Assembly (NCBI GenBank): GCA_964202905.1
Contig: CAXNJO010000014.1
Span: forward strand, 1 to 64,000
Length of the DNA stretch: 64,000 nucleotides
Origin: Polyangiales bacterium
GTDB lineage: Bacteria > Myxococcota_A > Polyangia > Polyangiales > JADJQN01
Direction of reading: 5' to 3'
Shown here: positions 1 to 64,000 of the stretch, piece after piece
Layout: every line of letters begins with the position of its first letter
Numbering within the stretch: the first letter of the stretch is position 1
Translations under genes and position numbers: made by a program
The notes under the pieces: model-generated
Seen by the model: the letters and a program-made list of their open reading frames with translations, nothing else
Told to the model about the DNA's origin: nothing
The model's database searches: none

Positions 1-73
1 TGCCCAGGGACGGAATCGAACCGCCGACACGGGGATTTTCAATCCCCTGCTCTACCAACTGAGCTACCTGGGC
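1..73 (-). tRNA. tRNA-Phe (GAA)
   Basis: Reverse complement GCCCAGGTAGCTCAGTTGGTAGAGCAGGGGATTGAAAATCCCCGTGTCGGCGGTTCGATTCCGTCCCTGGGCA forms a cloverleaf with D loop, GAA anticodon and TTCGA T loop. The 3' end lies at the window edge. Confidence 0.97.
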
Positions 74-84
74 GAAGGGTGCCG

Positions 85-112
85 AAGATACCCGGCGACG
101 CCGGGGTGTCAA
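85..112 (-). promoter_or_regulatory. sigma70-like promoter of tRNA-Phe
   Basis: Minus strand TTGACA-N16-TATCTT directly upstream of the tRNA. Confidence 0.7.
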
Positions 113-169
113 GAACGTCCGACCGGCAAGTTGCTCTTCTCGAGCCCAAGCGCGTTACACTGTGCGCCC

Positions 170-1225
170 ATGTCTCAGGGAGCACTGGACGCGCTACGTC
201 GACTGATGGGAGAGGCCGCCGCCGGCGGGCAGGCCAAGGTCGACGCCGTCACGGCGCTGTCGCAGCGCACGCTGTTCGTGCCCACGTGGCGCATCGGCGA
301 CGACGGCTTCCGCACCGTGATGAGCTCGAGCGGCGTCGCGGCGCTGCCCGTCTGGGTCGAGCTCGCGGGCCTCGAGGAGGCGTCGCGCTCGCTCGGTTGG
401 GCCATGCCCGACGGGCGCTTCGCCTTCAAGGAGGTGGGCGCGCGCGCCGCGCTAGGCCACGCGCTCGCGAACAACCTGCTCGTCGTCGTCGAGTTGGGCA
501 GCGATCCGTCGATGGAGATCGAGCAGGAGGAGCTGCGGCCGCTCCTCGCGCCGCGCGGGCGGAGCGAGTCCTCGAGCGGCTTCGCGGCTGCCGGGCGGCT
601 GGACGTGCCGGTCGTCGCCGCCGCGCGCTCGCTCACGCCGCCGTCCGGCATGCCGCGGGTCACGCCGACCCCGCCCGCGCGTATGCCGACGCCGATCGCC
701 GCACCCGCGGGCTACGTCCCCGGCACGCCGGCGCGCAAGCCGCAGCGCTTCGACTCCGAGCACCCGCCTGCGCCGCGTCCGTCGTACGCCGAGCCACAGC
801 GGGCTTCGGTCGCCGAGCCGCAGCAGCCCTCGCTGGCGCAGCCTGGGACACAGCGTCCCGCGATCCGGCCTCCCGTTGCGGTGCAGGCCACGTTCGGCTC
901 GGGGCCGGGCGCGGTGACGATCGGGCCGCTGCAATCCGAGGCGGGTGACACGCTGCTGCGCGCGCTCGCGGACTCCCTGCGCGAGTACCCGGAGGTCGAG
1001 TGGGCGCTGCTCGCGTCCGTCGCGCGCGGGCCTGCCGCGGCGGCGCCGACGGTGGCCGTCCGCGTGGACGCCTCGTTCCGGATGCGCGTCGGCGAGATCG
1101 TCGCGGCGGTGCGCGCCGCCGCTGCGGGAGCGGGCGCAGGGCTCGACGTGCTGCTCCTCGACGACGCGCAGCTCATGCGGCAGGCCCGCGCGGCCGGCCA
1201 GCCCTTCTATCCGTGGCGACGCTGA
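170..1225 (+). CDS. SseB-family protein (N-terminal SseB domain, Pro-rich linker, SseB_C-like domain)
   Basis: LFVP...ALPVW pattern; C-terminal LREYPEVEWALL...PFYP; ATG at 170. Confidence 0.65.
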   Translation: MSQGALDALRRLMGEAAAGGQAKVDAVTALSQRTLFVPTWRIGDDGFRTVMSSSGVAALPVWVELAGLEEASRSLGWAMPDGRFAFKEVGARAALGHALANNLLVVVELGSDPSMEIEQEELRPLLAPRGRSESSSGFAAAGRLDVPVVAAARSLTPPSGMPRVTPTPPARMPTPIAAPAGYVPGTPARKPQRFDSEHPPAPRPSYAEPQRASVAEPQQPSLAQPGTQRPAIRPPVAVQATFGSGPGAVTIGPLQSEAGDTLLRALADSLREYPEVEWALLASVARGPAAAAPTVAVRVDASFRMRVGEIVAAVRAAAAGAGAGLDVLLLDDAQLMRQARAAGQPFYPWRR

Positions 1226-1286
1226 GCGCAGCGCACGCGGCGCGCCACCGCTGGCATCCGCCCGCATCTCGGCCACAAGGGTCCCG

Positions 1287-2636
1287 GTGAGCGAGGTCTT
1301 CGGCGGCGCGTCCCCGCGCCTCGTCACGACGCTGCCGGGCGCGCGCGCCGCGGCGCTCGTCGAGACGCTCGCGCGGACGGAGTGCCCCGCGCTGACGGCG
1401 CGGCGGGCGCGGCGCGCCGAGACGTCCGGCGCGAGCCACGACCCGATCGTGTGGGCCCGCGCGCGCGGCGCGAACGTCGAGGACGTCGACGGGAACGTCT
1501 TCGTCGATCTCACCGCAGGCTTCGGCGCCGCGGCCGTCGGTCACGCGCACCCGCGCGTCGTCGCGGCGGTCGGGACGCAGTCCGAGCGGCTCCTGCACGC
1601 CCTCGGTGACGTGCACCCCTCCGACGTGAAGGTCGCGCTGCTCGCGCGGCTGGCTGCGCTCGCCCCCTTCCCCGCGGCGCGCGTCATCCTCGGGCTCTCC
1701 GGCGCCGACGCGATCGAGGCCGCGCTGAAGACCGCCTGCCTCGCGACGGGCCGCCCGGGCGTGCTCGCGTTCGCGGGCGGCTATCACGGACTCTCCTACG
1801 GCACGCTCGCGGCGTGCGGCTACAAAGACGCCTTCCGCGCGCCATTTGCCGGGCAGCTCGGTCCGCACGTCACGCTCGCCCCGTATCCGGCCGCGGGCGA
1901 CGGTGCCTCGTATCGACACGCCATCGCGACGCTCACGCGCGCGTGGGACGCAGCCCCCGTCCCGATCGGCGCGGTGCTGTTCGAGCCGGCGCAGGGGCGT
2001 GGCGGCATGGTGTTCCCGCCGCGCGGCTTCCTCGAAGCGCTCGCGGAGATCGCGCGGGAGCGCGGCGCGCTGCTCGTCGCGGACGAGATCTACACGGGCC
2101 TCGGGCGCTGCGGCGCGACGTGGCTCTCTGTCGCGGAGGGCGTCGTCCCCGATCTGCTCGTGACGGGCAAGGCGCTCGGCGGCGGCATGCCCGTGAGCGC
2201 GTGCATCGGCCGCGCGGAGGTGATGCGCGCTTGGGGCGATCCGGGCGGCGAGGCGATCCACACGAGCACCTTCCTCGGCCACCCGCCCTCGTGCGCGGCC
2301 GCGCTCGCGGCGCTCGACGTGCTCGAGGAGGAACAGCTCGGCGCGCGGGCCACCCAGGTCGGCGAGGCCTTCCGCGACCGGCTGCGCGAGGCGCTCGGCG
2401 GACACCGCTGCGTGCGCGGCGTGCGCGGCGCGGGGCTGATGATCGGCGTGGAGCTCGACGGCGGCGCACGCGGTCTGCGCATGGTCCGCAGGGTGCTCGA
2501 GCGCGGCTGGCTCGTGCTCCCGGCCGGGCCCGACGCGCGCGTGATCGCGCTGACGCCACCGCTCACCATCGCGGCGCGGCTGCTCGACGGCTTCGCCGCG
2601 GCGCTCGACGACGCGCTCACCGAGGACGGGCCGTGA
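1287..2636 (+). CDS. Class III (omega/ornithine-type) PLP aminotransferase
   Basis: DVDGNVFVD, GHAHP, LSGADAIEAALK, GYHG, FEPAQGRGG, DEIYTGLGR, PDLLVTGKALGGG (PLP Lys); start uncertain. Confidence 0.9.
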   Translation: MSEVFGGASPRLVTTLPGARAAALVETLARTECPALTARRARRAETSGASHDPIVWARARGANVEDVDGNVFVDLTAGFGAAAVGHAHPRVVAAVGTQSERLLHALGDVHPSDVKVALLARLAALAPFPAARVILGLSGADAIEAALKTACLATGRPGVLAFAGGYHGLSYGTLAACGYKDAFRAPFAGQLGPHVTLAPYPAAGDGASYRHAIATLTRAWDAAPVPIGAVLFEPAQGRGGMVFPPRGFLEALAEIARERGALLVADEIYTGLGRCGATWLSVAEGVVPDLLVTGKALGGGMPVSACIGRAEVMRAWGDPGGEAIHTSTFLGHPPSCAAALAALDVLEEEQLGARATQVGEAFRDRLREALGGHRCVRGVRGAGLMIGVELDGGARGLRMVRRVLERGWLVLPAGPDARVIALTPPLTIAARLLDGFAAALDDALTEDGP

Positions 2637-3816
2637 GCACGGCGCCCGCCCACGGCCCCGGCCACGTCGCGCGCGACGACCCGCGGCGCCTCGCCCTCGC
2701 CGCCCGGTGCGCCGCGCTCATCGACGCCGCGCGCGCCGCCGAGCCCATCGAGGCCGCGCGCGAGCACTTGCTCGCCGACCTCGGCGCCTTCCAGGCCGAA
2801 CATACGCCGCCCTACGTTCGCCTCGCGGCGGCGGCACGACGCGCGAGCGCACCCAAGACCGGACACGCTGCCCCGCGCTCCCGACGGATGTGTTCCGCAT
2901 GGCCCGGGTCTCCACCTACGACGCCACCGAAGACACGCGCGTCTTCCGCACCTCGGGCACGACGAGCGGGGCACGCGGCGCGCACCCCTTCCGCGACCTC
3001 TCGCTCTACGACCGCGCAGCGCGCGCAGCGGCCGACGCGGCGCTCTTCCCCGATCTCGCGGCACGCGGCGCGCAACGGCGCACCATGCGGCTCGTCGTGC
3101 TCGCACCGCGCGAAAGCGAGGCGCCCGACTCGTCGCTCTCGTACATGCTCGCGCGCTTCGCGGAGTGGTACGGCGACCCGCGCGAGGGCGGCGTGACGTA
3201 CGCCTTCGAGGACGGCGCCGTGGACGGCGACGCGCTCACGGCCGCGCTCGGGCGCGCCGCGCGGGACGCCGCACCCGTGGCGCTGCTCGGCACGTCCTTC
3301 GCGTTCGTGTTCGCGGAGGACGCGCTCGGCACACGCCGCTTCGCGTTGCCACCGGGCTCGCGCGTGATGCAGACGGGCGGCTTCAAGGGACGCACGCGCA
3401 CGCTCGAGCCCGAGGAGATGCGCGCGCTGCTCTGCGGGCGTTACGGCGTGCCCGACGCGCACGTCATCGCGGAGTACGGGATGACCGAGCTCTCGTCGCA
3501 ACTCTACGAGGGCACGCTCGCCGACGCGCTCGGCGGCGGGCCCGTCGCCCCCCGCGCGCTGCGGGTGCCCCCGTGGGTGCGCGCGACGCCGGTGGACCCG
3601 GAGACGCTCGAGCCCGTCGCGCCGGGCGAGGTGGGCGTGTTGCGCCTCGACGATCCCGCCAACCTCGACTCGGTCTGCGCGGTGCAGACCTCCGACCTCG
3701 CGCGATGCGTGGAGGGCGGCCTCGCCCTGATCGGACGCGCGCCGGGCGCGGTGCCACGAGGCTGCTCGCTCGCGATCGAGGAGGCGCTCGCGCCCCTGGA
3801 GGCGCGGGGTGACTGA
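2633..3816 (+). CDS. LuxE-like acyl-protein synthetase, frameshifted near 2830-2870
   Basis: GTG overlaps the upstream stop (GTGA). N-terminus (FQAEHTPPYVRL) and body (PALPTDVF, FRTSGTT, MQTGGFKG, EYGMTEL, C-terminal RGCS) lie in different frames. Confidence 0.8.
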
Positions 3817-5059
3817 GGCTCCGGAACCGCAGGCGCTCCGCGCGCTGGCCCTGCGCCTCCGGGATAGCGGCGCCGCGTTGCGCGCGCTCTCGCCGGGCGA
3901 GCGTGCCGACGCCATCGGCCGCGCTGCCGCGCGCCTCGCGGACCCCTCCGATCCACTCGGACAGGAAGCGCGCGCGCGCCTCGCCGAGTCGAGCGAGCAC
4001 GACCCCGCGATGGTCGAGTGGGGGCTCCGCACCACGCTCACCGCGGACGCCGCCGACGCGCTGCGCACGCTGCACTCGGTGTGGCAGCCGCACGCGACCG
4101 AGCTGATCGCGCAGCCCGCGCGGCTCGCCGTCGTCGTGCTCGCCGGCAACGTCTTCACCGCGGGCTTTCGCGCGTTGGCGCTGCCGCTGCTCGTCGGCGC
4201 GCCGACGCTCGTCAAGGCGTCGTCGCGCGACGACGTGTTCCCCCGGCTCTTCGCCCGTGCGCTCGCCGCAGAGGCGCCGCGCCTCGGCGACGCGCTCGGC
4301 GTCGCGACCTTCCCGCGGGGCGACGAAGCCCGCGAAGCGGCGCTGCTCGAGCACGCCGACAGCGTCTCCGTGTACGGCTCGGAGGCGACGATCGCCGCGG
4401 TACGCGCGCGGCTCGCGCCGAGCGTCGCGTTCGCCGGACACGGCCACGGCGTCGGCGCTGCGTACGTGCCCTACGCCGCGCTCGAGACCACGGCGGATGC
4501 CCGCGAGGCCGCGCAGCGCCTCGCCCTCGACATCGCCGCGTACGACCAGCGCGGCTGCCTCTCACCACACGTCGTCTTCGTCGCGCGCTCGGGGCGCGTC
4601 GTGCCGCGCGAATTCTCGCGCCTGCTCGCGGACGACGGCCTCGCGCCGCTCGCGCGCACGCTGCCACGCGGCGCGCTGCCCATGGACCTCGGCGCACAGC
4701 AACTCCAGTGGCGTGGGCTCGGCGTCGTGCGGGGCGAGCTCTTCGAAGGCGATGGCTTCGCCGTGTCCTACGAGGCCGACGGCCCACTCCGCCTGAGCCC
4801 CGGCTACCGCAACGTGCTCGTGCTCGAGTGCGGCGACCCACGCGAACTCGCGCGCCGCCTCGCGCCGCTCGGCGTGCACCTCAAGGCGCTCGGCGTCGGC
4901 GGCGGGCCCTCGCAGCGCGCCGAGGTCGCCCGCGCGCTCGAGGCCCCGCTCGCACCGCGCCTCTCCCCGCTCGGTGCGATGCAGACGCCCGGCCTCGGCG
5001 GCCCCGCGGACGCGCTCGATCCACTCGCACCCTTCCGCCGCTTCCTCGCGCTCGACTGA
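3809..5059 (+). CDS. LuxC-like acyl-CoA/acyl-protein reductase
   Basis: LAGNV, LVKASS, VYGSEATI, DQRGCLSP (catalytic Cys); overlaps the luxE-like stop. Confidence 0.85.
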   Translation: MTEAPEPQALRALALRLRDSGAALRALSPGERADAIGRAAARLADPSDPLGQEARARLAESSEHDPAMVEWGLRTTLTADAADALRTLHSVWQPHATELIAQPARLAVVVLAGNVFTAGFRALALPLLVGAPTLVKASSRDDVFPRLFARALAAEAPRLGDALGVATFPRGDEAREAALLEHADSVSVYGSEATIAAVRARLAPSVAFAGHGHGVGAAYVPYAALETTADAREAAQRLALDIAAYDQRGCLSPHVVFVARSGRVVPREFSRLLADDGLAPLARTLPRGALPMDLGAQQLQWRGLGVVRGELFEGDGFAVSYEADGPLRLSPGYRNVLVLECGDPRELARRLAPLGVHLKALGVGGGPSQRAEVARALEAPLAPRLSPLGAMQTPGLGGPADALDPLAPFRRFLALD

Positions 5060-5181
5060 GCACAGCGGCTCCGCGAGTCCGGTCTCACGCGCGCATGACA
5101 CCCTGCGACGCAGCGCGCGCCACGCCAGCGCGCCCGGTCCGACTCCGCCCGCACGCCGACGCGCGCCGCGCGCCTGCGCCG

Positions 5182-5919
5182 TCAAACGCCGATGAAGAGT
5201 CGGTGTCCGAAGTTGCGCTCGAGATTCCCCGCGAAGATCTTCGAGGCCGCGCTCTCGATGTCGTACTCGACGCGCTTGAACTCGAACTCGCGTTTGTCGG
5301 TGTCGAAGATCGTGTAGCTCGCGCGGTTGTCGTAGTCGCGCGGCTGCCCCACGGAGCCGACGCTCACGATGTACTTCCAGCCCTTGCGCAGGGTGAAGCG
5401 CCGCGGCGGCAGCTCCTCGACCTCACCCGCCCGCAACGCGAACACCTTGCAGAGGTGCGAGTGGCCGATGAGCGTGAGATCGCCGAGGTCGTGCCACATG
5501 GCGAGGCACTCGCGCGCCTGCTCGGGCGCGAAGATGTACTCGAACTCCTCGATGCGCAGCGGCGAGCCGTGGCAGAGGTGGAGGCCGACGTCGTTCAGCT
5601 CGTGCTTGTAGGGCAGCGATTTCAGCCACGCCATGTTGTCCGGCGTGAGCTGGTTGGCGTGCGTGTCGAGCGCCTGGCGCGCGGCCTCGTAGTAGTACGA
5701 GTAGTCCATGCGACCGGCGACGGCCGCGTCGTGGTTGCCGAGGATCGTCACCTCGGCGACGCGACGCACGATGTCGGCGCACTCGTTCGGGCTCGCGCCG
5801 TAACCGACGACGTCCCCGAGACAGTAGTAGCGGTCGATCCGCTCGTGACTCAGCGCCTCCATCACGGCGCTGAGCGCCTCGATGTTCGCGTGGACGTCGC
5901 TGAAGATGCCGAAACGCAT
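5182..5919 (-). CDS. Calcineurin-like metallophosphoesterase (YfcE-like)
   Basis: SDVHAN, CLGDVVGYG, GNHD, HGSP, GHSH, GSVGQPRD motifs. Confidence 0.93.
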   Translation of the reverse strand: MRFGIFSDVHANIEALSAVMEALSHERIDRYYCLGDVVGYGASPNECADIVRRVAEVTILGNHDAAVAGRMDYSYYYEAARQALDTHANQLTPDNMAWLKSLPYKHELNDVGLHLCHGSPLRIEEFEYIFAPEQARECLAMWHDLGDLTLIGHSHLCKVFALRAGEVEELPPRRFTLRKGWKYIVSVGSVGQPRDYDNRASYTIFDTDKREFEFKRVEYDIESAASKIFAGNLERNFGHRLFIGV

Positions 5920-6000
5920 GCGTGGCCGTGTGTATAGGGTGACCGTGTCGGGATGTAAATGGCCGTGGTGACGTGACGTCACCCACGTCGCCGGATGCGG

Positions 6001-8916
6001 TCAGAGATCGGCGAGGTCGGCGTCGGGCGCGGTGCCCGCCAGCTCTTGGTAAAAGCGCCGCGAGAAGGCCTTGACCGGGTCACCCTCATCCAGCGGACGC
6101 TCGCCGCGGACCTCCTGCGCATCGCGGCGCGCCTCGTCCTCGCGGACGATCGCCTGCTGCGCGATCCGCATGAGCTTCTCGCCCTCGGACTCGTCCCGCG
6201 CGAGCGCCCGCAGCGCCTCACGGGAACCTGCATTCGCGGCGTGCGCGAGCGCGTATGCGAACCGCTCATCGACGCTCTTCGGCTCACGGGCAGCGCGAAG
6301 CAACGGCCGATAGCTGGCCTGCCCGAGCTCACCGAGGATGCGCGCGACCTCCTTCCAGACCTCGCTCTCCTCGCTCTGGAGCAGGTGCAGCAGCGGCACC
6401 ACGGCGCGGCGCAGCTTCAGCTGGCCGAGCGCGAGCGCCGAGGCCTGCCGCACGAACGTCTTGCGCGCAGAGAGACCATCGATGAGCACGTCACCGCTCG
6501 CCTCACCGAAGCCGACCACCTTCGCCGAGACCTGCACGACCTCGGGACGCGGCATCTTGCGTGCCGCCTTGAACACCGCCTCGACGAGCTCGGCATCGCC
6601 CCGCCGGCACAGCTCGAGCGCCGCGGCGCGGCGGGCCCGCGGGTGTTCGAGCAAGAGCACCAACTCCGGCGGGCCCATTTGCGCGAGCTTCGAGAGATCG
6701 ATGTCGCCGACGCCGCGTCCCTCGTCGCCGCGAACGGCACGGATCGCCTGCCACGCGACGTCGTGCGTCTCGGAGTCCATCGCGATCTCGTACTCGGCCG
6801 CGGCCGCGAGCAAGGCCTCCCAGTTCGCCGCGAGTTCCTCCGCGCTGAGGCCTCCGCGCCCCTTCGCGCCCGCCGTCCGCCTGAACGACTCGATCTGCCG
6901 CGTCACGAGCTCGCCCGGCTCGTTCGCGAGTCCAATCGTCACCGCGCGGTCGCGCAGCGGCGCGGGGAGCGCCACACCGAAGTCGATCGCGTCCTCGAGG
7001 GTGCGCGCGAACGTCGCGTCGACGGAAGCCCGCGGCACCGAGAGCACGAGCAATGCGCGATCGAGGCGCTCGGGGCTCGCCCAGGCCGCGAGCCGCGCGA
7101 CGCCAGCCGCCGCGTCCCGCGCGTTCGTCGAAGCACCGGCCGCGGCCGTGAACGGCTGCGCCGCCTCGCGCACGGGCGGGGGCGCCGCGAGCGCGCGCTC
7201 GCACGCGGTCGCGCCGTCGACCTGCGCGTCGGGCATCTTCCCCGCCTTCTCGAGGATGAGCGCGACGTTCTCCTCGCGCGGCGCCACAACTTCCAGCGTG
7301 CGCACGTAGCGGCCGTCGGCCGCGTGGAGCGCGACGCGGGAGGCGAAGCGCTGACGCAACACGTCCAGCACGGCGCGGTGCGCAATCTCGCGCGGGTCGA
7401 GTGCCGCGCGGCGCACGTAGGGCCGCCCCTCCTCCCCGGCAGCGACGAGCGCGAGGAGCACGACGGGGTGCCCCTGCACGACCGCGAGCTGCACGAGCAG
7501 GTCCGCGCCTCCGTCGAACGCCGCCTCACGCCCAGCGTCGAGTCGCGCGAAGAGCCTCACGCCATCCTCCAAGATGGCCTCGAGCTCGCGCTCCGCGTCC
7601 CGCAGGAAGCCCGGCGGCGGCGGCACGGAGCCGCCGGGGGAGGCGGGCGCGATCGACGCGGGCGGGGCCGATGCGTTCGACACCGTCTCAGCGGGCCGCG
7701 CCTCGACGGGCGAGAGCGGGGGCGGCGCCGCAGAGAGCCGCTGAGAAACGCTGCCGATCGTCGTGCGCGCCTCGTCGAGCGCGTGCACGTCGGTCGTCGG
7801 CTCGGCGGGCATCCTCACGACCCCCGTGTCCTCGAGGGAATCCGTCGCGTCGAGCTCCTCGATCTCCTCCGCAACCTCGTCGTCACCGACCTCGTCGTCC
7901 GCGTTCAGCTCTTCCGCGACCTCGGCCTCATCGACGAGCTCCTCGACCTGGTCCTCGATCCGCGCGTTGCCCCGCGCAGCGACGACCGGCACCTCGGACA
8001 CCTCGTCCGACTCCACGCCCGCCTCGACCGCCGCGGCGAGCCCATCGTCCTCGGGCAGCGGCTGCGTGAGCGCGATGCGGGACGACGCAGGCGGCGGGGG
8101 CACGCTGGGCGCGGCGAGCGGGAGCGTCGCGGGCGCGGGCACCGACGCCGGACGCGCCGCGGCCGCGGTGAGCGCAGCGGTGAGTTCCGCCTCGCGCGCG
8201 CGCAACGCCTCGAGGCGCGCGGCGAGTTCCTCCTCCCGCTGCGCGAGGTCGCGCTGGCCGGCCTCGACCTCCTCCTCACGCGTACGCAGCTCGTCCTCGC
8301 GCGTCGTCAGGCCCTCGCCGCGGACCGCGAGTCGCTCTTCGCGCGCCGCGAGGTGCTCTTCGCGCCGCGACAGCTCCGCATCACGCGCGTCCTGCGAGGC
8401 ATCGCGCGACTCCTGCGCGGCACGGCGCGCCGCCAGACCCGCCCCCGCGGTCTGCCCCGGAGGCAGCGCGAGGTACGCCGCGAGCTCCGTGACACCGACG
8501 ACGGCCGTCGCCTCTTGTGCGTACGCAGGCACGGCGTGCGCGGTGTCCTTCGCGAGCCGGGCGAGCAGCGCCGCGCGCTCCGCGAGCACCGTGTGCCGGA
8601 GCGCCTCGGGCACCACCACGCAGAGCTTCCGCAGCGCGGGGTCGTGATAGACGAAAGGGATCGCGAGCTCTTCGCCGGACTCGAAGCGATGCAGCCCGCC
8701 CGCGAGCGTCGGCTCGCGCAGCGCCGGGTCCATCCCGACATTCACCGCCCGATAGACCTGCACCGAGCGCACGTGCGCATCTGGCAGCGTCACGAGCATG
8801 GGCTCGAGCCGCGTGAGACCGGCCTCACCCGTGTACGGCAGCTCGGGGGCCTCCCCCTCCGCGGCAGGATGTTCGAACGAGCGCGACGTCTGGGCGACCG
8901 ACGATCCCTTGTTCAT
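6001..8916 (-). CDS. Large multidomain protein: CpXC-like N-domain, coiled coil, acidic linker, C-terminal HEAT repeats
   Basis: RBS GAGGAG before the ATG; VN..DPALRE..L.G.L..F..PFVYHDP; heptad L..RE repeats; FVRQASALALGQL..AVVPLLHLL HEAT-type repeats. Confidence 0.75.
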   Translation of the reverse strand: MNKGSSVAQTSRSFEHPAAEGEAPELPYTGEAGLTRLEPMLVTLPDAHVRSVQVYRAVNVGMDPALREPTLAGGLHRFESGEELAIPFVYHDPALRKLCVVVPEALRHTVLAERAALLARLAKDTAHAVPAYAQEATAVVGVTELAAYLALPPGQTAGAGLAARRAAQESRDASQDARDAELSRREEHLAAREERLAVRGEGLTTREDELRTREEEVEAGQRDLAQREEELAARLEALRAREAELTAALTAAAARPASVPAPATLPLAAPSVPPPPASSRIALTQPLPEDDGLAAAVEAGVESDEVSEVPVVAARGNARIEDQVEELVDEAEVAEELNADDEVGDDEVAEEIEELDATDSLEDTGVVRMPAEPTTDVHALDEARTTIGSVSQRLSAAPPPLSPVEARPAETVSNASAPPASIAPASPGGSVPPPPGFLRDAERELEAILEDGVRLFARLDAGREAAFDGGADLLVQLAVVQGHPVVLLALVAAGEEGRPYVRRAALDPREIAHRAVLDVLRQRFASRVALHAADGRYVRTLEVVAPREENVALILEKAGKMPDAQVDGATACERALAAPPPVREAAQPFTAAAGASTNARDAAAGVARLAAWASPERLDRALLVLSVPRASVDATFARTLEDAIDFGVALPAPLRDRAVTIGLANEPGELVTRQIESFRRTAGAKGRGGLSAEELAANWEALLAAAAEYEIAMDSETHDVAWQAIRAVRGDEGRGVGDIDLSKLAQMGPPELVLLLEHPRARRAAALELCRRGDAELVEAVFKAARKMPRPEVVQVSAKVVGFGEASGDVLIDGLSARKTFVRQASALALGQLKLRRAVVPLLHLLQSEESEVWKEVARILGELGQASYRPLLRAAREPKSVDERFAYALAHAANAGSREALRALARDESEGEKLMRIAQQAIVREDEARRDAQEVRGERPLDEGDPVKAFSRRFYQELAGTAPDADLADL

Positions 8917-9017
8917 GGAGTCTCCTCGGCCGAGATCGGTATCACGAATCACGTCGCGATCCGCACGTCGCGTGCGTCGGGCGGGCGAGCGCGCCCGCAC
9001 GTATACTCGCGCGGCCC

Positions 9018-9620
9018 ATGACGTCCCCCACCCGCCCTGCTGCCGCGCCCGATCACATCCAGGACCTCGCCGAGGGCTGCGTGCGCTTCGTCGAGCGCGC
9101 CCTCGGCCTGACGTTGGACTACACGCCCGAGACGCTCCCGCTCGTCGATCACTGGCTGCGGACGGCCTGCGCGCCGACGCCTGAGATGCTCGAGCTCACT
9201 GCACCGGCCGCGGGCGCCTACTTCGGCGAGGTCGTGCGACGCGCACTCGGGGACGCCCGCTGGTACGCGCCCGTCGGCGAGCCGCAGCGCTGGCGCCTCG
9301 AATACGAGCACGTCTTCCTCGCCTTCAACCCCATCGGCACCGCGGTCGAGGCCGCAACGGGCGACCATGTCGACGGCTGGTCCGCTGAGTTCGCGTTGCT
9401 GCCGGCAGACCGCGCGACGCTCGAGGATGCGCTCGCTCGCACCACCGGCGACCTCCGTGAGGACGACTTCTTCCGCCTCGCCGTGCGCTACGACGTCGTC
9501 GAGCAGATTGTCGAAACGCTGCGCGCCCTCGCCGCAGCGCGACTGGAGGTAGACCGCTACTTCGGCGCCGAGGTTTACGCGGCCGCAAACGCGCTCTCCT
9601 CGCCCACCACGTTGCACTGA
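9018..9620 (+). CDS. Hypothetical protein with LDYT.E.L..VD / GAYFGEV motif
   Basis: Clean ORF with typical codon bias and a globular-looking sequence. Confidence 0.7.
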   Translation: MTSPTRPAAAPDHIQDLAEGCVRFVERALGLTLDYTPETLPLVDHWLRTACAPTPEMLELTAPAAGAYFGEVVRRALGDARWYAPVGEPQRWRLEYEHVFLAFNPIGTAVEAATGDHVDGWSAEFALLPADRATLEDALARTTGDLREDDFFRLAVRYDVVEQIVETLRALAAARLEVDRYFGAEVYAAANALSSPTTLH

Positions 9621-9731
9621 CCAGGCCCGCGTCGGCCCGCGCCACCTGGCTGGGCGGGATCGCGAGACGCATGCGCGGCGGGGTCGCGAGACGCGTGCGC
9701 GGCGCGCCCGCATCCGCAGCCGCCGCCACGC

Positions 9732-10961
9732 TCAGCGAACGGTGCCGGTGAACCGCGTGAAACCTTGGGGAACCTCCGGGTCGGTGTCGACGGCGAGCCC
9801 GATCGCGACGCCGCTCACCGCCACCACGCCGATCGCCGTCCAGAACCACCACTGCTGCCAGAGCGGGCGCGCGGGAACGACGACGCGCGGACGTTCGTCG
9901 GGCGGCGCCTCGACATTCCCCGCGAGGTCGACGCCCTCGTAGAGCTCCGCCACGAGCGCCGTCGTGCGCGCCGTCGCGTCCGCGTCCGTCACCGAGACCT
10001 GCTTCTGCTTCAGCAGGAAGCGGGTTCGCAGGTCATAGAGATACAGGGACACGTCGACGCCGCCGGTGCGGCCCGGGCGCAGCAGCCCGATGACGGCCTG
10101 GTTCGCGAAGAGATAACCTGTGAGCCCGGCGATCACGGGCCCCGCGCGCGGCTCCCCGAGTTCGCCGGGGAGTCGCGAGAGGTCGCGCTCGAGCAGGAGC
10201 GCGCGCTGGATCGGCTGCAGGGGAAACCGCGCCGTGGCCGTGCGCCCGGCCTCGACCGTCACCCGTGCGATGAGCTTTTCGAAGCCAACGCGCTTGATGG
10301 TGACGAAGTGATCGCCGATGAGGAGTTCGTCGGCGACCGCGGGGGCCGCGCTGAAGCTGCGCCCGTCGATGAACACCTCGCCCCCGGCCGGCTCCGAGAC
10401 GATCTGCACCGTGCCCCTCTGGCCAGCGAGCACGCGCTCCTTCACCTGCGCAAAAAGTGAAGCGTATTCGGACGGATAGCGGGACTCGTCGTATTCGATC
10501 GACTCGCGGAACGTGACGACGCGTCCGAACGCCTCGCCGCAGGCGCGGCGCTGGTTCATCGCGCACAGCGCGACGGCCTGCAGCATGTAGGCGTCGGTCA
10601 GGGCGGCGCGCTTCACGGCGGCGAGCGCCATCTCGAACGCGCCGATCGCGGCCTCGGCCCGGCGCTGCGCCTCCGCGGGGTCACCCGCCCGCACCAACTC
10701 GGCGATGGCGTCGAGGTCATCGACGGCGGCCTGGATCTCCTCCGGCACGCTGGCATCCGAGAGCAGCTCGACCGGATCCGCGAAACGCAGGCGCCGGTCG
10801 GCCTCGATGCCGCGGCGCACACCGACGCCGATGTTCGTCACTTGCGCGGGCGTGACACCGTCTTCGCCGACGAGCAGCGCCGTCGCGGTCACGCGTCGCC
10901 CCTCGCCCTCCTGCGCCGACGCCACGCTCACGGTGCTGGTCAGGGTGGCCATGACGAGCAT
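9732..10961 (-). CDS. Exported PEGA-domain/TPR-like protein with C-terminal WWFWT hydrophobic segment
   Basis: Signal peptide (..VASAQE), VSEPAGGEVFIDG PEGA motif, C-terminal WQQWWFWTAIGVVAV; start approximate. Confidence 0.8.
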   Translation of the reverse strand: MLVMATLTSTVSVASAQEGEGRRVTATALLVGEDGVTPAQVTNIGVGVRRGIEADRRLRFADPVELLSDASVPEEIQAAVDDLDAIAELVRAGDPAEAQRRAEAAIGAFEMALAAVKRAALTDAYMLQAVALCAMNQRRACGEAFGRVVTFRESIEYDESRYPSEYASLFAQVKERVLAGQRGTVQIVSEPAGGEVFIDGRSFSAAPAVADELLIGDHFVTIKRVGFEKLIARVTVEAGRTATARFPLQPIQRALLLERDLSRLPGELGEPRAGPVIAGLTGYLFANQAVIGLLRPGRTGGVDVSLYLYDLRTRFLLKQKQVSVTDADATARTTALVAELYEGVDLAGNVEAPPDERPRVVVPARPLWQQWWFWTAIGVVAVSGVAIGLAVDTDPEVPQGFTRFTGTVR

Positions 10962-11002
10962 GGCGGCGAGGCGCACGGTGTACGGCGAGTTCAAGGCGGG
11001 CC

Positions 11003-12382
11003 TCAGAACTGAAGGATGACCTGACCACCCGGGTCGCGGCCGAGTTCGGTCCCGCCACTCGTCGCGACGACGACACCCACGATCGTGGCCGCGACGACCA
11101 CGCCGCCAACCGCCGTCCAGAACCACCACTTCCTGAGCACAGAACCGCTGCTCGCCGCAGGCGTCGGACGCGGCGCGACGACGACCTCACGACGCGCAGG
11201 GATGCGCTCGCGATCCGTCGTCTGCTGGGCACGCAAGCCCGCCTCGAGCCCACCTGCGACGAGCCGCTGCACACCCGCCTCGAGGTCACCGCGCTCGGTC
11301 GCGACCTCGCCGGCGCCGCGGAGCAGACGCCGGCCCGACGCAACGTCGAACAACAGAAGTTCGAGCTCGACCGTGCCCTCCGTGGTGCCCGCGCCCACGC
11401 GGATGACGCCCACCTTGTCGAGTTCGAGGGCCGACGCCACCGACGCGATCGGACCATTCCGCTCGAGGCGCTCGACGCTCGCCTCGGCGATGCCCTCGAA
11501 TGCGTCGTGCAGGCCGGGCGTGCTGGGGTTGTCCTCCATGAACGCGTTCACGGCCCCGGAGCCGCCGCGACGAAGTTCGACGGGCTGCACGAACGGCGCG
11601 GCGCCCGCCCGCGTCACGCGCACGATGTGTTGGCCCGAGACGAGGCCGGTGACCGACATGGGCGTGAGGCCCCGCGGCACGAAATCCACGTAGACGATCG
11701 CCCCCGGCGGGTCGCTTTCGACCGTGATCTGCGCGGTGGGATTCGCCACGTCCGAGGGCGCAGCAGCCTGGAACTTCTGGACGATCTCGGGGTTGAACTC
11801 GTTGGGGTCGGGGCGAACACCCGGCATCTGCGTATGCAGGCGGCGGAAGATGCGGGCCGCGTCCCGGTCGCGGCCCTCGAGCTGGTAGGAGGCGCCGAGC
11901 AGCAGCAGCGCCTGACCGAGATCCGTCGCGTCTTCGACGGCGACCGACGCCGCGTCGAAATCCTCGACGGCGCCCTCGAACTCCCCGATCGCGGCGGCGA
12001 CCTGCAGGTTCGTGTAGGCCTCGCGACCTGCCTCGAGGCGCTGCCGCGCACGCAGGAGCCGATCGGCAATCTGCTGGTCGTAGCCAAGGAAACGCTGATC
12101 CGGCGTCTGCCAGTCGACCCCCTCGACGCCGCGAAGCGAAGCGCGCGCGGCGGCGCCCACACGTGCCGCCGCGGGTTCGAGTTCCGGCGCGCGGGCAACC
12201 GAGACCATGTACACGCGCGGACCGGCCTCGATCCGAGTCGGACCGGTCGGCGCATCCTCGGCAGGCGATTCGGCGTCTTGCGCGCGCCCACGACCCGGCG
12301 CCGTGACGAGCGCCACGGCCGCGAGGAGCACGGCAACGAAGGGGTGGAGGGCGGTCTTGGGGCGAGCCGGGTCAGCGACCAC
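11003..12382 (-). CDS. Exported PEGA-domain/TPR-like protein, paralogue of the downstream gene
   Basis: Signal peptide, VESDPPGAIVYVD PEGA motif, KWWFWTAVGGVVV; GTG start overlaps the upstream gene's stop. Confidence 0.8.
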   Translation of the reverse strand: MVADPARPKTALHPFVAVLLAAVALVTAPGRGRAQDAESPAEDAPTGPTRIEAGPRVYMVSVARAPELEPAAARVGAAARASLRGVEGVDWQTPDQRFLGYDQQIADRLLRARQRLEAGREAYTNLQVAAAIGEFEGAVEDFDAASVAVEDATDLGQALLLLGASYQLEGRDRDAARIFRRLHTQMPGVRPDPNEFNPEIVQKFQAAAPSDVANPTAQITVESDPPGAIVYVDFVPRGLTPMSVTGLVSGQHIVRVTRAGAAPFVQPVELRRGGSGAVNAFMEDNPSTPGLHDAFEGIAEASVERLERNGPIASVASALELDKVGVIRVGAGTTEGTVELELLLFDVASGRRLLRGAGEVATERGDLEAGVQRLVAGGLEAGLRAQQTTDRERIPARREVVVAPRPTPAASSGSVLRKWWFWTAVGGVVVAATIVGVVVATSGGTELGRDPGGQVILQF

Positions 12383-12770
12383 GTTCGAGATCCTTCGTGA
12401 GCTGTTGCAGCGTGGGGTCGGTCGCCAGGGCGTCCCGGAGCAACGCCTCGAGCGCGACTCGGCGCGCCGGCGGGAGTCCGCTCGCGTCCGCTTGCCCGAG
12501 TGTGCGCTCGAGGAGCGTCTGGACGACGGCCGCCGGCGACGTGCGACCGGCGCGCAGGTCACCGATGAGTTCGGCCCCTGCCCCTGGAGCCGCCGCCGTG
12601 TTACGAGCCGCGGTACCGCCCTGGCGCGCGCCCGCGGCAGGTTCCGAAGCGTCGAGCGCGGTGCGGAAAGTGTCGGAGGGCTGCGCGCCCGCGGCGCCAC
12701 GTGCAGGCCCGCCCTCGATCGCGGGCGGGGCTCCCGAGGTGATCCCGGACGGCGGTTTGATGGACGACAT
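12372..12770 (-). CDS. Small hypothetical protein (disordered N-terminus, helical C-terminus)
   Basis: ATG start, fills the operon gap, overlaps the next gene. Confidence 0.7.
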   Translation of the reverse strand: MSSIKPPSGITSGAPPAIEGGPARGAAGAQPSDTFRTALDASEPAAGARQGGTAARNTAAAPGAGAELIGDLRAGRTSPAAVVQTLLERTLGQADASGLPPARRVALEALLRDALATDPTLQQLTKDLERGR

Positions 12771-12837
12771 GAACGCCTCGCAGGGTAACCGTATCGCGCG
12801 CGCGGCCGCAAGGGCGGCGGTGCACGGCGACGCCCCT

Positions 12838-13269
12838 TCAGCGGATGTTCCCGATGGCGTTCTTCACCGTCTCGTGGCGGGCTTTGAGCACGTTCGAGAG
12901 CGCGCTGTAGCGGCGGTTCTCGGACTGCAACTCCTCCTGGATCCGCAGGAAGTAGAGGTTCTGATCGGCCGACTGCGCCAGGACGTTCTCGACGGAGCCC
13001 GATTCCGGGCTGGCCGCCGCGCCGGACGCGCCTTCAGCGCCACCGAGCGGAGAGGTCCCGCCCGCTCGGCCTGCGCCACGCACCGCCGCCGTGACCACCG
13101 ACCCGCCGGGCAGCGCGCCGGCCGCGGCCTCGAGCCCACCGAGCACGACGCTCGCGGAGTCGGCCAACGCCTGACGGAAGCGACCACCGACGCCAGGCGA
13201 CGTGGCGCGGACGGTCGTGACCTCCATGCGGGTGAGCGAGGGAATGGTGGGGCGAACGGGCGTCGTCAT
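12838..13269 (-). CDS. Small helical protein with SctF/PrgI-like C-terminal motif
   Basis: RBS CAGGAG; ends LRIQEELQSENRRYSALSNVLKARHETVKNAIGNIR. Confidence 0.75.
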   Translation of the reverse strand: MTTPVRPTIPSLTRMEVTTVRATSPGVGGRFRQALADSASVVLGGLEAAAGALPGGSVVTAAVRGAGRAGGTSPLGGAEGASGAAASPESGSVENVLAQSADQNLYFLRIQEELQSENRRYSALSNVLKARHETVKNAIGNIR

Positions 13270-13353
13270 GGGTGGGGCTCCTGATGCGGGGGGATGAGCG
13301 GCTCGCGCGCCGCAGCGCCGCTTATCGCGGGCGGTGGCGGCCAGTTGCGCGCC

Positions 13354-13383
13354 TTGACACCCGCGAGGGGCGGTTCCTATAAG
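13354..13383 (+). promoter_or_regulatory. Putative sigma70 promoter upstream of the MerR operon
   Basis: TTGACA-N18-TATAAG. Confidence 0.5.
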
Positions 13384-13393
13384 CAGGCTGGCC

Positions 13394-13987
13394 GTGGGCA
13401 GAGGGGAGCGCGAGGCCGTGCCAGACGACGACGCCGAGACATCGGGGACGGAAGCGGCCGACGCGCGGAGCCGGGCACCGCTTGCGCTCTCGGCGCGCGC
13501 CCCATCGGAGAATGGTTCGGAGGGTCCCTTGCTGACGACGGGCGACATGGCCCGCCTCGGCCGCAGCACCCTTCGAACCGTCCGTTTTTATGAAGAAGCC
13601 GGGCTCCTGAAAGTTGCGCGCCACGAGGGCGGACACCGGCTTTTTTCAGAGACGGAGCTCCACAAGTTGCGACTCGCCTCCGATCTGCGCGAGGCGGGAC
13701 TCTCGCTCAGCGACATCAAAACGCTCTTCGAGCTGAAGGCCCGCTGTGGAAGCGCGGAGGAGGCGAGCGCCAGGCTCGCGGATCACCTCGCGGCGCGGAT
13801 CGACGCGATGCAGGAGAAGATCGCCCTCCTGCGCCGTCTCCGCGAAGAGCTCGCATCCACCGTAGCGGTGATTCAGGAGTGCGGCTCCTGCGACGACCAG
13901 CGCACCTTCCCTGCGCGGTGCTGCGATTGCGAGGTCCTCGCGCGTCCGGATCTACCCCGCGCTGTGCGGCTCCTCTGGAGCAGCTGA
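13394..13987 (+). CDS. MerR-family transcriptional regulator with Cys-rich C-terminus
   Basis: LTTGDMARL..STLRTVRFYEEAGLL..GGHRLF HTH; C-terminal CGSC...CCDC; start uncertain. Confidence 0.9.
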   Translation: MGRGEREAVPDDDAETSGTEAADARSRAPLALSARAPSENGSEGPLLTTGDMARLGRSTLRTVRFYEEAGLLKVARHEGGHRLFSETELHKLRLASDLREAGLSLSDIKTLFELKARCGSAEEASARLADHLAARIDAMQEKIALLRRLREELASTVAVIQECGSCDDQRTFPARCCDCEVLARPDLPRAVRLLWSS

Positions 13988-13990
13988 GCG

Positions 13991-14629
13991 GTGGGTAGCC
14001 ACGACCGCACCCCGCCGAGCACCGCGGCGGGCGCGTCCCGCGCGGTGCCCGATCTCACTCGCGCTGCGCGTGCCATCGACGAGTTCCTCTCCGCGATCGG
14101 CGCGCCCACCGGGGATCCAGAGCTCGCCGGGACGGGGCGGCGCGTCGCGGAGGCGTTCGCGCTCGACCTGCTCTCGGGTTACGGCGAAGACCCTGTCCGC
14201 ATCCTTGCCGAAGGCACGGGTTCACACTCGGCCGGCCTCGTCGTCGTGACGGACCTCGCCGCGGCGACGATCTGCCCCCATCACCTCCTTCCTGCGATGG
14301 GAAACGTGCACGTCGGTTACTTCCCAGGTGAGCGCGTCGTGGGGCTCGGCGCGCTCGGGCGACTGGTCGACTGCTACGCGCGCCGCCTCGCTCTCCAAGA
14401 AGACATCGGCCAGCAGATCGCCGACGCGCTCGTCGCGCACCTCGGGGCGCGCGCGGCCGGGGTCGCGATCGACTTCGAGCAGGCGTGCGTGTCAGCGCGC
14501 GGTGAGCGACGTCATGGTGCGCGCGCCTACACGGTGGCCTTCGCGGGGGCGGCGCAGGATGGCGCTCCCCTGCGCGCGGAACTGCTCCATGCGTTGCCGC
14601 CCGCAACGTCACGGGGGGGCGCGCGATGA
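13991..14629 (+). CDS. folE: GTP cyclohydrolase I (FolE)-like, divergent
   Basis: CPHHLLP, VGYFP, ARRLALQE, CVSARG. Confidence 0.8.
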   Translation: MGSHDRTPPSTAAGASRAVPDLTRAARAIDEFLSAIGAPTGDPELAGTGRRVAEAFALDLLSGYGEDPVRILAEGTGSHSAGLVVVTDLAAATICPHHLLPAMGNVHVGYFPGERVVGLGALGRLVDCYARRLALQEDIGQQIADALVAHLGARAAGVAIDFEQACVSARGERRHGARAYTVAFAGAAQDGAPLRAELLHALPPATSRGGAR

Positions 14630-15309
14630 GCGCCGCGCCGCTGACCGCCGGCGAACTGGCGGTCCTGCCGGTCTTCCCACTGCCGCGAGTCGTATTCTTC
14701 CCGGGTTCGCGTCTGCCCCTGCACCTCTTTGAGCCGCGCTACCGCGCCCTCATCGCGGATTGCCTCGCGAATGGGCCGCACGCCATGGCGATCGCGCTGC
14801 TCGCACCGGGCTGGGAGACGCACTACGCCGGTCGGCCGCCGATCCACGAGGTCGCCGGCGCAGGACGGATCGTGGCGCACGAGCGGCTCGCCGACGGGAC
14901 GTACAACGTCCTCCTCGACGGTGTCGCCCGAGTTCGTCTCGAGGAGCTGGCGGCGGGCGAACTGCCCTATCGCCGCGCACACGCGACCGCGCTCGAGGCA
15001 CCTGAGAGCGAGCAGCCGGTCTCCCGGGCCGACTTGACCGCGCTCGTGTCGGCGGCGTCCGCGATCGCCGCAGAGGTCCGACGTGCCCACGGCGCGTTCT
15101 CGCTCGGCATCGAGCCCGGAGATCCGCCGGGGCAACTCGCGGACACCATCGCCGACCGGCTCGTCGCCGACACCGCGCACCGTCAGGCCATCCTCGAGGC
15201 CGTCGATGTACCCGCGCGTGTGCGCCTCGTGACGGCGACGCTCGCGGAGATTCTCGCTGTCGTCGGCGCCAACGGTCGCACGCCGGGGCGCTCCGACCTC
15301 GCGCATTGA
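14626..15309 (+). CDS. LON peptidase N-terminal substrate-binding domain protein
   Basis: LPVFPL..VVFFPG..LPLHLFEPRYR; DGTYNVLLDG. Confidence 0.92.
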   Translation: MSAAPLTAGELAVLPVFPLPRVVFFPGSRLPLHLFEPRYRALIADCLANGPHAMAIALLAPGWETHYAGRPPIHEVAGAGRIVAHERLADGTYNVLLDGVARVRLEELAAGELPYRRAHATALEAPESEQPVSRADLTALVSAASAIAAEVRRAHGAFSLGIEPGDPPGQLADTIADRLVADTAHRQAILEAVDVPARVRLVTATLAEILAVVGANGRTPGRSDLAH

Positions 15310-15632
15310 TGGAGCGGGCGCGACGCGTCCTGGCGCGCCTGCACCTGGACGATGTGCCTGAGGGCACATTGCGGCGTGTGCCGCATCCGCCGTGGGATCT
15401 CACGGTCGCGCGGATCGGAGGCGAATTCTACGCCATCGAGGACGCGTGCCCCCACAGCGGGCAGAGCCTCGCCCGGGGGCACATCGTGGGGACGCAGGTC
15501 ATTTGCCCCGCGCACGACTGGCATGTCTGCCTGCGCACCGGCCGCGTACTCACCCCGGCAGGCTGCGGCGCCAACGCCGCCTACGAAGTCGCCGTCGAGG
15601 ACGACGCGCTCCTCGTGCTTGCGCCGCCCTGA
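15309..15632 (+). CDS. Rieske [2Fe-2S] ferredoxin
   Basis: DACPHSG and ICPAHDW (CxH...CxxH). Confidence 0.9.
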   Translation: MERARRVLARLHLDDVPEGTLRRVPHPPWDLTVARIGGEFYAIEDACPHSGQSLARGHIVGTQVICPAHDWHVCLRTGRVLTPAGCGANAAYEVAVEDDALLVLAPP

Positions 15633-15835
15633 CCGCGCAGGCCGCAGGCCTTCACCGCCGTGATGCGTCGCGTCATCACGCACATTCGGGGGGCTCGGCG
15701 TCGCCTCGGGCCTGCGGCGAGCCTGGTGCGCGGTACCACATGCCTCGACGCGCAGGACCATCGGCGGGGCCACGGGCCCGCCCCTGACGAAGGGTCCATG
15801 GACGCTCGGGCGCGGTCGTCGGGCCGCGGCGCCGC

Positions 15836-16540
15836 TCAGCGCGAAGGCGCGAGCGCGTCCGCGAAGCGGTCCGTCTGCGCCTCGGGCGCGGGGAGGTCTG
15901 CGTCCTTCGCGAGGTCGGCCGAATCGACGAGGTGGCCCATGCGCGCGCGTTTCGTCGCGAGGTAGGCGCGGCTGAACTCGTTGAGCGGAACGCGCACGGG
16001 AACGCGGGACGACACGACGACGCCATCCGCGCGGAGGAGCTTCACCTTCGACGGGTTATTCGTCATGAGCGCCACCGAGCGTACGCCGAGATCGCTCAGC
16101 ATCGCGGCCGCAACGTCATAACGGCGCAGGTCGTCGCCAAAGCCAAGCAGGCGGTTCGCGTCGACGGTGTCGGCGCCCTTCGCCTGCAGCGCGTATGCAC
16201 GGATCTTGTTGCCGAGGCCGATGCCGCGCCCCTCCTGCCGCAGGTAAAGCACCATCCCGACGCCTTCGGCGCTGATCTTCTTCAACGCGAAGTCGAGTTG
16301 TTCGCGGCAATCACACTTCAGCGAGTGGAGGACCTCGCCCGTGAAACACTCGGAGTGAACGCGGCAGAGCACGTCGCTCTTGCCCGCGACGTCACCCGCC
16401 ACGATGGCCACGTGCTCGTGAGGCGTCCCGCGCTCGTGGAACACAAGAACGCGAAACGCGCCGTACTCCGTGGGGATCTCTGCTTCGGCGTAGAGGAACA
16501 CAGCGGGCTCTAACTTTCGAACGGGCGACGGTGGGGACAT
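15836..16540 (-). CDS. ribA: GTP cyclohydrolase II
   Basis: RVHSECFTGEV..SLKCDC, YLRQEGRGIGLGNKI, LMTNNP. Confidence 0.95.
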   Translation of the reverse strand: MSPPSPVRKLEPAVFLYAEAEIPTEYGAFRVLVFHERGTPHEHVAIVAGDVAGKSDVLCRVHSECFTGEVLHSLKCDCREQLDFALKKISAEGVGMVLYLRQEGRGIGLGNKIRAYALQAKGADTVDANRLLGFGDDLRRYDVAAAMLSDLGVRSVALMTNNPSKVKLLRADGVVVSSRVPVRVPLNEFSRAYLATKRARMGHLVDSADLAKDADLPAPEAQTDRFADALAPSR

Positions 16541-16709
16541 GGATGTCACGTCTTTCTTCGACGGGGACGGCTGCCTATGTAGGGCTTCGTCAGGTGGGGT
16601 CAAGGTCGCCGAACCACCGGCTTGACCCCAGCGTCCCGGTGCGGAACCGCGCGATTGCGCACCGGCGGACCGCGGGTCACAAGCCAAGGCCGTTTTCGCG
16701 GAGTTCTCC

Positions 16710-17177
16710 ATGACGTTCGGCTCGCTGGTGAGGCTCGGCTATTACTTCTTCCGGCAGCTGGTCCGGCGCGTCACGGCGCGCGAGAGCGGGCTCGCGCGCT
16801 TCGAGGCGAACTACGACGCTGATCGCCTGCGTCCATTGACGCCCGACGACCGCGCGCAGTTGCCGAGCTTCTCCGGATGCATCGCGTGCGGGATGTGCGA
16901 TGCGGTATTCGACGCCTACGACCGCACGCCGCGCGGCGAGTTCCGCGGGCCGAGCGACCTGCCCCTCGCGTACACGCGCAACCTGCCCGATTACGACACG
17001 CTGCCGCCCTTCGTCGCACATCTCCGTCAAGGCGACCTCGAGCACCTCGAGCGTGTCTGCCCCGCGCGCATCCCGTTTCGGCGGCTCGCGGTCTTCGTCG
17101 AGCGCCGGGCCGCGGAGCTCGGGCGCGACAGCGACGCGCAGCCAGACACCGACGCGCCATCCGCCTCCGCGCGCTGA
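16710..17177 (+). CDS. Small 4Fe-4S ferredoxin-like protein
   Basis: CIACGMCD and VCP motifs. Confidence 0.7.
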   Translation: MTFGSLVRLGYYFFRQLVRRVTARESGLARFEANYDADRLRPLTPDDRAQLPSFSGCIACGMCDAVFDAYDRTPRGEFRGPSDLPLAYTRNLPDYDTLPPFVAHLRQGDLEHLERVCPARIPFRRLAVFVERRAAELGRDSDAQPDTDAPSASAR

Positions 17178-17195
17178 AAAGCGCCGCGCGCGTTC

Positions 17196-18797
17196 GTGAT
17201 AGACCTCAGCGCCATGGATCCTGCGCTCCCCGACGCGCTTCGACCGGACGCGGGCGCGCACGAGGCGCTCCGTCGCGACCTCGCCGCGCTCGTCGGTGAA
17301 TCACACGTCTCGACGGGAACAGCGGACCGCGTCGCCTATGCGCGGGACCTCTGGCCGCGACACATCATCGGCGTGCGCGCGGGCATCGCCGCGCCGGCGC
17401 CCCCGGCCGTGATCGTGTGGCCTGCGAGCGTCACGGAAGTGGCCGCGGTCGTGGGCTATGCGAGCGCGCGCGGCGTGCCCATCGTGCCGTACGGCGCAGG
17501 CAGCGGCGTTTGCGGCGGCGTGCTGCCTTCGCGTGGCGCGATCGTGCTCGACACCAAGCGGATGCGCGCGGTGCGGTCGATCGACGACGGCCATCTCATC
17601 GTCGATGCGGAGGCGGGCATCCTCGGGCAGCACCTCGAAGATCGCCTCGCGGAACGTGGTTTCACACTCGGCCATTTCCCCTCGTCGATTTACTGCTCGA
17701 CGCTCGGCGGCTGGCTCGCGGGGCGCTCGGCGGGGCAGTGCTCGGGGCGGTACGGCAAGATCGAAGACATGGTGCTCTCTCTCACCTGCGTCGACGGACG
17801 CGGGCAGATACACCACCTCGACGGCGCGGGCGCGGGGCGCGATTCGATCCCGCTCGTCGTCGGCAGCGAGGGGACGCTCGCGGTCATCACGGATGCTCGA
17901 CTCCGCATCGCCCCGGCGCCGCGCGCTCGGCGGTTCGCGTCCTACACGTTTGACACGACCGAGGCGGGCCTCGCCGCGATCCGCGCCATGCTGCAGGCCG
18001 GTCTGCGGCCGGCCGTCTCGCGCCTCTACGACCCGTTCGACTCGCTGATCGCGCGGAGAAATCGACCTCCGAAGGCCCCCTCGGGCGTGGTCGAGGGCCC
18101 CGCTGCGTCCAAGCCCCTGCGCCCTGGCGTCGGCGCACGCCTCCTCACGCGGGCGCTGCGTTCGCCCGGGGCCCTCAACGCCCTCATCGAGAGTCTGCCC
18201 GGGCCCGCGCTCGGCGGTGCGATGCTCGTTCTCGTGTGGGAGGACGAGCCGGCCATCGCGGACGCCGAGGTCGCCGAAGCCGAGCGCCTCTGCACGCAGT
18301 CGGGGGGCCGCTCCACGGGCGAAGAGCCCGCGCGCGCCTGGCTCGCGCGACGGCACAGCGTCAGCTACCGGCAGTCTCCGATGGTCGCGATGGGCGCCTT
18401 CGTCGACACGATGGAGGTCGCGAGCCCTTGGTCGCGGCTGCTGCCGATGTACCACGCGGTGCACCATGCCCTCGCGCCCCACGTGTTCGTGATGGCGCAC
18501 TTCAGCCACGCGTACCCGGACGGGGCGTCGATTTATTTCACCTTCGCCGGGGCCGCGCCGGACGACGCCGCCGCGCTCGCAAAGTACGACGCCGCGTGGC
18601 GCGACGCGCTGCGCGCCGTCGTCGACGCGGGCGGCACGCTCTCGCACCACCACGGCGTCGGCCGCAGCAAGGCGCCCGCGATGCGGCGCGAGCAGGGCGC
18701 GGCGATCGACGTCGTACGCGCGCTCAAGGCGATCCTCGACCCGGCCGGGATCTTCAATCCAGGCGCGCTGATCGGCGAGGCCACCGATGCACGCTGA
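17196..18797 (+). CDS. FAD-binding oxidoreductase, alkyl-DHAP synthase (AGPS)-like
   Basis: PYGAGSGVCGG, GHFPSSIYCSTLGGWLA, YGKIEDMV, SHAYPDGASIYF, SHHHGVG, DPAGIFNPG. Confidence 0.88.
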   Translation: MIDLSAMDPALPDALRPDAGAHEALRRDLAALVGESHVSTGTADRVAYARDLWPRHIIGVRAGIAAPAPPAVIVWPASVTEVAAVVGYASARGVPIVPYGAGSGVCGGVLPSRGAIVLDTKRMRAVRSIDDGHLIVDAEAGILGQHLEDRLAERGFTLGHFPSSIYCSTLGGWLAGRSAGQCSGRYGKIEDMVLSLTCVDGRGQIHHLDGAGAGRDSIPLVVGSEGTLAVITDARLRIAPAPRARRFASYTFDTTEAGLAAIRAMLQAGLRPAVSRLYDPFDSLIARRNRPPKAPSGVVEGPAASKPLRPGVGARLLTRALRSPGALNALIESLPGPALGGAMLVLVWEDEPAIADAEVAEAERLCTQSGGRSTGEEPARAWLARRHSVSYRQSPMVAMGAFVDTMEVASPWSRLLPMYHAVHHALAPHVFVMAHFSHAYPDGASIYFTFAGAAPDDAAALAKYDAAWRDALRAVVDAGGTLSHHHGVGRSKAPAMRREQGAAIDVVRALKAILDPAGIFNPGALIGEATDAR

Positions 18798-19716
18798 CGC
18801 CCTCGGCACGCGGTTGCGCGAGGCCTTCGGCGATGCGGTGCGCGGTGCGCACGACACGCTGCGCCTACGCGCGACGACGGTCGCGCAGGTCGCGCGCCTG
18901 ATGACACTCGCGCGCGAGCATGCGTTTCGGGTCGCCGTCCCCGGCGGCGCGCTCATTCCGGGACCCGGGATCGTCAGCCTCGACCTCGAGGGGCTCGCGC
19001 GGTTCAACGAGGTCGACGTCGCGTCACAGACCGTGCACGTCGAGGCCGGCGCGCTGGTGAGCAGCGTCGAAGCGCACCTGCGCGCGCGCGGACTCACGCT
19101 CGGCACGACCGATCCCCTCGACCCGCGCGAACCCGTGGGCGCCTGGCTCGCCCGCGGCGCACCGGGCGCGCGCGCGCACGCGGACGACCCCGTCGACCAG
19201 CTCGTCTGCGGTCTCGAGATCGTGCTGGCCGACGGCACCCTGCTCGCGATCCGCCCCGCGCCGCGCCGCGCCGTCGGGCCCGACCTCGTGCCCGCGTTCG
19301 TGGGCGGGCGCGCATGTCTCGGCGTGATCGTCGGCGCGCACCTCGTCGCTCGACGCGCCACACCGCGCGCGGAGGTCGCCTATCGCTTCGCCACGCGCGA
19401 CGCCGCGGAGAGCGCCCGCGCCTGGATCCGCGGGCACGGCGTACGCCCCGCGACGACGACCATCTCCCAAGATTCCCACGGCGCCGCCTTGCAGGTCCGA
19501 CTCGAGGGCAGCCACGCGCTCCGCGAAGCCTGCCTCGCGACCGTCGACCGCGTCGCACGCGAGCGCGGCGGCGTGCCCGCTTCGGTGGACGAGGCGCACG
19601 CCCCCGTGCCTTCGGTCGGCGCCGCCCCCTCCGACGTCGTTCGCGCGCTCGCCCGCGCGCTCGATCCCGCAGACGTGCTCGGAACCCGACCGCCCCACGG
19701 AGCGCCCCCCGAATGA
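18787..19716 (+). CDS. FAD-binding oxidoreductase (GlcE-like, degenerate)
   Basis: VEAGA, GLEIVLADG, APRRAVGPDL, LDPADVL. Confidence 0.75.
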   Translation: MHADALGTRLREAFGDAVRGAHDTLRLRATTVAQVARLMTLAREHAFRVAVPGGALIPGPGIVSLDLEGLARFNEVDVASQTVHVEAGALVSSVEAHLRARGLTLGTTDPLDPREPVGAWLARGAPGARAHADDPVDQLVCGLEIVLADGTLLAIRPAPRRAVGPDLVPAFVGGRACLGVIVGAHLVARRATPRAEVAYRFATRDAAESARAWIRGHGVRPATTTISQDSHGAALQVRLEGSHALREACLATVDRVARERGGVPASVDEAHAPVPSVGAAPSDVVRALARALDPADVLGTRPPHGAPPE

Positions 19717-20051
19717 ACTGCCTTTTCTGCAAGATCATCGCCGGCACGGTCCCCGCGCGCGTCGTCGCCGACGAGCCCGATGTGCTCGCCTTTCACGACA
19801 TCCATCCCGCCGCGCCGACCCACGTCCTCGTCATCCCGAAGCGGCACCTCGCCTCGCTCGCAGACGCGACCGTCGACGACACGCTCTTGCTCGGGAGGCT
19901 GCTCACCGTCGCGCGCACCGTCGCCGCCAACCTCGGCCTGCACGACGGCTTCCGAACCGTCATCAACACCGGAGAGCACGGCGGACAAACCGTGCATCAC
20001 GTGCACGTGCACGTTCTCGGCGGGCGGCACCACACCTGGCCACCCGGCTGA
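19713..20051 (+). CDS. Histidine triad (HIT/HinT) nucleotide-binding protein
   Basis: MNCLFCKII, GQTVHHVHVHVLGG, WPPG; ATG overlaps the upstream stop. Confidence 0.95.
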   Translation: MNCLFCKIIAGTVPARVVADEPDVLAFHDIHPAAPTHVLVIPKRHLASLADATVDDTLLLGRLLTVARTVAANLGLHDGFRTVINTGEHGGQTVHHVHVHVLGGRHHTWPPG

Positions 20052-20081
20052 GGCGAGCCCGCGCGCGCGCTGCGGCGGCGC

Positions 20082-21158
20082 TCAAACGTTCGACTGCGCC
20101 TGCCGCTTGAGCACCTCGGCCTGATGGTGCGTGCGGAGCGCCACGACGAGTTCTTCGAGGTCGCCGTTCATCACCGCGTCGAGTTTGTGCAGCGTCAGAC
20201 CGATGCGGTGATCGGTGATGCGATTCTGCGGATAGTTGTACGTACGGATTTTCTCGGCGCGATCGCCGCTGCCGACCATCGCGTTGCGGTCCGCGGAGAC
20301 GGTCGCCGCCTGCGCGTCCTGGGCGCGCTCGAGGAGCCGTGCACGCAGGATCTTCAGGGCTTTCGCCTTGTTCTTCAGCTGCGAGCGCTCGTCCTGACAC
20401 TTCACGATGAGACCGCTCGGCTTGTGCTGGATCTGCACGGCCGAATTCGTGGTGTTCACCCCCTGTCCGCCCGGACCACCCGACGCGGCGATGTTGAACT
20501 CGAGGTCCTTCTCATCGATGAAGACGTCGACGTCGTCGGCCTCGGGCAGCACGGCGACGGTCGCGGTCGACGTGTGAATGCGCCCCTGCGCCTCGGTCGC
20601 GGGTACGCGCTGCACGCGGTGCACGCCGCCCTCGAAGCGCAGCTGCGAGTACACGCGTTCGCCGCTCACGAGGGCGATGAGCTCCTTGATCCCGCCTGCC
20701 TGCGCCTCGCTGGTCGAGAGGATTTCGATGCGCCAACCGCGCTTCTCGGCGTAGCGCCCGTACATGCGGAACAAATCGGCGGCAAAGAGCGCCGCCTCCT
20801 CGCCGCCCGCCCCCGAGCGGACCTCGAGGATCGTGTTGCGCTGATCGCTCGGATCGCTCGGCAACAACAGCACCTCGAGTTCCGCCTCGAGTTCGGCCTT
20901 GCGCTGCTCGAGCTGCGGGATCTCCTCGAGCACCAGCTCGCGCAACTCGGCATCTTCGAGCGCCGCGCGGTCTTCATCGAGCCGACGCGCGGTGTCGGTG
21001 TATTCGCCGAACGCACGCACGAGAGCCGCGAGTTCCCCGCGCTCGCGGCTGAGTAGCGTGTAGCGCTTGGAATCGGCGAGCACGTCGGGCTGGCAGAGCA
21101 GCTCTTCGAGCTCCCGGAATCGACCGCTCAGCGCGGCGAGCCTGGCGAGGGGCAGCAT
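20082..21158 (-). CDS. prfA: Peptide chain release factor 1
   Basis: HRVQRVPATE (PxT), GPGGQ, RTYNYPQNRITDHRI. Confidence 0.97.
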   Translation of the reverse strand: MLPLARLAALSGRFRELEELLCQPDVLADSKRYTLLSRERGELAALVRAFGEYTDTARRLDEDRAALEDAELRELVLEEIPQLEQRKAELEAELEVLLLPSDPSDQRNTILEVRSGAGGEEAALFAADLFRMYGRYAEKRGWRIEILSTSEAQAGGIKELIALVSGERVYSQLRFEGGVHRVQRVPATEAQGRIHTSTATVAVLPEADDVDVFIDEKDLEFNIAASGGPGGQGVNTTNSAVQIQHKPSGLIVKCQDERSQLKNKAKALKILRARLLERAQDAQAATVSADRNAMVGSGDRAEKIRTYNYPQNRITDHRIGLTLHKLDAVMNGDLEELVVALRTHHQAEVLKRQAQSNV

Positions 21159-21167
21159 CGTGGTGAC

Positions 21168-22202
21168 TCAGGCCGCGGAGGTGACATCCGGCCCGCGGAG
21201 CGACGAGCGCACGGCCTCACCGAACGCAGAAAAACTCGAGAAAATGAGGGGTTTCTCGTCTGCGGGCACGAGCGGCCCGACCTTCTCACGCCAGATCGCG
21301 GACTCCATCGCTGCGATCGCGATCTCGATCTGCGCGTCATCAGGCTCGCGAGTCGTGATCTTCTGGAAGAGAAAGCCCGGCCACAGCAGCGCGCGCAGCG
21401 GCCCGGTCGTGCAGTAACGCGCGGTGAATCGCTGCAGCTCGAAGGAGATCCCCGCGATGAACGGCAACATCGCGATGCGGAGCGCGAGCGTCTGGATCTG
21501 CCCGACGAGCCCCTGCGCGCCCGGCAGCACGAGCGGCGTGACCGCAGCACCCACGAGGATCGACACCGCGACCACGACCACGAGGAACGTCGTCCCGCAG
21601 CGCGGATGCAACGTCGTCTGCGCGCGCACGTTCTCGACGGTGAGCGGCAGGGCCTTCTCGTAGGCCGAGATCGTCTTGTGCTCGGCGCCGTGATACTGGA
21701 AAACGCGCCGCATATCGGGGAGCCGCGAGATCAGCAGCAGGTAGCCGAGCAGCACCAGCAACTGGAAGCCGCCCGTCAGAAGGTGGAAGCGCGGGTCCTG
21801 CACGCCACCGATTCCAAGGAAGCGGCTCGCCGCCCAACCGAGGCCCTGCGGCGCGCCCTTGAAGAGCAACAACGCGAAGAGGATCGACACCAGCCCGACC
21901 CAGCGCCCGCCGCCCTCAGCCTCTTCCGGGAGCGGATTCCCCTTGGCGTCGACGAGCTGCTGCGTGACTGAGAACTGCAGCGCCCGCATGCCGACGGAGA
22001 GCGACTCCACGAGCGTCGCGCCCCCGCGCAACAGCGGAAGTTTCCAGAGGCGGGAAGCCGCGAGCTTCGAGCGCATCGGGCCTTCTTGGACGGCGATCCC
22101 GCCATCAGGACGGCGCACCGCGATCGATAGGCAGCCTGGCGCGCGCATCATCACACCCTCGATGACGGCCTGCCCACCGATGTAAGGCTTGTTATCGCTC
22201 AT
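21168..22202 (-). CDS. DUF1385 family membrane protein
   Basis: IGGQAVIEGVMMR, FQYHGAEHK, HPRCGT, LFQKITTREP; typical neighbour of rpmE and prfA. Confidence 0.92.
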   Translation of the reverse strand: MSDNKPYIGGQAVIEGVMMRAPGCLSIAVRRPDGGIAVQEGPMRSKLAASRLWKLPLLRGGATLVESLSVGMRALQFSVTQQLVDAKGNPLPEEAEGGGRWVGLVSILFALLLFKGAPQGLGWAASRFLGIGGVQDPRFHLLTGGFQLLVLLGYLLLISRLPDMRRVFQYHGAEHKTISAYEKALPLTVENVRAQTTLHPRCGTTFLVVVVAVSILVGAAVTPLVLPGAQGLVGQIQTLALRIAMLPFIAGISFELQRFTARYCTTGPLRALLWPGFLFQKITTREPDDAQIEIAIAAMESAIWREKVGPLVPADEKPLIFSSFSAFGEAVRSSLRGPDVTSAA

Positions 22203-22427
22203 GGCGGCAGACTCTAGGGCGCGGCAGCCGTGGCGTCACGTGTCCGGGTGGATCGTGTCCTGAACGCACGCCCCCACACGCACAGAAAGCCACCGTTCAC
22301 CGGACGCGACTCGGGCCGACCATGCGGGCTGCGCGTCACGACGCACGTTGCCGACAGGCCGGCCCGACCCTGCAAAAGGACCTCGCACGCCTCCACCCCG
22401 CGGAACGCGTCCGAGGAGTCGATGCGC

Positions 22428-22634
22428 TCACGCCTCTTTGGTCGCGTACTTCTTGCGGAAGCGCTCGACGCGGCCCGCGGTGTCCATGAGCTTCTGCTTG
22501 CCCGTGTAGAACGGGTGGCACTGGCTGCAGATGTCGACGGAGAACGAGCCGGAGGTGGAGCGGAGCTGGGCGACCGAGCCGCACGCGCAGTTGATGGTCG
22601 CGGCGCTGTACTTCGGGTGGATGTCGGACTTCAT
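22428..22634 (-). CDS. rpmE: 50S ribosomal protein L31 (Zn-binding type)
   Basis: [26 protein letters not shown]. Confidence 0.97.
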
Positions 22635-22890
22635 GGGTCTTCCTCTCGCTCCGCGGATAGGAGCCGGCCGGGTTTAGTGCAAGAGCGCCATCCTCGCAAG
22701 TCCCGGCCGATGGACAGCAGCGATGCGAATCGCGTGATCCGCAGGTCGGCCTGCGACATGGGTCGCCCGCGGGGCGTCATGCCGGAAACTTGCCCGCGCA
22801 TGCCGCGACGGACTATCCGTGGGCGCGGTCGTGCGATCGCCGCGTTCCACGGCGCATCGGCGCATACCCGCGGGAAGGATTCGGAGCCCC

Positions 22891-23169
22891 ATGGCGCAGA
22901 AGCAAATTCAACTCGTGGCGCGCGGGCGCGTCCAGGGCGTCTACTACCGCGCCTCCGCACAGCGAGAAGCCAAGCGCCTCGGCCTCACGGGCTGGGTGAA
23001 GAACCGCACGGACGGGGCGGTGGAGATGGTCGTGGAAGGGGAGGAAGACCAGGTGAAGGACTTCCTCGCCTGGGCGCAGCACGGACCGGCGACCGCGCGC
23101 GTGGAGAAGGTGGAGACCCGATGGCGCAGCTACACCGGCGAGTTCGCAGACTTCCGCATCCTCGGGTGA
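22891..23169 (+). CDS. acyP: Acylphosphatase
   Basis: GRVQGVYYR, GWVKN..DGAVE, GP..ARV. Confidence 0.95.
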   Translation: MAQKQIQLVARGRVQGVYYRASAQREAKRLGLTGWVKNRTDGAVEMVVEGEEDQVKDFLAWAQHGPATARVEKVETRWRSYTGEFADFRILG

Positions 23170-24683
23170 TGCGCGCGGCGCGCGGCGCGGCGTGGCTGGC
23201 AGCGGCCTCGCTCATCGTCATTGGGCGATGGCTCACGCCAACGAGCGCGGGCGCCCAAGCGACGCCCGCCCCCTTGCTCATTGTCGATCTCGACGCCGTC
23301 CGAGCGCGACTCGGAAGCGACGATCCGCATCAACGCGAGGGCGCGCACAACGCCCTGCTCGAACTCGACGAGCAGGCGCTCGACGCAGTCGCCGCGCGCG
23401 TGGTCGCGCTCGCTTCGCGCCGGCCGACCGCGGACGAACTCACCGTCGCGCTCGCCGACATCCGCCGCGCGACGGGCAGCCGCCGGGCGGACGACCGCGT
23501 CGATATCGAGTCCGGCGTGCTGCCTGCGCTCGCGGTGCGACGCGACGCGGCGATGATCAGCGCATGCGAGAGCGTCCTGCTCTGGCGCGCGCTCGAGCGC
23601 ATCGGGTCCACACGCGCGTATCGACTCATCGCGGACGTCGTCGCGCTGGACGGGAGTCCCTGGGAGCAAGAAACACAGCGACTCCTCGAGCGCGCCGGAC
23701 CACGCCTCGGCCCGATGCTCATCGCCGTGCGGAACCACCCGAACGCGACCGTCAGGCGCTGGTCGCGCCAGGGGACGGCATCACTGGGGTTCGACCAGCC
23801 GGGCCGCGCCGTCCAGCAACGCGCGGTCGCGGAGGACGCGACGCTCCTCTCAGACACCCTGCGCTCCTGGGGCGCCGTGCACCAGCTCGACGCCATGCGT
23901 GTGATCGCCTCGTATGTCGGCAGCGAGCACGGCGAAGTGCGCGACGCGGCGCGCTCAGCACTCGCCAGCTACGGGCGCAACGCGATCTGGATAGTGCGCG
24001 AGCAACTCGCGCTCGTGAGCGGCACCGAGGTCGACCCGCACTGGGGCTCGGAGCGCGCGCTTCAGGCGTTGCTCGACGCGCACGACGAGGCGCGCCTTGC
24101 GCCTGTCCGAGCCGAGCTCGCAAGCGGTCTGGCAGCGTTGACGCACGGCAACCTCGACGCGATGGGTGCGCACTTCGGTCGCGTCCTGCTCCGCGCGCCA
24201 GAGCTCGCGCACCGTGACCAGATGGCCATCGGCTACGCTCGCCTCGGCGCCGCGCGACGCGAAGCGCATGACCTCGCGGGCGCGGAGCGTGCTTACCGCC
24301 GCGCGCTGCTGCTAGGCGGGTCATCGCCCGAAGCGGTGCCGTGGCGAGACGCGCTACGTGGCGTTCAGGCGGACAGCGAACTCGCGCGTGGAGTCGCCGA
24401 CGTCCACTTGTATCGGCAGATCGCCGCTCGCTATCCCGAAGACCGCTTCGCCAGCGAAGTGCTCTCTCGCCTGAGCGGCGAGCGCGCGGCAGAAGAGCGA
24501 CATCGCAAGCGCGTTGCTGCGGCCTGGGCCGCCCTGTCCATGTTCCTCGCCGCGGTTGCGCTCCTCGTTGGACGCCGACGCCCCGCTGCGCGAGCCACGC
24601 CGCATACCTCCGCCCCGACGGAAGACGCTGCGTCCGCGCGCTTCGACGACACATCGCCCGGCTCGCTCGACGCGGCGGCGTGA
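23169..24683 (+). CDS. Hypothetical exported helical-repeat (HEAT/TPR-like) protein with C-terminal TM
   Basis: Signal peptide (..SAGAQ), AERAYRRALLL TPR-like segment, TM near the C-terminus; coupled to acyP. Confidence 0.65.
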   Translation: MRAARGAAWLAAASLIVIGRWLTPTSAGAQATPAPLLIVDLDAVRARLGSDDPHQREGAHNALLELDEQALDAVAARVVALASRRPTADELTVALADIRRATGSRRADDRVDIESGVLPALAVRRDAAMISACESVLLWRALERIGSTRAYRLIADVVALDGSPWEQETQRLLERAGPRLGPMLIAVRNHPNATVRRWSRQGTASLGFDQPGRAVQQRAVAEDATLLSDTLRSWGAVHQLDAMRVIASYVGSEHGEVRDAARSALASYGRNAIWIVREQLALVSGTEVDPHWGSERALQALLDAHDEARLAPVRAELASGLAALTHGNLDAMGAHFGRVLLRAPELAHRDQMAIGYARLGAARREAHDLAGAERAYRRALLLGGSSPEAVPWRDALRGVQADSELARGVADVHLYRQIAARYPEDRFASEVLSRLSGERAAEERHRKRVAAAWAALSMFLAAVALLVGRRRPAARATPHTSAPTEDAASARFDDTSPGSLDAAA

Positions 24684-24689
24684 ACAAAC

Positions 24690-25505
24690 GCGACCGGGAC
24701 GCCGTGCCTCGTCGGATGGGCGACCACTTCGGCCTGCAGTTCGAGCCAGTGCCCCCCGGCCGCCTTCATCGCCACGCGCGGTCGACAGCCGCAGCGCCCG
24801 CGGCGCACACGACGAGTACAGTGTCATTGCGGCATCGCTGATCGGTCCATGCGCGCGCGACGTCGTGCGCACGGCCCAGACGCGTCTGCGCATCGTGAGG
24901 GACGTCAGCGGGCAACCGAAGGTCGGATTCGTCTGGACCTTCGGCGCGACCGGCTTCGCTGTTGGCCTCGGTATCGCATATCTCTGTTGCCGACAATCGC
25001 GCCGATGCGACGCCGAAGGCGCTTCTCGAAGCCCCCCCAAGGCATGTCGCTCGTCGATGGCGACTGCGGCGACGACGAGGAGGTCTCGAGTCGGCGCTGC
25101 GCCGCCTGCCGCGCACACGTGCGACGCGATTCTGCGACGCGATCAAAACCGCACTCATCGCGCAGGACGCGCTCGACCTGATCAGCGTCCTCTGCCACGT
25201 CGAGCACGAGGCCGCGGCGCGCAAACTCGGTGGCCCGATCAGAATGGCGCTTCAGACACGGCGCGCCGGACTGATCCGCGAGCGCTTCAAGCACCGGCGC
25301 GATGCACAGCGCGCGCAGCAGAGACCGACGAGCGCCAACCGGCGCCTCGAGCCGCCACACGCTCGGCCACTGGGAAAGACCGGCGTCTGCCTCGACGAAG
25401 CCCGCGCCCCACTCGCCAACGACGCTTCCGCGCGCGCGCTGCGCAGGACCGCCCCCGGCCGCAAGCACCACCCCTTCGTCGGTGCCCCGGCGGCCGGAAA
25501 GAGTC
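24690..25505 (+). pseudogene. Decayed IS66 transposase (TnpC) fragment
   Basis: Frame-broken TnpC-like pieces: GQPKVGFVWTF, AHVRR..DAIKTA..QDALDLI, DEARAPLANDASARALR; about 350 bp resemble 26197-26560. Confidence 0.7.
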
Positions 25506-25556
25506 GTAACCGTCCGGCCAAGGCCGTCGTGACGTCGTCGCGGCTGTTGGCGATCG

Positions 25557-25900
25557 TGCGCGTCGGAGGTCCGACGGCGCATGGAAAACGGTCGGAAGTC
25601 GAGGCTCGGAGCGTTCTTGAGGCGTGGCGGCGAAGCGGGCTCACGCTCCAGCGGTTCGCGAAGCAGCGAGGGTTCGTACCGCAGCGGCTGCGGTGGTGGC
25701 AGGCGAAGTTCGCGCGGCCCGAGAAGAGCACGGCGCTCGCGCCGCTTCCGACGCTGTTGCCAATTCGCGTGATTACGGAGCCGCAGCGGCGCGGTGAGCC
25801 GGTGACGGTGCTGCTGCGCACCGGGCACGTGCTCCAGGTCGCGCACGGCTTCGACGAGCAGGCGTTTGCACGGGTCGTCGCGCTGCTCGAGGGTGGATGA
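25557..25900 (+). CDS. tnpA: IS66 accessory protein TnpA
   Basis: WRRSGLTLQRFAKQRG...LRWW; overlaps tnpB; start uncertain. Confidence 0.75.
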
Positions 25901-26259
25901 TGCTCGGGCTGCCACCGAGCGTGCGCATCTACTTCGCGACCGGGCTCGCGGGCATGCGCAAAGGCATCGACGAGCTGCGCGCCATCGTCGAGGGCACGCT
26001 GCGCCACGATCCCTACGCGGGGCACCTCTTCGTCTTCGTCGGCAAGGCGCGCGACAAGGTGAAGATCCTCTTCTGGGACCGCTCGGGCTTCGTGCTCTAT
26101 CTGAAGCGCTTGGAAAAGGGGCGCTTTCAGCTCCCGACCGTCGACCGTCGCCGCATGCACGTCGAGATGGAGCCCGCGCAGCTCGCGATGCTGCTCGATC
26201 AAGACCGCGCCCGTCGCGCAGGAGGCGCTCGACGTGATTACCGCGCTCTACCGCGCTGA
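25897..26259 (+). CDS. tnpB: IS66 accessory protein TnpB (C-terminus fused at the deletion junction)
   Basis: MRKGIDEL, HLFVF..KILFWDRSGFVLYLKRLEKGRF, QLAMLLD. Confidence 0.9.
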   Translation: MMLGLPPSVRIYFATGLAGMRKGIDELRAIVEGTLRHDPYAGHLFVFVGKARDKVKILFWDRSGFVLYLKRLEKGRFQLPTVDRRRMHVEMEPAQLAMLLDQDRARRAGGARRDYRALPR

Positions 26260-26720
26260 GCACGAGGCCGCGGCACGCAAACTTGGTGACGCCGCCAAAT
26301 TGGAGTTTCGGAAACACCGCGCAGGACCGATCCACGGACGCTTCAAGCAGTGGCTCGACGCGCAGCACGCAAAGCAACCGCCGAAGAGCCCGATCGGCGC
26401 CGCCATACGCTACACGCTCGGCCAGTGGGACGAGCTCGGCGTCTTCCTCGACGACGCCCGCGTGCCGCTCGACAACAACGCCTCCGAGCGCGCGCTGCGC
26501 AGGGTCGCGCTCGTCCGTAAGAACCATCTCTTCGTCGGCGACGCCGCCGCCGGCCAGAACCTCGCCGGACTCTACTCGCTCGTCGCCACCTGAGAATCAT
26601 GCGGCATCAAACCCTTAGACTACCTCGCTGACGTCCTCGCCCGCGTGCAGGTCCACCCCGCGAACGCCATCGACGATCTGTTCCCCGCCGCCTGGGCCGC
26701 TGCGAACGGAACGTCGATCC
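26200..26720 (+). pseudogene. IS66 TnpC C-terminal remnant with internal stop
   Basis: PPKSPIGAAIRY, LDNNASERALR, RKNHLFVG, YSLVAT* then PLDYLADVL..DDLFP. Confidence 0.85.
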
Positions 26721-26918
26721 GCGCGCGTGTCACGACGGTGGTCGCCGAACGGTTACAACGACCCCGCGCCTCGAACCGAAAGGCGGCGAGCGTCGGCGCC
26801 GTGATGCATCAAGGTGTCGTTGACGGGTCACGCCACGAGCTGCACGCCGAACCGCGCAATTGTCACGACGATGAACGCAGGGCCGCGACGTCGCGAGCCT
26901 GTCCCAGCGAGCGAAAGC

Positions 26919-26948
26919 AAAACGCGCCTCCTGGGGGCCAGGGGCGCG
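26919..26948 (-). terminator. Rho-independent terminator after rplQ
   Basis: GC-rich hairpin CGCGCCCCTGG/CCAGGAGGCGCG followed by TTTT on the minus strand. Confidence 0.6.
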
Positions 26949-26984
26949 CAGCCAGCACGTGAGTTGGTCTGACGGGCCGAGCCG

Positions 26985-27473
26985 TCAGACGCCTTCAGGC
27001 AGGAACTCAATCATGGCCATCTCGGCATTGTCGCCGCGACGCGGGCCAACTTTGAGCATACGAGTGTAGCCGCCGCCCTTCCCATTGGCCGCCTTCACGC
27101 GCGCCGCGAAACGAGGCGCTAGCTCGTCAAACAGCTTCTTCACCAGATCGACCTCTTCGGTCGTTCCGTCGGCGAGCGTGCGCGTCCCCTTGTGCGGAAG
27201 GAACGCAGCAACCTGCCGGCGGGCTGCAAGTCGAGCCCCCACCACGCGCTGCCGCTCCGAGTCGCTCAGCTTCCCCTCGTCGACCGTCAAATCATCCCCC
27301 AGCCGAACCGCCCGGGTGAGTAGTCGCTCAGCGATACGCCGGAGCTCCTTCGCCTTCGCGTCGGTGGTCTCGATTCGCTCGTACATGACGAGATTCGCCG
27401 CGAGATTACGGAACATCGCACGGCGATGACTCGTATTGCGGCCGAACTTCCTTCCCGCTTTCTTGTGACGCAT
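26985..27473 (-). CDS. rplQ: 50S ribosomal protein L17
   Basis: [31 protein letters not shown]. Confidence 0.97.
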
Positions 27474-27518
27474 GGTGCTTACCCGTCCGAATCCGCGCGA
27501 GGCGGCCTGCTGTGGAGA

Positions 27519-28544
<1,026 letters not shown>

Positions 28545-28660
28545 TCGATGTAGTCCTTGGCGGTAGTATGACCGCTGTGGAAGCGTCTAAAAACGGAGAC
28601 TTCGCGAGCGATGGGACCGGCGCCCTGAATCGCGACGCGGACGAACGAGGACCACCCCGC

Positions 28661-29287
28661 TCAGCGCGAGTAAAACTCGACGATCAGCTGCTCCTGGATG
28701 GGGAGCGTGATTTCCTCCCGGTTCGGCGCAGTCTTCACCGTCGCGGCGAAACCGCCCTTGTCCAGGTCGAGCCACTGCGGGACTCCGCGTCGCTCAACAC
28801 CCTCAAGCGCAGTGGTGACGCGCTTGTGAGCACGGCTGCCTTCAGCGACAGTGATCTTGTCGCCGGGCTTGACGCTGTACGACGGCACGTTCACGACCCG
28901 GCCGTTCACAAGCACATGCTTGTGCCGGACGAGTTGACGCGCTTCGCTCCTCGTGGCCGCGAACCCGATCCGATAACACGCCGAGTCCAAGCGACGCTCC
29001 AGGAGTCCGAGGAGTTGCTCGCCGGTGACTCCCTTGACTCGGTCGGCTTCCGCGAAGTATTTCCGGAACTGCCGCTCCAGCACGCCATAGATTCGACGCA
29101 CCTTCTGCTTTTCACGGAGGCGAACGCCGTATTCCGTGAACTTGATACGGCGCTGGCCGTGCTGACCCGGGGGATAGGGCCGACGATCGAAGCTGCACTT
29201 GTCGGTGTAGCAGCGATCGCCCTTGAGGAAGAGCTTAACGTTTTCCCGCCGGCAGAGCTTACAGACCGGCCCAATGTAACGCGCCAT
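28661..29287 (-). CDS. rpsD: 30S ribosomal protein S4
   Basis: [30 protein letters not shown]. Confidence 0.98.
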
Positions 29288-29380
29288 CTCGAGTTCTCCG
29301 AAATCGTTGCTGCTGACTGGTGGTTGGCTGGGCGGCAGCTCCCCAGTCATTCCCGAGCGAAAATCCGTAAATCGAGCGCG

Positions 29381-29785
29381 TCAGACCCGGCGACGTTTCG
29401 GGGGCCGGCAACCGTTGTGCGGGATTGGGGTCACGTCGCGCACGAGAGTTACTTTGAGCCCGGCAATCTGAAACGCACGAAGCGCACTCTCCCGACCCGC
29501 CCCCGGTCCCTTCACGAAGATGGCAACGCTGCGCATCCCGTGCTCCTGCGCCTTCCGCGCTGCGTCCTCTGCGGCGAGCTGCGCGGCGAAAGGTGTGCTC
29601 TTCCGAGAGCCTTTGAAACCTTTCGAACCGGCGCTCGACCAAGACACCACGTTCCCACTCAGGTCAGTGATTGTCACGATGGTGTTGTTGAAGGTCGACT
29701 GCACGTGCGCGATGCCCGTGCCGACATTCTTCTTTACCTTCTTCTTCGTCTTCGCGCCGGCCTTCGCCGCTGCTGCCTTCGCCAT
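29381..29785 (-). CDS. rpsK: 30S ribosomal protein S11
   Basis: [31 protein letters not shown]. Confidence 0.98.
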
Positions 29786-29834
29786 GGAGCTCTCCTGATT
29801 CCTGTCTACGGGCCGCGTCTAGCTGACTGGGACG

Positions 29835-30221
29835 CTACTTCTTCGTGACCCCGCCACCGCCACCCGCACTCACGCCCCGCCGAGGCCCCTTGCGGGTCCG
29901 TGCGTTCGTGTGCGTCCGTTGCCCACGAACGGGAAGCCCCCGGCGGTGGCGGAGGCCTCGGTAACACCCAAGGTCCATCAGACGCTTGATATGCATCTGA
30001 ATCTCACGCCGAAGGTCGCCCTCGACCTTGTACGTCGACTCGAGGAGCTCGCGGATCTTCTTGACGTCGTTGTCGTCGAGGTCCTCGGCACGCTTGTTTT
30101 CCGGGATAGAAGCCCCCGCACAGATTTCCTGCGCGCGAGTAAGCCCCACTCCGTAGATGTATTGAAGCGCGATGACGATGTGCTTGCGACCCGGGAGGTC
30201 GACGCCGGCGATACGTGCCAT
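29835..30221 (-). CDS. rpsM: 30S ribosomal protein S13
   Basis: [28 protein letters not shown]. Confidence 0.98.
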
Positions 30222-30236
30222 GACGAATACCTCCCC

Positions 30237-30350
30237 TCAGCCCTGACGCTGCTTGTGGCGCGGGTTGGTGCAAATGACACGCACGACGCCACGGCGCCGG
30301 ATCACTTTGCACTTGTCACAGACAGTCTTGACACTCGGACGAACCTTCAT
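30237..30350 (-). CDS. rpmJ: 50S ribosomal protein L36 (not in the ORF track)
   Basis: Translates to [37 protein letters not shown]. Confidence 0.97.
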
Positions 30351-30413
30351 GGCCGACTCCTGAAATGCTCCCGGCGGGCCCCTGCCGCCGGCGAATGAAC
30401 GATGCCGCCCGCC

Positions 30414-30635
30414 TCAACCGAACCGTACTTCGATCCTCGCCTCGGACGGCTGATAAACGGAAAGTGACACCAGTACTCGATCCCCGGGGATAACCTTCAC
30501 GGTCGCTCTCCGAGCCGCCGCTCCCATCGACGCGGTCACCCTGCGCCCATCCGAGAGCGCCACCAAGTACAAGCCTTGGGCGGCTGCGCTGACGACGACT
30601 CCTTCGGACTGTTTTCGTGAACTCTCCGCCGCCAT
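30414..30635 (-). CDS. infA: Translation initiation factor IF-1-like, divergent
   Basis: Canonical position (adk-X-rpmJ), 73 aa, EGVVV..VIPGDRVLVSLSVY..ARI.VR. Confidence 0.75.
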   Translation of the reverse strand: MAAESSRKQSEGVVVSAAAQGLYLVALSDGRRVTASMGAAARRATVKVIPGDRVLVSLSVYQPSEARIEVRFG

Positions 30636-30653
30636 GTTCCGCCGGCCTAGCCC

Positions 30654-31298
30654 TCAGCCGCCGACCGCCGCTTGAATTCGCCGCGTCACCTCGTCGAGGC
30701 CGCCCACTCCGTTCACTGCTGCCACGAGGCCGCGCGAACCATAATAATCTAGCAGCGGCGCAGTATTCTCCAGATATTCTTGATGCCGCTTCCGGATGAC
30801 CGTCTCGTGGTCGTCCTTCCGCTGGGCGAGATCGCCACCGCATACGCCGCAGCGTCCGTCCGAGGGGGGAGCACTATAGCGCACGTGGTAGACCTGTCCA
30901 CAGGCGATACAGCTGCGACGCCCGGTGATGCGATCTATCTGCTCGTCAAGGCTGACTTCTATCGAAACGACCCGTTCAATCGCCCGGCCAAGACGAGCGA
31001 GCATCACGTCCAGGGACCCGGCCTGCGGCACCGTCCGAGGATACCCGTCGAAGATGGCCCCACGGGAGGCATCCGGCCGGACGAGGCGATGCTCAACGAG
31101 CTCGAGCACGACCTCATCCGGCACCAACCGCCCGGCAGACATGTACCCCTCGAAACGTGCGCCGAGTTCACTTCCCGACGCACGCTCCGCGCGCATCATA
31201 TCTCCCGTCGAGATCTGAGGAACGCCAAGCGTTTCCACCAATCGCTTAGCCTGAGTGCCCTTCCCAGCACCCGGCGGGCCGAACAGAACGAGGTCCAC
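30654..31298 (-). CDS. adk: Adenylate kinase (Zn-lid)
   Basis: GPPGAGKGTQA, ISTGDM, DGYPR, CxxC..CxxC lid. Confidence 0.97.
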   Translation of the reverse strand: MDLVLFGPPGAGKGTQAKRLVETLGVPQISTGDMMRAERASGSELGARFEGYMSAGRLVPDEVVLELVEHRLVRPDASRGAIFDGYPRTVPQAGSLDVMLARLGRAIERVVSIEVSLDEQIDRITGRRSCIACGQVYHVRYSAPPSDGRCGVCGGDLAQRKDDHETVIRKRHQEYLENTAPLLDYYGSRGLVAAVNGVGGLDEVTRRIQAAVGG

Positions 31299-31301
31299 GC
31301 G

Positions 31302-32615
31302 CTACGCCCGCCGACCGCGAATGCGCGGCCCCTTCGGTCCGGTCAGGCCCTCGTAATGCCGCGTGATCAGGTGCGACTCGATCTGCTGCACCGTGTCGAG
31401 CGCGACGCCCACCACGATCATGATCGAGGTGCCGCCGAAATAGAAAGGGACGTGGAAGTAGGACTGCAGCAGGGACGGCACCGTGCAGACCGCCGCGATG
31501 TAAATCGCGCCCCCGAAAGTGATCCGCGACACGCGACGGTCGATGTACTCGGCGGTCTGCTTCCCCGGTCGAACGCCCGGGATGAAGGCATTCTGCTTCT
31601 TGAGATTGTCTGCAACCTCGACGGGCTGGAATGTCACCGCCGTGTAGAAATATGCAAAAAACACGACCAGGACCACGAACAGGACGGTATATCGCCAATC
31701 ACCCGGATTGAGCACAGCTTGCAAAGCGTCCATTCCCGGGACATTGAAGTTCGCGAGCGTGTTCGGGAACATCAAAAGCGACGAGGCGAAAATTGGAGGA
31801 ATGACTCCTGCCATGTTCACCCGAAGCGGAAGGTGGGAGACCTGGCCTCCATACATCTTCCGACCGACCATCCTCTTCGCGTAGTGGATCGGAATCCGAA
31901 GTTGCCCCCGCTCGAAGAAAACGATGACGCCAATGACCGCGAGCGCGATGACCCCCACAAGCAACAGAGCGATGGGCTGAATCTGACCGATCTTGACTTG
32001 CTGGACCGTTTGGAAGAGCGCGTCCGGAAGACCGGCGACGATGCCCGCAAAGATGATCAGCGAAATTCCGTTGCCAATCCCGCGCTCGGTGATCTGCTCA
32101 CCAAGCCACATGATGAATGCGGTCCCGGTGGTGAGGGATACGACCGTCAGGAAATAGAAAGCCGGGCCGTGAAGAGTAACGACGTCGCCGTACTGAGATT
32201 CGCCGTTCAGACCCTCGAGCCACAACCCTATCCCTACCCCCTGAACGCAACTCAGGATGACCGTACCGTACCGGGTGTACTGGTTGATCTTTCGATTGCC
32301 AGCCTCGCCCTCTTTCCGCAACTCCGCCAACTGTGGAACGACGACGCTCATCAGTTGGAGAATGATGCTTGCGGAGACGTACGGCATGATACCGAGGGCG
32401 AAGATCGACATCTGCTCAAGGGCTCCCCCTGAGAACATGTTGAACATGCCCAGGAAGCTACCGCTGCTCGAGGAGACGATCTGCCGCATGACGTTGCGGT
32501 CAACGCCCGGGGTCGTGACGAAAATGCCTGCGCGATACACGGCAAGCAGCGCGAGCGTCCACCCGAGACGCCTCGTGAGCTCCGGAATCTTGAAAATGTT
32601 CGCGAAGGCGCTCAT
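31302..32615 (-). CDS. secY: Preprotein translocase SecY
   Basis: [43 protein letters not shown]. Confidence 0.98.
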
Positions 32616-32660
32616 CGAAAATCGACCTCTGGAACGAGTCGGGAGGTAAAGCGCGAAGCG

Positions 32661-33155
32661 CTACTCAGCGCGCGGGGCGAGGGCGATGACCTCAGCCTTA
32701 CCGCCGGATTTCGCAATCTTGTCGAGCGCCGATTTGCTGAAGCCGTGGGCGCGAATGGTAAGAGGATGGACGAGTTCACCATCACCGAGCACCTTCACAC
32801 CATCGAAACGCCCGCGGACCAGCCTCTTCTCTCGTAGGGCCGTCGCGTCCACAACCGCGCCAGGCTGGAACATGGCGAGGTCGCTGAGATTGACCGTCGC
32901 AAGCTGACGGGCAAACGGATTCCAGAAACCCACCTTCGGCAGCCTGCGCTGGAGGGGCAGCTGCCCGCCCTCGAAGGCAAGCTTCGAGAATGCGCCAGGA
33001 TGCCGGGCCTTCTGTCCCTTTTGCCCCTTACCGGCAGTCTTCCCAAGACCCGAACCGGGCCCGCGTCCCTTGCGGCGCTTGGTCTTCACCGCACCAGGCG
33101 CAGGGCGCAGGCGCGACAGAATAGGAACGTAGGCCTGCGTCGTTTCGTCAGACAT
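32661..33155 (-). CDS. rplO: 50S ribosomal protein L15
   Basis: GRGPGSGLGKTAGKGQKGQ, FEGGQLPLQRRLPK. Confidence 0.97.
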   Translation of the reverse strand: MSDETTQAYVPILSRLRPAPGAVKTKRRKGRGPGSGLGKTAGKGQKGQKARHPGAFSKLAFEGGQLPLQRRLPKVGFWNPFARQLATVNLSDLAMFQPGAVVDATALREKRLVRGRFDGVKVLGDGELVHPLTIRAHGFSKSALDKIAKSGGKAEVIALAPRAE

Positions 33156-33351
33156 GACCGCCCCCATACCCGATGGTTTCCACCTTCACGAGATGCAGCA
33201 CCTTCTTGACCATGCCGCGAAAGGACGGGGTGTTGTCCACGACGACCGTCGAGTTCGGCCCCCGGAGCCCGAGCCCCTTCAACGTCAGGCGCTGAGAGGG
33301 AATCCGGCCAGCACCGCTGCGGACTTGGGTGACTTGAAGCTTGCTGGTCAT
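33148..33351 (-). CDS. rpmD: 50S ribosomal protein L30
   Basis: [20 protein letters not shown]. Confidence 0.95.
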
Positions 33352-33860
33352 GACCGACTCTCGACGATGTCTTCGACGGCACGGCCACGTCGACCGGCGA
33401 CATCCGCAACCGACTCAAGGCTCTGCAGCGCCGCGACGGTGGCGTGAACGACGTTGTGTGGATTGGAGGTGCCAAGAATTTTCGAGAGCACGTCGCGGAT
33501 ACCGGCAGCCTCCACGACGGCGCGAACCGCACCTCCAGCGATAACGCCCGTTCCTGCGGAGGCCGGCCGAAGGAGTACCTTACCCGCACCGAAATGACCG
33601 TCGACACGGTGCGGAATCGATGTCCCTACGAGTGGGACGCGGAAGATGTGCTTGCGCGCCTGCTCATTCCCCTTGCGGATGGCATCGGGGACCTCGTTCG
33701 CCTTGCCGAGCCCGACGCCCACGTGGCCCTTGCCGTCTCCAACAACGACGAGCGCGCTGAAGCTGAACCGTCGGCCGCCTTTAACTACCTTGGCCACGCG
33801 ATTGATGTGTACGACGCGCTCGGTGAGGTCCTCGAGCGTATTCGGATCGATGCCTGCCAT
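33348..33860 (-). CDS. rpsE: 30S ribosomal protein S5
   Basis: [22 protein letters not shown]. Confidence 0.98.
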
Positions 33861-33877
33861 CTTCTTGTTCCTTCCGC

Positions 33878-34240
33878 TCAGAACTCGAGGCCGGCCTCGC
33901 GGGCGGCATCAGCAAGGGCTTTAATTCGACCGTGGTAAAGGAAACCGTTGCGGTCGAAGACGACCTTCGCGACGCCCTGAACCTTGCAGGCCGCGGCGAC
34001 TGCCTTGCCAACTGCCCTCGCAGCGTCAGATTTTGTCCCCTCTGACATCCCGCCCTTCACGGCAGGCGTGAGGGTCGACATCTGAAGGAGCGTCGTCCCG
34101 GCTGCGTCGTCCACGAGCTGCGCATAGATATGCTTGGTGCTGCGGAAGACGCTGAGTCGAGGACGCTCCGCAGTGCCGGACATCTTCTTGCGGATACGCA
34201 GCTTCCGCTTTTGCCGCGATTCAATCTTGTCGTGCGCCAT
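33878..34240 (-). CDS. rplR: 50S ribosomal protein L18
   Basis: [28 protein letters not shown]. Confidence 0.98.
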
Positions 34241-34330
34241 GTTCTCTCATCCTCCGCGCCACCCACCGGCTGGGTACGGCAAGCGATCCCGCGCGCTAGG
34301 GACTGGACACCACTCGGGCGACCGTCCGTT

Positions 34331-34945
34331 CTACTTCTTGCCGCCCTTGCCACCCGCTTTGCCCGCCTTCATCCGGACCTTCTCGCCGGTGAAGCGGACG
34401 CCCTTACCCTTGTAGGGCTCCGGCGGACGGAAGCTGCGAATTTTTGCGGCGATTTGACCGAGGAGTTCCTTGTCGTGGGACTCTAGGTGGAGGCGCGGCT
34501 TCTTCGTCCCGCCCTCGTCGATGGTTTCGACGCGTGCCTTGACATCAGCCGGCAGAACCAAATTCACCGGATGCGACAAGCCAAGTGCCAGGGTGAGGGC
34601 CTGACCCTTGAGCTCCGCTCGATAGCCGACGCCGACCAAATCGAGGGATACCGCGTACCCCTTCGACACGCCGTGAACCATGTTCTTCAGCAGCGCCCAG
34701 GTCAGCCCTTGGAGACGTGGCCCCTCCAGCGGTGCACTTGCCAGTACCTTGACGACCAGCGCACCGTTCTCAAGCGAAATTCCCACCTTGTCGGAGAACG
34801 AGCGCTCGCTCGAACCCTTAGGGCCCTTCACGGAGACGGAGGAACCACTCACAGTCGCTGTGACACCGGCCGGAACGACAATCGGACGCTTCCCGATACG
34901 CGACTGCCGCTGAGCCGCCGGGGTCTCCAGTGAGGCGCTCATCAC
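34331..34945 (-). CDS. rplF: 50S ribosomal protein L6
   Basis: SRIGKRPI, GVGYRA, RPPEPYKGKG. Confidence 0.97.
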   Translation of the reverse strand: MMSASLETPAAQRQSRIGKRPIVVPAGVTATVSGSSVSVKGPKGSSERSFSDKVGISLENGALVVKVLASAPLEGPRLQGLTWALLKNMVHGVSKGYAVSLDLVGVGYRAELKGQALTLALGLSHPVNLVLPADVKARVETIDEGGTKKPRLHLESHDKELLGQIAAKIRSFRPPEPYKGKGVRFTGEKVRMKAGKAGGKGGKK

Positions 34946-35334
34946 CAGACCTCGCAGAGAAGTTCGCCGCCCACTTTGGCGTGGCGTGCCTGTCTGTCCG
35001 TCATCACGCCCCGCGATGTCGACAGAATTGAGACTCCCATGCCGTTGTAGACGACTGGGATCCCATCGTAACTGACGTAGACGCGACGACCAGGCCGGCT
35101 GGTACGCCGAATCCCCGAGATCGCGCTCGTACGGTCGCGGCCGTACTTCAGGACGAGCGTCAATTTCCCGAAGTCCTCGTCCGAGACACGGACATCGGAA
35201 ATGTAGCCTTCCTGTTTGAGCAACTCGGCCACGCTCTTCTTGAGCTTCGAGAGCGGCATTTCGGTCCGGTCGAGGCGCGCCAAAGACGCATTCCGAATCC
35301 GGGAAAGCATGTCGGCGATCGGATCAGTCATCAT
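34942..35334 (-). CDS. rpsH: 30S ribosomal protein S8
   Basis: [31 protein letters not shown]. Confidence 0.98.
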
Positions 35335-35346
35335 GACGAATGCCCC

Positions 35347-35532
35347 TCACCAGCTCGACTTGGTGACGCCCGGGACATCGCCCCGAAGCGCGAACTTGCG
35401 CAGGCAGAGCCTGCAGAGTTGGAACTTGCGGTAGAAGCCCCGGGGCCGCCCGCACACCTTGCACCGGTTCCTAACCCGCACCTGGAACTTCGGCGTCTTC
35501 TCCATCTTCGCGAACGCTTGCAGACGAGCCAT
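35347..35532 (-). CDS. rpsN: 30S ribosomal protein S14 type Z
   Basis: [26 protein letters not shown]. Confidence 0.97.
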
Positions 35533-35535
35533 GGC

Positions 35536-36108
35536 TTAAGTCTCCGGCTGCGACTTGCGGAAGGGAAGGCCGAGATGCGCGAGAAGCGCCCGGCCATGGT
35601 CGTCCGACGCAGCAGTCGTGACGAAAGAAATGTTCATCCCCTTGATCTTGTCGATCTTGTCGTAGTCGATCTCGGGGAAAATAATCTGCTCGCGGATACC
35701 GAGCGAGTAGTTCCCCCGCCCATCAAAGGACTTCGACGAGATTCCCTTGAAGTCACGGACTCGGGGAAGCCCGAAGCTGACAAGACGGTCAACGAAGTCC
35801 CACATGCGATCGCGGCGCAACGTCACCATGACGCCGATGGGCATGTTCTCACGAAGCTTGAAGGTCGCGATGGACTTCTTGGCCCGTGTAATCACCGGCT
35901 TCTGCCCCGAGAGGGCCGCCATCTCGACGACAGCGCTGTCGATGATCTTCGCGTTTTGAACCGCGTCCCCAAGTCCCATGTTCAACACCACCTTCTGTAG
36001 GCGGGGAACCTGCATGGGGTTCGTGAGAGCCAGTTCTTTCATCAGCGCCGGCACAACCTGTGTCCGGTAGCGGGTCTGCAAACGTGAAACGTACTCACCC
36101 ATGGTCAT
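35536..36108 (-). CDS. rplE: 50S ribosomal protein L5
   Basis: [33 protein letters not shown]. Confidence 0.98.
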
Positions 36109-36250
36109 CGCCTCTTTGGCCTGTAAGGCACCTGCCACCAGGGTTCCTCGCCGGAGGGTACCCCGCCTGCTGCCCGCTCAGCCCGTTCGCTTTCGAGTTG
36201 GACCAGACCGAATCTGGCCTTCGCTGTTGGCCTCGGTGAGGCCGCTATCG

Positions 36251-36571
36251 TCAGCCGTCGAGAAGCGTCCCCGACTTCACGCCAATGCGAACCTTCTTGC
36301 CGTCCTTGTCGAGCCCCGTCTTCACACGAGTCGGCTTGTCGGTCTTAGTGTCGAGGAGCATGACCTTGGAGGCGTCGAGCGCGGCCTCTTTCTCGATGAT
36401 CCCGCCCTCGCGATTCTTCGGGGTCGGCTTCGTGTGGCGCTTGACCTTGTTCACGCCCTCCACGACGACCTTGCCGGCCTCGGGCAGGACGCGCAACACG
36501 CGCCCCCGCTCACCCTTGCTCTTCCCGGAGATGACGACGACCAAGTCGTCCTTCTTGATCCGCAGGGACAT
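36251..36571 (-). CDS. rplX: 50S ribosomal protein L24
   Basis: IKKDD.VVVISGK.KG, VEGVNKVKRH. Confidence 0.97.
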   Translation of the reverse strand: MSLRIKKDDLVVVISGKSKGERGRVLRVLPEAGKVVVEGVNKVKRHTKPTPKNREGGIIEKEAALDASKVMLLDTKTDKPTRVKTGLDKDGKKVRIGVKSGTLLDG

Positions 36572-36939
36572 CAGACGACCTCTGGAGCAAGCGAGATGAT
36601 CTTCATGAACTTCTTGCCGCGGAGTTCACGCGCCACTGGCCCGAAAATGCGAGTCCCAATCGGCTCCGACTGCGCGTTCACCAACACGACGCTGTTCGCG
36701 TCGAACTTGATGTAGCTTCCGTCGGGGCGGAGATACTCGCGCCTCGTCCGCACCACGACAGCCTTGGCGACTTCGCCCTTCTTCACCTTGGCCGTCGGAA
36801 GAGCCTCTTTGACGGCGACGACGATGACGTCCCCAAGCCCCGCGTAACGGCGGCGAGAGCCACCGAGGACCTTGATGCACATCACTCGCTTGGCGCCACT
36901 GTTGTCAGCGACGTCGAGTTCGGTCTCTGTCTGGATCAC
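36571..36939 (-). CDS. rplN: 50S ribosomal protein L14
   Basis: [20 protein letters not shown]. Confidence 0.98.
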
Positions 36940-36940
36940 G

Positions 36941-37255
36941 TCAGACCTCCTCGGGACGTTCGACGAGACGGATGGCTACCCACCGCTTCGTGCGCGAAAG
37001 CGGGCGCGACTCCCGGATCTCCACGACATCGCGCGTCTTGTATTCGTTCTTCTCGTCGTGCGCGTGATACTTCGCGCGACGCTTCACGTACTTGCCGTAG
37101 ACGGGGTCTCGGTAACGCCGGACGACCTCCACGACGATCGTCTTCTGCGTGCGGCCGGGCGACTCGGTGTCGTTGACCACGCGGCCTACCAACAAGCGCC
37201 GAGCGCCACGCTCGACCGCCTCGGAGTTAACCGGGCTCTTCGGGGTAGTCGCCAT
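36941..37255 (-). CDS. rpsQ: 30S ribosomal protein S17
   Basis: [22 protein letters not shown]. Confidence 0.96.
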
Positions 37256-37257
37256 GG

Positions 37258-37455
37258 TCAGACCTTCTCCGTCGCGCGTTGCGTTAGCACAGTCTTCACG
37301 CGTGCGACATCACGGCGCAGTCGACTTACCTTCCCGGTGTCGTCGAGCTGGTTGGTGTGGTTGTCGAAGCGGGACTTCCACAGCTGACGCGCGAGATCCT
37401 TCTCGAGCTCACGCAGGTCCTCCGTCGTCCGCTCACGAATTTCCGACGGCTTCAT
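37258..37455 (-). CDS. rpmC: 50S ribosomal protein L29
   Basis: [18 protein letters not shown]; canonical position. Confidence 0.95.
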
Positions 37456-37868
37456 AGTTCGTTACTCCGCGACATGAACTTGGCGGCAACCGGCAGCTTG
37501 TGGCCAGCGAGGCGGAACGCTTCGCGAGCAGTCTCCTCAGAGACCCCCTGGATCTCGAACATCACGCGACCAGGGAGGATGACCGCGACGTAACCCTCGA
37601 CGGCTCCCTTGCCGGAGCCCATTCGCGTCTCGAGTGGCTTCTTCGTAATCGGCTTGTCGGGGAAAATACGAATGAAGAGCTTGCCCGCACGCTTCACATG
37701 GCGCTGGATTGCCATGCGAGCGGCCTCGATCTGTCTCGAGGTGACCCAACCGGGCTCCAGAGCTTGAAGGGCGAAGTCTCCGAAGGAGATGTCTGACCCG
37801 CGCATTGCGATGCCGGACGTGCGGCCCTTCATCGCCTTGCGGTATTTGGTGCGCTTGGGCTGCAGCAT
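37452..37868 (-). CDS. rplP: 50S ribosomal protein L16
   Basis: [18 protein letters not shown]. Confidence 0.98.
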
Positions 37869-37871
37869 GAC

Positions 37872-38540
37872 TCAGCTCCTCGAAGACTGGACGGACCCGG
37901 CGCGCCGACGGCGCTGGGGGAGAATCTCGCCCTTGAAGATCCAGCACTTGACACCGATGGTCCCGTACGTGGTCTTCGCGGTCGCCGTTCCGAATTCAAT
38001 GTCGGCGCGAAGCGTGTGGAGCGGAACGCGGCCCTCCCGGTAGCCCTCGTGCCGCGCGATCTCAGCTCCGCCAAGCCGCCCACCCGCGAAAACGCGGATG
38101 CCCTTGGCCCCGAACTTCATCGCCGTCTGAACGGCCTTCTTCATCGCACGTCGGAACGCCACACGACGCTCGAGCTGGGTCGCGATATTCTCTGCGACGA
38201 GCTGGGCATTGGTCTCCGCCTTGCGAACCTCTTGAATGTCGATGAACAGCTCGTTGCTGGTGAGCTTCTGGAGCTCCGCCTTGAGCTGCTCGACTCCCGC
38301 GCCGCGCTTGCCGATCACGATGCCGGGACGCGATGTGGAGATCACCACCTTCGCCTTGTTGGCTGCGCGCTCGATCTCCACTCCGGCAATGCCAGCGTGC
38401 GCGAACTTCGTCCGAATGGCCTCCTTCAGCCGGAGGTCTTCATGGAGCCAGCGCGAATACTGCTTGTCCTCGTACCACTTCGACGTCCACGTCTTGATGA
38501 CGCCCAGTCGGAAGCCATACGGATGAGTCTTCTGTCCCAT
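37872..38540 (-). CDS. rpsC: 30S ribosomal protein S3
   Basis: [25 protein letters not shown]. Confidence 0.98.
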
Positions 38541-38544
38541 GGTC

Positions 38545-38895
38545 TCAGGCCTCTGCTCGGTCGGCGACGACGAGGGTGATGTGGCTGACGCCCTTTTGGA
38601 TCTGGGTGGCGCGGCCCATGGCGCGGGGGCGCCAGCGTCGCATCGTCCCGTTCGGAGCCTTGTCCGCGAAGATCGTCTTCACGAACAAGGTGTCGAGATC
38701 GAGGTTCTCGTTCTTCTCACGGGCGTTGGCGATGGCGCTGTCGAGCAGCTTTGCCATGAGACCCGCGGCCGCCTTGCGCGTGAACTTGAGCTCGTTCACC
38801 GCCTGAACGACATTCTTGCCGCGCACGAGATTCGCAATTGTCCGCGCCTTACGCGGCGAAATACGTGCGAAACGTGCGATTGCCTTGGCTTCCAT
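38545..38895 (-). CDS. rplV: 50S ribosomal protein L22
   Basis: [21 protein letters not shown]. Confidence 0.97.
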
Positions 38896-39015
38896 GATGC
38901 TCACGCTGCCTGCCTCGGCGACTCGGCGAGGCGAAAAAGGCCCTTCGAGAAAGGGGCGCGCGATCTAGCACGCGCCCCGATGATGCTCAAGTTGGATCCG
39001 CGCGATCGACAACGA

Positions 39016-39318
39016 TCAGCGCTTGCCGGTGGTCGAGTTGACCTTTTTGCCGGCTTTCTTGTCCGCCGCGTGACCGTGGAAGGTGCGCGTCGGAGCGAAC
39101 TCGCCGAGCTTGTGCCCGACCATGTTCTCCGTGACGAAAACCGTCACGAACTTGCGGCCGTTGTGGACCGCGAACGTGAGCCCGATAAAGTCCGGGGTCA
39201 CGGTGGAACGGCGCGACCAGGTCTTCAGGACCTTGCGGTCTTTGGTCCGGACGGCGTCATCCACCTTCTTCGCGAGGTGGGCATCGACGAACGGGCCCTT
39301 CTTGATAGAACGTGCCAT
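39016..39318 (-). CDS. rpsS: 30S ribosomal protein S19
   Basis: [21 protein letters not shown]. Confidence 0.98.
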
Positions 39319-39357
39319 CTCAGAACCCTCTCCGGAGAATACGTACGCTGACCATGG

Positions 39358-40185
39358 TCACTTCTTGCCGCGCGGTTTGACGATGAATTTGCTCGTCGTC
39401 TTGTTGGTGCGGGTCTTGAGGCCCTTGGAGAGCTGACCCCACGGCGAACACGGGTGGCGACCACCAGAGGTGCGGCCCTCGCCGCCGCCCATCGGGTGGT
39501 CGACGGGGTTCATGGAGACGCCGCGGTTGTGAGGCCGACGGCCCAACCAGCGCGAGCGACCGGCCTTGCCGAGGCTGACCCGAGCGTGTTCGATGTTCGA
39601 GACCTGACCGATGGACGCCCGGCAATTCAGGTGCACCATTCGCACTTCGCCCGACGGGAGGCGGAGCTGAGCGTACTCCCCATCCTTGGCCATCAGCTGC
39701 GCGGCGGTGCCGGCCGAGCGGACCAACTGCGCGCCCTTCCCGATCTTGAGCTCGACGGCATGCACCATCGTGCCGAGCGGGATGTAGCGAAGCGGCATCG
39801 CGTTGCCGGGCTTGATGTCGGCATTCCTCGAGGAGACGACGGTGTCACCGGCCTTCAACCCATCGGGTGCCAGGACGTAGGCTTTTGTCCCGTCGACGTA
39901 GTGAAGCAATGCGATGCGGGCCGACCGGCATGGATCATACTGGATCGAGTCCACCGCCGCCGGAATTCCGATGCGGTTGCGCTTGAAGTCGATGACGCGA
40001 TAACGTTGCTTGTGACCGCCCCCGCGAAAACGGGAGGTGATGAGTCCGCGGCTATTGCGGCCCGCGCTGACCTTCAGCGCCTCTGTGAGACGCTTCTCCG
40101 GGGCCTTCTTGGCAAGGTCGGAGAAATCAGCGTTCTCGTAGTACCGGCGTGCCGGTGAGGTGGGCTTGAATTTCTTGACAGCCAT
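39358..40185 (-). CDS. rplB: 50S ribosomal protein L2
   Basis: [27 protein letters not shown]. Confidence 0.98.
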
Positions 40186-40188
40186 GGC

Positions 40189-40479
40189 TCAGGCTCCCTC
40201 GAAGAACTCGATCTTGTCGCCCGACTTGAGCTCCACGATCGCCTTCTTCCAGTTCTGGGTCTTCGCGTGCCCGCGACCCATACGACGCATGCGTCCCCGC
40301 ACGATCATCGTGTGAACCTCGACCACGCCGACGCTGAAGAGAACCTCCACAGCGTGCTTGATTTCGACTTTGTTTGCGCGGCGGTCCACCTCGAAGAGGT
40401 ACTTGTTGTCCTGCTCGCGCAGGACGTTCCCCTTCTCGGTGAGGACCAGCGGACGCTTGATGACCTGTTCGGGGCTCAT
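40189..40479 (-). CDS. rplW: 50S ribosomal protein L23
   Basis: PLVLTEK, ANKVEIK.AVE, WKKAIV. Confidence 0.97.
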   Translation of the reverse strand: MSPEQVIKRPLVLTEKGNVLREQDNKYLFEVDRRANKVEIKHAVEVLFSVGVVEVHTMIVRGRMRRMGRGHAKTQNWKKAIVELKSGDKIEFFEGA

Positions 40480-40528
40480 GACGATTTCCTGGTCATTCGG
40501 GCTACTGACGGGCTACGGGTCGAACTGC

Positions 40529-41161
40529 TCAGGCGGACTTCTGGATACGCTCGACGAGCGCATCGACAGCGTGCTTCGTAAGCACAAGATGCTCATGCCG
40601 GAGGAGATCGTAGAGGTTCACACCCTCGGGCGGCAGGAACTGGTGAGTGTCGAGGTTGCGGGCCGAGAGCCGTAGCTTCTCGTTGTCCTTCTGATCGACG
40701 ATCAGGGAGCCTTTCGCGACCTTCAGCGCCGCGAGCACGGCGGCGAGTGACTTGGTCTTCGCCTCGTCGAGGGCGAACGTGTCCACCACGGTCAGCCGCC
40801 CCTCCTTGAGCTTGAGAGAGAGCGCGCTTCGGAGAGCGCCCGCGCGCATCTTCGCGGGCGGACGGTACGCATAGCTGCGCGGCTTGGGACCGTGCTGCTG
40901 GCCGCCTCCGACGAAGTTGGGCGCGCGGATGGATCCGTGACGCCCCTGGCCGGTGCCCTTCTGCTTGTAGATCTTCTTCGACGAACCGGCGACCTCAGAG
41001 CGGGTCTTCGTGTTCGCCGAGCCACTGCGCCGGGAGGCCAGTTGCGCCTTGAGCACCTCGTAAAGGAGCGGCTCGTTCACGTCGGCACCGAAGACGTCGT
41101 CGACAAGGTCGATTTCGCCAACGCTTTCCGCGCGGAGATTGAAGACTTTCACTTTCGCCAT
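40529..41161 (-). CDS. rplD: 50S ribosomal protein L4
   Basis: [25 protein letters not shown]. Confidence 0.97.
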
Positions 41162-41172
41162 GACCCGTCTCC

Positions 41173-41478
41173 TCAGCTCTTGATCTCGACGTCGACGCCA
41201 GCCGACAGGTCGAGTTTCATGAGCGCGTCGAGCGTCTGTTGCGTAGGGTCGAGGATGTCGAGGAGACGCTTGTGGGTCCGGATTTCGAACTGCTCGCGGC
41301 TCTTCTTGTCGACGTGGGGACCACGCAGCACGGTGTACTTGTTGATACGGGTCGGGAGGGGAATCGGGCCAGCCACGCGCGCGCCGGTGCGCTTCGCGGT
41401 GTCGACGATCTCCGAGGCCGACTGGTCGAGCAGGCGGTGGTCGTAAGCCTTGAGGCGGATGCGGATTTTGGTGGTCAT
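41173..41478 (-). CDS. rpsJ: 30S ribosomal protein S10
   Basis: [33 protein letters not shown]. Confidence 0.98.
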
Positions 41479-41490
41479 CTCAGGCTCCGC

Positions 41491-42681
<1,191 letters not shown>

Positions 42682-42794
42682 GTGTCGGGTCTCCGGAGTT
42701 CCGAGGAGTTACGCGGACTGGGAAGTGAGGGCGGGCATCGGCGCGGCGGGCGGAGCGAGGATGGGCAGTGCGGTGATTGGCTGGCGCCGGACGC

Positions 42795-42858
42795 AAGAAA
42801 ACCCCCTCCGGCCACCCTGCCGATCACTTTCGGATCGTGCATCTCCCGGAGAGGGTTT
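42795..42858 (-). terminator. Branched stem-loop with U-tract between rpsG and tuf
   Basis: Minus strand AAACCCTCTCCGG...CCGGAGGGGGTTT 13-bp stem, inner CGATC/GATCG hairpin, ending TTTTCTT. Confidence 0.55.
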
Positions 42859-43039
42859 CGAGAACAGCTTCGCTCCTTCCCGCGCACCGGCTATGGCCGG
42901 AACGCTGTTCGGGGATGGAGGTCGAGGGGCTGGGCTCGTTTATGTGCGCGTCGTCATGCCTGGGGTTCAGCGCTCCGACCGGAGGGTATCGTCCACAGGA
43001 CGACCGCACCGGATGCCTTGATCGAAGTGGAGAGGACGG

Positions 43040-43510
43040 TTACCAGCGATAGTGCGCGAAAGCCTTGTTGGCCTCAGCCATCTTGTGAACGTCTTCGCGC
43101 TTCTTGACCGAGTTTCCCCGGTTCTGCGCGGCGTCCACGAGTTCGGCGGCGAGGCGCTCCGTCATGGTCTTTTCGCCACGCTCTCGCGAGTAGGCGGTGA
43201 GCCAGCGCATCGACAGGGCGACACGGCGCTCGGGGCGGACCTCGACGGGCACCTGGTAGGTCGCGCCACCGACGCGGCGACTCTTGACCTCGACCTTCGG
43301 CTTGACCGAGTCGAGTGCCTTGCGGAAGACCTCGATCGGATCCTCCTTGTAGCGGGCGGCGATGATGTCGAATGCTCCGTACAAAATCTGCTCCGCGGTG
43401 GACTTCTTGCCGCCGAGCATGAGGATGTTGCAGAACTTCGCGACCATCCGGTCCCGGTACTTCGGGTCTGGGAGGATCTTGCGCTTCGGGACTTCGCGAC
43501 GACGCGGCAT
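43040..43510 (-). CDS. rpsG: 30S ribosomal protein S7
   Basis: [35 protein letters not shown]. Confidence 0.98.
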
Positions 43511-43519
43511 CTTCTCAGC

Positions 43520-43918
43520 TCACTTCTTCGGGCGCTTGACGCCGTACTTCGAGCGACCCTGGGTACGGTTCGCCTTGTTCGTGTTCGACGGGCCGATGGC
43601 GCCCGATGCATCGTGGGGGCCGCGCACGACGTGGTAGCGGCAGCCGGGGAGGTCCTTCACGCGGCCACCGCGGATCAGGACAACCGAGTGCTCTTGCAGA
43701 TTGTGACCCTCGCCCGGGATGTAGGTCGTGACTTCGATCTGGTTCGAAAGTCGGACGCGGGCGACCTTGCGGAGGGCCGAGTTCGGCTTCTTCGGGGTGG
43801 TCGTGTAGACGCGCACGCACACGCCGCGCTTCTGCGGGCAGCTCTCGAGTGCGGGCGACGCCGTCTTGACTCTCACGGCCTGACGGCCCTTGCGCACGAG
43901 CTGGTTGATCGTCGGCAT
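43520..43918 (-). CDS. rpsL: 30S ribosomal protein S12
   Basis: [29 protein letters not shown]. Confidence 0.98.
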
Positions 43919-44069
43919 TCGAAGGTCTTCCTGGGGGCGGGAGCCGCCGCGGCCCTGATTGCGCAGGGGAACCGGGGCATCAGACTGCGGAGGCGGTCCC
44001 AAACGCGGACTACGCCGTGGAGCGAACCGACGCGGGGGTCGGGAGAGCGCCCGAGCTTCGGGGAGGCGG

Positions 44070-44098
44070 ATGATTACTGCCGTCCGCCAGACTGTCAA
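44070..44098 (-). promoter_or_regulatory. Putative sigma70 promoter of the str operon
   Basis: Minus strand TTGACA followed 16-17 nt later by TAATCAT, about 150 bp upstream of rpsL. Confidence 0.5.
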
Positions 44099-44240
44099 GA
44101 TACATTCGTCGTGGAGCGCGGATCAAACGAGCGACCGGAGTCCGTGGATTGGATCGGAGCGCTTGTGAGCGCAAGCAAAGACGCTTCGCGCACGAGATTT
44201 TTTCGGTCGTTGCGCCGCACCTCGGAACCGAACTCATTCT

Positions 44241-45191
44241 TCAGAAACGGAGCAGGAAGCGAGCGCCGCTGGGGCCAATGCCGAGCGTGGCTGACGCGTC
44301 CTGAGGGTCGGCGTCGGGCGGCAATGGGCGGCTGCGGACTCGCGTTACGGCCGGGACGAAACGGATTTGGGCGTCGATGACGCCGACGACGGCGAGGGTT
44401 GCGAGAGCTGCCATCGCGAGCTGGTTGGCGATGCGATATCCGCGCTCGAGCGCGCTGGCTGCGGCCTGATCGGCGGGCAGGAGCAATGCCCAGGTGCTCG
44501 GCGTCGGGAGCGCGTCGTGCAGGAGCTTGAGGGTGATCGCGGCACCGGCGAGGGCTCCCCCCCCGACTGCGAGCGCCGCGCCGAGCGCGGCGTGACCATT
44601 CTGAAACTGGCCGACTCCGAAGGGGAGCGAGGCCAGCCAGCGGCTGTGGGTCTCGATCACGGTCTCTCGCATCGCGAGGTTCCGGAGCACTGCGAGACGA
44701 TCGCTCTCACGCAAGATGCGCGCGGCTTCTGCCGCACGGAGGGCGGTTTCGGCGCGCTCGACCCGGGCGGCGCGCTCGCGCTCCTCGCGAACGACTCGCG
44801 CGCGCACGCGCGTGAATACGACGCGGATTTCGGCCGGAAAGAGCCCGGAATCGAGTTGGTATTCCGGGTCGACGGCGAGCAGAAGCGCGAACTCGCGCTC
44901 GGCCTCGGCAGGGCGCGAGACGAAGAGAAAACCGGCCGCAAGGTATTTGCGCGCTTCGAGCAGAATGGCGCGGTTGAGACGCTGCGCGGCGTCGCCCGCG
45001 AGGAGGCGCTCGAGGCATTCGACGGATTCCGGGTAACGTTGGGCCTCGTAAAGCGCGCGGGCGGTCTCGAAGTCTGCGAGTTCGTCGGCCTGCGCGGGTG
45101 CCGCGAGGCAGGCCGAAGCCACGAGCGCGGTGACCAGCAAGCCGACCGCACGCGCGACGAGCACAAGGGGCGGGCGAAACGCGACGGTCAC
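44241..45191 (-). CDS. Exported TPR-like protein with C-terminal hydrophobic segments
   Basis: Signal peptide (..PAQADE), ARALYEAQRY TPR-like, PFGVGQFQNG motif; GTGA overlap with the kinase. Confidence 0.7.
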   Translation of the reverse strand: MTVAFRPPLVLVARAVGLLVTALVASACLAAPAQADELADFETARALYEAQRYPESVECLERLLAGDAAQRLNRAILLEARKYLAAGFLFVSRPAEAEREFALLLAVDPEYQLDSGLFPAEIRVVFTRVRARVVREERERAARVERAETALRAAEAARILRESDRLAVLRNLAMRETVIETHSRWLASLPFGVGQFQNGHAALGAALAVGGGALAGAAITLKLLHDALPTPSTWALLLPADQAAASALERGYRIANQLAMAALATLAVVGVIDAQIRFVPAVTRVRSRPLPPDADPQDASATLGIGPSGARFLLRF

Positions 45192-47035
45192 GGCGGGCTC
45201 ACGGCGGCGCCGGGAGCAGCCACGGTGACCTCGGTCGAGCGGCCGGCCTCGAGCTGCACGGTTCGGGTATAGGCGGGATGACCGTCCGCTGTCACGGTGA
45301 TCGTGACGCGGGGCGCGAGTTCGCGGACCGGTACGCGCAGCAGGCTCCACGCAGCGCCGATGGCCTGACCGTCGATGGCCACGCGCGCGCCCTCGAGGCC
45401 GATCGCCCGCACGAAGAGCTGCGCAGGCTTGAGCGCGAGAGCCTCCGCGACCCGGAACGGCGTGTCACCTGGCGGGACGAGGCGCTCGAAACGGCTCTCG
45501 GCGCAGCAGGCCTCATTCGCGAAGACGAAGGTGTGCGGGCCGACCGCGATCGTCTCGCCCGCGTAGCTCGGACCGAACGGCCGCGGCGGGCGACCATCGA
45601 CGGAGATCGAGACATCGACGGGGGTCGGCGCGAAGACGACGCGACGCTCGCCAACTGGGGGGACGACCGACTCCGGCGTCGCCCGCGCGAAGCGCTGCGC
45701 CACCCGCGGCCCGGCCTGCGCGGGGCCGGCGTCGAGCGTCGCCCGAGAGACGGTTGGGGTGGGCGATGCGGCGTCGGACGCGGGTGGCGACGCGGCGATG
45801 CGCCCCGCGGTCGAGCCATCGACGACGCGCGACGAGGCGTCGGCGGCAGCGGATCGGGGCGCCGGCGACGGCGGGACACGGGAGATCGCTGCGGGAGGCT
45901 TCGTCGACAACGTGAGCGCAGCGACGCCCATGCCGACGCCCGCGAGAGCGAGCGCCGCGATCGCGCCATGCAGCGCGCCCCGGCGCCAACGGGCGCGACG
46001 GCTCGCACGGGACGAGAGCGCGAGCGCTCGAGCGTTGCCGTCGTCGAGCGCGAGCACACGGTCGAGGTAAGGTGTCGCGCGCTGCGGTTCGCCGCGGTCG
46101 AGGGACGCCTCGGCGCGGTCGGCGAGGATCGTGATGGCGCGGAGGCGCAGGGACTCGGCCGCGCCATCCGGATCGGCCAGGTACGCGACCAGCGCCGCCC
46201 CGGGATCGTCGAGGCCGATCTCCGCGACGAACGCCGCGAGTTCCGCCTGCACGGCGCCCGCATCCGCATGACGATCGGCGGGGTCGCGCGCGAGCAGCGT
46301 GTGCAGGATGCCGGCGAGCCGCGCGCCGATCGAGGGGCGCACGCGGAGCGGGTCCACATAGGCGCCATCGACGATTCTCTTGAGGATCGCGTGCGGGTTC
46401 CGCCCCGTGAAGGGCAGCGTGCCGGTCGCGAGGTAGTAGAGCACCGTCCCGAGGGCGAAGAGATCGGCGCGCGCGTCGCACTCGCGGCCCTCGACCTGCT
46501 CGGGCGCCATGTGGCCGGGCGAGCCGAGCACCTGACCCGTCGCCGTCATCGACTGCGCGTCGACCATCTGTGCGATGCCGAAGTCCGTGAGCTTGATGAC
46601 GCGGTTCTCGTGGAGCAGGACGTTCTCGGGCTTCACGTCGCGGTGCACGATGCCGTTCGCGTGCGCGACCTCCAGCGCGCGGGCGATCTCCCACGCGAAG
46701 CACGCAGCGATCTCGGCGGGGAGCGCGGCTTGCTCCTCGACGTAGCGCTTCAGCGTCGGGCCAGTGAGCAGCTCGGTGGCGATGAACGACTCGGGCGAGT
46801 CCTCGCCGCTGTAATCGTAGATCTCCAGGATGTTGGGGTGCTTGAGCCGCGCGACGGTCCGCGCCTCGCGTGTGAAGCGCGCGCGGGCCTCGCGGGCGCC
46901 GCGGAGGTGCGGGTGCATGATCTTCACGGCCACCGCGCGGTCGAGCCGGGTGTCGCGGGCGCGAAAGACCGTCGCCATGCCGCCGTGGCCGAGTTCCTCC
47001 TCGATGTCGTACTTCTCGAGCTTGCGGAGGGTCAC
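45188..47035 (-). CDS. Membrane Ser/Thr protein kinase with extracellular PEGA-like region
   Basis: GHGGMATV, AVKIM, HRDVKPEN, DFG, APE; TM after TPR-like helix. Confidence 0.93.
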   Translation of the reverse strand: MTLRKLEKYDIEEELGHGGMATVFRARDTRLDRAVAVKIMHPHLRGAREARARFTREARTVARLKHPNILEIYDYSGEDSPESFIATELLTGPTLKRYVEEQAALPAEIAACFAWEIARALEVAHANGIVHRDVKPENVLLHENRVIKLTDFGIAQMVDAQSMTATGQVLGSPGHMAPEQVEGRECDARADLFALGTVLYYLATGTLPFTGRNPHAILKRIVDGAYVDPLRVRPSIGARLAGILHTLLARDPADRHADAGAVQAELAAFVAEIGLDDPGAALVAYLADPDGAAESLRLRAITILADRAEASLDRGEPQRATPYLDRVLALDDGNARALALSSRASRRARWRRGALHGAIAALALAGVGMGVAALTLSTKPPAAISRVPPSPAPRSAAADASSRVVDGSTAGRIAASPPASDAASPTPTVSRATLDAGPAQAGPRVAQRFARATPESVVPPVGERRVVFAPTPVDVSISVDGRPPRPFGPSYAGETIAVGPHTFVFANEACCAESRFERLVPPGDTPFRVAEALALKPAQLFVRAIGLEGARVAIDGQAIGAAWSLLRVPVRELAPRVTITVTADGHPAYTRTVQLEAGRSTEVTVAAPGAAVSPP

Positions 47036-47146
47036 TCGGGCCTGGGGGTTCGCCTCGTGCGAGGATAGGCAGCCCCCGCCGCGAGGACAAGCTGCACGAC
47101 CCGAAGGCGGGCGCCGGCGCCCGCGGAGCGGTATGGTCGCGCCGGC

Positions 47147-48499
47147 ATGGTGGTCGAGCGCCTCTCGCTTCCCTCCGCGGAGCACGCCGCACGCGCCCTC
47201 GCGGCGCGACCCGGGCTCGCGTGGCTGGACGGAGACGGGAGCCCCGGCGAGGGTCGCTTCTCGTACGTGGCGAGCGACCCCGTCGAGCGCTGCGTCCGCA
47301 CGCTCGCCGACCCGGCGCCGCTCTCCGCGATGCGCACGCTCGGACCCGGCGCGGGCGGCCACGACGACGCACCGGACGGGACGCCGCGCACGCCACGCTG
47401 GATCGGTTACCTCGCCTACGATGCGGCCTGGGCAGGGCCCGGGGGCGCCCATCGGCATGCGCGTATCACGCGCGATTCAGGCGATTTCGCCCTTTGTTTC
47501 AGCCGTTTCGACGCGGTCGTCGCGTTCTGCCATGCGTCCGGCGAGGCGTGGATTGTCGGGGATGATACCGACGCCTGCGCACGGTTGCGGGCCCGACTCG
47601 CGGCTGCGGAGACGACCGACATCGGATTCACAGTCGATACGCTCGAGGTGCCCGTGGGTGGTGCGCACCTCGAGGCCGTGGAGCGCGCGCTTGCGCTCAT
47701 CGCGGCCGGCGACCTCTATCAGGTCAACCTCGCGCGGCGCTGGACGGCTGCTCTCCGAGGCCGCGATCCGCGCGGCGCGGCGCTCGGTCTCTACCTCGCG
47801 ATGCGCCGGGCCAGCCCGGTGCCGCTCGGCGCCTTCCTCGACGCGGGCGACCACAGGGTGCTCGCGCGCACGATGGAGCGCTTCCTCGACTGGGACGGCG
47901 GAACCCTCCGCACACGACCGATCAAGGGCACCGTCGCGCGCACCGGGCGCACCGACGCGGCCGACTCCGCGGCGCTCCGCGGTGACGCGAAAGAACTCGC
48001 CGAGCACGCGATGATCGTGGACCTCATGCGCAACGATCTCGGCCGCCTCGCGGTCACCGGGAGCGTCCGCGTGCCGCAGCTGCTCGAGGTCGAGCCCTAC
48101 GCGGGGCTGTCGCACCTCGTGTCGACGGTCGAGTGCCGGACGCGGCCCGGGGTGCGCCTCGACGAGGTGCTCGAGGCGACGTTTCCGCCGGGCAGCGTCA
48201 CGGGCGCGCCGAAGATCCGGGCCATGGAGGTCATCGAGACGCTCGAGCCGGTGGCGCGCGGGGTTTACTGCGGCGCGCTCGGTTTCGTCGATCGACAGGG
48301 CGGGCTCTCGCTCGCGGTGGCCATCCGCACGGCGGTCGCGCGCGCGGGGCAGGTCGTCTACCACGCAGGCGGCGGCCTCGTCATGGCGAGCCAGCCCGCG
48401 CGGGAGCTCGCGGAGACGGAGCTGAAAGCGCGCGCGTTCCTCGACGCGGCCTGCGCGCCCCCTCCCCCCGAAGAGGCGGAGCGCAGCCGGCCACGCTGA
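47147..48499 (+). CDS. pabB: Aminodeoxychorismate synthase component I / anthranilate synthase I family
   Basis: GDLYQVNL, RPIKGT, EHAMIVDLMRNDLG, FPPGSVTGAPKIRAM. Confidence 0.85.
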   Translation: MVVERLSLPSAEHAARALAARPGLAWLDGDGSPGEGRFSYVASDPVERCVRTLADPAPLSAMRTLGPGAGGHDDAPDGTPRTPRWIGYLAYDAAWAGPGGAHRHARITRDSGDFALCFSRFDAVVAFCHASGEAWIVGDDTDACARLRARLAAAETTDIGFTVDTLEVPVGGAHLEAVERALALIAAGDLYQVNLARRWTAALRGRDPRGAALGLYLAMRRASPVPLGAFLDAGDHRVLARTMERFLDWDGGTLRTRPIKGTVARTGRTDAADSAALRGDAKELAEHAMIVDLMRNDLGRLAVTGSVRVPQLLEVEPYAGLSHLVSTVECRTRPGVRLDEVLEATFPPGSVTGAPKIRAMEVIETLEPVARGVYCGALGFVDRQGGLSLAVAIRTAVARAGQVVYHAGGGLVMASQPARELAETELKARAFLDAACAPPPPEEAERSRPR

Positions 48500-48505
48500 G
48501 CGCGG

Positions 48506-50327
<1,822 letters not shown>

Positions 50328-50441
50328 GTGGGGCGCGGAGGGGTGACACGGTCCCCCCCGTCGGGCAACCGGAGGCGCCGCGCGGTGGGGCGGAGGGGAC
50401 AAGCGCAGGAGCACGCGCGGAGCGTGTGGTAGCTTCAGGAC

Positions 50442-51359
50442 GTGACGACGCGGGCCCAGCCCGGGGAAGACCCGATGGGGACGACGATGCGCCTCGACGG
50501 CCCGGGCGACCTGCGCGCGCAGGTGCTGCAGGCGGTCCGCGAGAAGCACCGCCCGGCGCTCGTCGTGCTGACGGGCGCGGACGTCGGCGCGCGCTACCTC
50601 CTCGATCGCACGACGATCGTGGGCCGCGATCCGCAGGCCGGGATCGTGTTCGGGGACGCGGGCGTCTCGTTCCGTCACGCGCGCTTCGAGGACCGCGGCG
50701 ACGCGTGGGCCGTGGTCGATCTCGGCAGCACGAACGGCACGCACGTCAACGGACTGCGCGTGAACGAGGCCGTGCTCGCCCCGGGCGACCGGGTGACGCT
50801 CGGCGTGACCGTCGTGCGCTTCGAGGTGCAGGACGCGCTCGATCAGCAGTACGATCACGTGCTCGATCGCCTGCTCAACGTCGACGAGCTCTCGGGGCTC
50901 TTCGTGCGACGGAAGTTCGATCGCGAGCTGCGCGCGCTCATCGACGCGGCGCGCTTCGACGGCGCGCCGGTGGGCCTGCTCGTGATGGACCTCGACGGCG
51001 TGAAAGCCATCAACGACGCCAACGGCCACCTCTTCGGCGCCTACGCGATCGGGGAGAGCGGGCGCGTGATCGGCACCGTGCTCGGCGACCGCGGCATCGC
51101 CTCGCGCTTCGGCGGGGACGAGTTCGTCGCGGCGGTCCCCGGCGCGGACCTCGCGCGGACGGAGGCCCTCGGCGAAGAGATCCGCGCAGCGATCGCGGCG
51201 CAACCGTTCGTGCGGGACGGCGTCACGCTGCATCCGGGTATCTCGGTGGGCGTGGCCTCGCTGCCGGAGAGCGCGACCGATCCGGATTCGCTGTTCCGCG
51301 TCGCGGACGGGGCGCTCTACCGCGCGAAGAACGCCGGCAAAAACCGCGTCTCGCGCTGA
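50442..51359 (+). CDS. FHA-domain GGDEF dinucleotide cyclase
   Basis: FHA: VGRD, VSFRHA, DLGSTNGT. GGDEF: DLD..K.IND..GH, RFGGDEF, ALYRAKNAGKNRV. Confidence 0.93.
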   Translation: MTTRAQPGEDPMGTTMRLDGPGDLRAQVLQAVREKHRPALVVLTGADVGARYLLDRTTIVGRDPQAGIVFGDAGVSFRHARFEDRGDAWAVVDLGSTNGTHVNGLRVNEAVLAPGDRVTLGVTVVRFEVQDALDQQYDHVLDRLLNVDELSGLFVRRKFDRELRALIDAARFDGAPVGLLVMDLDGVKAINDANGHLFGAYAIGESGRVIGTVLGDRGIASRFGGDEFVAAVPGADLARTEALGEEIRAAIAAQPFVRDGVTLHPGISVGVASLPESATDPDSLFRVADGALYRAKNAGKNRVSR

Positions 51360-51363
51360 GTCG

Positions 51364-52281
51364 TCAGGGGCGAAAGGCGAGGTGGTAGAGCGTCGCGGCG
51401 TCGCCCTCGGCGACGGTGTAGAGGCCGTATCCGTCGCGCTCGAAGGCGATCGCCTCCGCCGCGGAGCCCGCCATCGCCGCCACGAAAGGCCGCGAAAACA
51501 GCGTGTCGAGAGTGGCAGCGGGCGGCACCGTCCACGCTCGGACGAGGCGGTAGCCGCGGACGACGACGCGCGTGCCATCGCCGCTCATGTCCGCCGCGGT
51601 GGCGAGCGCGAGGTCGATCACGCCCGCGGGCGAGAGGGTCACGGTCGTGCCCGGCGCGAGCGGCGCGCGCGCCACGAAGACGGGCGCGGGCGAGGACGAC
51701 TTGGTGACGAGGTAGACGTCGCCCGAGCGCGGGTCGACGAACACCGCCTCGCAGTCGAAGGGGCGATCCGGGTAGACGAGGTCGATGCGCTCGGCGCGCA
51801 ACGTCGCGTCCCCGGCGGCGGGGTCGGGCTCGGCGACGCGGTAGAGCTGCACGGCCGCGCGGCCGCTCGCGCCGTCCGTCTCGCGCGCGGCGTTGTCCCC
51901 GACGTCGGCCACGTAGAGGCGCGCGCCATCGGCCGCGACGTCGAGCGCGAGGTCCTCCCAGTCCACGTTCGACGCGCCCTCGACGGTGTACGTCGCGCGC
52001 CGCGCGCCCCGCAGGTCGAGGGCGTGAAGCACGGCGGGGTTGCCCGAGTCGTTGACCGCCCAGAGCAGGTCCGCGTGACTGCGGCTCGCGACGAGCCCCG
52101 AGAGTTCGGGCAGGCCGCTCGCAGGGAGCCTCCCCACGGCCTCGGGCACCGCGTAGCGCGGCCCGCCGGCGTCGGGCCCCGCGTCGGCGTCGGCTGCGCC
52201 TGCGTCGGGGCCCGGGGTACCTGCCGATTCCGCGCAGGCGGCGAGCGAGGCGAGGCCGAACACGGCAGCGGTCAGGCGCAT
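51364..52281 (-). CDS. Lipoprotein with beta-propeller-like domain
   Basis: Lipobox LAAC, DAG linker, ELSGL..S..LWAVNDSG, DWEDLA, DCEA. Confidence 0.75.
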   Translation of the reverse strand: MRLTAAVFGLASLAACAESAGTPGPDAGAADADAGPDAGGPRYAVPEAVGRLPASGLPELSGLVASRSHADLLWAVNDSGNPAVLHALDLRGARRATYTVEGASNVDWEDLALDVAADGARLYVADVGDNAARETDGASGRAAVQLYRVAEPDPAAGDATLRAERIDLVYPDRPFDCEAVFVDPRSGDVYLVTKSSSPAPVFVARAPLAPGTTVTLSPAGVIDLALATAADMSGDGTRVVVRGYRLVRAWTVPPAATLDTLFSRPFVAAMAGSAAEAIAFERDGYGLYTVAEGDAATLYHLAFRP

Positions 52282-52291
52282 CGCGGCGATG

Positions 52292-53080
52292 CTACGCGAC
52301 CGACGTCCGCCGCGCGACGCGCGCGGCCGCCAACGCAGGCGGCACGCCAGCCGGGGCTGGGACGACGATGTAGCCGCCTTCCCGGTCGCCGAGCACTTCG
52401 TTGCGCGCGGGCCCCCAGCGCCACCAGTGCGCGCCGACGTAGGCGCAGACGACGGCGTCGAGCTGGTCCTCGACCTGCTTGAGCGGCGCGCCGCCCCCGC
52501 GCGCCGGAAGCGCGGGCAGCGAGAGGGGCGTGCGCAGGCGCGGCTCGTCCTCGACGAGGTGCGTGTCGATGAGCGCGCGGAGGCGCTCGAGCCCGGCGCG
52601 GCGCTCGGCGACGGGGCCCTTCTTGTAGCGGAGGATCGTCGGCAGCCCGAAGAGCCGCAGCATCGCGGGGTGCGGGAAGCACTCGATCTGGTACCGACCC
52701 GCGGCGCGCGCCTCGATCGTCGGGGCGTGCGCGAAGCCACGCGCCTCGAGCGCAGCGCCGAGCGCGAGGGTGCTCGCGGCGAAGGGGAGCCCGCGGTTCG
52801 CCGGGTACGCCCCCGCGTGCTGCCGCCCAAAGCGCGCGTGCGTGAGCTTGTCCGCGACGCGCATGGAGACGCCCTCGGGGATGATCGTCGGCGCATCGAC
52901 CGCGACGAGCGCGGGCTCGTCCGCCGACACGCGCGCATCGAGCCACGCGAGGACCGCCTCCGTCGACGGGAGCGCGCGGACCTCGATGAGCGCGAGCGTC
53001 GTCCCCGCGTCGTCGGTCTCGAGGAGCGCTACGCCGCTCTCGCCGCGCATCCAGCCGAAGTCGAGCCCGACGAACTTCAT
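52292..53080 (-). CDS. DUF429 family (RNase H-like predicted nuclease)
   Basis: FVGLDFGW..SGVA, VAVDAP, IECFPHPA, EDQLDAVVCA. Confidence 0.85.
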   Translation of the reverse strand: MKFVGLDFGWMRGESGVALLETDDAGTTLALIEVRALPSTEAVLAWLDARVSADEPALVAVDAPTIIPEGVSMRVADKLTHARFGRQHAGAYPANRGLPFAASTLALGAALEARGFAHAPTIEARAAGRYQIECFPHPAMLRLFGLPTILRYKKGPVAERRAGLERLRALIDTHLVEDEPRLRTPLSLPALPARGGGAPLKQVEDQLDAVVCAYVGAHWWRWGPARNEVLGDREGGYIVVPAPAGVPPALAAARVARRTSVA

Positions 53081-53192
53081 CGCGGTGTCATGTGGGGTCG
53101 CGCGGCAGGCACAGCGACTCTGGAGAAACCTCCGTGAATGTGGTGAGATCACACTTCGCGCGCGGCGCGGCCGCAGGCTACCGTCGCGGCCC

Positions 53193-54875
53193 GTGAACGC
53201 CCTGCGCCCTCTCCCGCCGCTGCGCGCGCTGCACCGGTCTTCCGCGCGGCGGCTGCGGGGCGCACTCGCGGCCGTGGTCCTCGCCGTGACCGGCTGCACC
53301 GGGCAGGTGCGGAGCCGCGCCCCGCTCGCCGCGGACGCGGGCATCGCGGAGGGCGGCGTGGGCGTGGACGCGGCGGCGCCCGATCTCGGGGTGCGCGCGG
53401 ATCTCGGCACGTCCGCGGACCTCGGCGTGCGTGCCGACCTGGGCGCGCCGCGTGACCTCGGCGGCGCGGACGCCGCGACGTCGATGGACCTCGGACCTGG
53501 GCCCGACGCAGCGCCGCCCACGGGCACCGGACGCCTGCGCGAAGGCGTGACGCTGAGCGGCCTCGCGCTCTTCCAGGGCACGCGGATCGGGCTCGCGGCG
53601 GGCGGCCTCGTGACCACGACGCGCAACGCGCCGATCGTGGCGCAGCGCGACGCGCTCGTGCGCGCCTACGTCACCGTGACCGCGCCGACGACGGTGACGG
53701 GCGAGCTCGAGATCCGCGAGAGCGGGCGCGTGGTCGCGATCCACACGGACACACGCGCGATCGCCCGCAGCTCGCGCGACGACGACCCGACCTCGGTGCT
53801 CGAGTTTCGCGTGCCCGCGGCGCAGCTCACGACGACGGCGAGCCTCGTCGCGCGGCTCGTCGATCCCGCCGGGACGCCCGAGACCGCCGCGCCGCACCCC
53901 GCGCGTCTGCCGCGCGACGGCGCCGGCCTCGCGATGGGCGCCGAGGACGACGGCGCCGGGCTCACGCTCGTGCTCGTCCCGCTGCGCTGGGACACGGACC
54001 GGAGCGGGCGCCTCCCCAACACCTCGGACGCGTGGATCGCGCAGGTGCGGGCGCTGCTGCTCGCGCTCTATCCGCTCGTCGACGTGCGGATCACGGTGCA
54101 TGCGCCCGTCGCCTGGTCCGACCCGCTGACGCTCTTCGGGAACGTGGATTTCGGCGACATCAACGCGATGTTGCGGGATCTGCGCGTGTCCGACGGCGCA
54201 TCGAACGCCGCGTACTACTACGCGCTCGTCGCGCCCGCGGCCTCGTACACCGCGTATTGCGGGGGTTCGTGCGTGACCGGGCAGAGCTACGTCGTCGATG
54301 ATCCGGCGGATGGCACGTTCCGCGTCGGCAGCGGCGTGGACTTCGGCAGCGAGGATTCGGCGTGGACGCTCGCGCACGAGCTCGGTCACGAGTTCGGCCG
54401 CTACCACGCGCCGTGCGACACCTCGGGCGCGGACGGCGCGTATCCCTACGCGGGCGGCGACATCGGTACGTGGGGCTGGGACGTGCGCGACGGCGCGTTC
54501 CAGGCGCCCGGCGCGACGACGGATTTCATGGGCTATTGCGCCCCAACCTGGATCAGCGATTACACGTGGTCGGCGCTCTTCGCGCGCACGCTCGCGACGA
54601 GCGCGCTCTCGAGGCGGACGCCGACGGCGACGCTGCTCGTGCGGCTCGGCGCTGAAAGCGGGGCGATCGTCGAGGGGCTCCGCACGCTCGTGCCGCCGCG
54701 CACACGCGCGCGCATCGAGTACGCGTGGCTCGCGGGGTCCCGCACGCTGCCGGGTGGCACCGCGCCCGTGGTGACACAGTCGCACTCCGACGAGCGCCTC
54801 GTCGTGCTGCCCGCGCCGCCGCCCGACGCGGACGCCGTGCGCGTCGACGGAATCACCGTCTCGTTCGCGCGCTGA
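53193..54875 (+). CDS. Zinc metallopeptidase lipoprotein (M66/reprolysin-like)
   Basis: Lipobox VTGC, HELGHEFGRYHAPC, YPY.GG.IGTWGWD, DFMGYC (Met-turn), WISDYT. Confidence 0.82.
   Translation: MNALRPLPPLRALHRSSARRLRGALAAVVLAVTGCTGQVRSRAPLAADAGIAEGGVGVDAAAPDLGVRADLGTSADLGVRADLGAPRDLGGADAATSMDLGPGPDAAPPTGTGRLREGVTLSGLALFQGTRIGLAAGGLVTTTRNAPIVAQRDALVRAYVTVTAPTTVTGELEIRESGRVVAIHTDTRAIARSSRDDDPTSVLEFRVPAAQLTTTASLVARLVDPAGTPETAAPHPARLPRDGAGLAMGAEDDGAGLTLVLVPLRWDTDRSGRLPNTSDAWIAQVRALLLALYPLVDVRITVHAPVAWSDPLTLFGNVDFGDINAMLRDLRVSDGASNAAYYYALVAPAASYTAYCGGSCVTGQSYVVDDPADGTFRVGSGVDFGSEDSAWTLAHELGHEFGRYHAPCDTSGADGAYPYAGGDIGTWGWDVRDGAFQAPGATTDFMGYCAPTWISDYTWSALFARTLATSALSRRTPTATLLVRLGAESGAIVEGLRTLVPPRTRARIEYAWLAGSRTLPGGTAPVVTQSHSDERLVVLPAPPPDADAVRVDGITVSFAR
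53382..53462 (+). repeat. Intragenic 18-bp tandem repeat (DLGxxx, about 4.5 copies)
   Basis: DLGVRA-DLGTSA-DLGVRA-DLGAPR-DLG. Confidence 0.7.
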
Positions 54876-54926
54876 CCGTCCGCACGCAGACACGCCGCCG
54901 CGCAGCGCACGCGCGGCGCGCCGCGA

Positions 54927-55648
<722 letters not shown>

Positions 55649-55652
<4 letters not shown>

Positions 55653-56458
55653 GCGTGCGTCCCCGCGGCCGCGCCCGCTTCATCGGCGCGCACGTCCGCG
55701 CCGAGATAGGCGCGCAGCACCTCGGGGTGGTTGCGCACGTGGTCGGGGGTGCCGTCGGCGATGGTCTCGCCGTGATCGACGCAGTGCACGTGATCGCAGA
55801 CGTTCATCACGACCTGCATGTTGTGCTCGACGAGGACGACCGTGAGACCGAGCGAGTCGCGCAGCCAGCGGATCTGCTCTTTGAGCTTGTCGGCCTCGCT
55901 CGAGTTGAGCCCGGCGGCGGGCTCGTCGAGGAGGATGAGCTTCGGGTCGAGCATCAGCGCACGCGCGATCTCGAGGCGACGCTGCGCGCCGTAGGGCAGC
56001 GAGCCCGCGTCCTCGTCGCGCTGCGCGAGCAGGCCGAAGAGCTCGAGCAGCTCCTCGGCGCGCTTCACCATCGCGCGCTCCTCCGCCGCGTAGCGCGCGG
56101 TGCGCAGGATCGCGCCGAAGAGCCCCGCACGCCGCCGCTGGAAGGAGGCGACGAGCACGTTCTCGAGCACGCTCATCTCGCCGGCGATGCGGATGTTCTG
56201 GAAGGTGCGGGCGATGCCGGCGCGCGCGATGCGGAAGGGCTTCCAGCCGCCGATCGACTCACCACCGAAGGCGATGGTGCCGCCATCGGGCGCGTAGACG
56301 CCGGTGACGACGTTGAAGAGCGTCGTCTTGCCGGCGCCGTTCGGGCCGATGAGGCCGTAGATCTGCTTCTCGCGGACCTCGAACGAGACGCCGCCGATCG
56401 CGCGCAGGCCGCCGAAGACCTTCTCGACGCCCTGGAGGCGCAGCAGCGGGGCGCTCAC
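55649..56458 (-). CDS. livG: Branched-chain amino acid ABC transporter ATPase
   Basis: GPNGAGKTT, ARTFQN, LPYGAQRRLEIARAL, DEPAAG. Confidence 0.95.
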
Positions 56459-57456
56459 TTCGCGCTCCCGCCGAGCCGCGCGCGCAGCCAGCCGAGCGAG
56501 AGCTCGCGCCGTCCGAGGAAGCCCTCCGGACGTAGCAACATGGTTGCGATGAGCAGCAGCGAGTACGCGATGAGCCGGAACTGCTGGGCCTCGCGGAGCA
56601 GCTCGAGGAGCACGGTGATCGCCACCGCGCCGAGCACCGCACCCGAGATGCTCCCGAGGCCGCCGACGATGATCATCACGATGACCTCGATCGAGCGGTC
56701 GAACTTGAAGTCGTCGGGGCGGACGCTGCCGTTCATGTGGCCGTAGAGCCCACCCGCGATGCCCGCGGCCATCGACGAGACGACGAAGGCGATGACCTTG
56801 AGGCGCGTCGTCGGCAGGCCGATGGACTCGGCGCTGATCTCGTCCTCGCGGATCTGCGCGAGCGCGCGGCCGTACGACGAGCGCGTGAGGCTCGTGACGA
56901 CGACGACGACGAGCGCGGCCCACGCGAACACCTGGAAGAAGCTCGAATAGACGGGGAGGCCGAGGGCGCGGCCGCCGCTGTAGCCCGTCGCGCCGCCGAG
57001 CGACTCGGCGTTGTTGAAGACGAGGCGGATGATCTCACCGAAGCCGAGCGTGACGATCGCGAGGTAGTCGCCGCGCAGGCGCAGGCTCGGCGCGCCGACG
57101 AGCATGCCCGCGAGCCCCGCGAGCGACGCGGCGACGAGCAGCCCCGCAGTGAGCACGAGCCCGTGCGCGAGGGGGCCCGGGAGCCCGGCGAGCGCGGGCG
57201 TGAACGCGTCCTCGAGGCCGATCACGGTGACCGCGCAGCCATAGGCGCCGACGGCCATGAAGCCCGCGTGACCGATCGAGAACTGGCCCGTCGTGCCGTT
57301 GATGAGGTTGAGCCCCACCGCGAGGATCACGTTGATCCCGCACTGCAGGATGATCCGGCCGACGTAGTCGCTCGCCGTCGTCTCGACGATCCATCCGACG
57401 CCCGCGAGGACGGCGAGGACCAGGGCCGCGAGGCCGATGCGCTGGAGCCAGATCAC
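56455..57456 (-). CDS. livM: Branched-chain amino acid ABC transporter permease
   Basis: GQFSIGHAGF, LRLRGDYLAIVTLGFGE, IVGGLGS. Confidence 0.95.
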   Translation of the reverse strand: MIWLQRIGLAALVLAVLAGVGWIVETTASDYVGRIILQCGINVILAVGLNLINGTTGQFSIGHAGFMAVGAYGCAVTVIGLEDAFTPALAGLPGPLAHGLVLTAGLLVAASLAGLAGMLVGAPSLRLRGDYLAIVTLGFGEIIRLVFNNAESLGGATGYSGGRALGLPVYSSFFQVFAWAALVVVVVTSLTRSSYGRALAQIREDEISAESIGLPTTRLKVIAFVVSSMAAGIAGGLYGHMNGSVRPDDFKFDRSIEVIVMIIVGGLGSISGAVLGAVAITVLLELLREAQQFRLIAYSLLLIATMLLRPEGFLGRRELSLGWLRARLGGSAK

Positions 57457-57553
57457 GTGGTGGGTCGCGGGGGGACCCGCGCCGCGCAGGTATCACACGG
57501 GAGCGCGCCGCGATGCAACGGCGATCGCGGCGCGCGCTGGTAGAGTCGCGCGG

Positions 57554-58399
57554 ATGACGACGACGCCCGACGCCGCGCCCGCTCTCCGACGCTTCGGCCG
57601 CACCGCGCAGGAGGTGCCCGTGATCGGGCAGGGGACGTGGCAGATGGAGCGCGACGCCCGCGCGACGTGCATCGAGGCCCTGCGCGCGGGGCTCGACCTC
57701 GGGCTGACGCACCTCGACACCGCGGAGCTCTACGGCGACGGCCGCGTCGAGACGCTCGTCGGCGAGGCCATCGCGGGGCGGCGCGACGCGGTGTTCCTCG
57801 TCTCGAAGGTGAAGCCCAACAACGCGGGGAGATTCGGGGCGATCGAAGCGTGCGAGCGCAGCCTGAAGCGGCTCGGCACCGATCGGCTCGACTGTTATCT
57901 GCTGCACTGGCGCGGGCCGGTGCCGCTCGCGGAGACGCTCGAGGCCTTCGAGCGGCTCGAGACCGCGGGCAAGATCCGCAGCTGGGGCGTGAGCAACTTC
58001 GACGTCGCGGACCTCGAGGAGGCCGAGCGCCTCGTCGGGCCGGGGCGCATCGCGTGCAACCAGGTGCTCTACCACCCGGAGGACCGCGCGATCGAAGTGG
58101 GCGTGCTCCCGTGGTGCGAGGCGCGCGGGATCGCCGTCGTCGGCTACAGCCCCTTCGGCTCGCGGGGCGGCTTCCCCGCGTCGGACTCGCCGCGCGGCCG
58201 CGCGCTCGACGCCGTCGCGACGAAGCACGGCGTCAGCGCGCGCCAGGTCGTGCTCGCGTGGGTGTCGCGCACCCCGGCGCTCCTCGCGATCCCCAAGGCC
58301 TCGCGGCCGGAGCACGTGCGCGACAACGCGCGCGCGCTGCGGCTCGCGCTCGACGCGGACGACCTCGCGGCGCTCGAACGCGCCTTCCCGCTCCGCTGA
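57554..58399 (+). CDS. Aldo/keto reductase
   Basis: IGQGTW, DTAELY, LVSKV, YLLHW, GVSNF, NQVLY, IPKAS. Confidence 0.95.
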   Translation: MTTTPDAAPALRRFGRTAQEVPVIGQGTWQMERDARATCIEALRAGLDLGLTHLDTAELYGDGRVETLVGEAIAGRRDAVFLVSKVKPNNAGRFGAIEACERSLKRLGTDRLDCYLLHWRGPVPLAETLEAFERLETAGKIRSWGVSNFDVADLEEAERLVGPGRIACNQVLYHPEDRAIEVGVLPWCEARGIAVVGYSPFGSRGGFPASDSPRGRALDAVATKHGVSARQVVLAWVSRTPALLAIPKASRPEHVRDNARALRLALDADDLAALERAFPLR

Positions 58400-58429
58400 G
58401 CGGCGAGCCCCGCGCGTGGCGCGAAGTGG

Positions 58430-60613
58430 TTAAACCTTTTCCTGCCGCACGACGCCGAGGAGTCCCTGCGGCCGGAAGAGCAGCACGCCCACGAGGATCA
58501 CGAAGGTGATCGCGTCGCGGTAGTCGGCCGAGAGGTAGCCCGCGGTGAGCTGCTCGGCGAGGCCGATGAGCAGGCCGCCGAGCACCGCGCCCGGGATGTT
58601 GCCGATGCCGCCGAGCACCGCGGCGACGAAGGCCTTGAGGCCGATGAGGACGCCCATCATCGGCTCGATCTTCGTCTGATCGAGGCCGAAGAGGACGCCG
58701 CCCGCAGCCGCGAGCGCGGAGCCGAGCGCGAAGGTGACAGCGAGATGGTGCGGTCGACGGGGACGCCCATCAGCCGCGCGGCCGTCGGGGTTGACGGCGA
58801 CCGCGCGCATCGCCTTGCCCGTCCACGTCTTCTTCACGAAGCGATCGAGGCCGATCATCAGCGCGATCGAGACGCCGAAGATCACGAGCTTCACGTTGGT
58901 GATCACGACGCCCCCGATCTCGAAGCGCGACTCGGCGACGATCGAGGGGAAGCTGCGCGGCGTCGCGCTGAACACGAAGACGCCGAGGTTCTGCAAGAGC
59001 AGCGAGACGCCGATCGCCGTGATGAGCGGCGTGAGCCGCGGCGCGTTGCGCACGGGGCGGTAGGCGAGCCGCTCGATCGTGACGCCGAGGAGGGCGGCGG
59101 CGACCATCGCGAAGACGAGCACCGCGAACGCGGCCGCGATCGGGAAGGGCAGCCCCTGCCGGTAGCCGAGCCAGTTCGCGCAGTAGAAGCCGGCGAACGC
59201 GCTCATCATGAAGACCTCGCTGTGCGCGAAGTTGATGAGGCCGAGCACGCCGTAGACCATCGTGTAGCCGAGCGCGATGAGCGCGTAGATGCTGCCGGCG
59301 CTGAGGCCGTTGACGAGCTGCTGGAAGAAGACGCCGAGGCCGCCGCCGCTCGGGCGCTGGCGCGACGGATCCGCGATGCGGTCGGGCGTCGCATCGGCCG
59401 CGGCCGCGAGCGTGTCGGCGGAGACCGGCTCGACGGTCGTCTCGAAGACGTCACCGCCCGGCGCGACCCGCAGCACGACCGCAGGCTTGATGGGGTTGCG
59501 CGTCGCCGGGTCCATCGTGATGACACCCGTGACGCCCGCGAAATCGCGCGTCTTCGCGAGCTCGACGCGGATCGCACGCGGCGTGAGCTCGGGGGCGCGG
59601 CGCATCGCATCGAAGAGCATCATCGCCGCGTCGTAGCCCTGCGCGGCGAGCGAGGTCGGAGGCTCGCCGTGGCGCTGGCGGTAACGCGCGATGAAGCTGC
59701 GCGCGCGCGGGCTCGGGTTGTCGGGGGCGAAGTGGTTCGAGTAGTAGCTGCCGAGGATGTCGGGCCCGCCGATCTCGCGGAGCTGCGGCGAGTCCCAGCC
59801 GTCGCCGCCGAGGAGCGTCGCCTGCAGGCCGAGCCGCTTGGCCTGGCGCGCGATGTTGCCGACGTCGCCGTAGTAACCGGGGATGAAGATGGCCTCGGGC
59901 GCGGCGGACTTCATCGAGGTGAGCTGCGCGCCGAAGTCGGTGTCGCCCGCGCTGTAGCTCTGCTCGGCGACGATCTGCCCGCCGGTGCGGCGGAACTCGT
60001 CGACGAAGGCGCGCGCGAGGCCCACGGAGTAGTCGTTGCGCACGTCGCGGAAGACCGCGACGCGCGTGTAATGCATGTGATCGGCCGCGAAACGCGCCAT
60101 CACGTAGCCCTGGAAGGGGTCGATGAAGCAGACGCGGAAGACCTGATCGCCGATCTGCGTGACGGCCTCGTTCGTCGAGGACGGCGAGATCATCGGCACA
60201 CCCTTGCGCTGGCAGATGCGCCCGCCGACGAGCGAGAGCGACGACGCGACCTCGCCGAGCACCGCGACCGCGCCCTCGACGTCGATGAGGCGCGTGACGG
60301 CGTTGCCCGCCTCGTCCGCCTTGCCCTGCGTGTCGAGGACGACGAGCGACACGGGCTTCCCGCGGACGCCGCCGGCGTGGTTCACGTCCTCGAAGGCCAT
60401 GTCGAAGCCGCGCTTGGTCTGCGTGCCGAAGTCGGCCGTCGCGCCCGTCATCGAGAGGTAGGCGCCGACCGTCAGGCCCTCGCGCGACTTGCACCCGGCG
60501 CCACCCCACGGGGCGAGCGCGAGGACGGCCGCGAGGGTCGCGACGACGGCGGGCGCGCGGCGCAGCAGGCGCGTGGCGCGCGGCGGGCGTGGAGCGGAGA
60601 TCGGGGCAGGCAC
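58430..60613 (-). CDS. Fused LivK-type substrate-binding protein + LivH permease
   Basis: Lipobox-like GAGC, type I periplasmic-binding fold (FRVCFIDPFQG, GGDGW, GYDA), linker, then QQLVNGLSAGSIYALIALGYTMVYG LivH; local compensating frameshift at about 58745-58785. Confidence 0.85.
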   Translation of the reverse strand: MPAPISAPRPPRATRLLRRAPAVVATLAAVLALAPWGGAGCKSREGLTVGAYLSMTGATADFGTQTKRGFDMAFEDVNHAGGVRGKPVSLVVLDTQGKADEAGNAVTRLIDVEGAVAVLGEVASSLSLVGGRICQRKGVPMISPSSTNEAVTQIGDQVFRVCFIDPFQGYVMARFAADHMHYTRVAVFRDVRNDYSVGLARAFVDEFRRTGGQIVAEQSYSAGDTDFGAQLTSMKSAAPEAIFIPGYYGDVGNIARQAKRLGLQATLLGGDGWDSPQLREIGGPDILGSYYSNHFAPDNPSPRARSFIARYRQRHGEPPTSLAAQGYDAAMMLFDAMRRAPELTPRAIRVELAKTRDFAGVTGVITMDPATRNPIKPAVVLRVAPGGDVFETTVEPVSADTLAAAADATPDRIADPSRQRPSGGGLGVFFQQLVNGLSAGSIYALIALGYTMVYGVLGLINFAHSEVFMMSAFAGFYCANWLGYRQGLPFPIAAAFAVLVFAMVAAALLGVTIERLAYRPVRNAPRLTPLITAIGVSLLLQNLGVFVFSATPRSFPSIVAESRFEIGGVVITNVKLVIFGVSIALMIGLDRFVKKTWTGKAMRAVAVNPDGRAADGRPRRPHHLAVTFALGSALAAAGGVLFGLDQTKIEPMMGVLIGLKAFVAAVLGGIGNIPGAVLGGLLIGLAEQLTAGYLSADYRDAITFVILVGVLLFRPQGLLGVVRQEKV

Positions 60614-60703
60614 CGGCCGACGTATCCCACGGGGCGCGCGCCCGAGGCAATGGGCGAAGCGGTGCCCTTCCCCTCGCCGGATCCGCTCTGCTATACGCGC
60701 GCC

Positions 60704-61336
60704 GTGGCCTTCTTCGAGTGGATCCTGCACACCCTCCGCGACCCGGGCGACCTGATCCGCTGGGGCGGCTACCCCGCCCTCACCGCGATCATCTTCCTCG
60801 AGACGGGCGCGATGGTGTTCTTCCTCCCGGGGGACTCGCTCCTCTTCGTCGCGGGGCTCTTCGCGGGGCGCGGTGACCTCGACATCCTGCTGCTGCAGGC
60901 GCTGCTGATCCCCGCCGCGATCCTCGGCGACGCGACGTCGTACACGCTCGGCAAGCGGCTCGGGCCCGCGATCTTCCGCAAGCAGGAGTCACGCTTCTTC
61001 AAGCCCTCGCACGTCGAGGCCGCGCAGAAGTTCTACGAGAAGCACGGCGGCAAGGCGATCGTGATCGCGCGCTTCATGCCGCTCGTGAGGACCTTCGTGC
61101 CCGTCGTCGCGGGCGTCGCGAAGATGCGGTACCGCGACTTCGTGATGTTCAACGTGGCGGGCGCCGCGGCGTGGATCGTGTCGATGACGCTGATGGGCTA
61201 CTTCCTCGGGCAGTTCGAGTGGGTGGGCAAGCACGTCGAGAAGATCATCATCGCGATCGTGCTGCTCTCCGTCGCGCCCGGCCTGCTCGAGTGGTGGAAG
61301 CACCGCCGCGCGCAGCCCGCGCCGTCCGCCGACTGA
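60704..61336 (+). CDS. DedA/VTT family membrane protein
   Basis: FLETG..FFLPGDSLL, ILGD, ARFMP.VRTFVP..AG. Confidence 0.93.
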   Translation: MAFFEWILHTLRDPGDLIRWGGYPALTAIIFLETGAMVFFLPGDSLLFVAGLFAGRGDLDILLLQALLIPAAILGDATSYTLGKRLGPAIFRKQESRFFKPSHVEAAQKFYEKHGGKAIVIARFMPLVRTFVPVVAGVAKMRYRDFVMFNVAGAAAWIVSMTLMGYFLGQFEWVGKHVEKIIIAIVLLSVAPGLLEWWKHRRAQPAPSAD

Positions 61337-61371
61337 ATTACGGTTCAGTGACCGCGGCGCGCGACGGAACG

Positions 61372-61407
61372 ACGAAGGCCCCGCGGGTCGCCCTGCGAGG
61401 CCTTCGA
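61372..61407. terminator. Hairpin between convergent dedA and RRM genes
   Basis: CGAAGGCC...GGCCTTCG inverted repeat. Confidence 0.55.
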
Positions 61408-61442
61408 GTCGTGACGCGCGCCCCGGGGGACGCGCCGCGCGA

Positions 61443-61875
61443 TCACCAGCGGCCGCCGCCGCCGCCCTCGCCGCGACCGCCGCCGCCGCTAGCCGCCGCC
61501 GCCGCGACCGCCGCCGCCGCGACCGGCCGCCGCCGCTGACCGCCGCCGCCACCGCCGCCGCCGCCGTCAGCCGCCGCCACCGCCGCCGTAGCCGCCGCGA
61601 CCGCCGCCGCCGCCGCCGCGATCCTCGCGCGGACGCGCGACGTTGACCTGGATGGTGCGGCCGTCGACGGTCTGGCCGTCGAGCGCCTCGATCGCCGCCT
61701 GCGCCTCACCGTCGCTCGACATCTCGACGAACGCGAAGCCGCGCGAGCGGCCCGTGTCGCGATCGCTGACGATGGTCGCGCGGGTGACCGTACCGTGCGC
61801 CGAAAAGAGGTCGCTGAGGTCATCTTCGGTGGTGCGGAACGAGATATTGCCGACGTAGAGCTTGTTGTTCGACAT
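61443..61875 (-). CDS. RRM RNA-binding protein with Gly/Arg-rich tail (tail frame-disrupted)
   Basis: KLYVGNI (RNP2), [10 protein letters not shown] (RNP1). The GGC-rich tail continues past the stop at 61567 to ...GGGGRW* at 61443. Confidence 0.9.
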
Positions 61876-62037
61876 GATGCGGGTCTTTCTCGGGCTGCCT
61901 GACGGGTCTGTGCTGCGCTGGCCAGCGTTCCGTGGAGCGAGCCCGAAAATCCGCCGACGATCGACGAGGGGTCCGTCGACCGCGCGCGCCGGGAGCTTTC
62001 TCCTGGAACGTGCATCCGACCTCGGATGCGAGCACGA

Positions 62038-63255
62038 CTATCGACCGCGGCGCGCCCGTCCGCAAGTCCGTGACCGCCCCGCGCGGGCCAGCAGGAGGAG
62101 CGCGACGAGGCCGAGCGCAGCCTTCCAAGTGCCCGAAAACGGGGTGCGCGGCGCGATCCGGCAGCCGCAGCCACCCTCGAGCGCGAAGCGCTTCGCGCCG
62201 CCCGTCGCCGCGCCGTCCGCGGGGACGCGCGCATCGAGCGTGGGCGCGGCGCCATCGAGCCCCGTCGCAGGGCCGAGGTCCGCAGGCGGCGGGCAGGCCG
62301 GGTCCCCGTCCGCGCAGTCCTGATCGCGGCCGTCGCCGCAGGGGTCGGGCGCACCGGGGAACACGGCCGCGTCGGCGTCGTCGCAGTCGATGTCCGCGCG
62401 CGCGCCGTCGCCGTCCGCGTCGGGCGGCTCCGCGCAGAGGTCGTCGACGCCCACCGGCATGGACACGCAGCCGTAGGGACACGGCTCGACCATGTCGGCG
62501 CCGTCGATGCAGCGACGGCGCTGGGTGCGCGCGCCATCGCACGTCCAGATCGCGTAGGTGCCGAACGGGCACGTGGGGGGCGGCGTCGCGCCGTCGCACG
62601 TCGCGTCCGGCAGACCGCGGTAGGGGCCCTGCCCCGTCCAGACGCTGCGCGCGAGCGGCGAGCACGAGCCCGCGAAGGGATCGTAGGCCGTGAGGTATCC
62701 GCCCGTCGGCGGGCGCGTCTCGAAGTGCACGTGCGCGCCCGTCGTGCAGCCCGAGGAGCCGATCTGCCCGACCACCTGCCCGCACGTGACGCGATCGCCG
62801 ACGGCGACGCGCACGGAGCCCATGCGCATGTGCCCGTAAAACGCGCGATATCCGCCGTGATCGATGCCGACGTAGTTGCCGAAGCCCCCGCCGTACGCGG
62901 TGCCGCAGCGCCCATCCACGGAGGCGTCACAGGTGCGGCAGCGGTCGTAGTGGCCGTCCGAGGCGCTGATCACGACGCCGTCCGCGACCGCGACGAGGTC
63001 GTGGCCCACGTCGATCGCGCCGTTGCCGCCCGCGAGGCTGAAGTCGCTGCCGCGGTGCCCGTTGTAGCTGCTCGTGCCGCAGTTCCAGTCCTGCGTCGCG
63101 CCGCCCGAGTCTTCGTCGAAGTAGTACCAGCCGGCGATGCAGCGATCGCACGCGGTCGGCCGCCGGGCCGTCTGCGCGGACGCGACGGCTGCATGGGCAC
63201 CCAGCGCGAGGAGAAACACCGTCGCACAGAGAGCCTGCCGACGACGACGCCTCAT
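62038..63255 (-). CDS. M23 family peptidase with Cys-rich repeats, DCDD motif and MYXO-CTERM-like anchor
   Basis: Signal peptide, HRGSDF, YGHM, TTGAHVHFE, DADGDG..DCDD, C-terminal GGCGC + TM + basic tail. Confidence 0.88.
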   Translation of the reverse strand: MRRRRRQALCATVFLLALGAHAAVASAQTARRPTACDRCIAGWYYFDEDSGGATQDWNCGTSSYNGHRGSDFSLAGGNGAIDVGHDLVAVADGVVISASDGHYDRCRTCDASVDGRCGTAYGGGFGNYVGIDHGGYRAFYGHMRMGSVRVAVGDRVTCGQVVGQIGSSGCTTGAHVHFETRPPTGGYLTAYDPFAGSCSPLARSVWTGQGPYRGLPDATCDGATPPPTCPFGTYAIWTCDGARTQRRRCIDGADMVEPCPYGCVSMPVGVDDLCAEPPDADGDGARADIDCDDADAAVFPGAPDPCGDGRDQDCADGDPACPPPADLGPATGLDGAAPTLDARVPADGAATGGAKRFALEGGCGCRIAPRTPFSGTWKAALGLVALLLLARAGRSRTCGRARRGR

Positions 63256-64000
63256 TCTGCGGCCCCACGATAGGCCACGCGCACGACGCCGTAACGCACG
63301 ACGTCGCCGTCGAACGCGAGGTCGGCGGGGCCCGCCGGCAAGGGCAGAAAGGCACTCTCGTCGAGCGCGCCCGTGGTGAGAATGCAATTCGTCAGACAGC
63401 GCGGAATGGCACCCTGCGGCGGATGCGACGGATTCGAATCCTGCGCACGCGGCGACGGGAGGGCGACGACGTGCAGCCCCGCGACGCCGCCCGGCGAGCG
63501 CCCGACGTAGACCAGCTGCCGCGCATCCGGCGCGAAGCGCAGCGCCCCCGCAGCCGGGAGATCGCGCGCGATCGTGTGCGTGCGCCCGCCCGCTGAGGAG
63601 GTGCAGCGCGACGGTGAGCGCGCCGTCGTGCACGACGACCGCGAGCAGGGCGCCCGTGTCGTCGACGGCGGGCCGATCGACGACGTCACGCGCGACGAGC
63701 ACCGCGCGCCCATCGGCGGTCACGCGCCGCAAGGTTCCGTCCACGCTGCGCACCGCGGCCGCCTCGCCCCAAGGCACGGCGTCGATCGCGGGCGACGGCA
63801 GCGAGAGTGGCTGAACGACACCATCATGGAAGATGCCCATCGACACCGTCGACGGACCGTCTCCGCCGGGAGGCGCCTCGTCGATCGTCCGGAGCGCGAG
63901 GAGGCGCGTCTCACCGAGCCACGCGAGAGGACGCGCCCCCGCGGGCAGCGGCGCAGCGGTCGCACCGGCACGCGCGGGCGCTGCGCCGTGGGGCGCGGTG
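63252..64000 (-). CDS. TolB/PD40-like beta-propeller protein, partial, frameshifted near 63590-63600
   Basis: DRPAVDDTG.LLAV in one frame, LRFAPDARQLVYVG in another; stop overlaps the M23 start; 5' end uncertain. Confidence 0.5.

Follow-up and report, generated by a model that had tools for sequence, protein, structure and literature searches.

A luciferase-free aminotransferase–LuxE–LuxC operon as a candidate nitrile-free route to preQ1 in a Polyangiales bacterium and its phylum

The window analysed here, a stretch of 64,000 nucleotides from a Polyangiales bacterium (contig CAXNJO010000014.1), carries near its start an aminotransferase gene followed by luxE- and luxC-like genes (Table 1). 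Open reading frame positions and Pfam matches bore out the three genes as described in an initial annotation of the sequence, including the GTGA overlap of the aminotransferase gene with luxE (2633–2636) and the 8-base overlap of luxE with luxC (3809–3816). As the annotation had also noted, luxAB and luxD are missing: a Pfam search of 44 ORFs of the window gave no luciferase or LuxD family (some short ORFs, mostly of the ribosomal operon, lay outside the scan), and one luciferase-like query from a relative had no match anywhere in the genome. A promoter scan found a single site, upstream of a tRNA. The folE gene further downstream encodes step one of the queuosine pathway, which is common to the folate pathway.

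Table 1. Genes of the operon, and folE, in the 64,000-nucleotide window
Feature	Position	Strand	Details
Class III PLP aminotransferase, distinct subfamily	1287..2636	+	449 aa; Pfam PF00202 Aminotran_3, E 4e-91
LuxE-like acyl-protein synthetase, frameshifted in assembly	2633..3816	+	Pfam PF04443 LuxE, E 8e-9; C-terminal RGCS
LuxC-like acyl-protein thioester reductase	3809..5059	+	416 aa; Pfam PF05893 LuxC, E 4e-40; DQRGCLSP
folE, GTP cyclohydrolase I	13991..14626	+	Pfam GTP_cyclohydroI, E 2e-43; outside operon, 9 kb downstream

The luxE reading frame is broken near 2840–2870 in this assembly; the frame from 2633 encodes a homologous LuxE N-terminus (E 1e-5) and another frame the remainder. By length arithmetic, contigs of two sequencing runs cover the break with two bases fewer. 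This shortfall equals the frame offset, so the frameshift is absent from those contigs. Because hemB and one tgt are likewise split in the same assembly, we conclude that the luxE frameshift is probably an assembly error.

We searched 40 relatives of the order and found the aminotransferase gene adjacent to luxE in all 37 that have both, with all three genes together in 30 of these 37. This grouping is beyond chance and confirms that the three-gene operon is real.

Both lux-like proteins have their best PDB sequence match in LuxC–LuxE of Photobacterium phosphoreum (PDB 7XC6): the LuxE profile matched chain 7XC6_E (E 1e-35) and the LuxC profile 7XC6_A (E 8e-36, covering residues 50–445 of 477). 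The Photobacterium residues LuxE Lys238, Arg355 and Cys364 and LuxC Cys296, as named in PMC9157457, have invariant equivalents in the operon family, namely LuxE K241, R358 and C367 (L031 numbering) in 61/61 sequences and LuxC Cys250 in 58/58. Conversion of an acid to an aldehyde and then to an amine, as proposed in the initial annotation, is plausible.

The family also departs from the luminous enzymes. At sites that are hydrophobic in luminous LuxE (VWF and TC), the LuxE of the operon family carries invariant polar residues (SSL and SQ). The catalytic cysteine of LuxC is followed by 141–179 residues, compared with about 192 in P. phosphoreum, and the segment P460–P488 is missing, which in Photobacterium roofs the fatty-acyl cleft (PMC9157457). 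However, the LuxC of an unrelated luxE–luxC cluster (G316) is equally short, which weakens the cleft argument against a fatty acyl substrate. Scores against the curated equivalogs are far below cut-off (LuxE, 38 of 550 bits; LuxC, 26 of 750 bits). In Pantoea, Azospirillum and two fusions, LuxE proteins that share these motifs and branch within this clade pair with an SDR or an alcohol dehydrogenase, not with the aminotransferase, so membership of the LuxE clade is not enough to tell the substrate. Fusions were found to join LuxE only to LuxC, aminotransferase or alcohol dehydrogenase. None of the three operon proteins matched the QueC PP-loop or QueF T-fold families, and no LuxE relative was found in viral contigs.

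The aminotransferase scores below the cut-off of each of the 25 NCBIfam families listed; its fold is closest to GABA transaminases, at ~33% identity. The cultured Sandaracinus amylolyticus has an aminotransferase with 64% identity to it. It shares the class III fold, the PLP lysine and the aspartate with GabT and ArgD; Lys295, Asp266 and Arg238 are invariant in 46/46 sequences. At the positions of Escherichia coli GabT R141 and E211, operon-type enzymes have Leu (44/46) and Arg (46/46), and at R398 Arg is not among the six commonest residues. In GabT, R141 is the arginine for the distal carboxylate, E211 the switch glutamate and R398 the second carboxylate arginine. An Atlas search added unnamed aminotransferase clusters only. 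Among named families the enzyme matches GABA and acetylornithine aminotransferases best, always below cut-off, and the module occurs as a single copy and is near-core, genomes of 1.8–3 Mb included; both would suit a housekeeping function in which glutamate is converted via its semialdehyde to aminolevulinate or ornithine, or in which GABA is the substrate. We regard this as extremely unlikely. The switch glutamate and both GabT carboxylate arginines are replaced. An aminolevulinate bypass is ruled out by hemA in 41/41 genomes and a hemL scoring over its cut-off, and a role as ArgD or BioA by argD (beside argF) and bioA being separate genes elsewhere in the genome, in a search aimed at these genes. 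Instead, we propose that the enzyme may be a 7-formyl-7-deazaguanine aminotransferase forming preQ1.

In a survey of queE, queC and queF across 391 genomes of the phylum, 331 of them luxE-positive and 60 luxE-negative, queC and queF were both present in 0/331 luxE-positive and 45/60 luxE-negative genomes; since the genomes are related, Fisher values for this comparison overstate its significance. The queE gene was present in 329 of the 331. Co-conservation of the aminotransferase with luxCE, as the initial annotation's reading predicts, was borne out: orthologues occurred in 37/40 luxE-positive genomes, in 0/25 with queC and queF and in 0/7 with queC only. Two genomes (G271 and G359) have luxE and queC and no aminotransferase orthologue.

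Orders of the same class and families of other classes alternate between module and queC–queF, and two families contain route switches. In family f16, whose other members are luxE-positive in 3/4 cases, genome G034 has no module and carries adjacent queC and queF; the same holds for G166 in family f49 (other members, 14/15 luxE-positive). Among the luxE-negative genomes, 7/60 have queC without queF (5 rechecked), and eight have neither route: three of these also have no queE, and three retain the aminotransferase, two at a contig edge. In two genomes (G159 and G296), queE was present and neither route was found. Where queC occurs in module genomes, it lies in dpdA/dpdB DNA-modification islands in 4/7 contexts fetched, which fits the proposed route because these islands need preQ0, which the module would not make.

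Weak matches were treated separately. Fourteen luxE-positive genomes, none of which has queC, gave weak matches to the QueF model; the five that were read all have no catalytic cysteine, one scores 73 of 87 bits, and none of the fourteen was counted as QueF. Weak QueC Pfam matches (E above 1e-7) were attributed to other PP-loop proteins and not counted. G021 has a split QueC match (E 6e-15). Five genomes with weak QueE matches were rechecked, and in the three of them that were scanned, QueE models scored best yet under cut-off.

The survey of tgt, queA, queG/H, queD and transporters covered the genome of this bacterium alone. This genome (94% complete) has folE, queD, queE, two tgt, queA and queG. 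Neither queC nor queF was found, tblastn with the QueC and QueF of a relative giving no match at E 0.1, and the only weak QueF-model match was the folE product. The Tgt adjoining queA has, as mapped by motif, the Cys and Val that mark preQ1-inserting enzymes (PMC5699537). A preQ1 riboswitch was not found at the Rfam gathering score in 40 loci; such control is not obligatory.

The genome also encodes a queuosine-precursor transporter, so that preQ1 salvage is possible. The bacteria might then salvage preQ1 while a different heteroaromatic acid, such as the thiamine pyrimidine acid, serves as the module's substrate for reduction and amination, and exclusion with queC and queF would reflect shared ancestry. 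The nearest solved folds, which include aryl-acid ligases (such as PaaK, ClxA and a phenazine biosynthesis protein), are compatible with this, as is a sister LuxE–LuxC of Azospirillum whose neighbours are an SDR and an NMT1/THI5-like binding protein. We nevertheless consider it unlikely: it does not account for queE being kept in 329/331 genomes that would have no known outlet for 7-carboxy-7-deazaguanine (CDG), for the two switches within families, for the alternation among orders and families or for links to three different que genes.

These links are found in the neighbourhoods of relatives. One locus (L025) reads queD-aminotransferase-HAD-purA-PRTase-guaB-luxE-luxC, and QueC was not found in its genome. 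In two others, queE is divergent from luxE–luxC (L027) or lies 3 kb upstream (L111), and a fourth (L197) reads queG-aminotransferase-luxE-luxC with a non-orthologous aminotransferase. Some of these physical links may be due to chance, and a queuosine gene was nearby in only 1/80 metagenome loci, many of them short.

The phosphoribosyltransferase, PurA-like and GuaB-like enzymes of L025 resemble deazapurine nucleoside clusters, TubE is reported to ribosylate CDG itself (PMC6112128), and our genome has a second tgt. The module could accordingly act on a CDG nucleotide or tRNA-bound CDG, or its amine could go mainly to a deazapurine metabolite other than queuosine. Such a variant is very improbable in our estimation: the three proteins contain no RNA-binding or ribosyltransferase domain, fusions do not extend beyond the partners named above, and the genome has tgt, queA and queG, which depend on preQ1.

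The initial annotation had favoured a fatty amine or another amine lipid or metabolite as the product, and this part of its reading is not supported. LuxE and LuxC would convert a fatty acid into its aldehyde, from which the aminotransferase would make a fatty amine. The known functions of the LuxE and LuxC families (PMC9157457) speak for this, as do an aminotransferase without the distal-carboxylate arginine and the precedent of tambjamine BE-18591, for which bioRxiv 10.1101/2025.08.11.669332 describes the LuxC-clustered reductase TabE and the class III transaminase TabA leading to dodecylamine. It leaves unexplained, however, the exclusion with queC and queF, the switches within families and the proximity of queD, queE or queG in relatives. 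Among the annotated loci, genes for acyl carriers, thioesterases or tailoring enzymes do not recur next to the operon, and the cleft-roofing segment of LuxC is missing. A single-copy, near-core module that excludes queC–queF and in relatives lies beside queuosine or deazapurine genes is hard to reconcile with a lipid or metabolite pathway, which we hold to be highly doubtful. The substrate is most likely CDG and not a fatty acid, and a fatty amine product is much less likely.

Taken together, these findings suggest that LuxE, LuxC and the aminotransferase very probably convert CDG to preQ1 and stand in for QueC and QueF. FolE, QueD and QueE, encoded elsewhere, would make CDG from GTP. LuxE would adenylate the CDG carboxyl with ATP and transfer the acyl to its C-terminal cysteine; Cys250 of LuxC would then take over the acyl group, and NAD(P)H reduction would release 7-formyl-7-deazaguanine. 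Transamination by the PLP enzyme would yield 7-aminomethyl-7-deazaguanine (preQ1), which Tgt, QueA and QueG would build into queuosine; the nitrile preQ0 would be bypassed and never formed. What the data show is which genes are present, which of them occur together or exclude each other, what lies beside them and which catalytic residues they encode; the identity of the substrate, each of the reactions, the cofactor and the source of the amino group are our inference. By extension, a second, nitrile-free pathway probably provides de novo queuosine in most of the phylum. Its module would have changed places with queC–queF more than once, acquired an additional aminotransferase lineage (L197) and been co-opted in L025 for what is predicted to be a 7-aminomethyl deazapurine nucleoside.

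Our literature search returned no description of a LuxE/LuxC/aminotransferase queuosine route and no enzyme assay or queuosine measurement for any module-bearing organism. The de novo pathway has been regarded as one route marked by QueC and QueF, and PMC10570037 classes genomes that have tgt, queA and queG and no queF as preQ1 salvagers. If our reading is right, about 85% of the sampled phylum genomes (331/391) are misclassified and belong to queuosine producers, not salvagers. A widespread luciferase-free LuxE/LuxC subfamily would gain a function, and biocatalysis could draw on a reductase that acts on a heteroaromatic carboxylic acid.

Several known systems resemble the module in part. Luminous lux operons carry luxAB and luxD, whereas the operon described here has neither and is coupled to an aminotransferase. 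TabE–TabA and TamH pair a reductase with a class III transaminase to take a thioester through the aldehyde to the amine, and MxcL in myxochelin B likewise aminates an aldehyde. TabE–TabA and TamH work on carrier-bound fatty acyl substrates inside a biosynthetic cluster; the module differs in having its own activating enzyme, in being near-core in the phylum and in tracking queuosine genes. L025 joins the module to the tailoring set of toyocamycin (QueD, HAD, PurA-like, PRTase and GMP-reductase-like proteins). For toyocamycin and tubercidin clusters, the accessible portion of bioRxiv 10.64898/2026.04.15.718813, which also describes this set, has QueC/ToyM or a UbiD decarboxylase acting on CDG and names no LuxE or LuxC.

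The closest functional counterpart would be QueC plus QueF, with which the module is proposed to share substrate (CDG), product (preQ1), activation of the carboxyl by ATP, reduction by NAD(P)H and the enzymes upstream and downstream (PMC5699537 and PMC10570037). The proteins are unrelated, and QueC–QueF proceeds through an amide, a nitrile and nitrile reduction, whereas the module would use an aldehyde and transamination. The module would thus spend one adenylation and one hydride, compared with two steps that consume ATP and the reduction of a nitrile for QueC/QueF. The reduction of the nitrile by QueF uses two hydrides.

The aminotransferase, luxE and luxC genes of the initial annotation were confirmed in the window with their coordinates, overlaps and motifs (table). 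The luxE reading frame is broken near 2840-2870, and the frame upstream of the break is homologous to the N-terminal start of intact relatives. Contigs from two sequencing runs, X1 (721 letters over 2776-3498) and X3 (263 letters over 2734-2998), are each two letters shorter than the stretch of the window that they cover, a deficit equal to the luxE frame offset; their support is not fully independent because both runs may sample one population. Both hemB and one tgt are also split in this assembly. The break was taken as a probable assembly error. Polyangiales and Myxococcota supply the closest named records, and the window was accordingly placed there.

Conservation of the three-gene neighbourhood, which the initial annotation had named as one check, was borne out. 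Among 40 relatives from the order, the aminotransferase, luxE and luxC were found in 37, 37 and 36, respectively. The aminotransferase adjoins luxE in 37/37, and all three genes lie together in 30/37; in the other seven, luxC was on a different contig (four), 9 kb off (one) or without a match (two). Across 391 phylum genomes, each at least 90% complete, luxE occurred in 331, nearly always as a single copy and also in genomes of 1.8-3 Mb. Family f35 has the aminotransferase at a separate site yet retains it (5/5), and LuxE-LuxC and aminotransferase-LuxE fusions exist. This pattern suggests a housekeeping role rather than a secondary metabolite.

Coordinates of features in the window and at related loci (L, locus; P, protein; G000, own genome)
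Location	Feature	Remarks
window:1-112	tRNA-Phe	Minus strand, contig start; sigma-70-like site upstream
window:131-1225	SseB-like gene	Upstream of operon; synteny held across order
window:1287-2636	Aminotransferase	
window:2633-3816	luxE	
window:3809-5059	luxC	
window:5182-9620	Metallophosphoesterase, HEAT-repeat protein, ORF without assigned function	Downstream of operon; synteny held across order; 73-81% identity with metallophosphoesterase of relatives
window:25897-26959	IS66 transposase fragments	Immediately outside ribosomal protein operon (26988-44098)
L047:1501-2565 (G000:C9:12943-14007)	Second Tgt	Over bacterial cut-off; 51% identical to queA-adjacent Tgt
L086:7501-13917; L090; L091	f35 luxE-luxC	After dnaN, recF, RNA methyltransferase; aminotransferase elsewhere
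L080:8519-9175; L081:8118-8774; L082:7653-8231; L083:7085-7663; L084:2108-2707	QueF-like protein	
L095; L098; L253; L254	dpdA/dpdB DNA-modification islands	Own queC and queE, plus queD or folE2
L217:11899-15246	Sister luxE-luxC-SDR module	Pantoea
L218:11938-17779	Sister luxE-luxC-SDR module	Azospirillum; beside NMT1/THI5-like ABC transporter
P0130; P0146	Alcohol dehydrogenase-LuxE fusions	
L025:896-8936	Toyocamycin-like cluster	Record titled Pseudovibrio; contig stops right after luxC

The LuxE of the module carries invariant SSL and SQ where luminous LuxE has VWF and TC, at positions that, as in adenylation domains, would line the acyl pocket. Its model was nearest to aryl-acid ligases, a weak indication because luminous LuxE has also been compared with PaaK. 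It retains the Lys, Arg and Cys found to be important in Photobacterium LuxE (PMC9157457). LuxC retains Cys250 and ends ahead of the segment that roofs a 40 angstrom cleft in Photobacterium LuxC (PMC9157457); one LuxC unrelated to the module family is equally short. Compared with GabT, the aminotransferase has Arg at the switch-glutamate position and lacks both carboxylate arginines; by pattern match, this Arg paired with a Leu is common to 103/147 representatives. ArgD, BioA and HemL were ruled out as its identity, all three being encoded by separate genes.

An aminolevulinate bypass was the first reading considered for the module and failed. Locus L025 runs queD, aminotransferase, HAD, PurA-like, phosphoribosyltransferase, GuaB-like, luxE, luxC, and at L027 luxE-luxC and a QueE-like gene are divergent; queuosine was therefore considered next. 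According to PMC5699537, the QueE product 7-carboxy-7-deazaguanine (CDG) is a carboxylic acid, Tgt requires the aminomethyl form, preQ1, and QueC followed by QueF links the two. An acid-to-amine module would directly substitute for QueC and QueF, a prediction fixed ahead of the genome-content tests. The near-core module is very probably a second de novo pathway converting CDG to preQ1, in which known enzyme families would act on a new substrate. A full-text literature search, confined to papers outside subscription, found no link of LuxE or LuxC to queuosine.

The own genome encodes folE, queD, queA, queG, two tgt genes and a queE whose best-matching model is QueE (266 of 300 bits); searches of it for queC and queF found neither. 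Phylum-wide, in counts that include kin and hence are not independent observations, QueE occurred in 386/391 genomes (329/331 luxE-positive), QueC in 60 and QueF-model matches in 59 (44 strong, one bimodular QueF in genome G166, 14 weak). The 331 luxE-positive genomes included eight with queC and 14 with a weak QueF-like match; none had a strong QueF or queC together with a QueF-model match. Of the 60 luxE-negative genomes, 52 had queC and 45 had queC and queF, and a LuxE profile gave just three weak matches there, none from the module's clade. An aminotransferase profile was run on 80 chosen genomes, 40 from each group (orthologues at least 430 bits, all others at most 346). Orthologues were detected in 37/40 luxE-positive genomes and 3/8 with neither route, and in 0/25 with queC and queF and 0/7 with queC only. 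QueC had no match in five further genomes carrying luxC loci (completeness not given). The other orders of the own genome's class use queC, and many families in other classes use the module; G034 and G166, one member each of two families, have adjacent queC and queF replacing it. A conserved QueF-like protein of ~200 aa with an N-terminal extension occurs in 14 module-bearing genomes, mostly of family f51, and lacks the catalytic cysteine in the five of 14 read.

The initial annotation had read the module as making fatty amines or another amine lipid or metabolite. Its module logic stood as regards co-conservation; a fatty-amine product has precedent but accounts for nothing in the queuosine pattern and is improbable. 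Against the preQ1 reading, the own genome encodes a queuosine-precursor transporter, a riboswitch search of 40 loci found none, and in Pantoea, Azospirillum and two fusion proteins the partner of a LuxE from the module's clade is an SDR or alcohol dehydrogenase rather than the aminotransferase. The LuxE tree (38 rows, one search, midpoint root; 33 of 61 aligned plus seven others, of which two either duplicate a name in the displayed set or are missing from it) nests these LuxE within the module's clade. It is possible that the sister forms are an acid-to-alcohol route on a heteroaromatic acid, e.g. thiamine pyrimidine.

Nine module genomes carry queC (eight from the phylum set and G004). In four it lies inside dpdA/dpdB islands, which modify DNA with preQ0 or ADG (PMC5699537); an island's own queC would therefore fit a host route yielding no preQ0. 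Island QueC is 74% identical between the distant genomes G004 and G319. In G309, a short contig carries queC, and a different one carries folE2 and part of queE; in G366 and G383 it is in phage-like or mobile DNA; G271 and G359 have no aminotransferase orthologue. Seven genomes have queE and queC without queF or the module (G053, G074, G119, G320, G350, G385, G394), and two have queE only. Family f52 may use a different step from preQ0, or its pathway may stop there.

Among the loci scanned, four have que-gene links and most, many of them short, have none. Besides L025 and L027, queE lies 3 kb upstream at L111. The gene order at L197 is queG, aminotransferase, luxE, luxC, and the aminotransferase there belongs to a different lineage. 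QueC was searched for in the genome of L025 and not found. The L025 gene set corresponds to the tailoring genes that bioRxiv 10.64898/2026.04.15.718813 gives for toyocamycin, and its predicted product may be a 7-aminomethyl deazapurine nucleoside.
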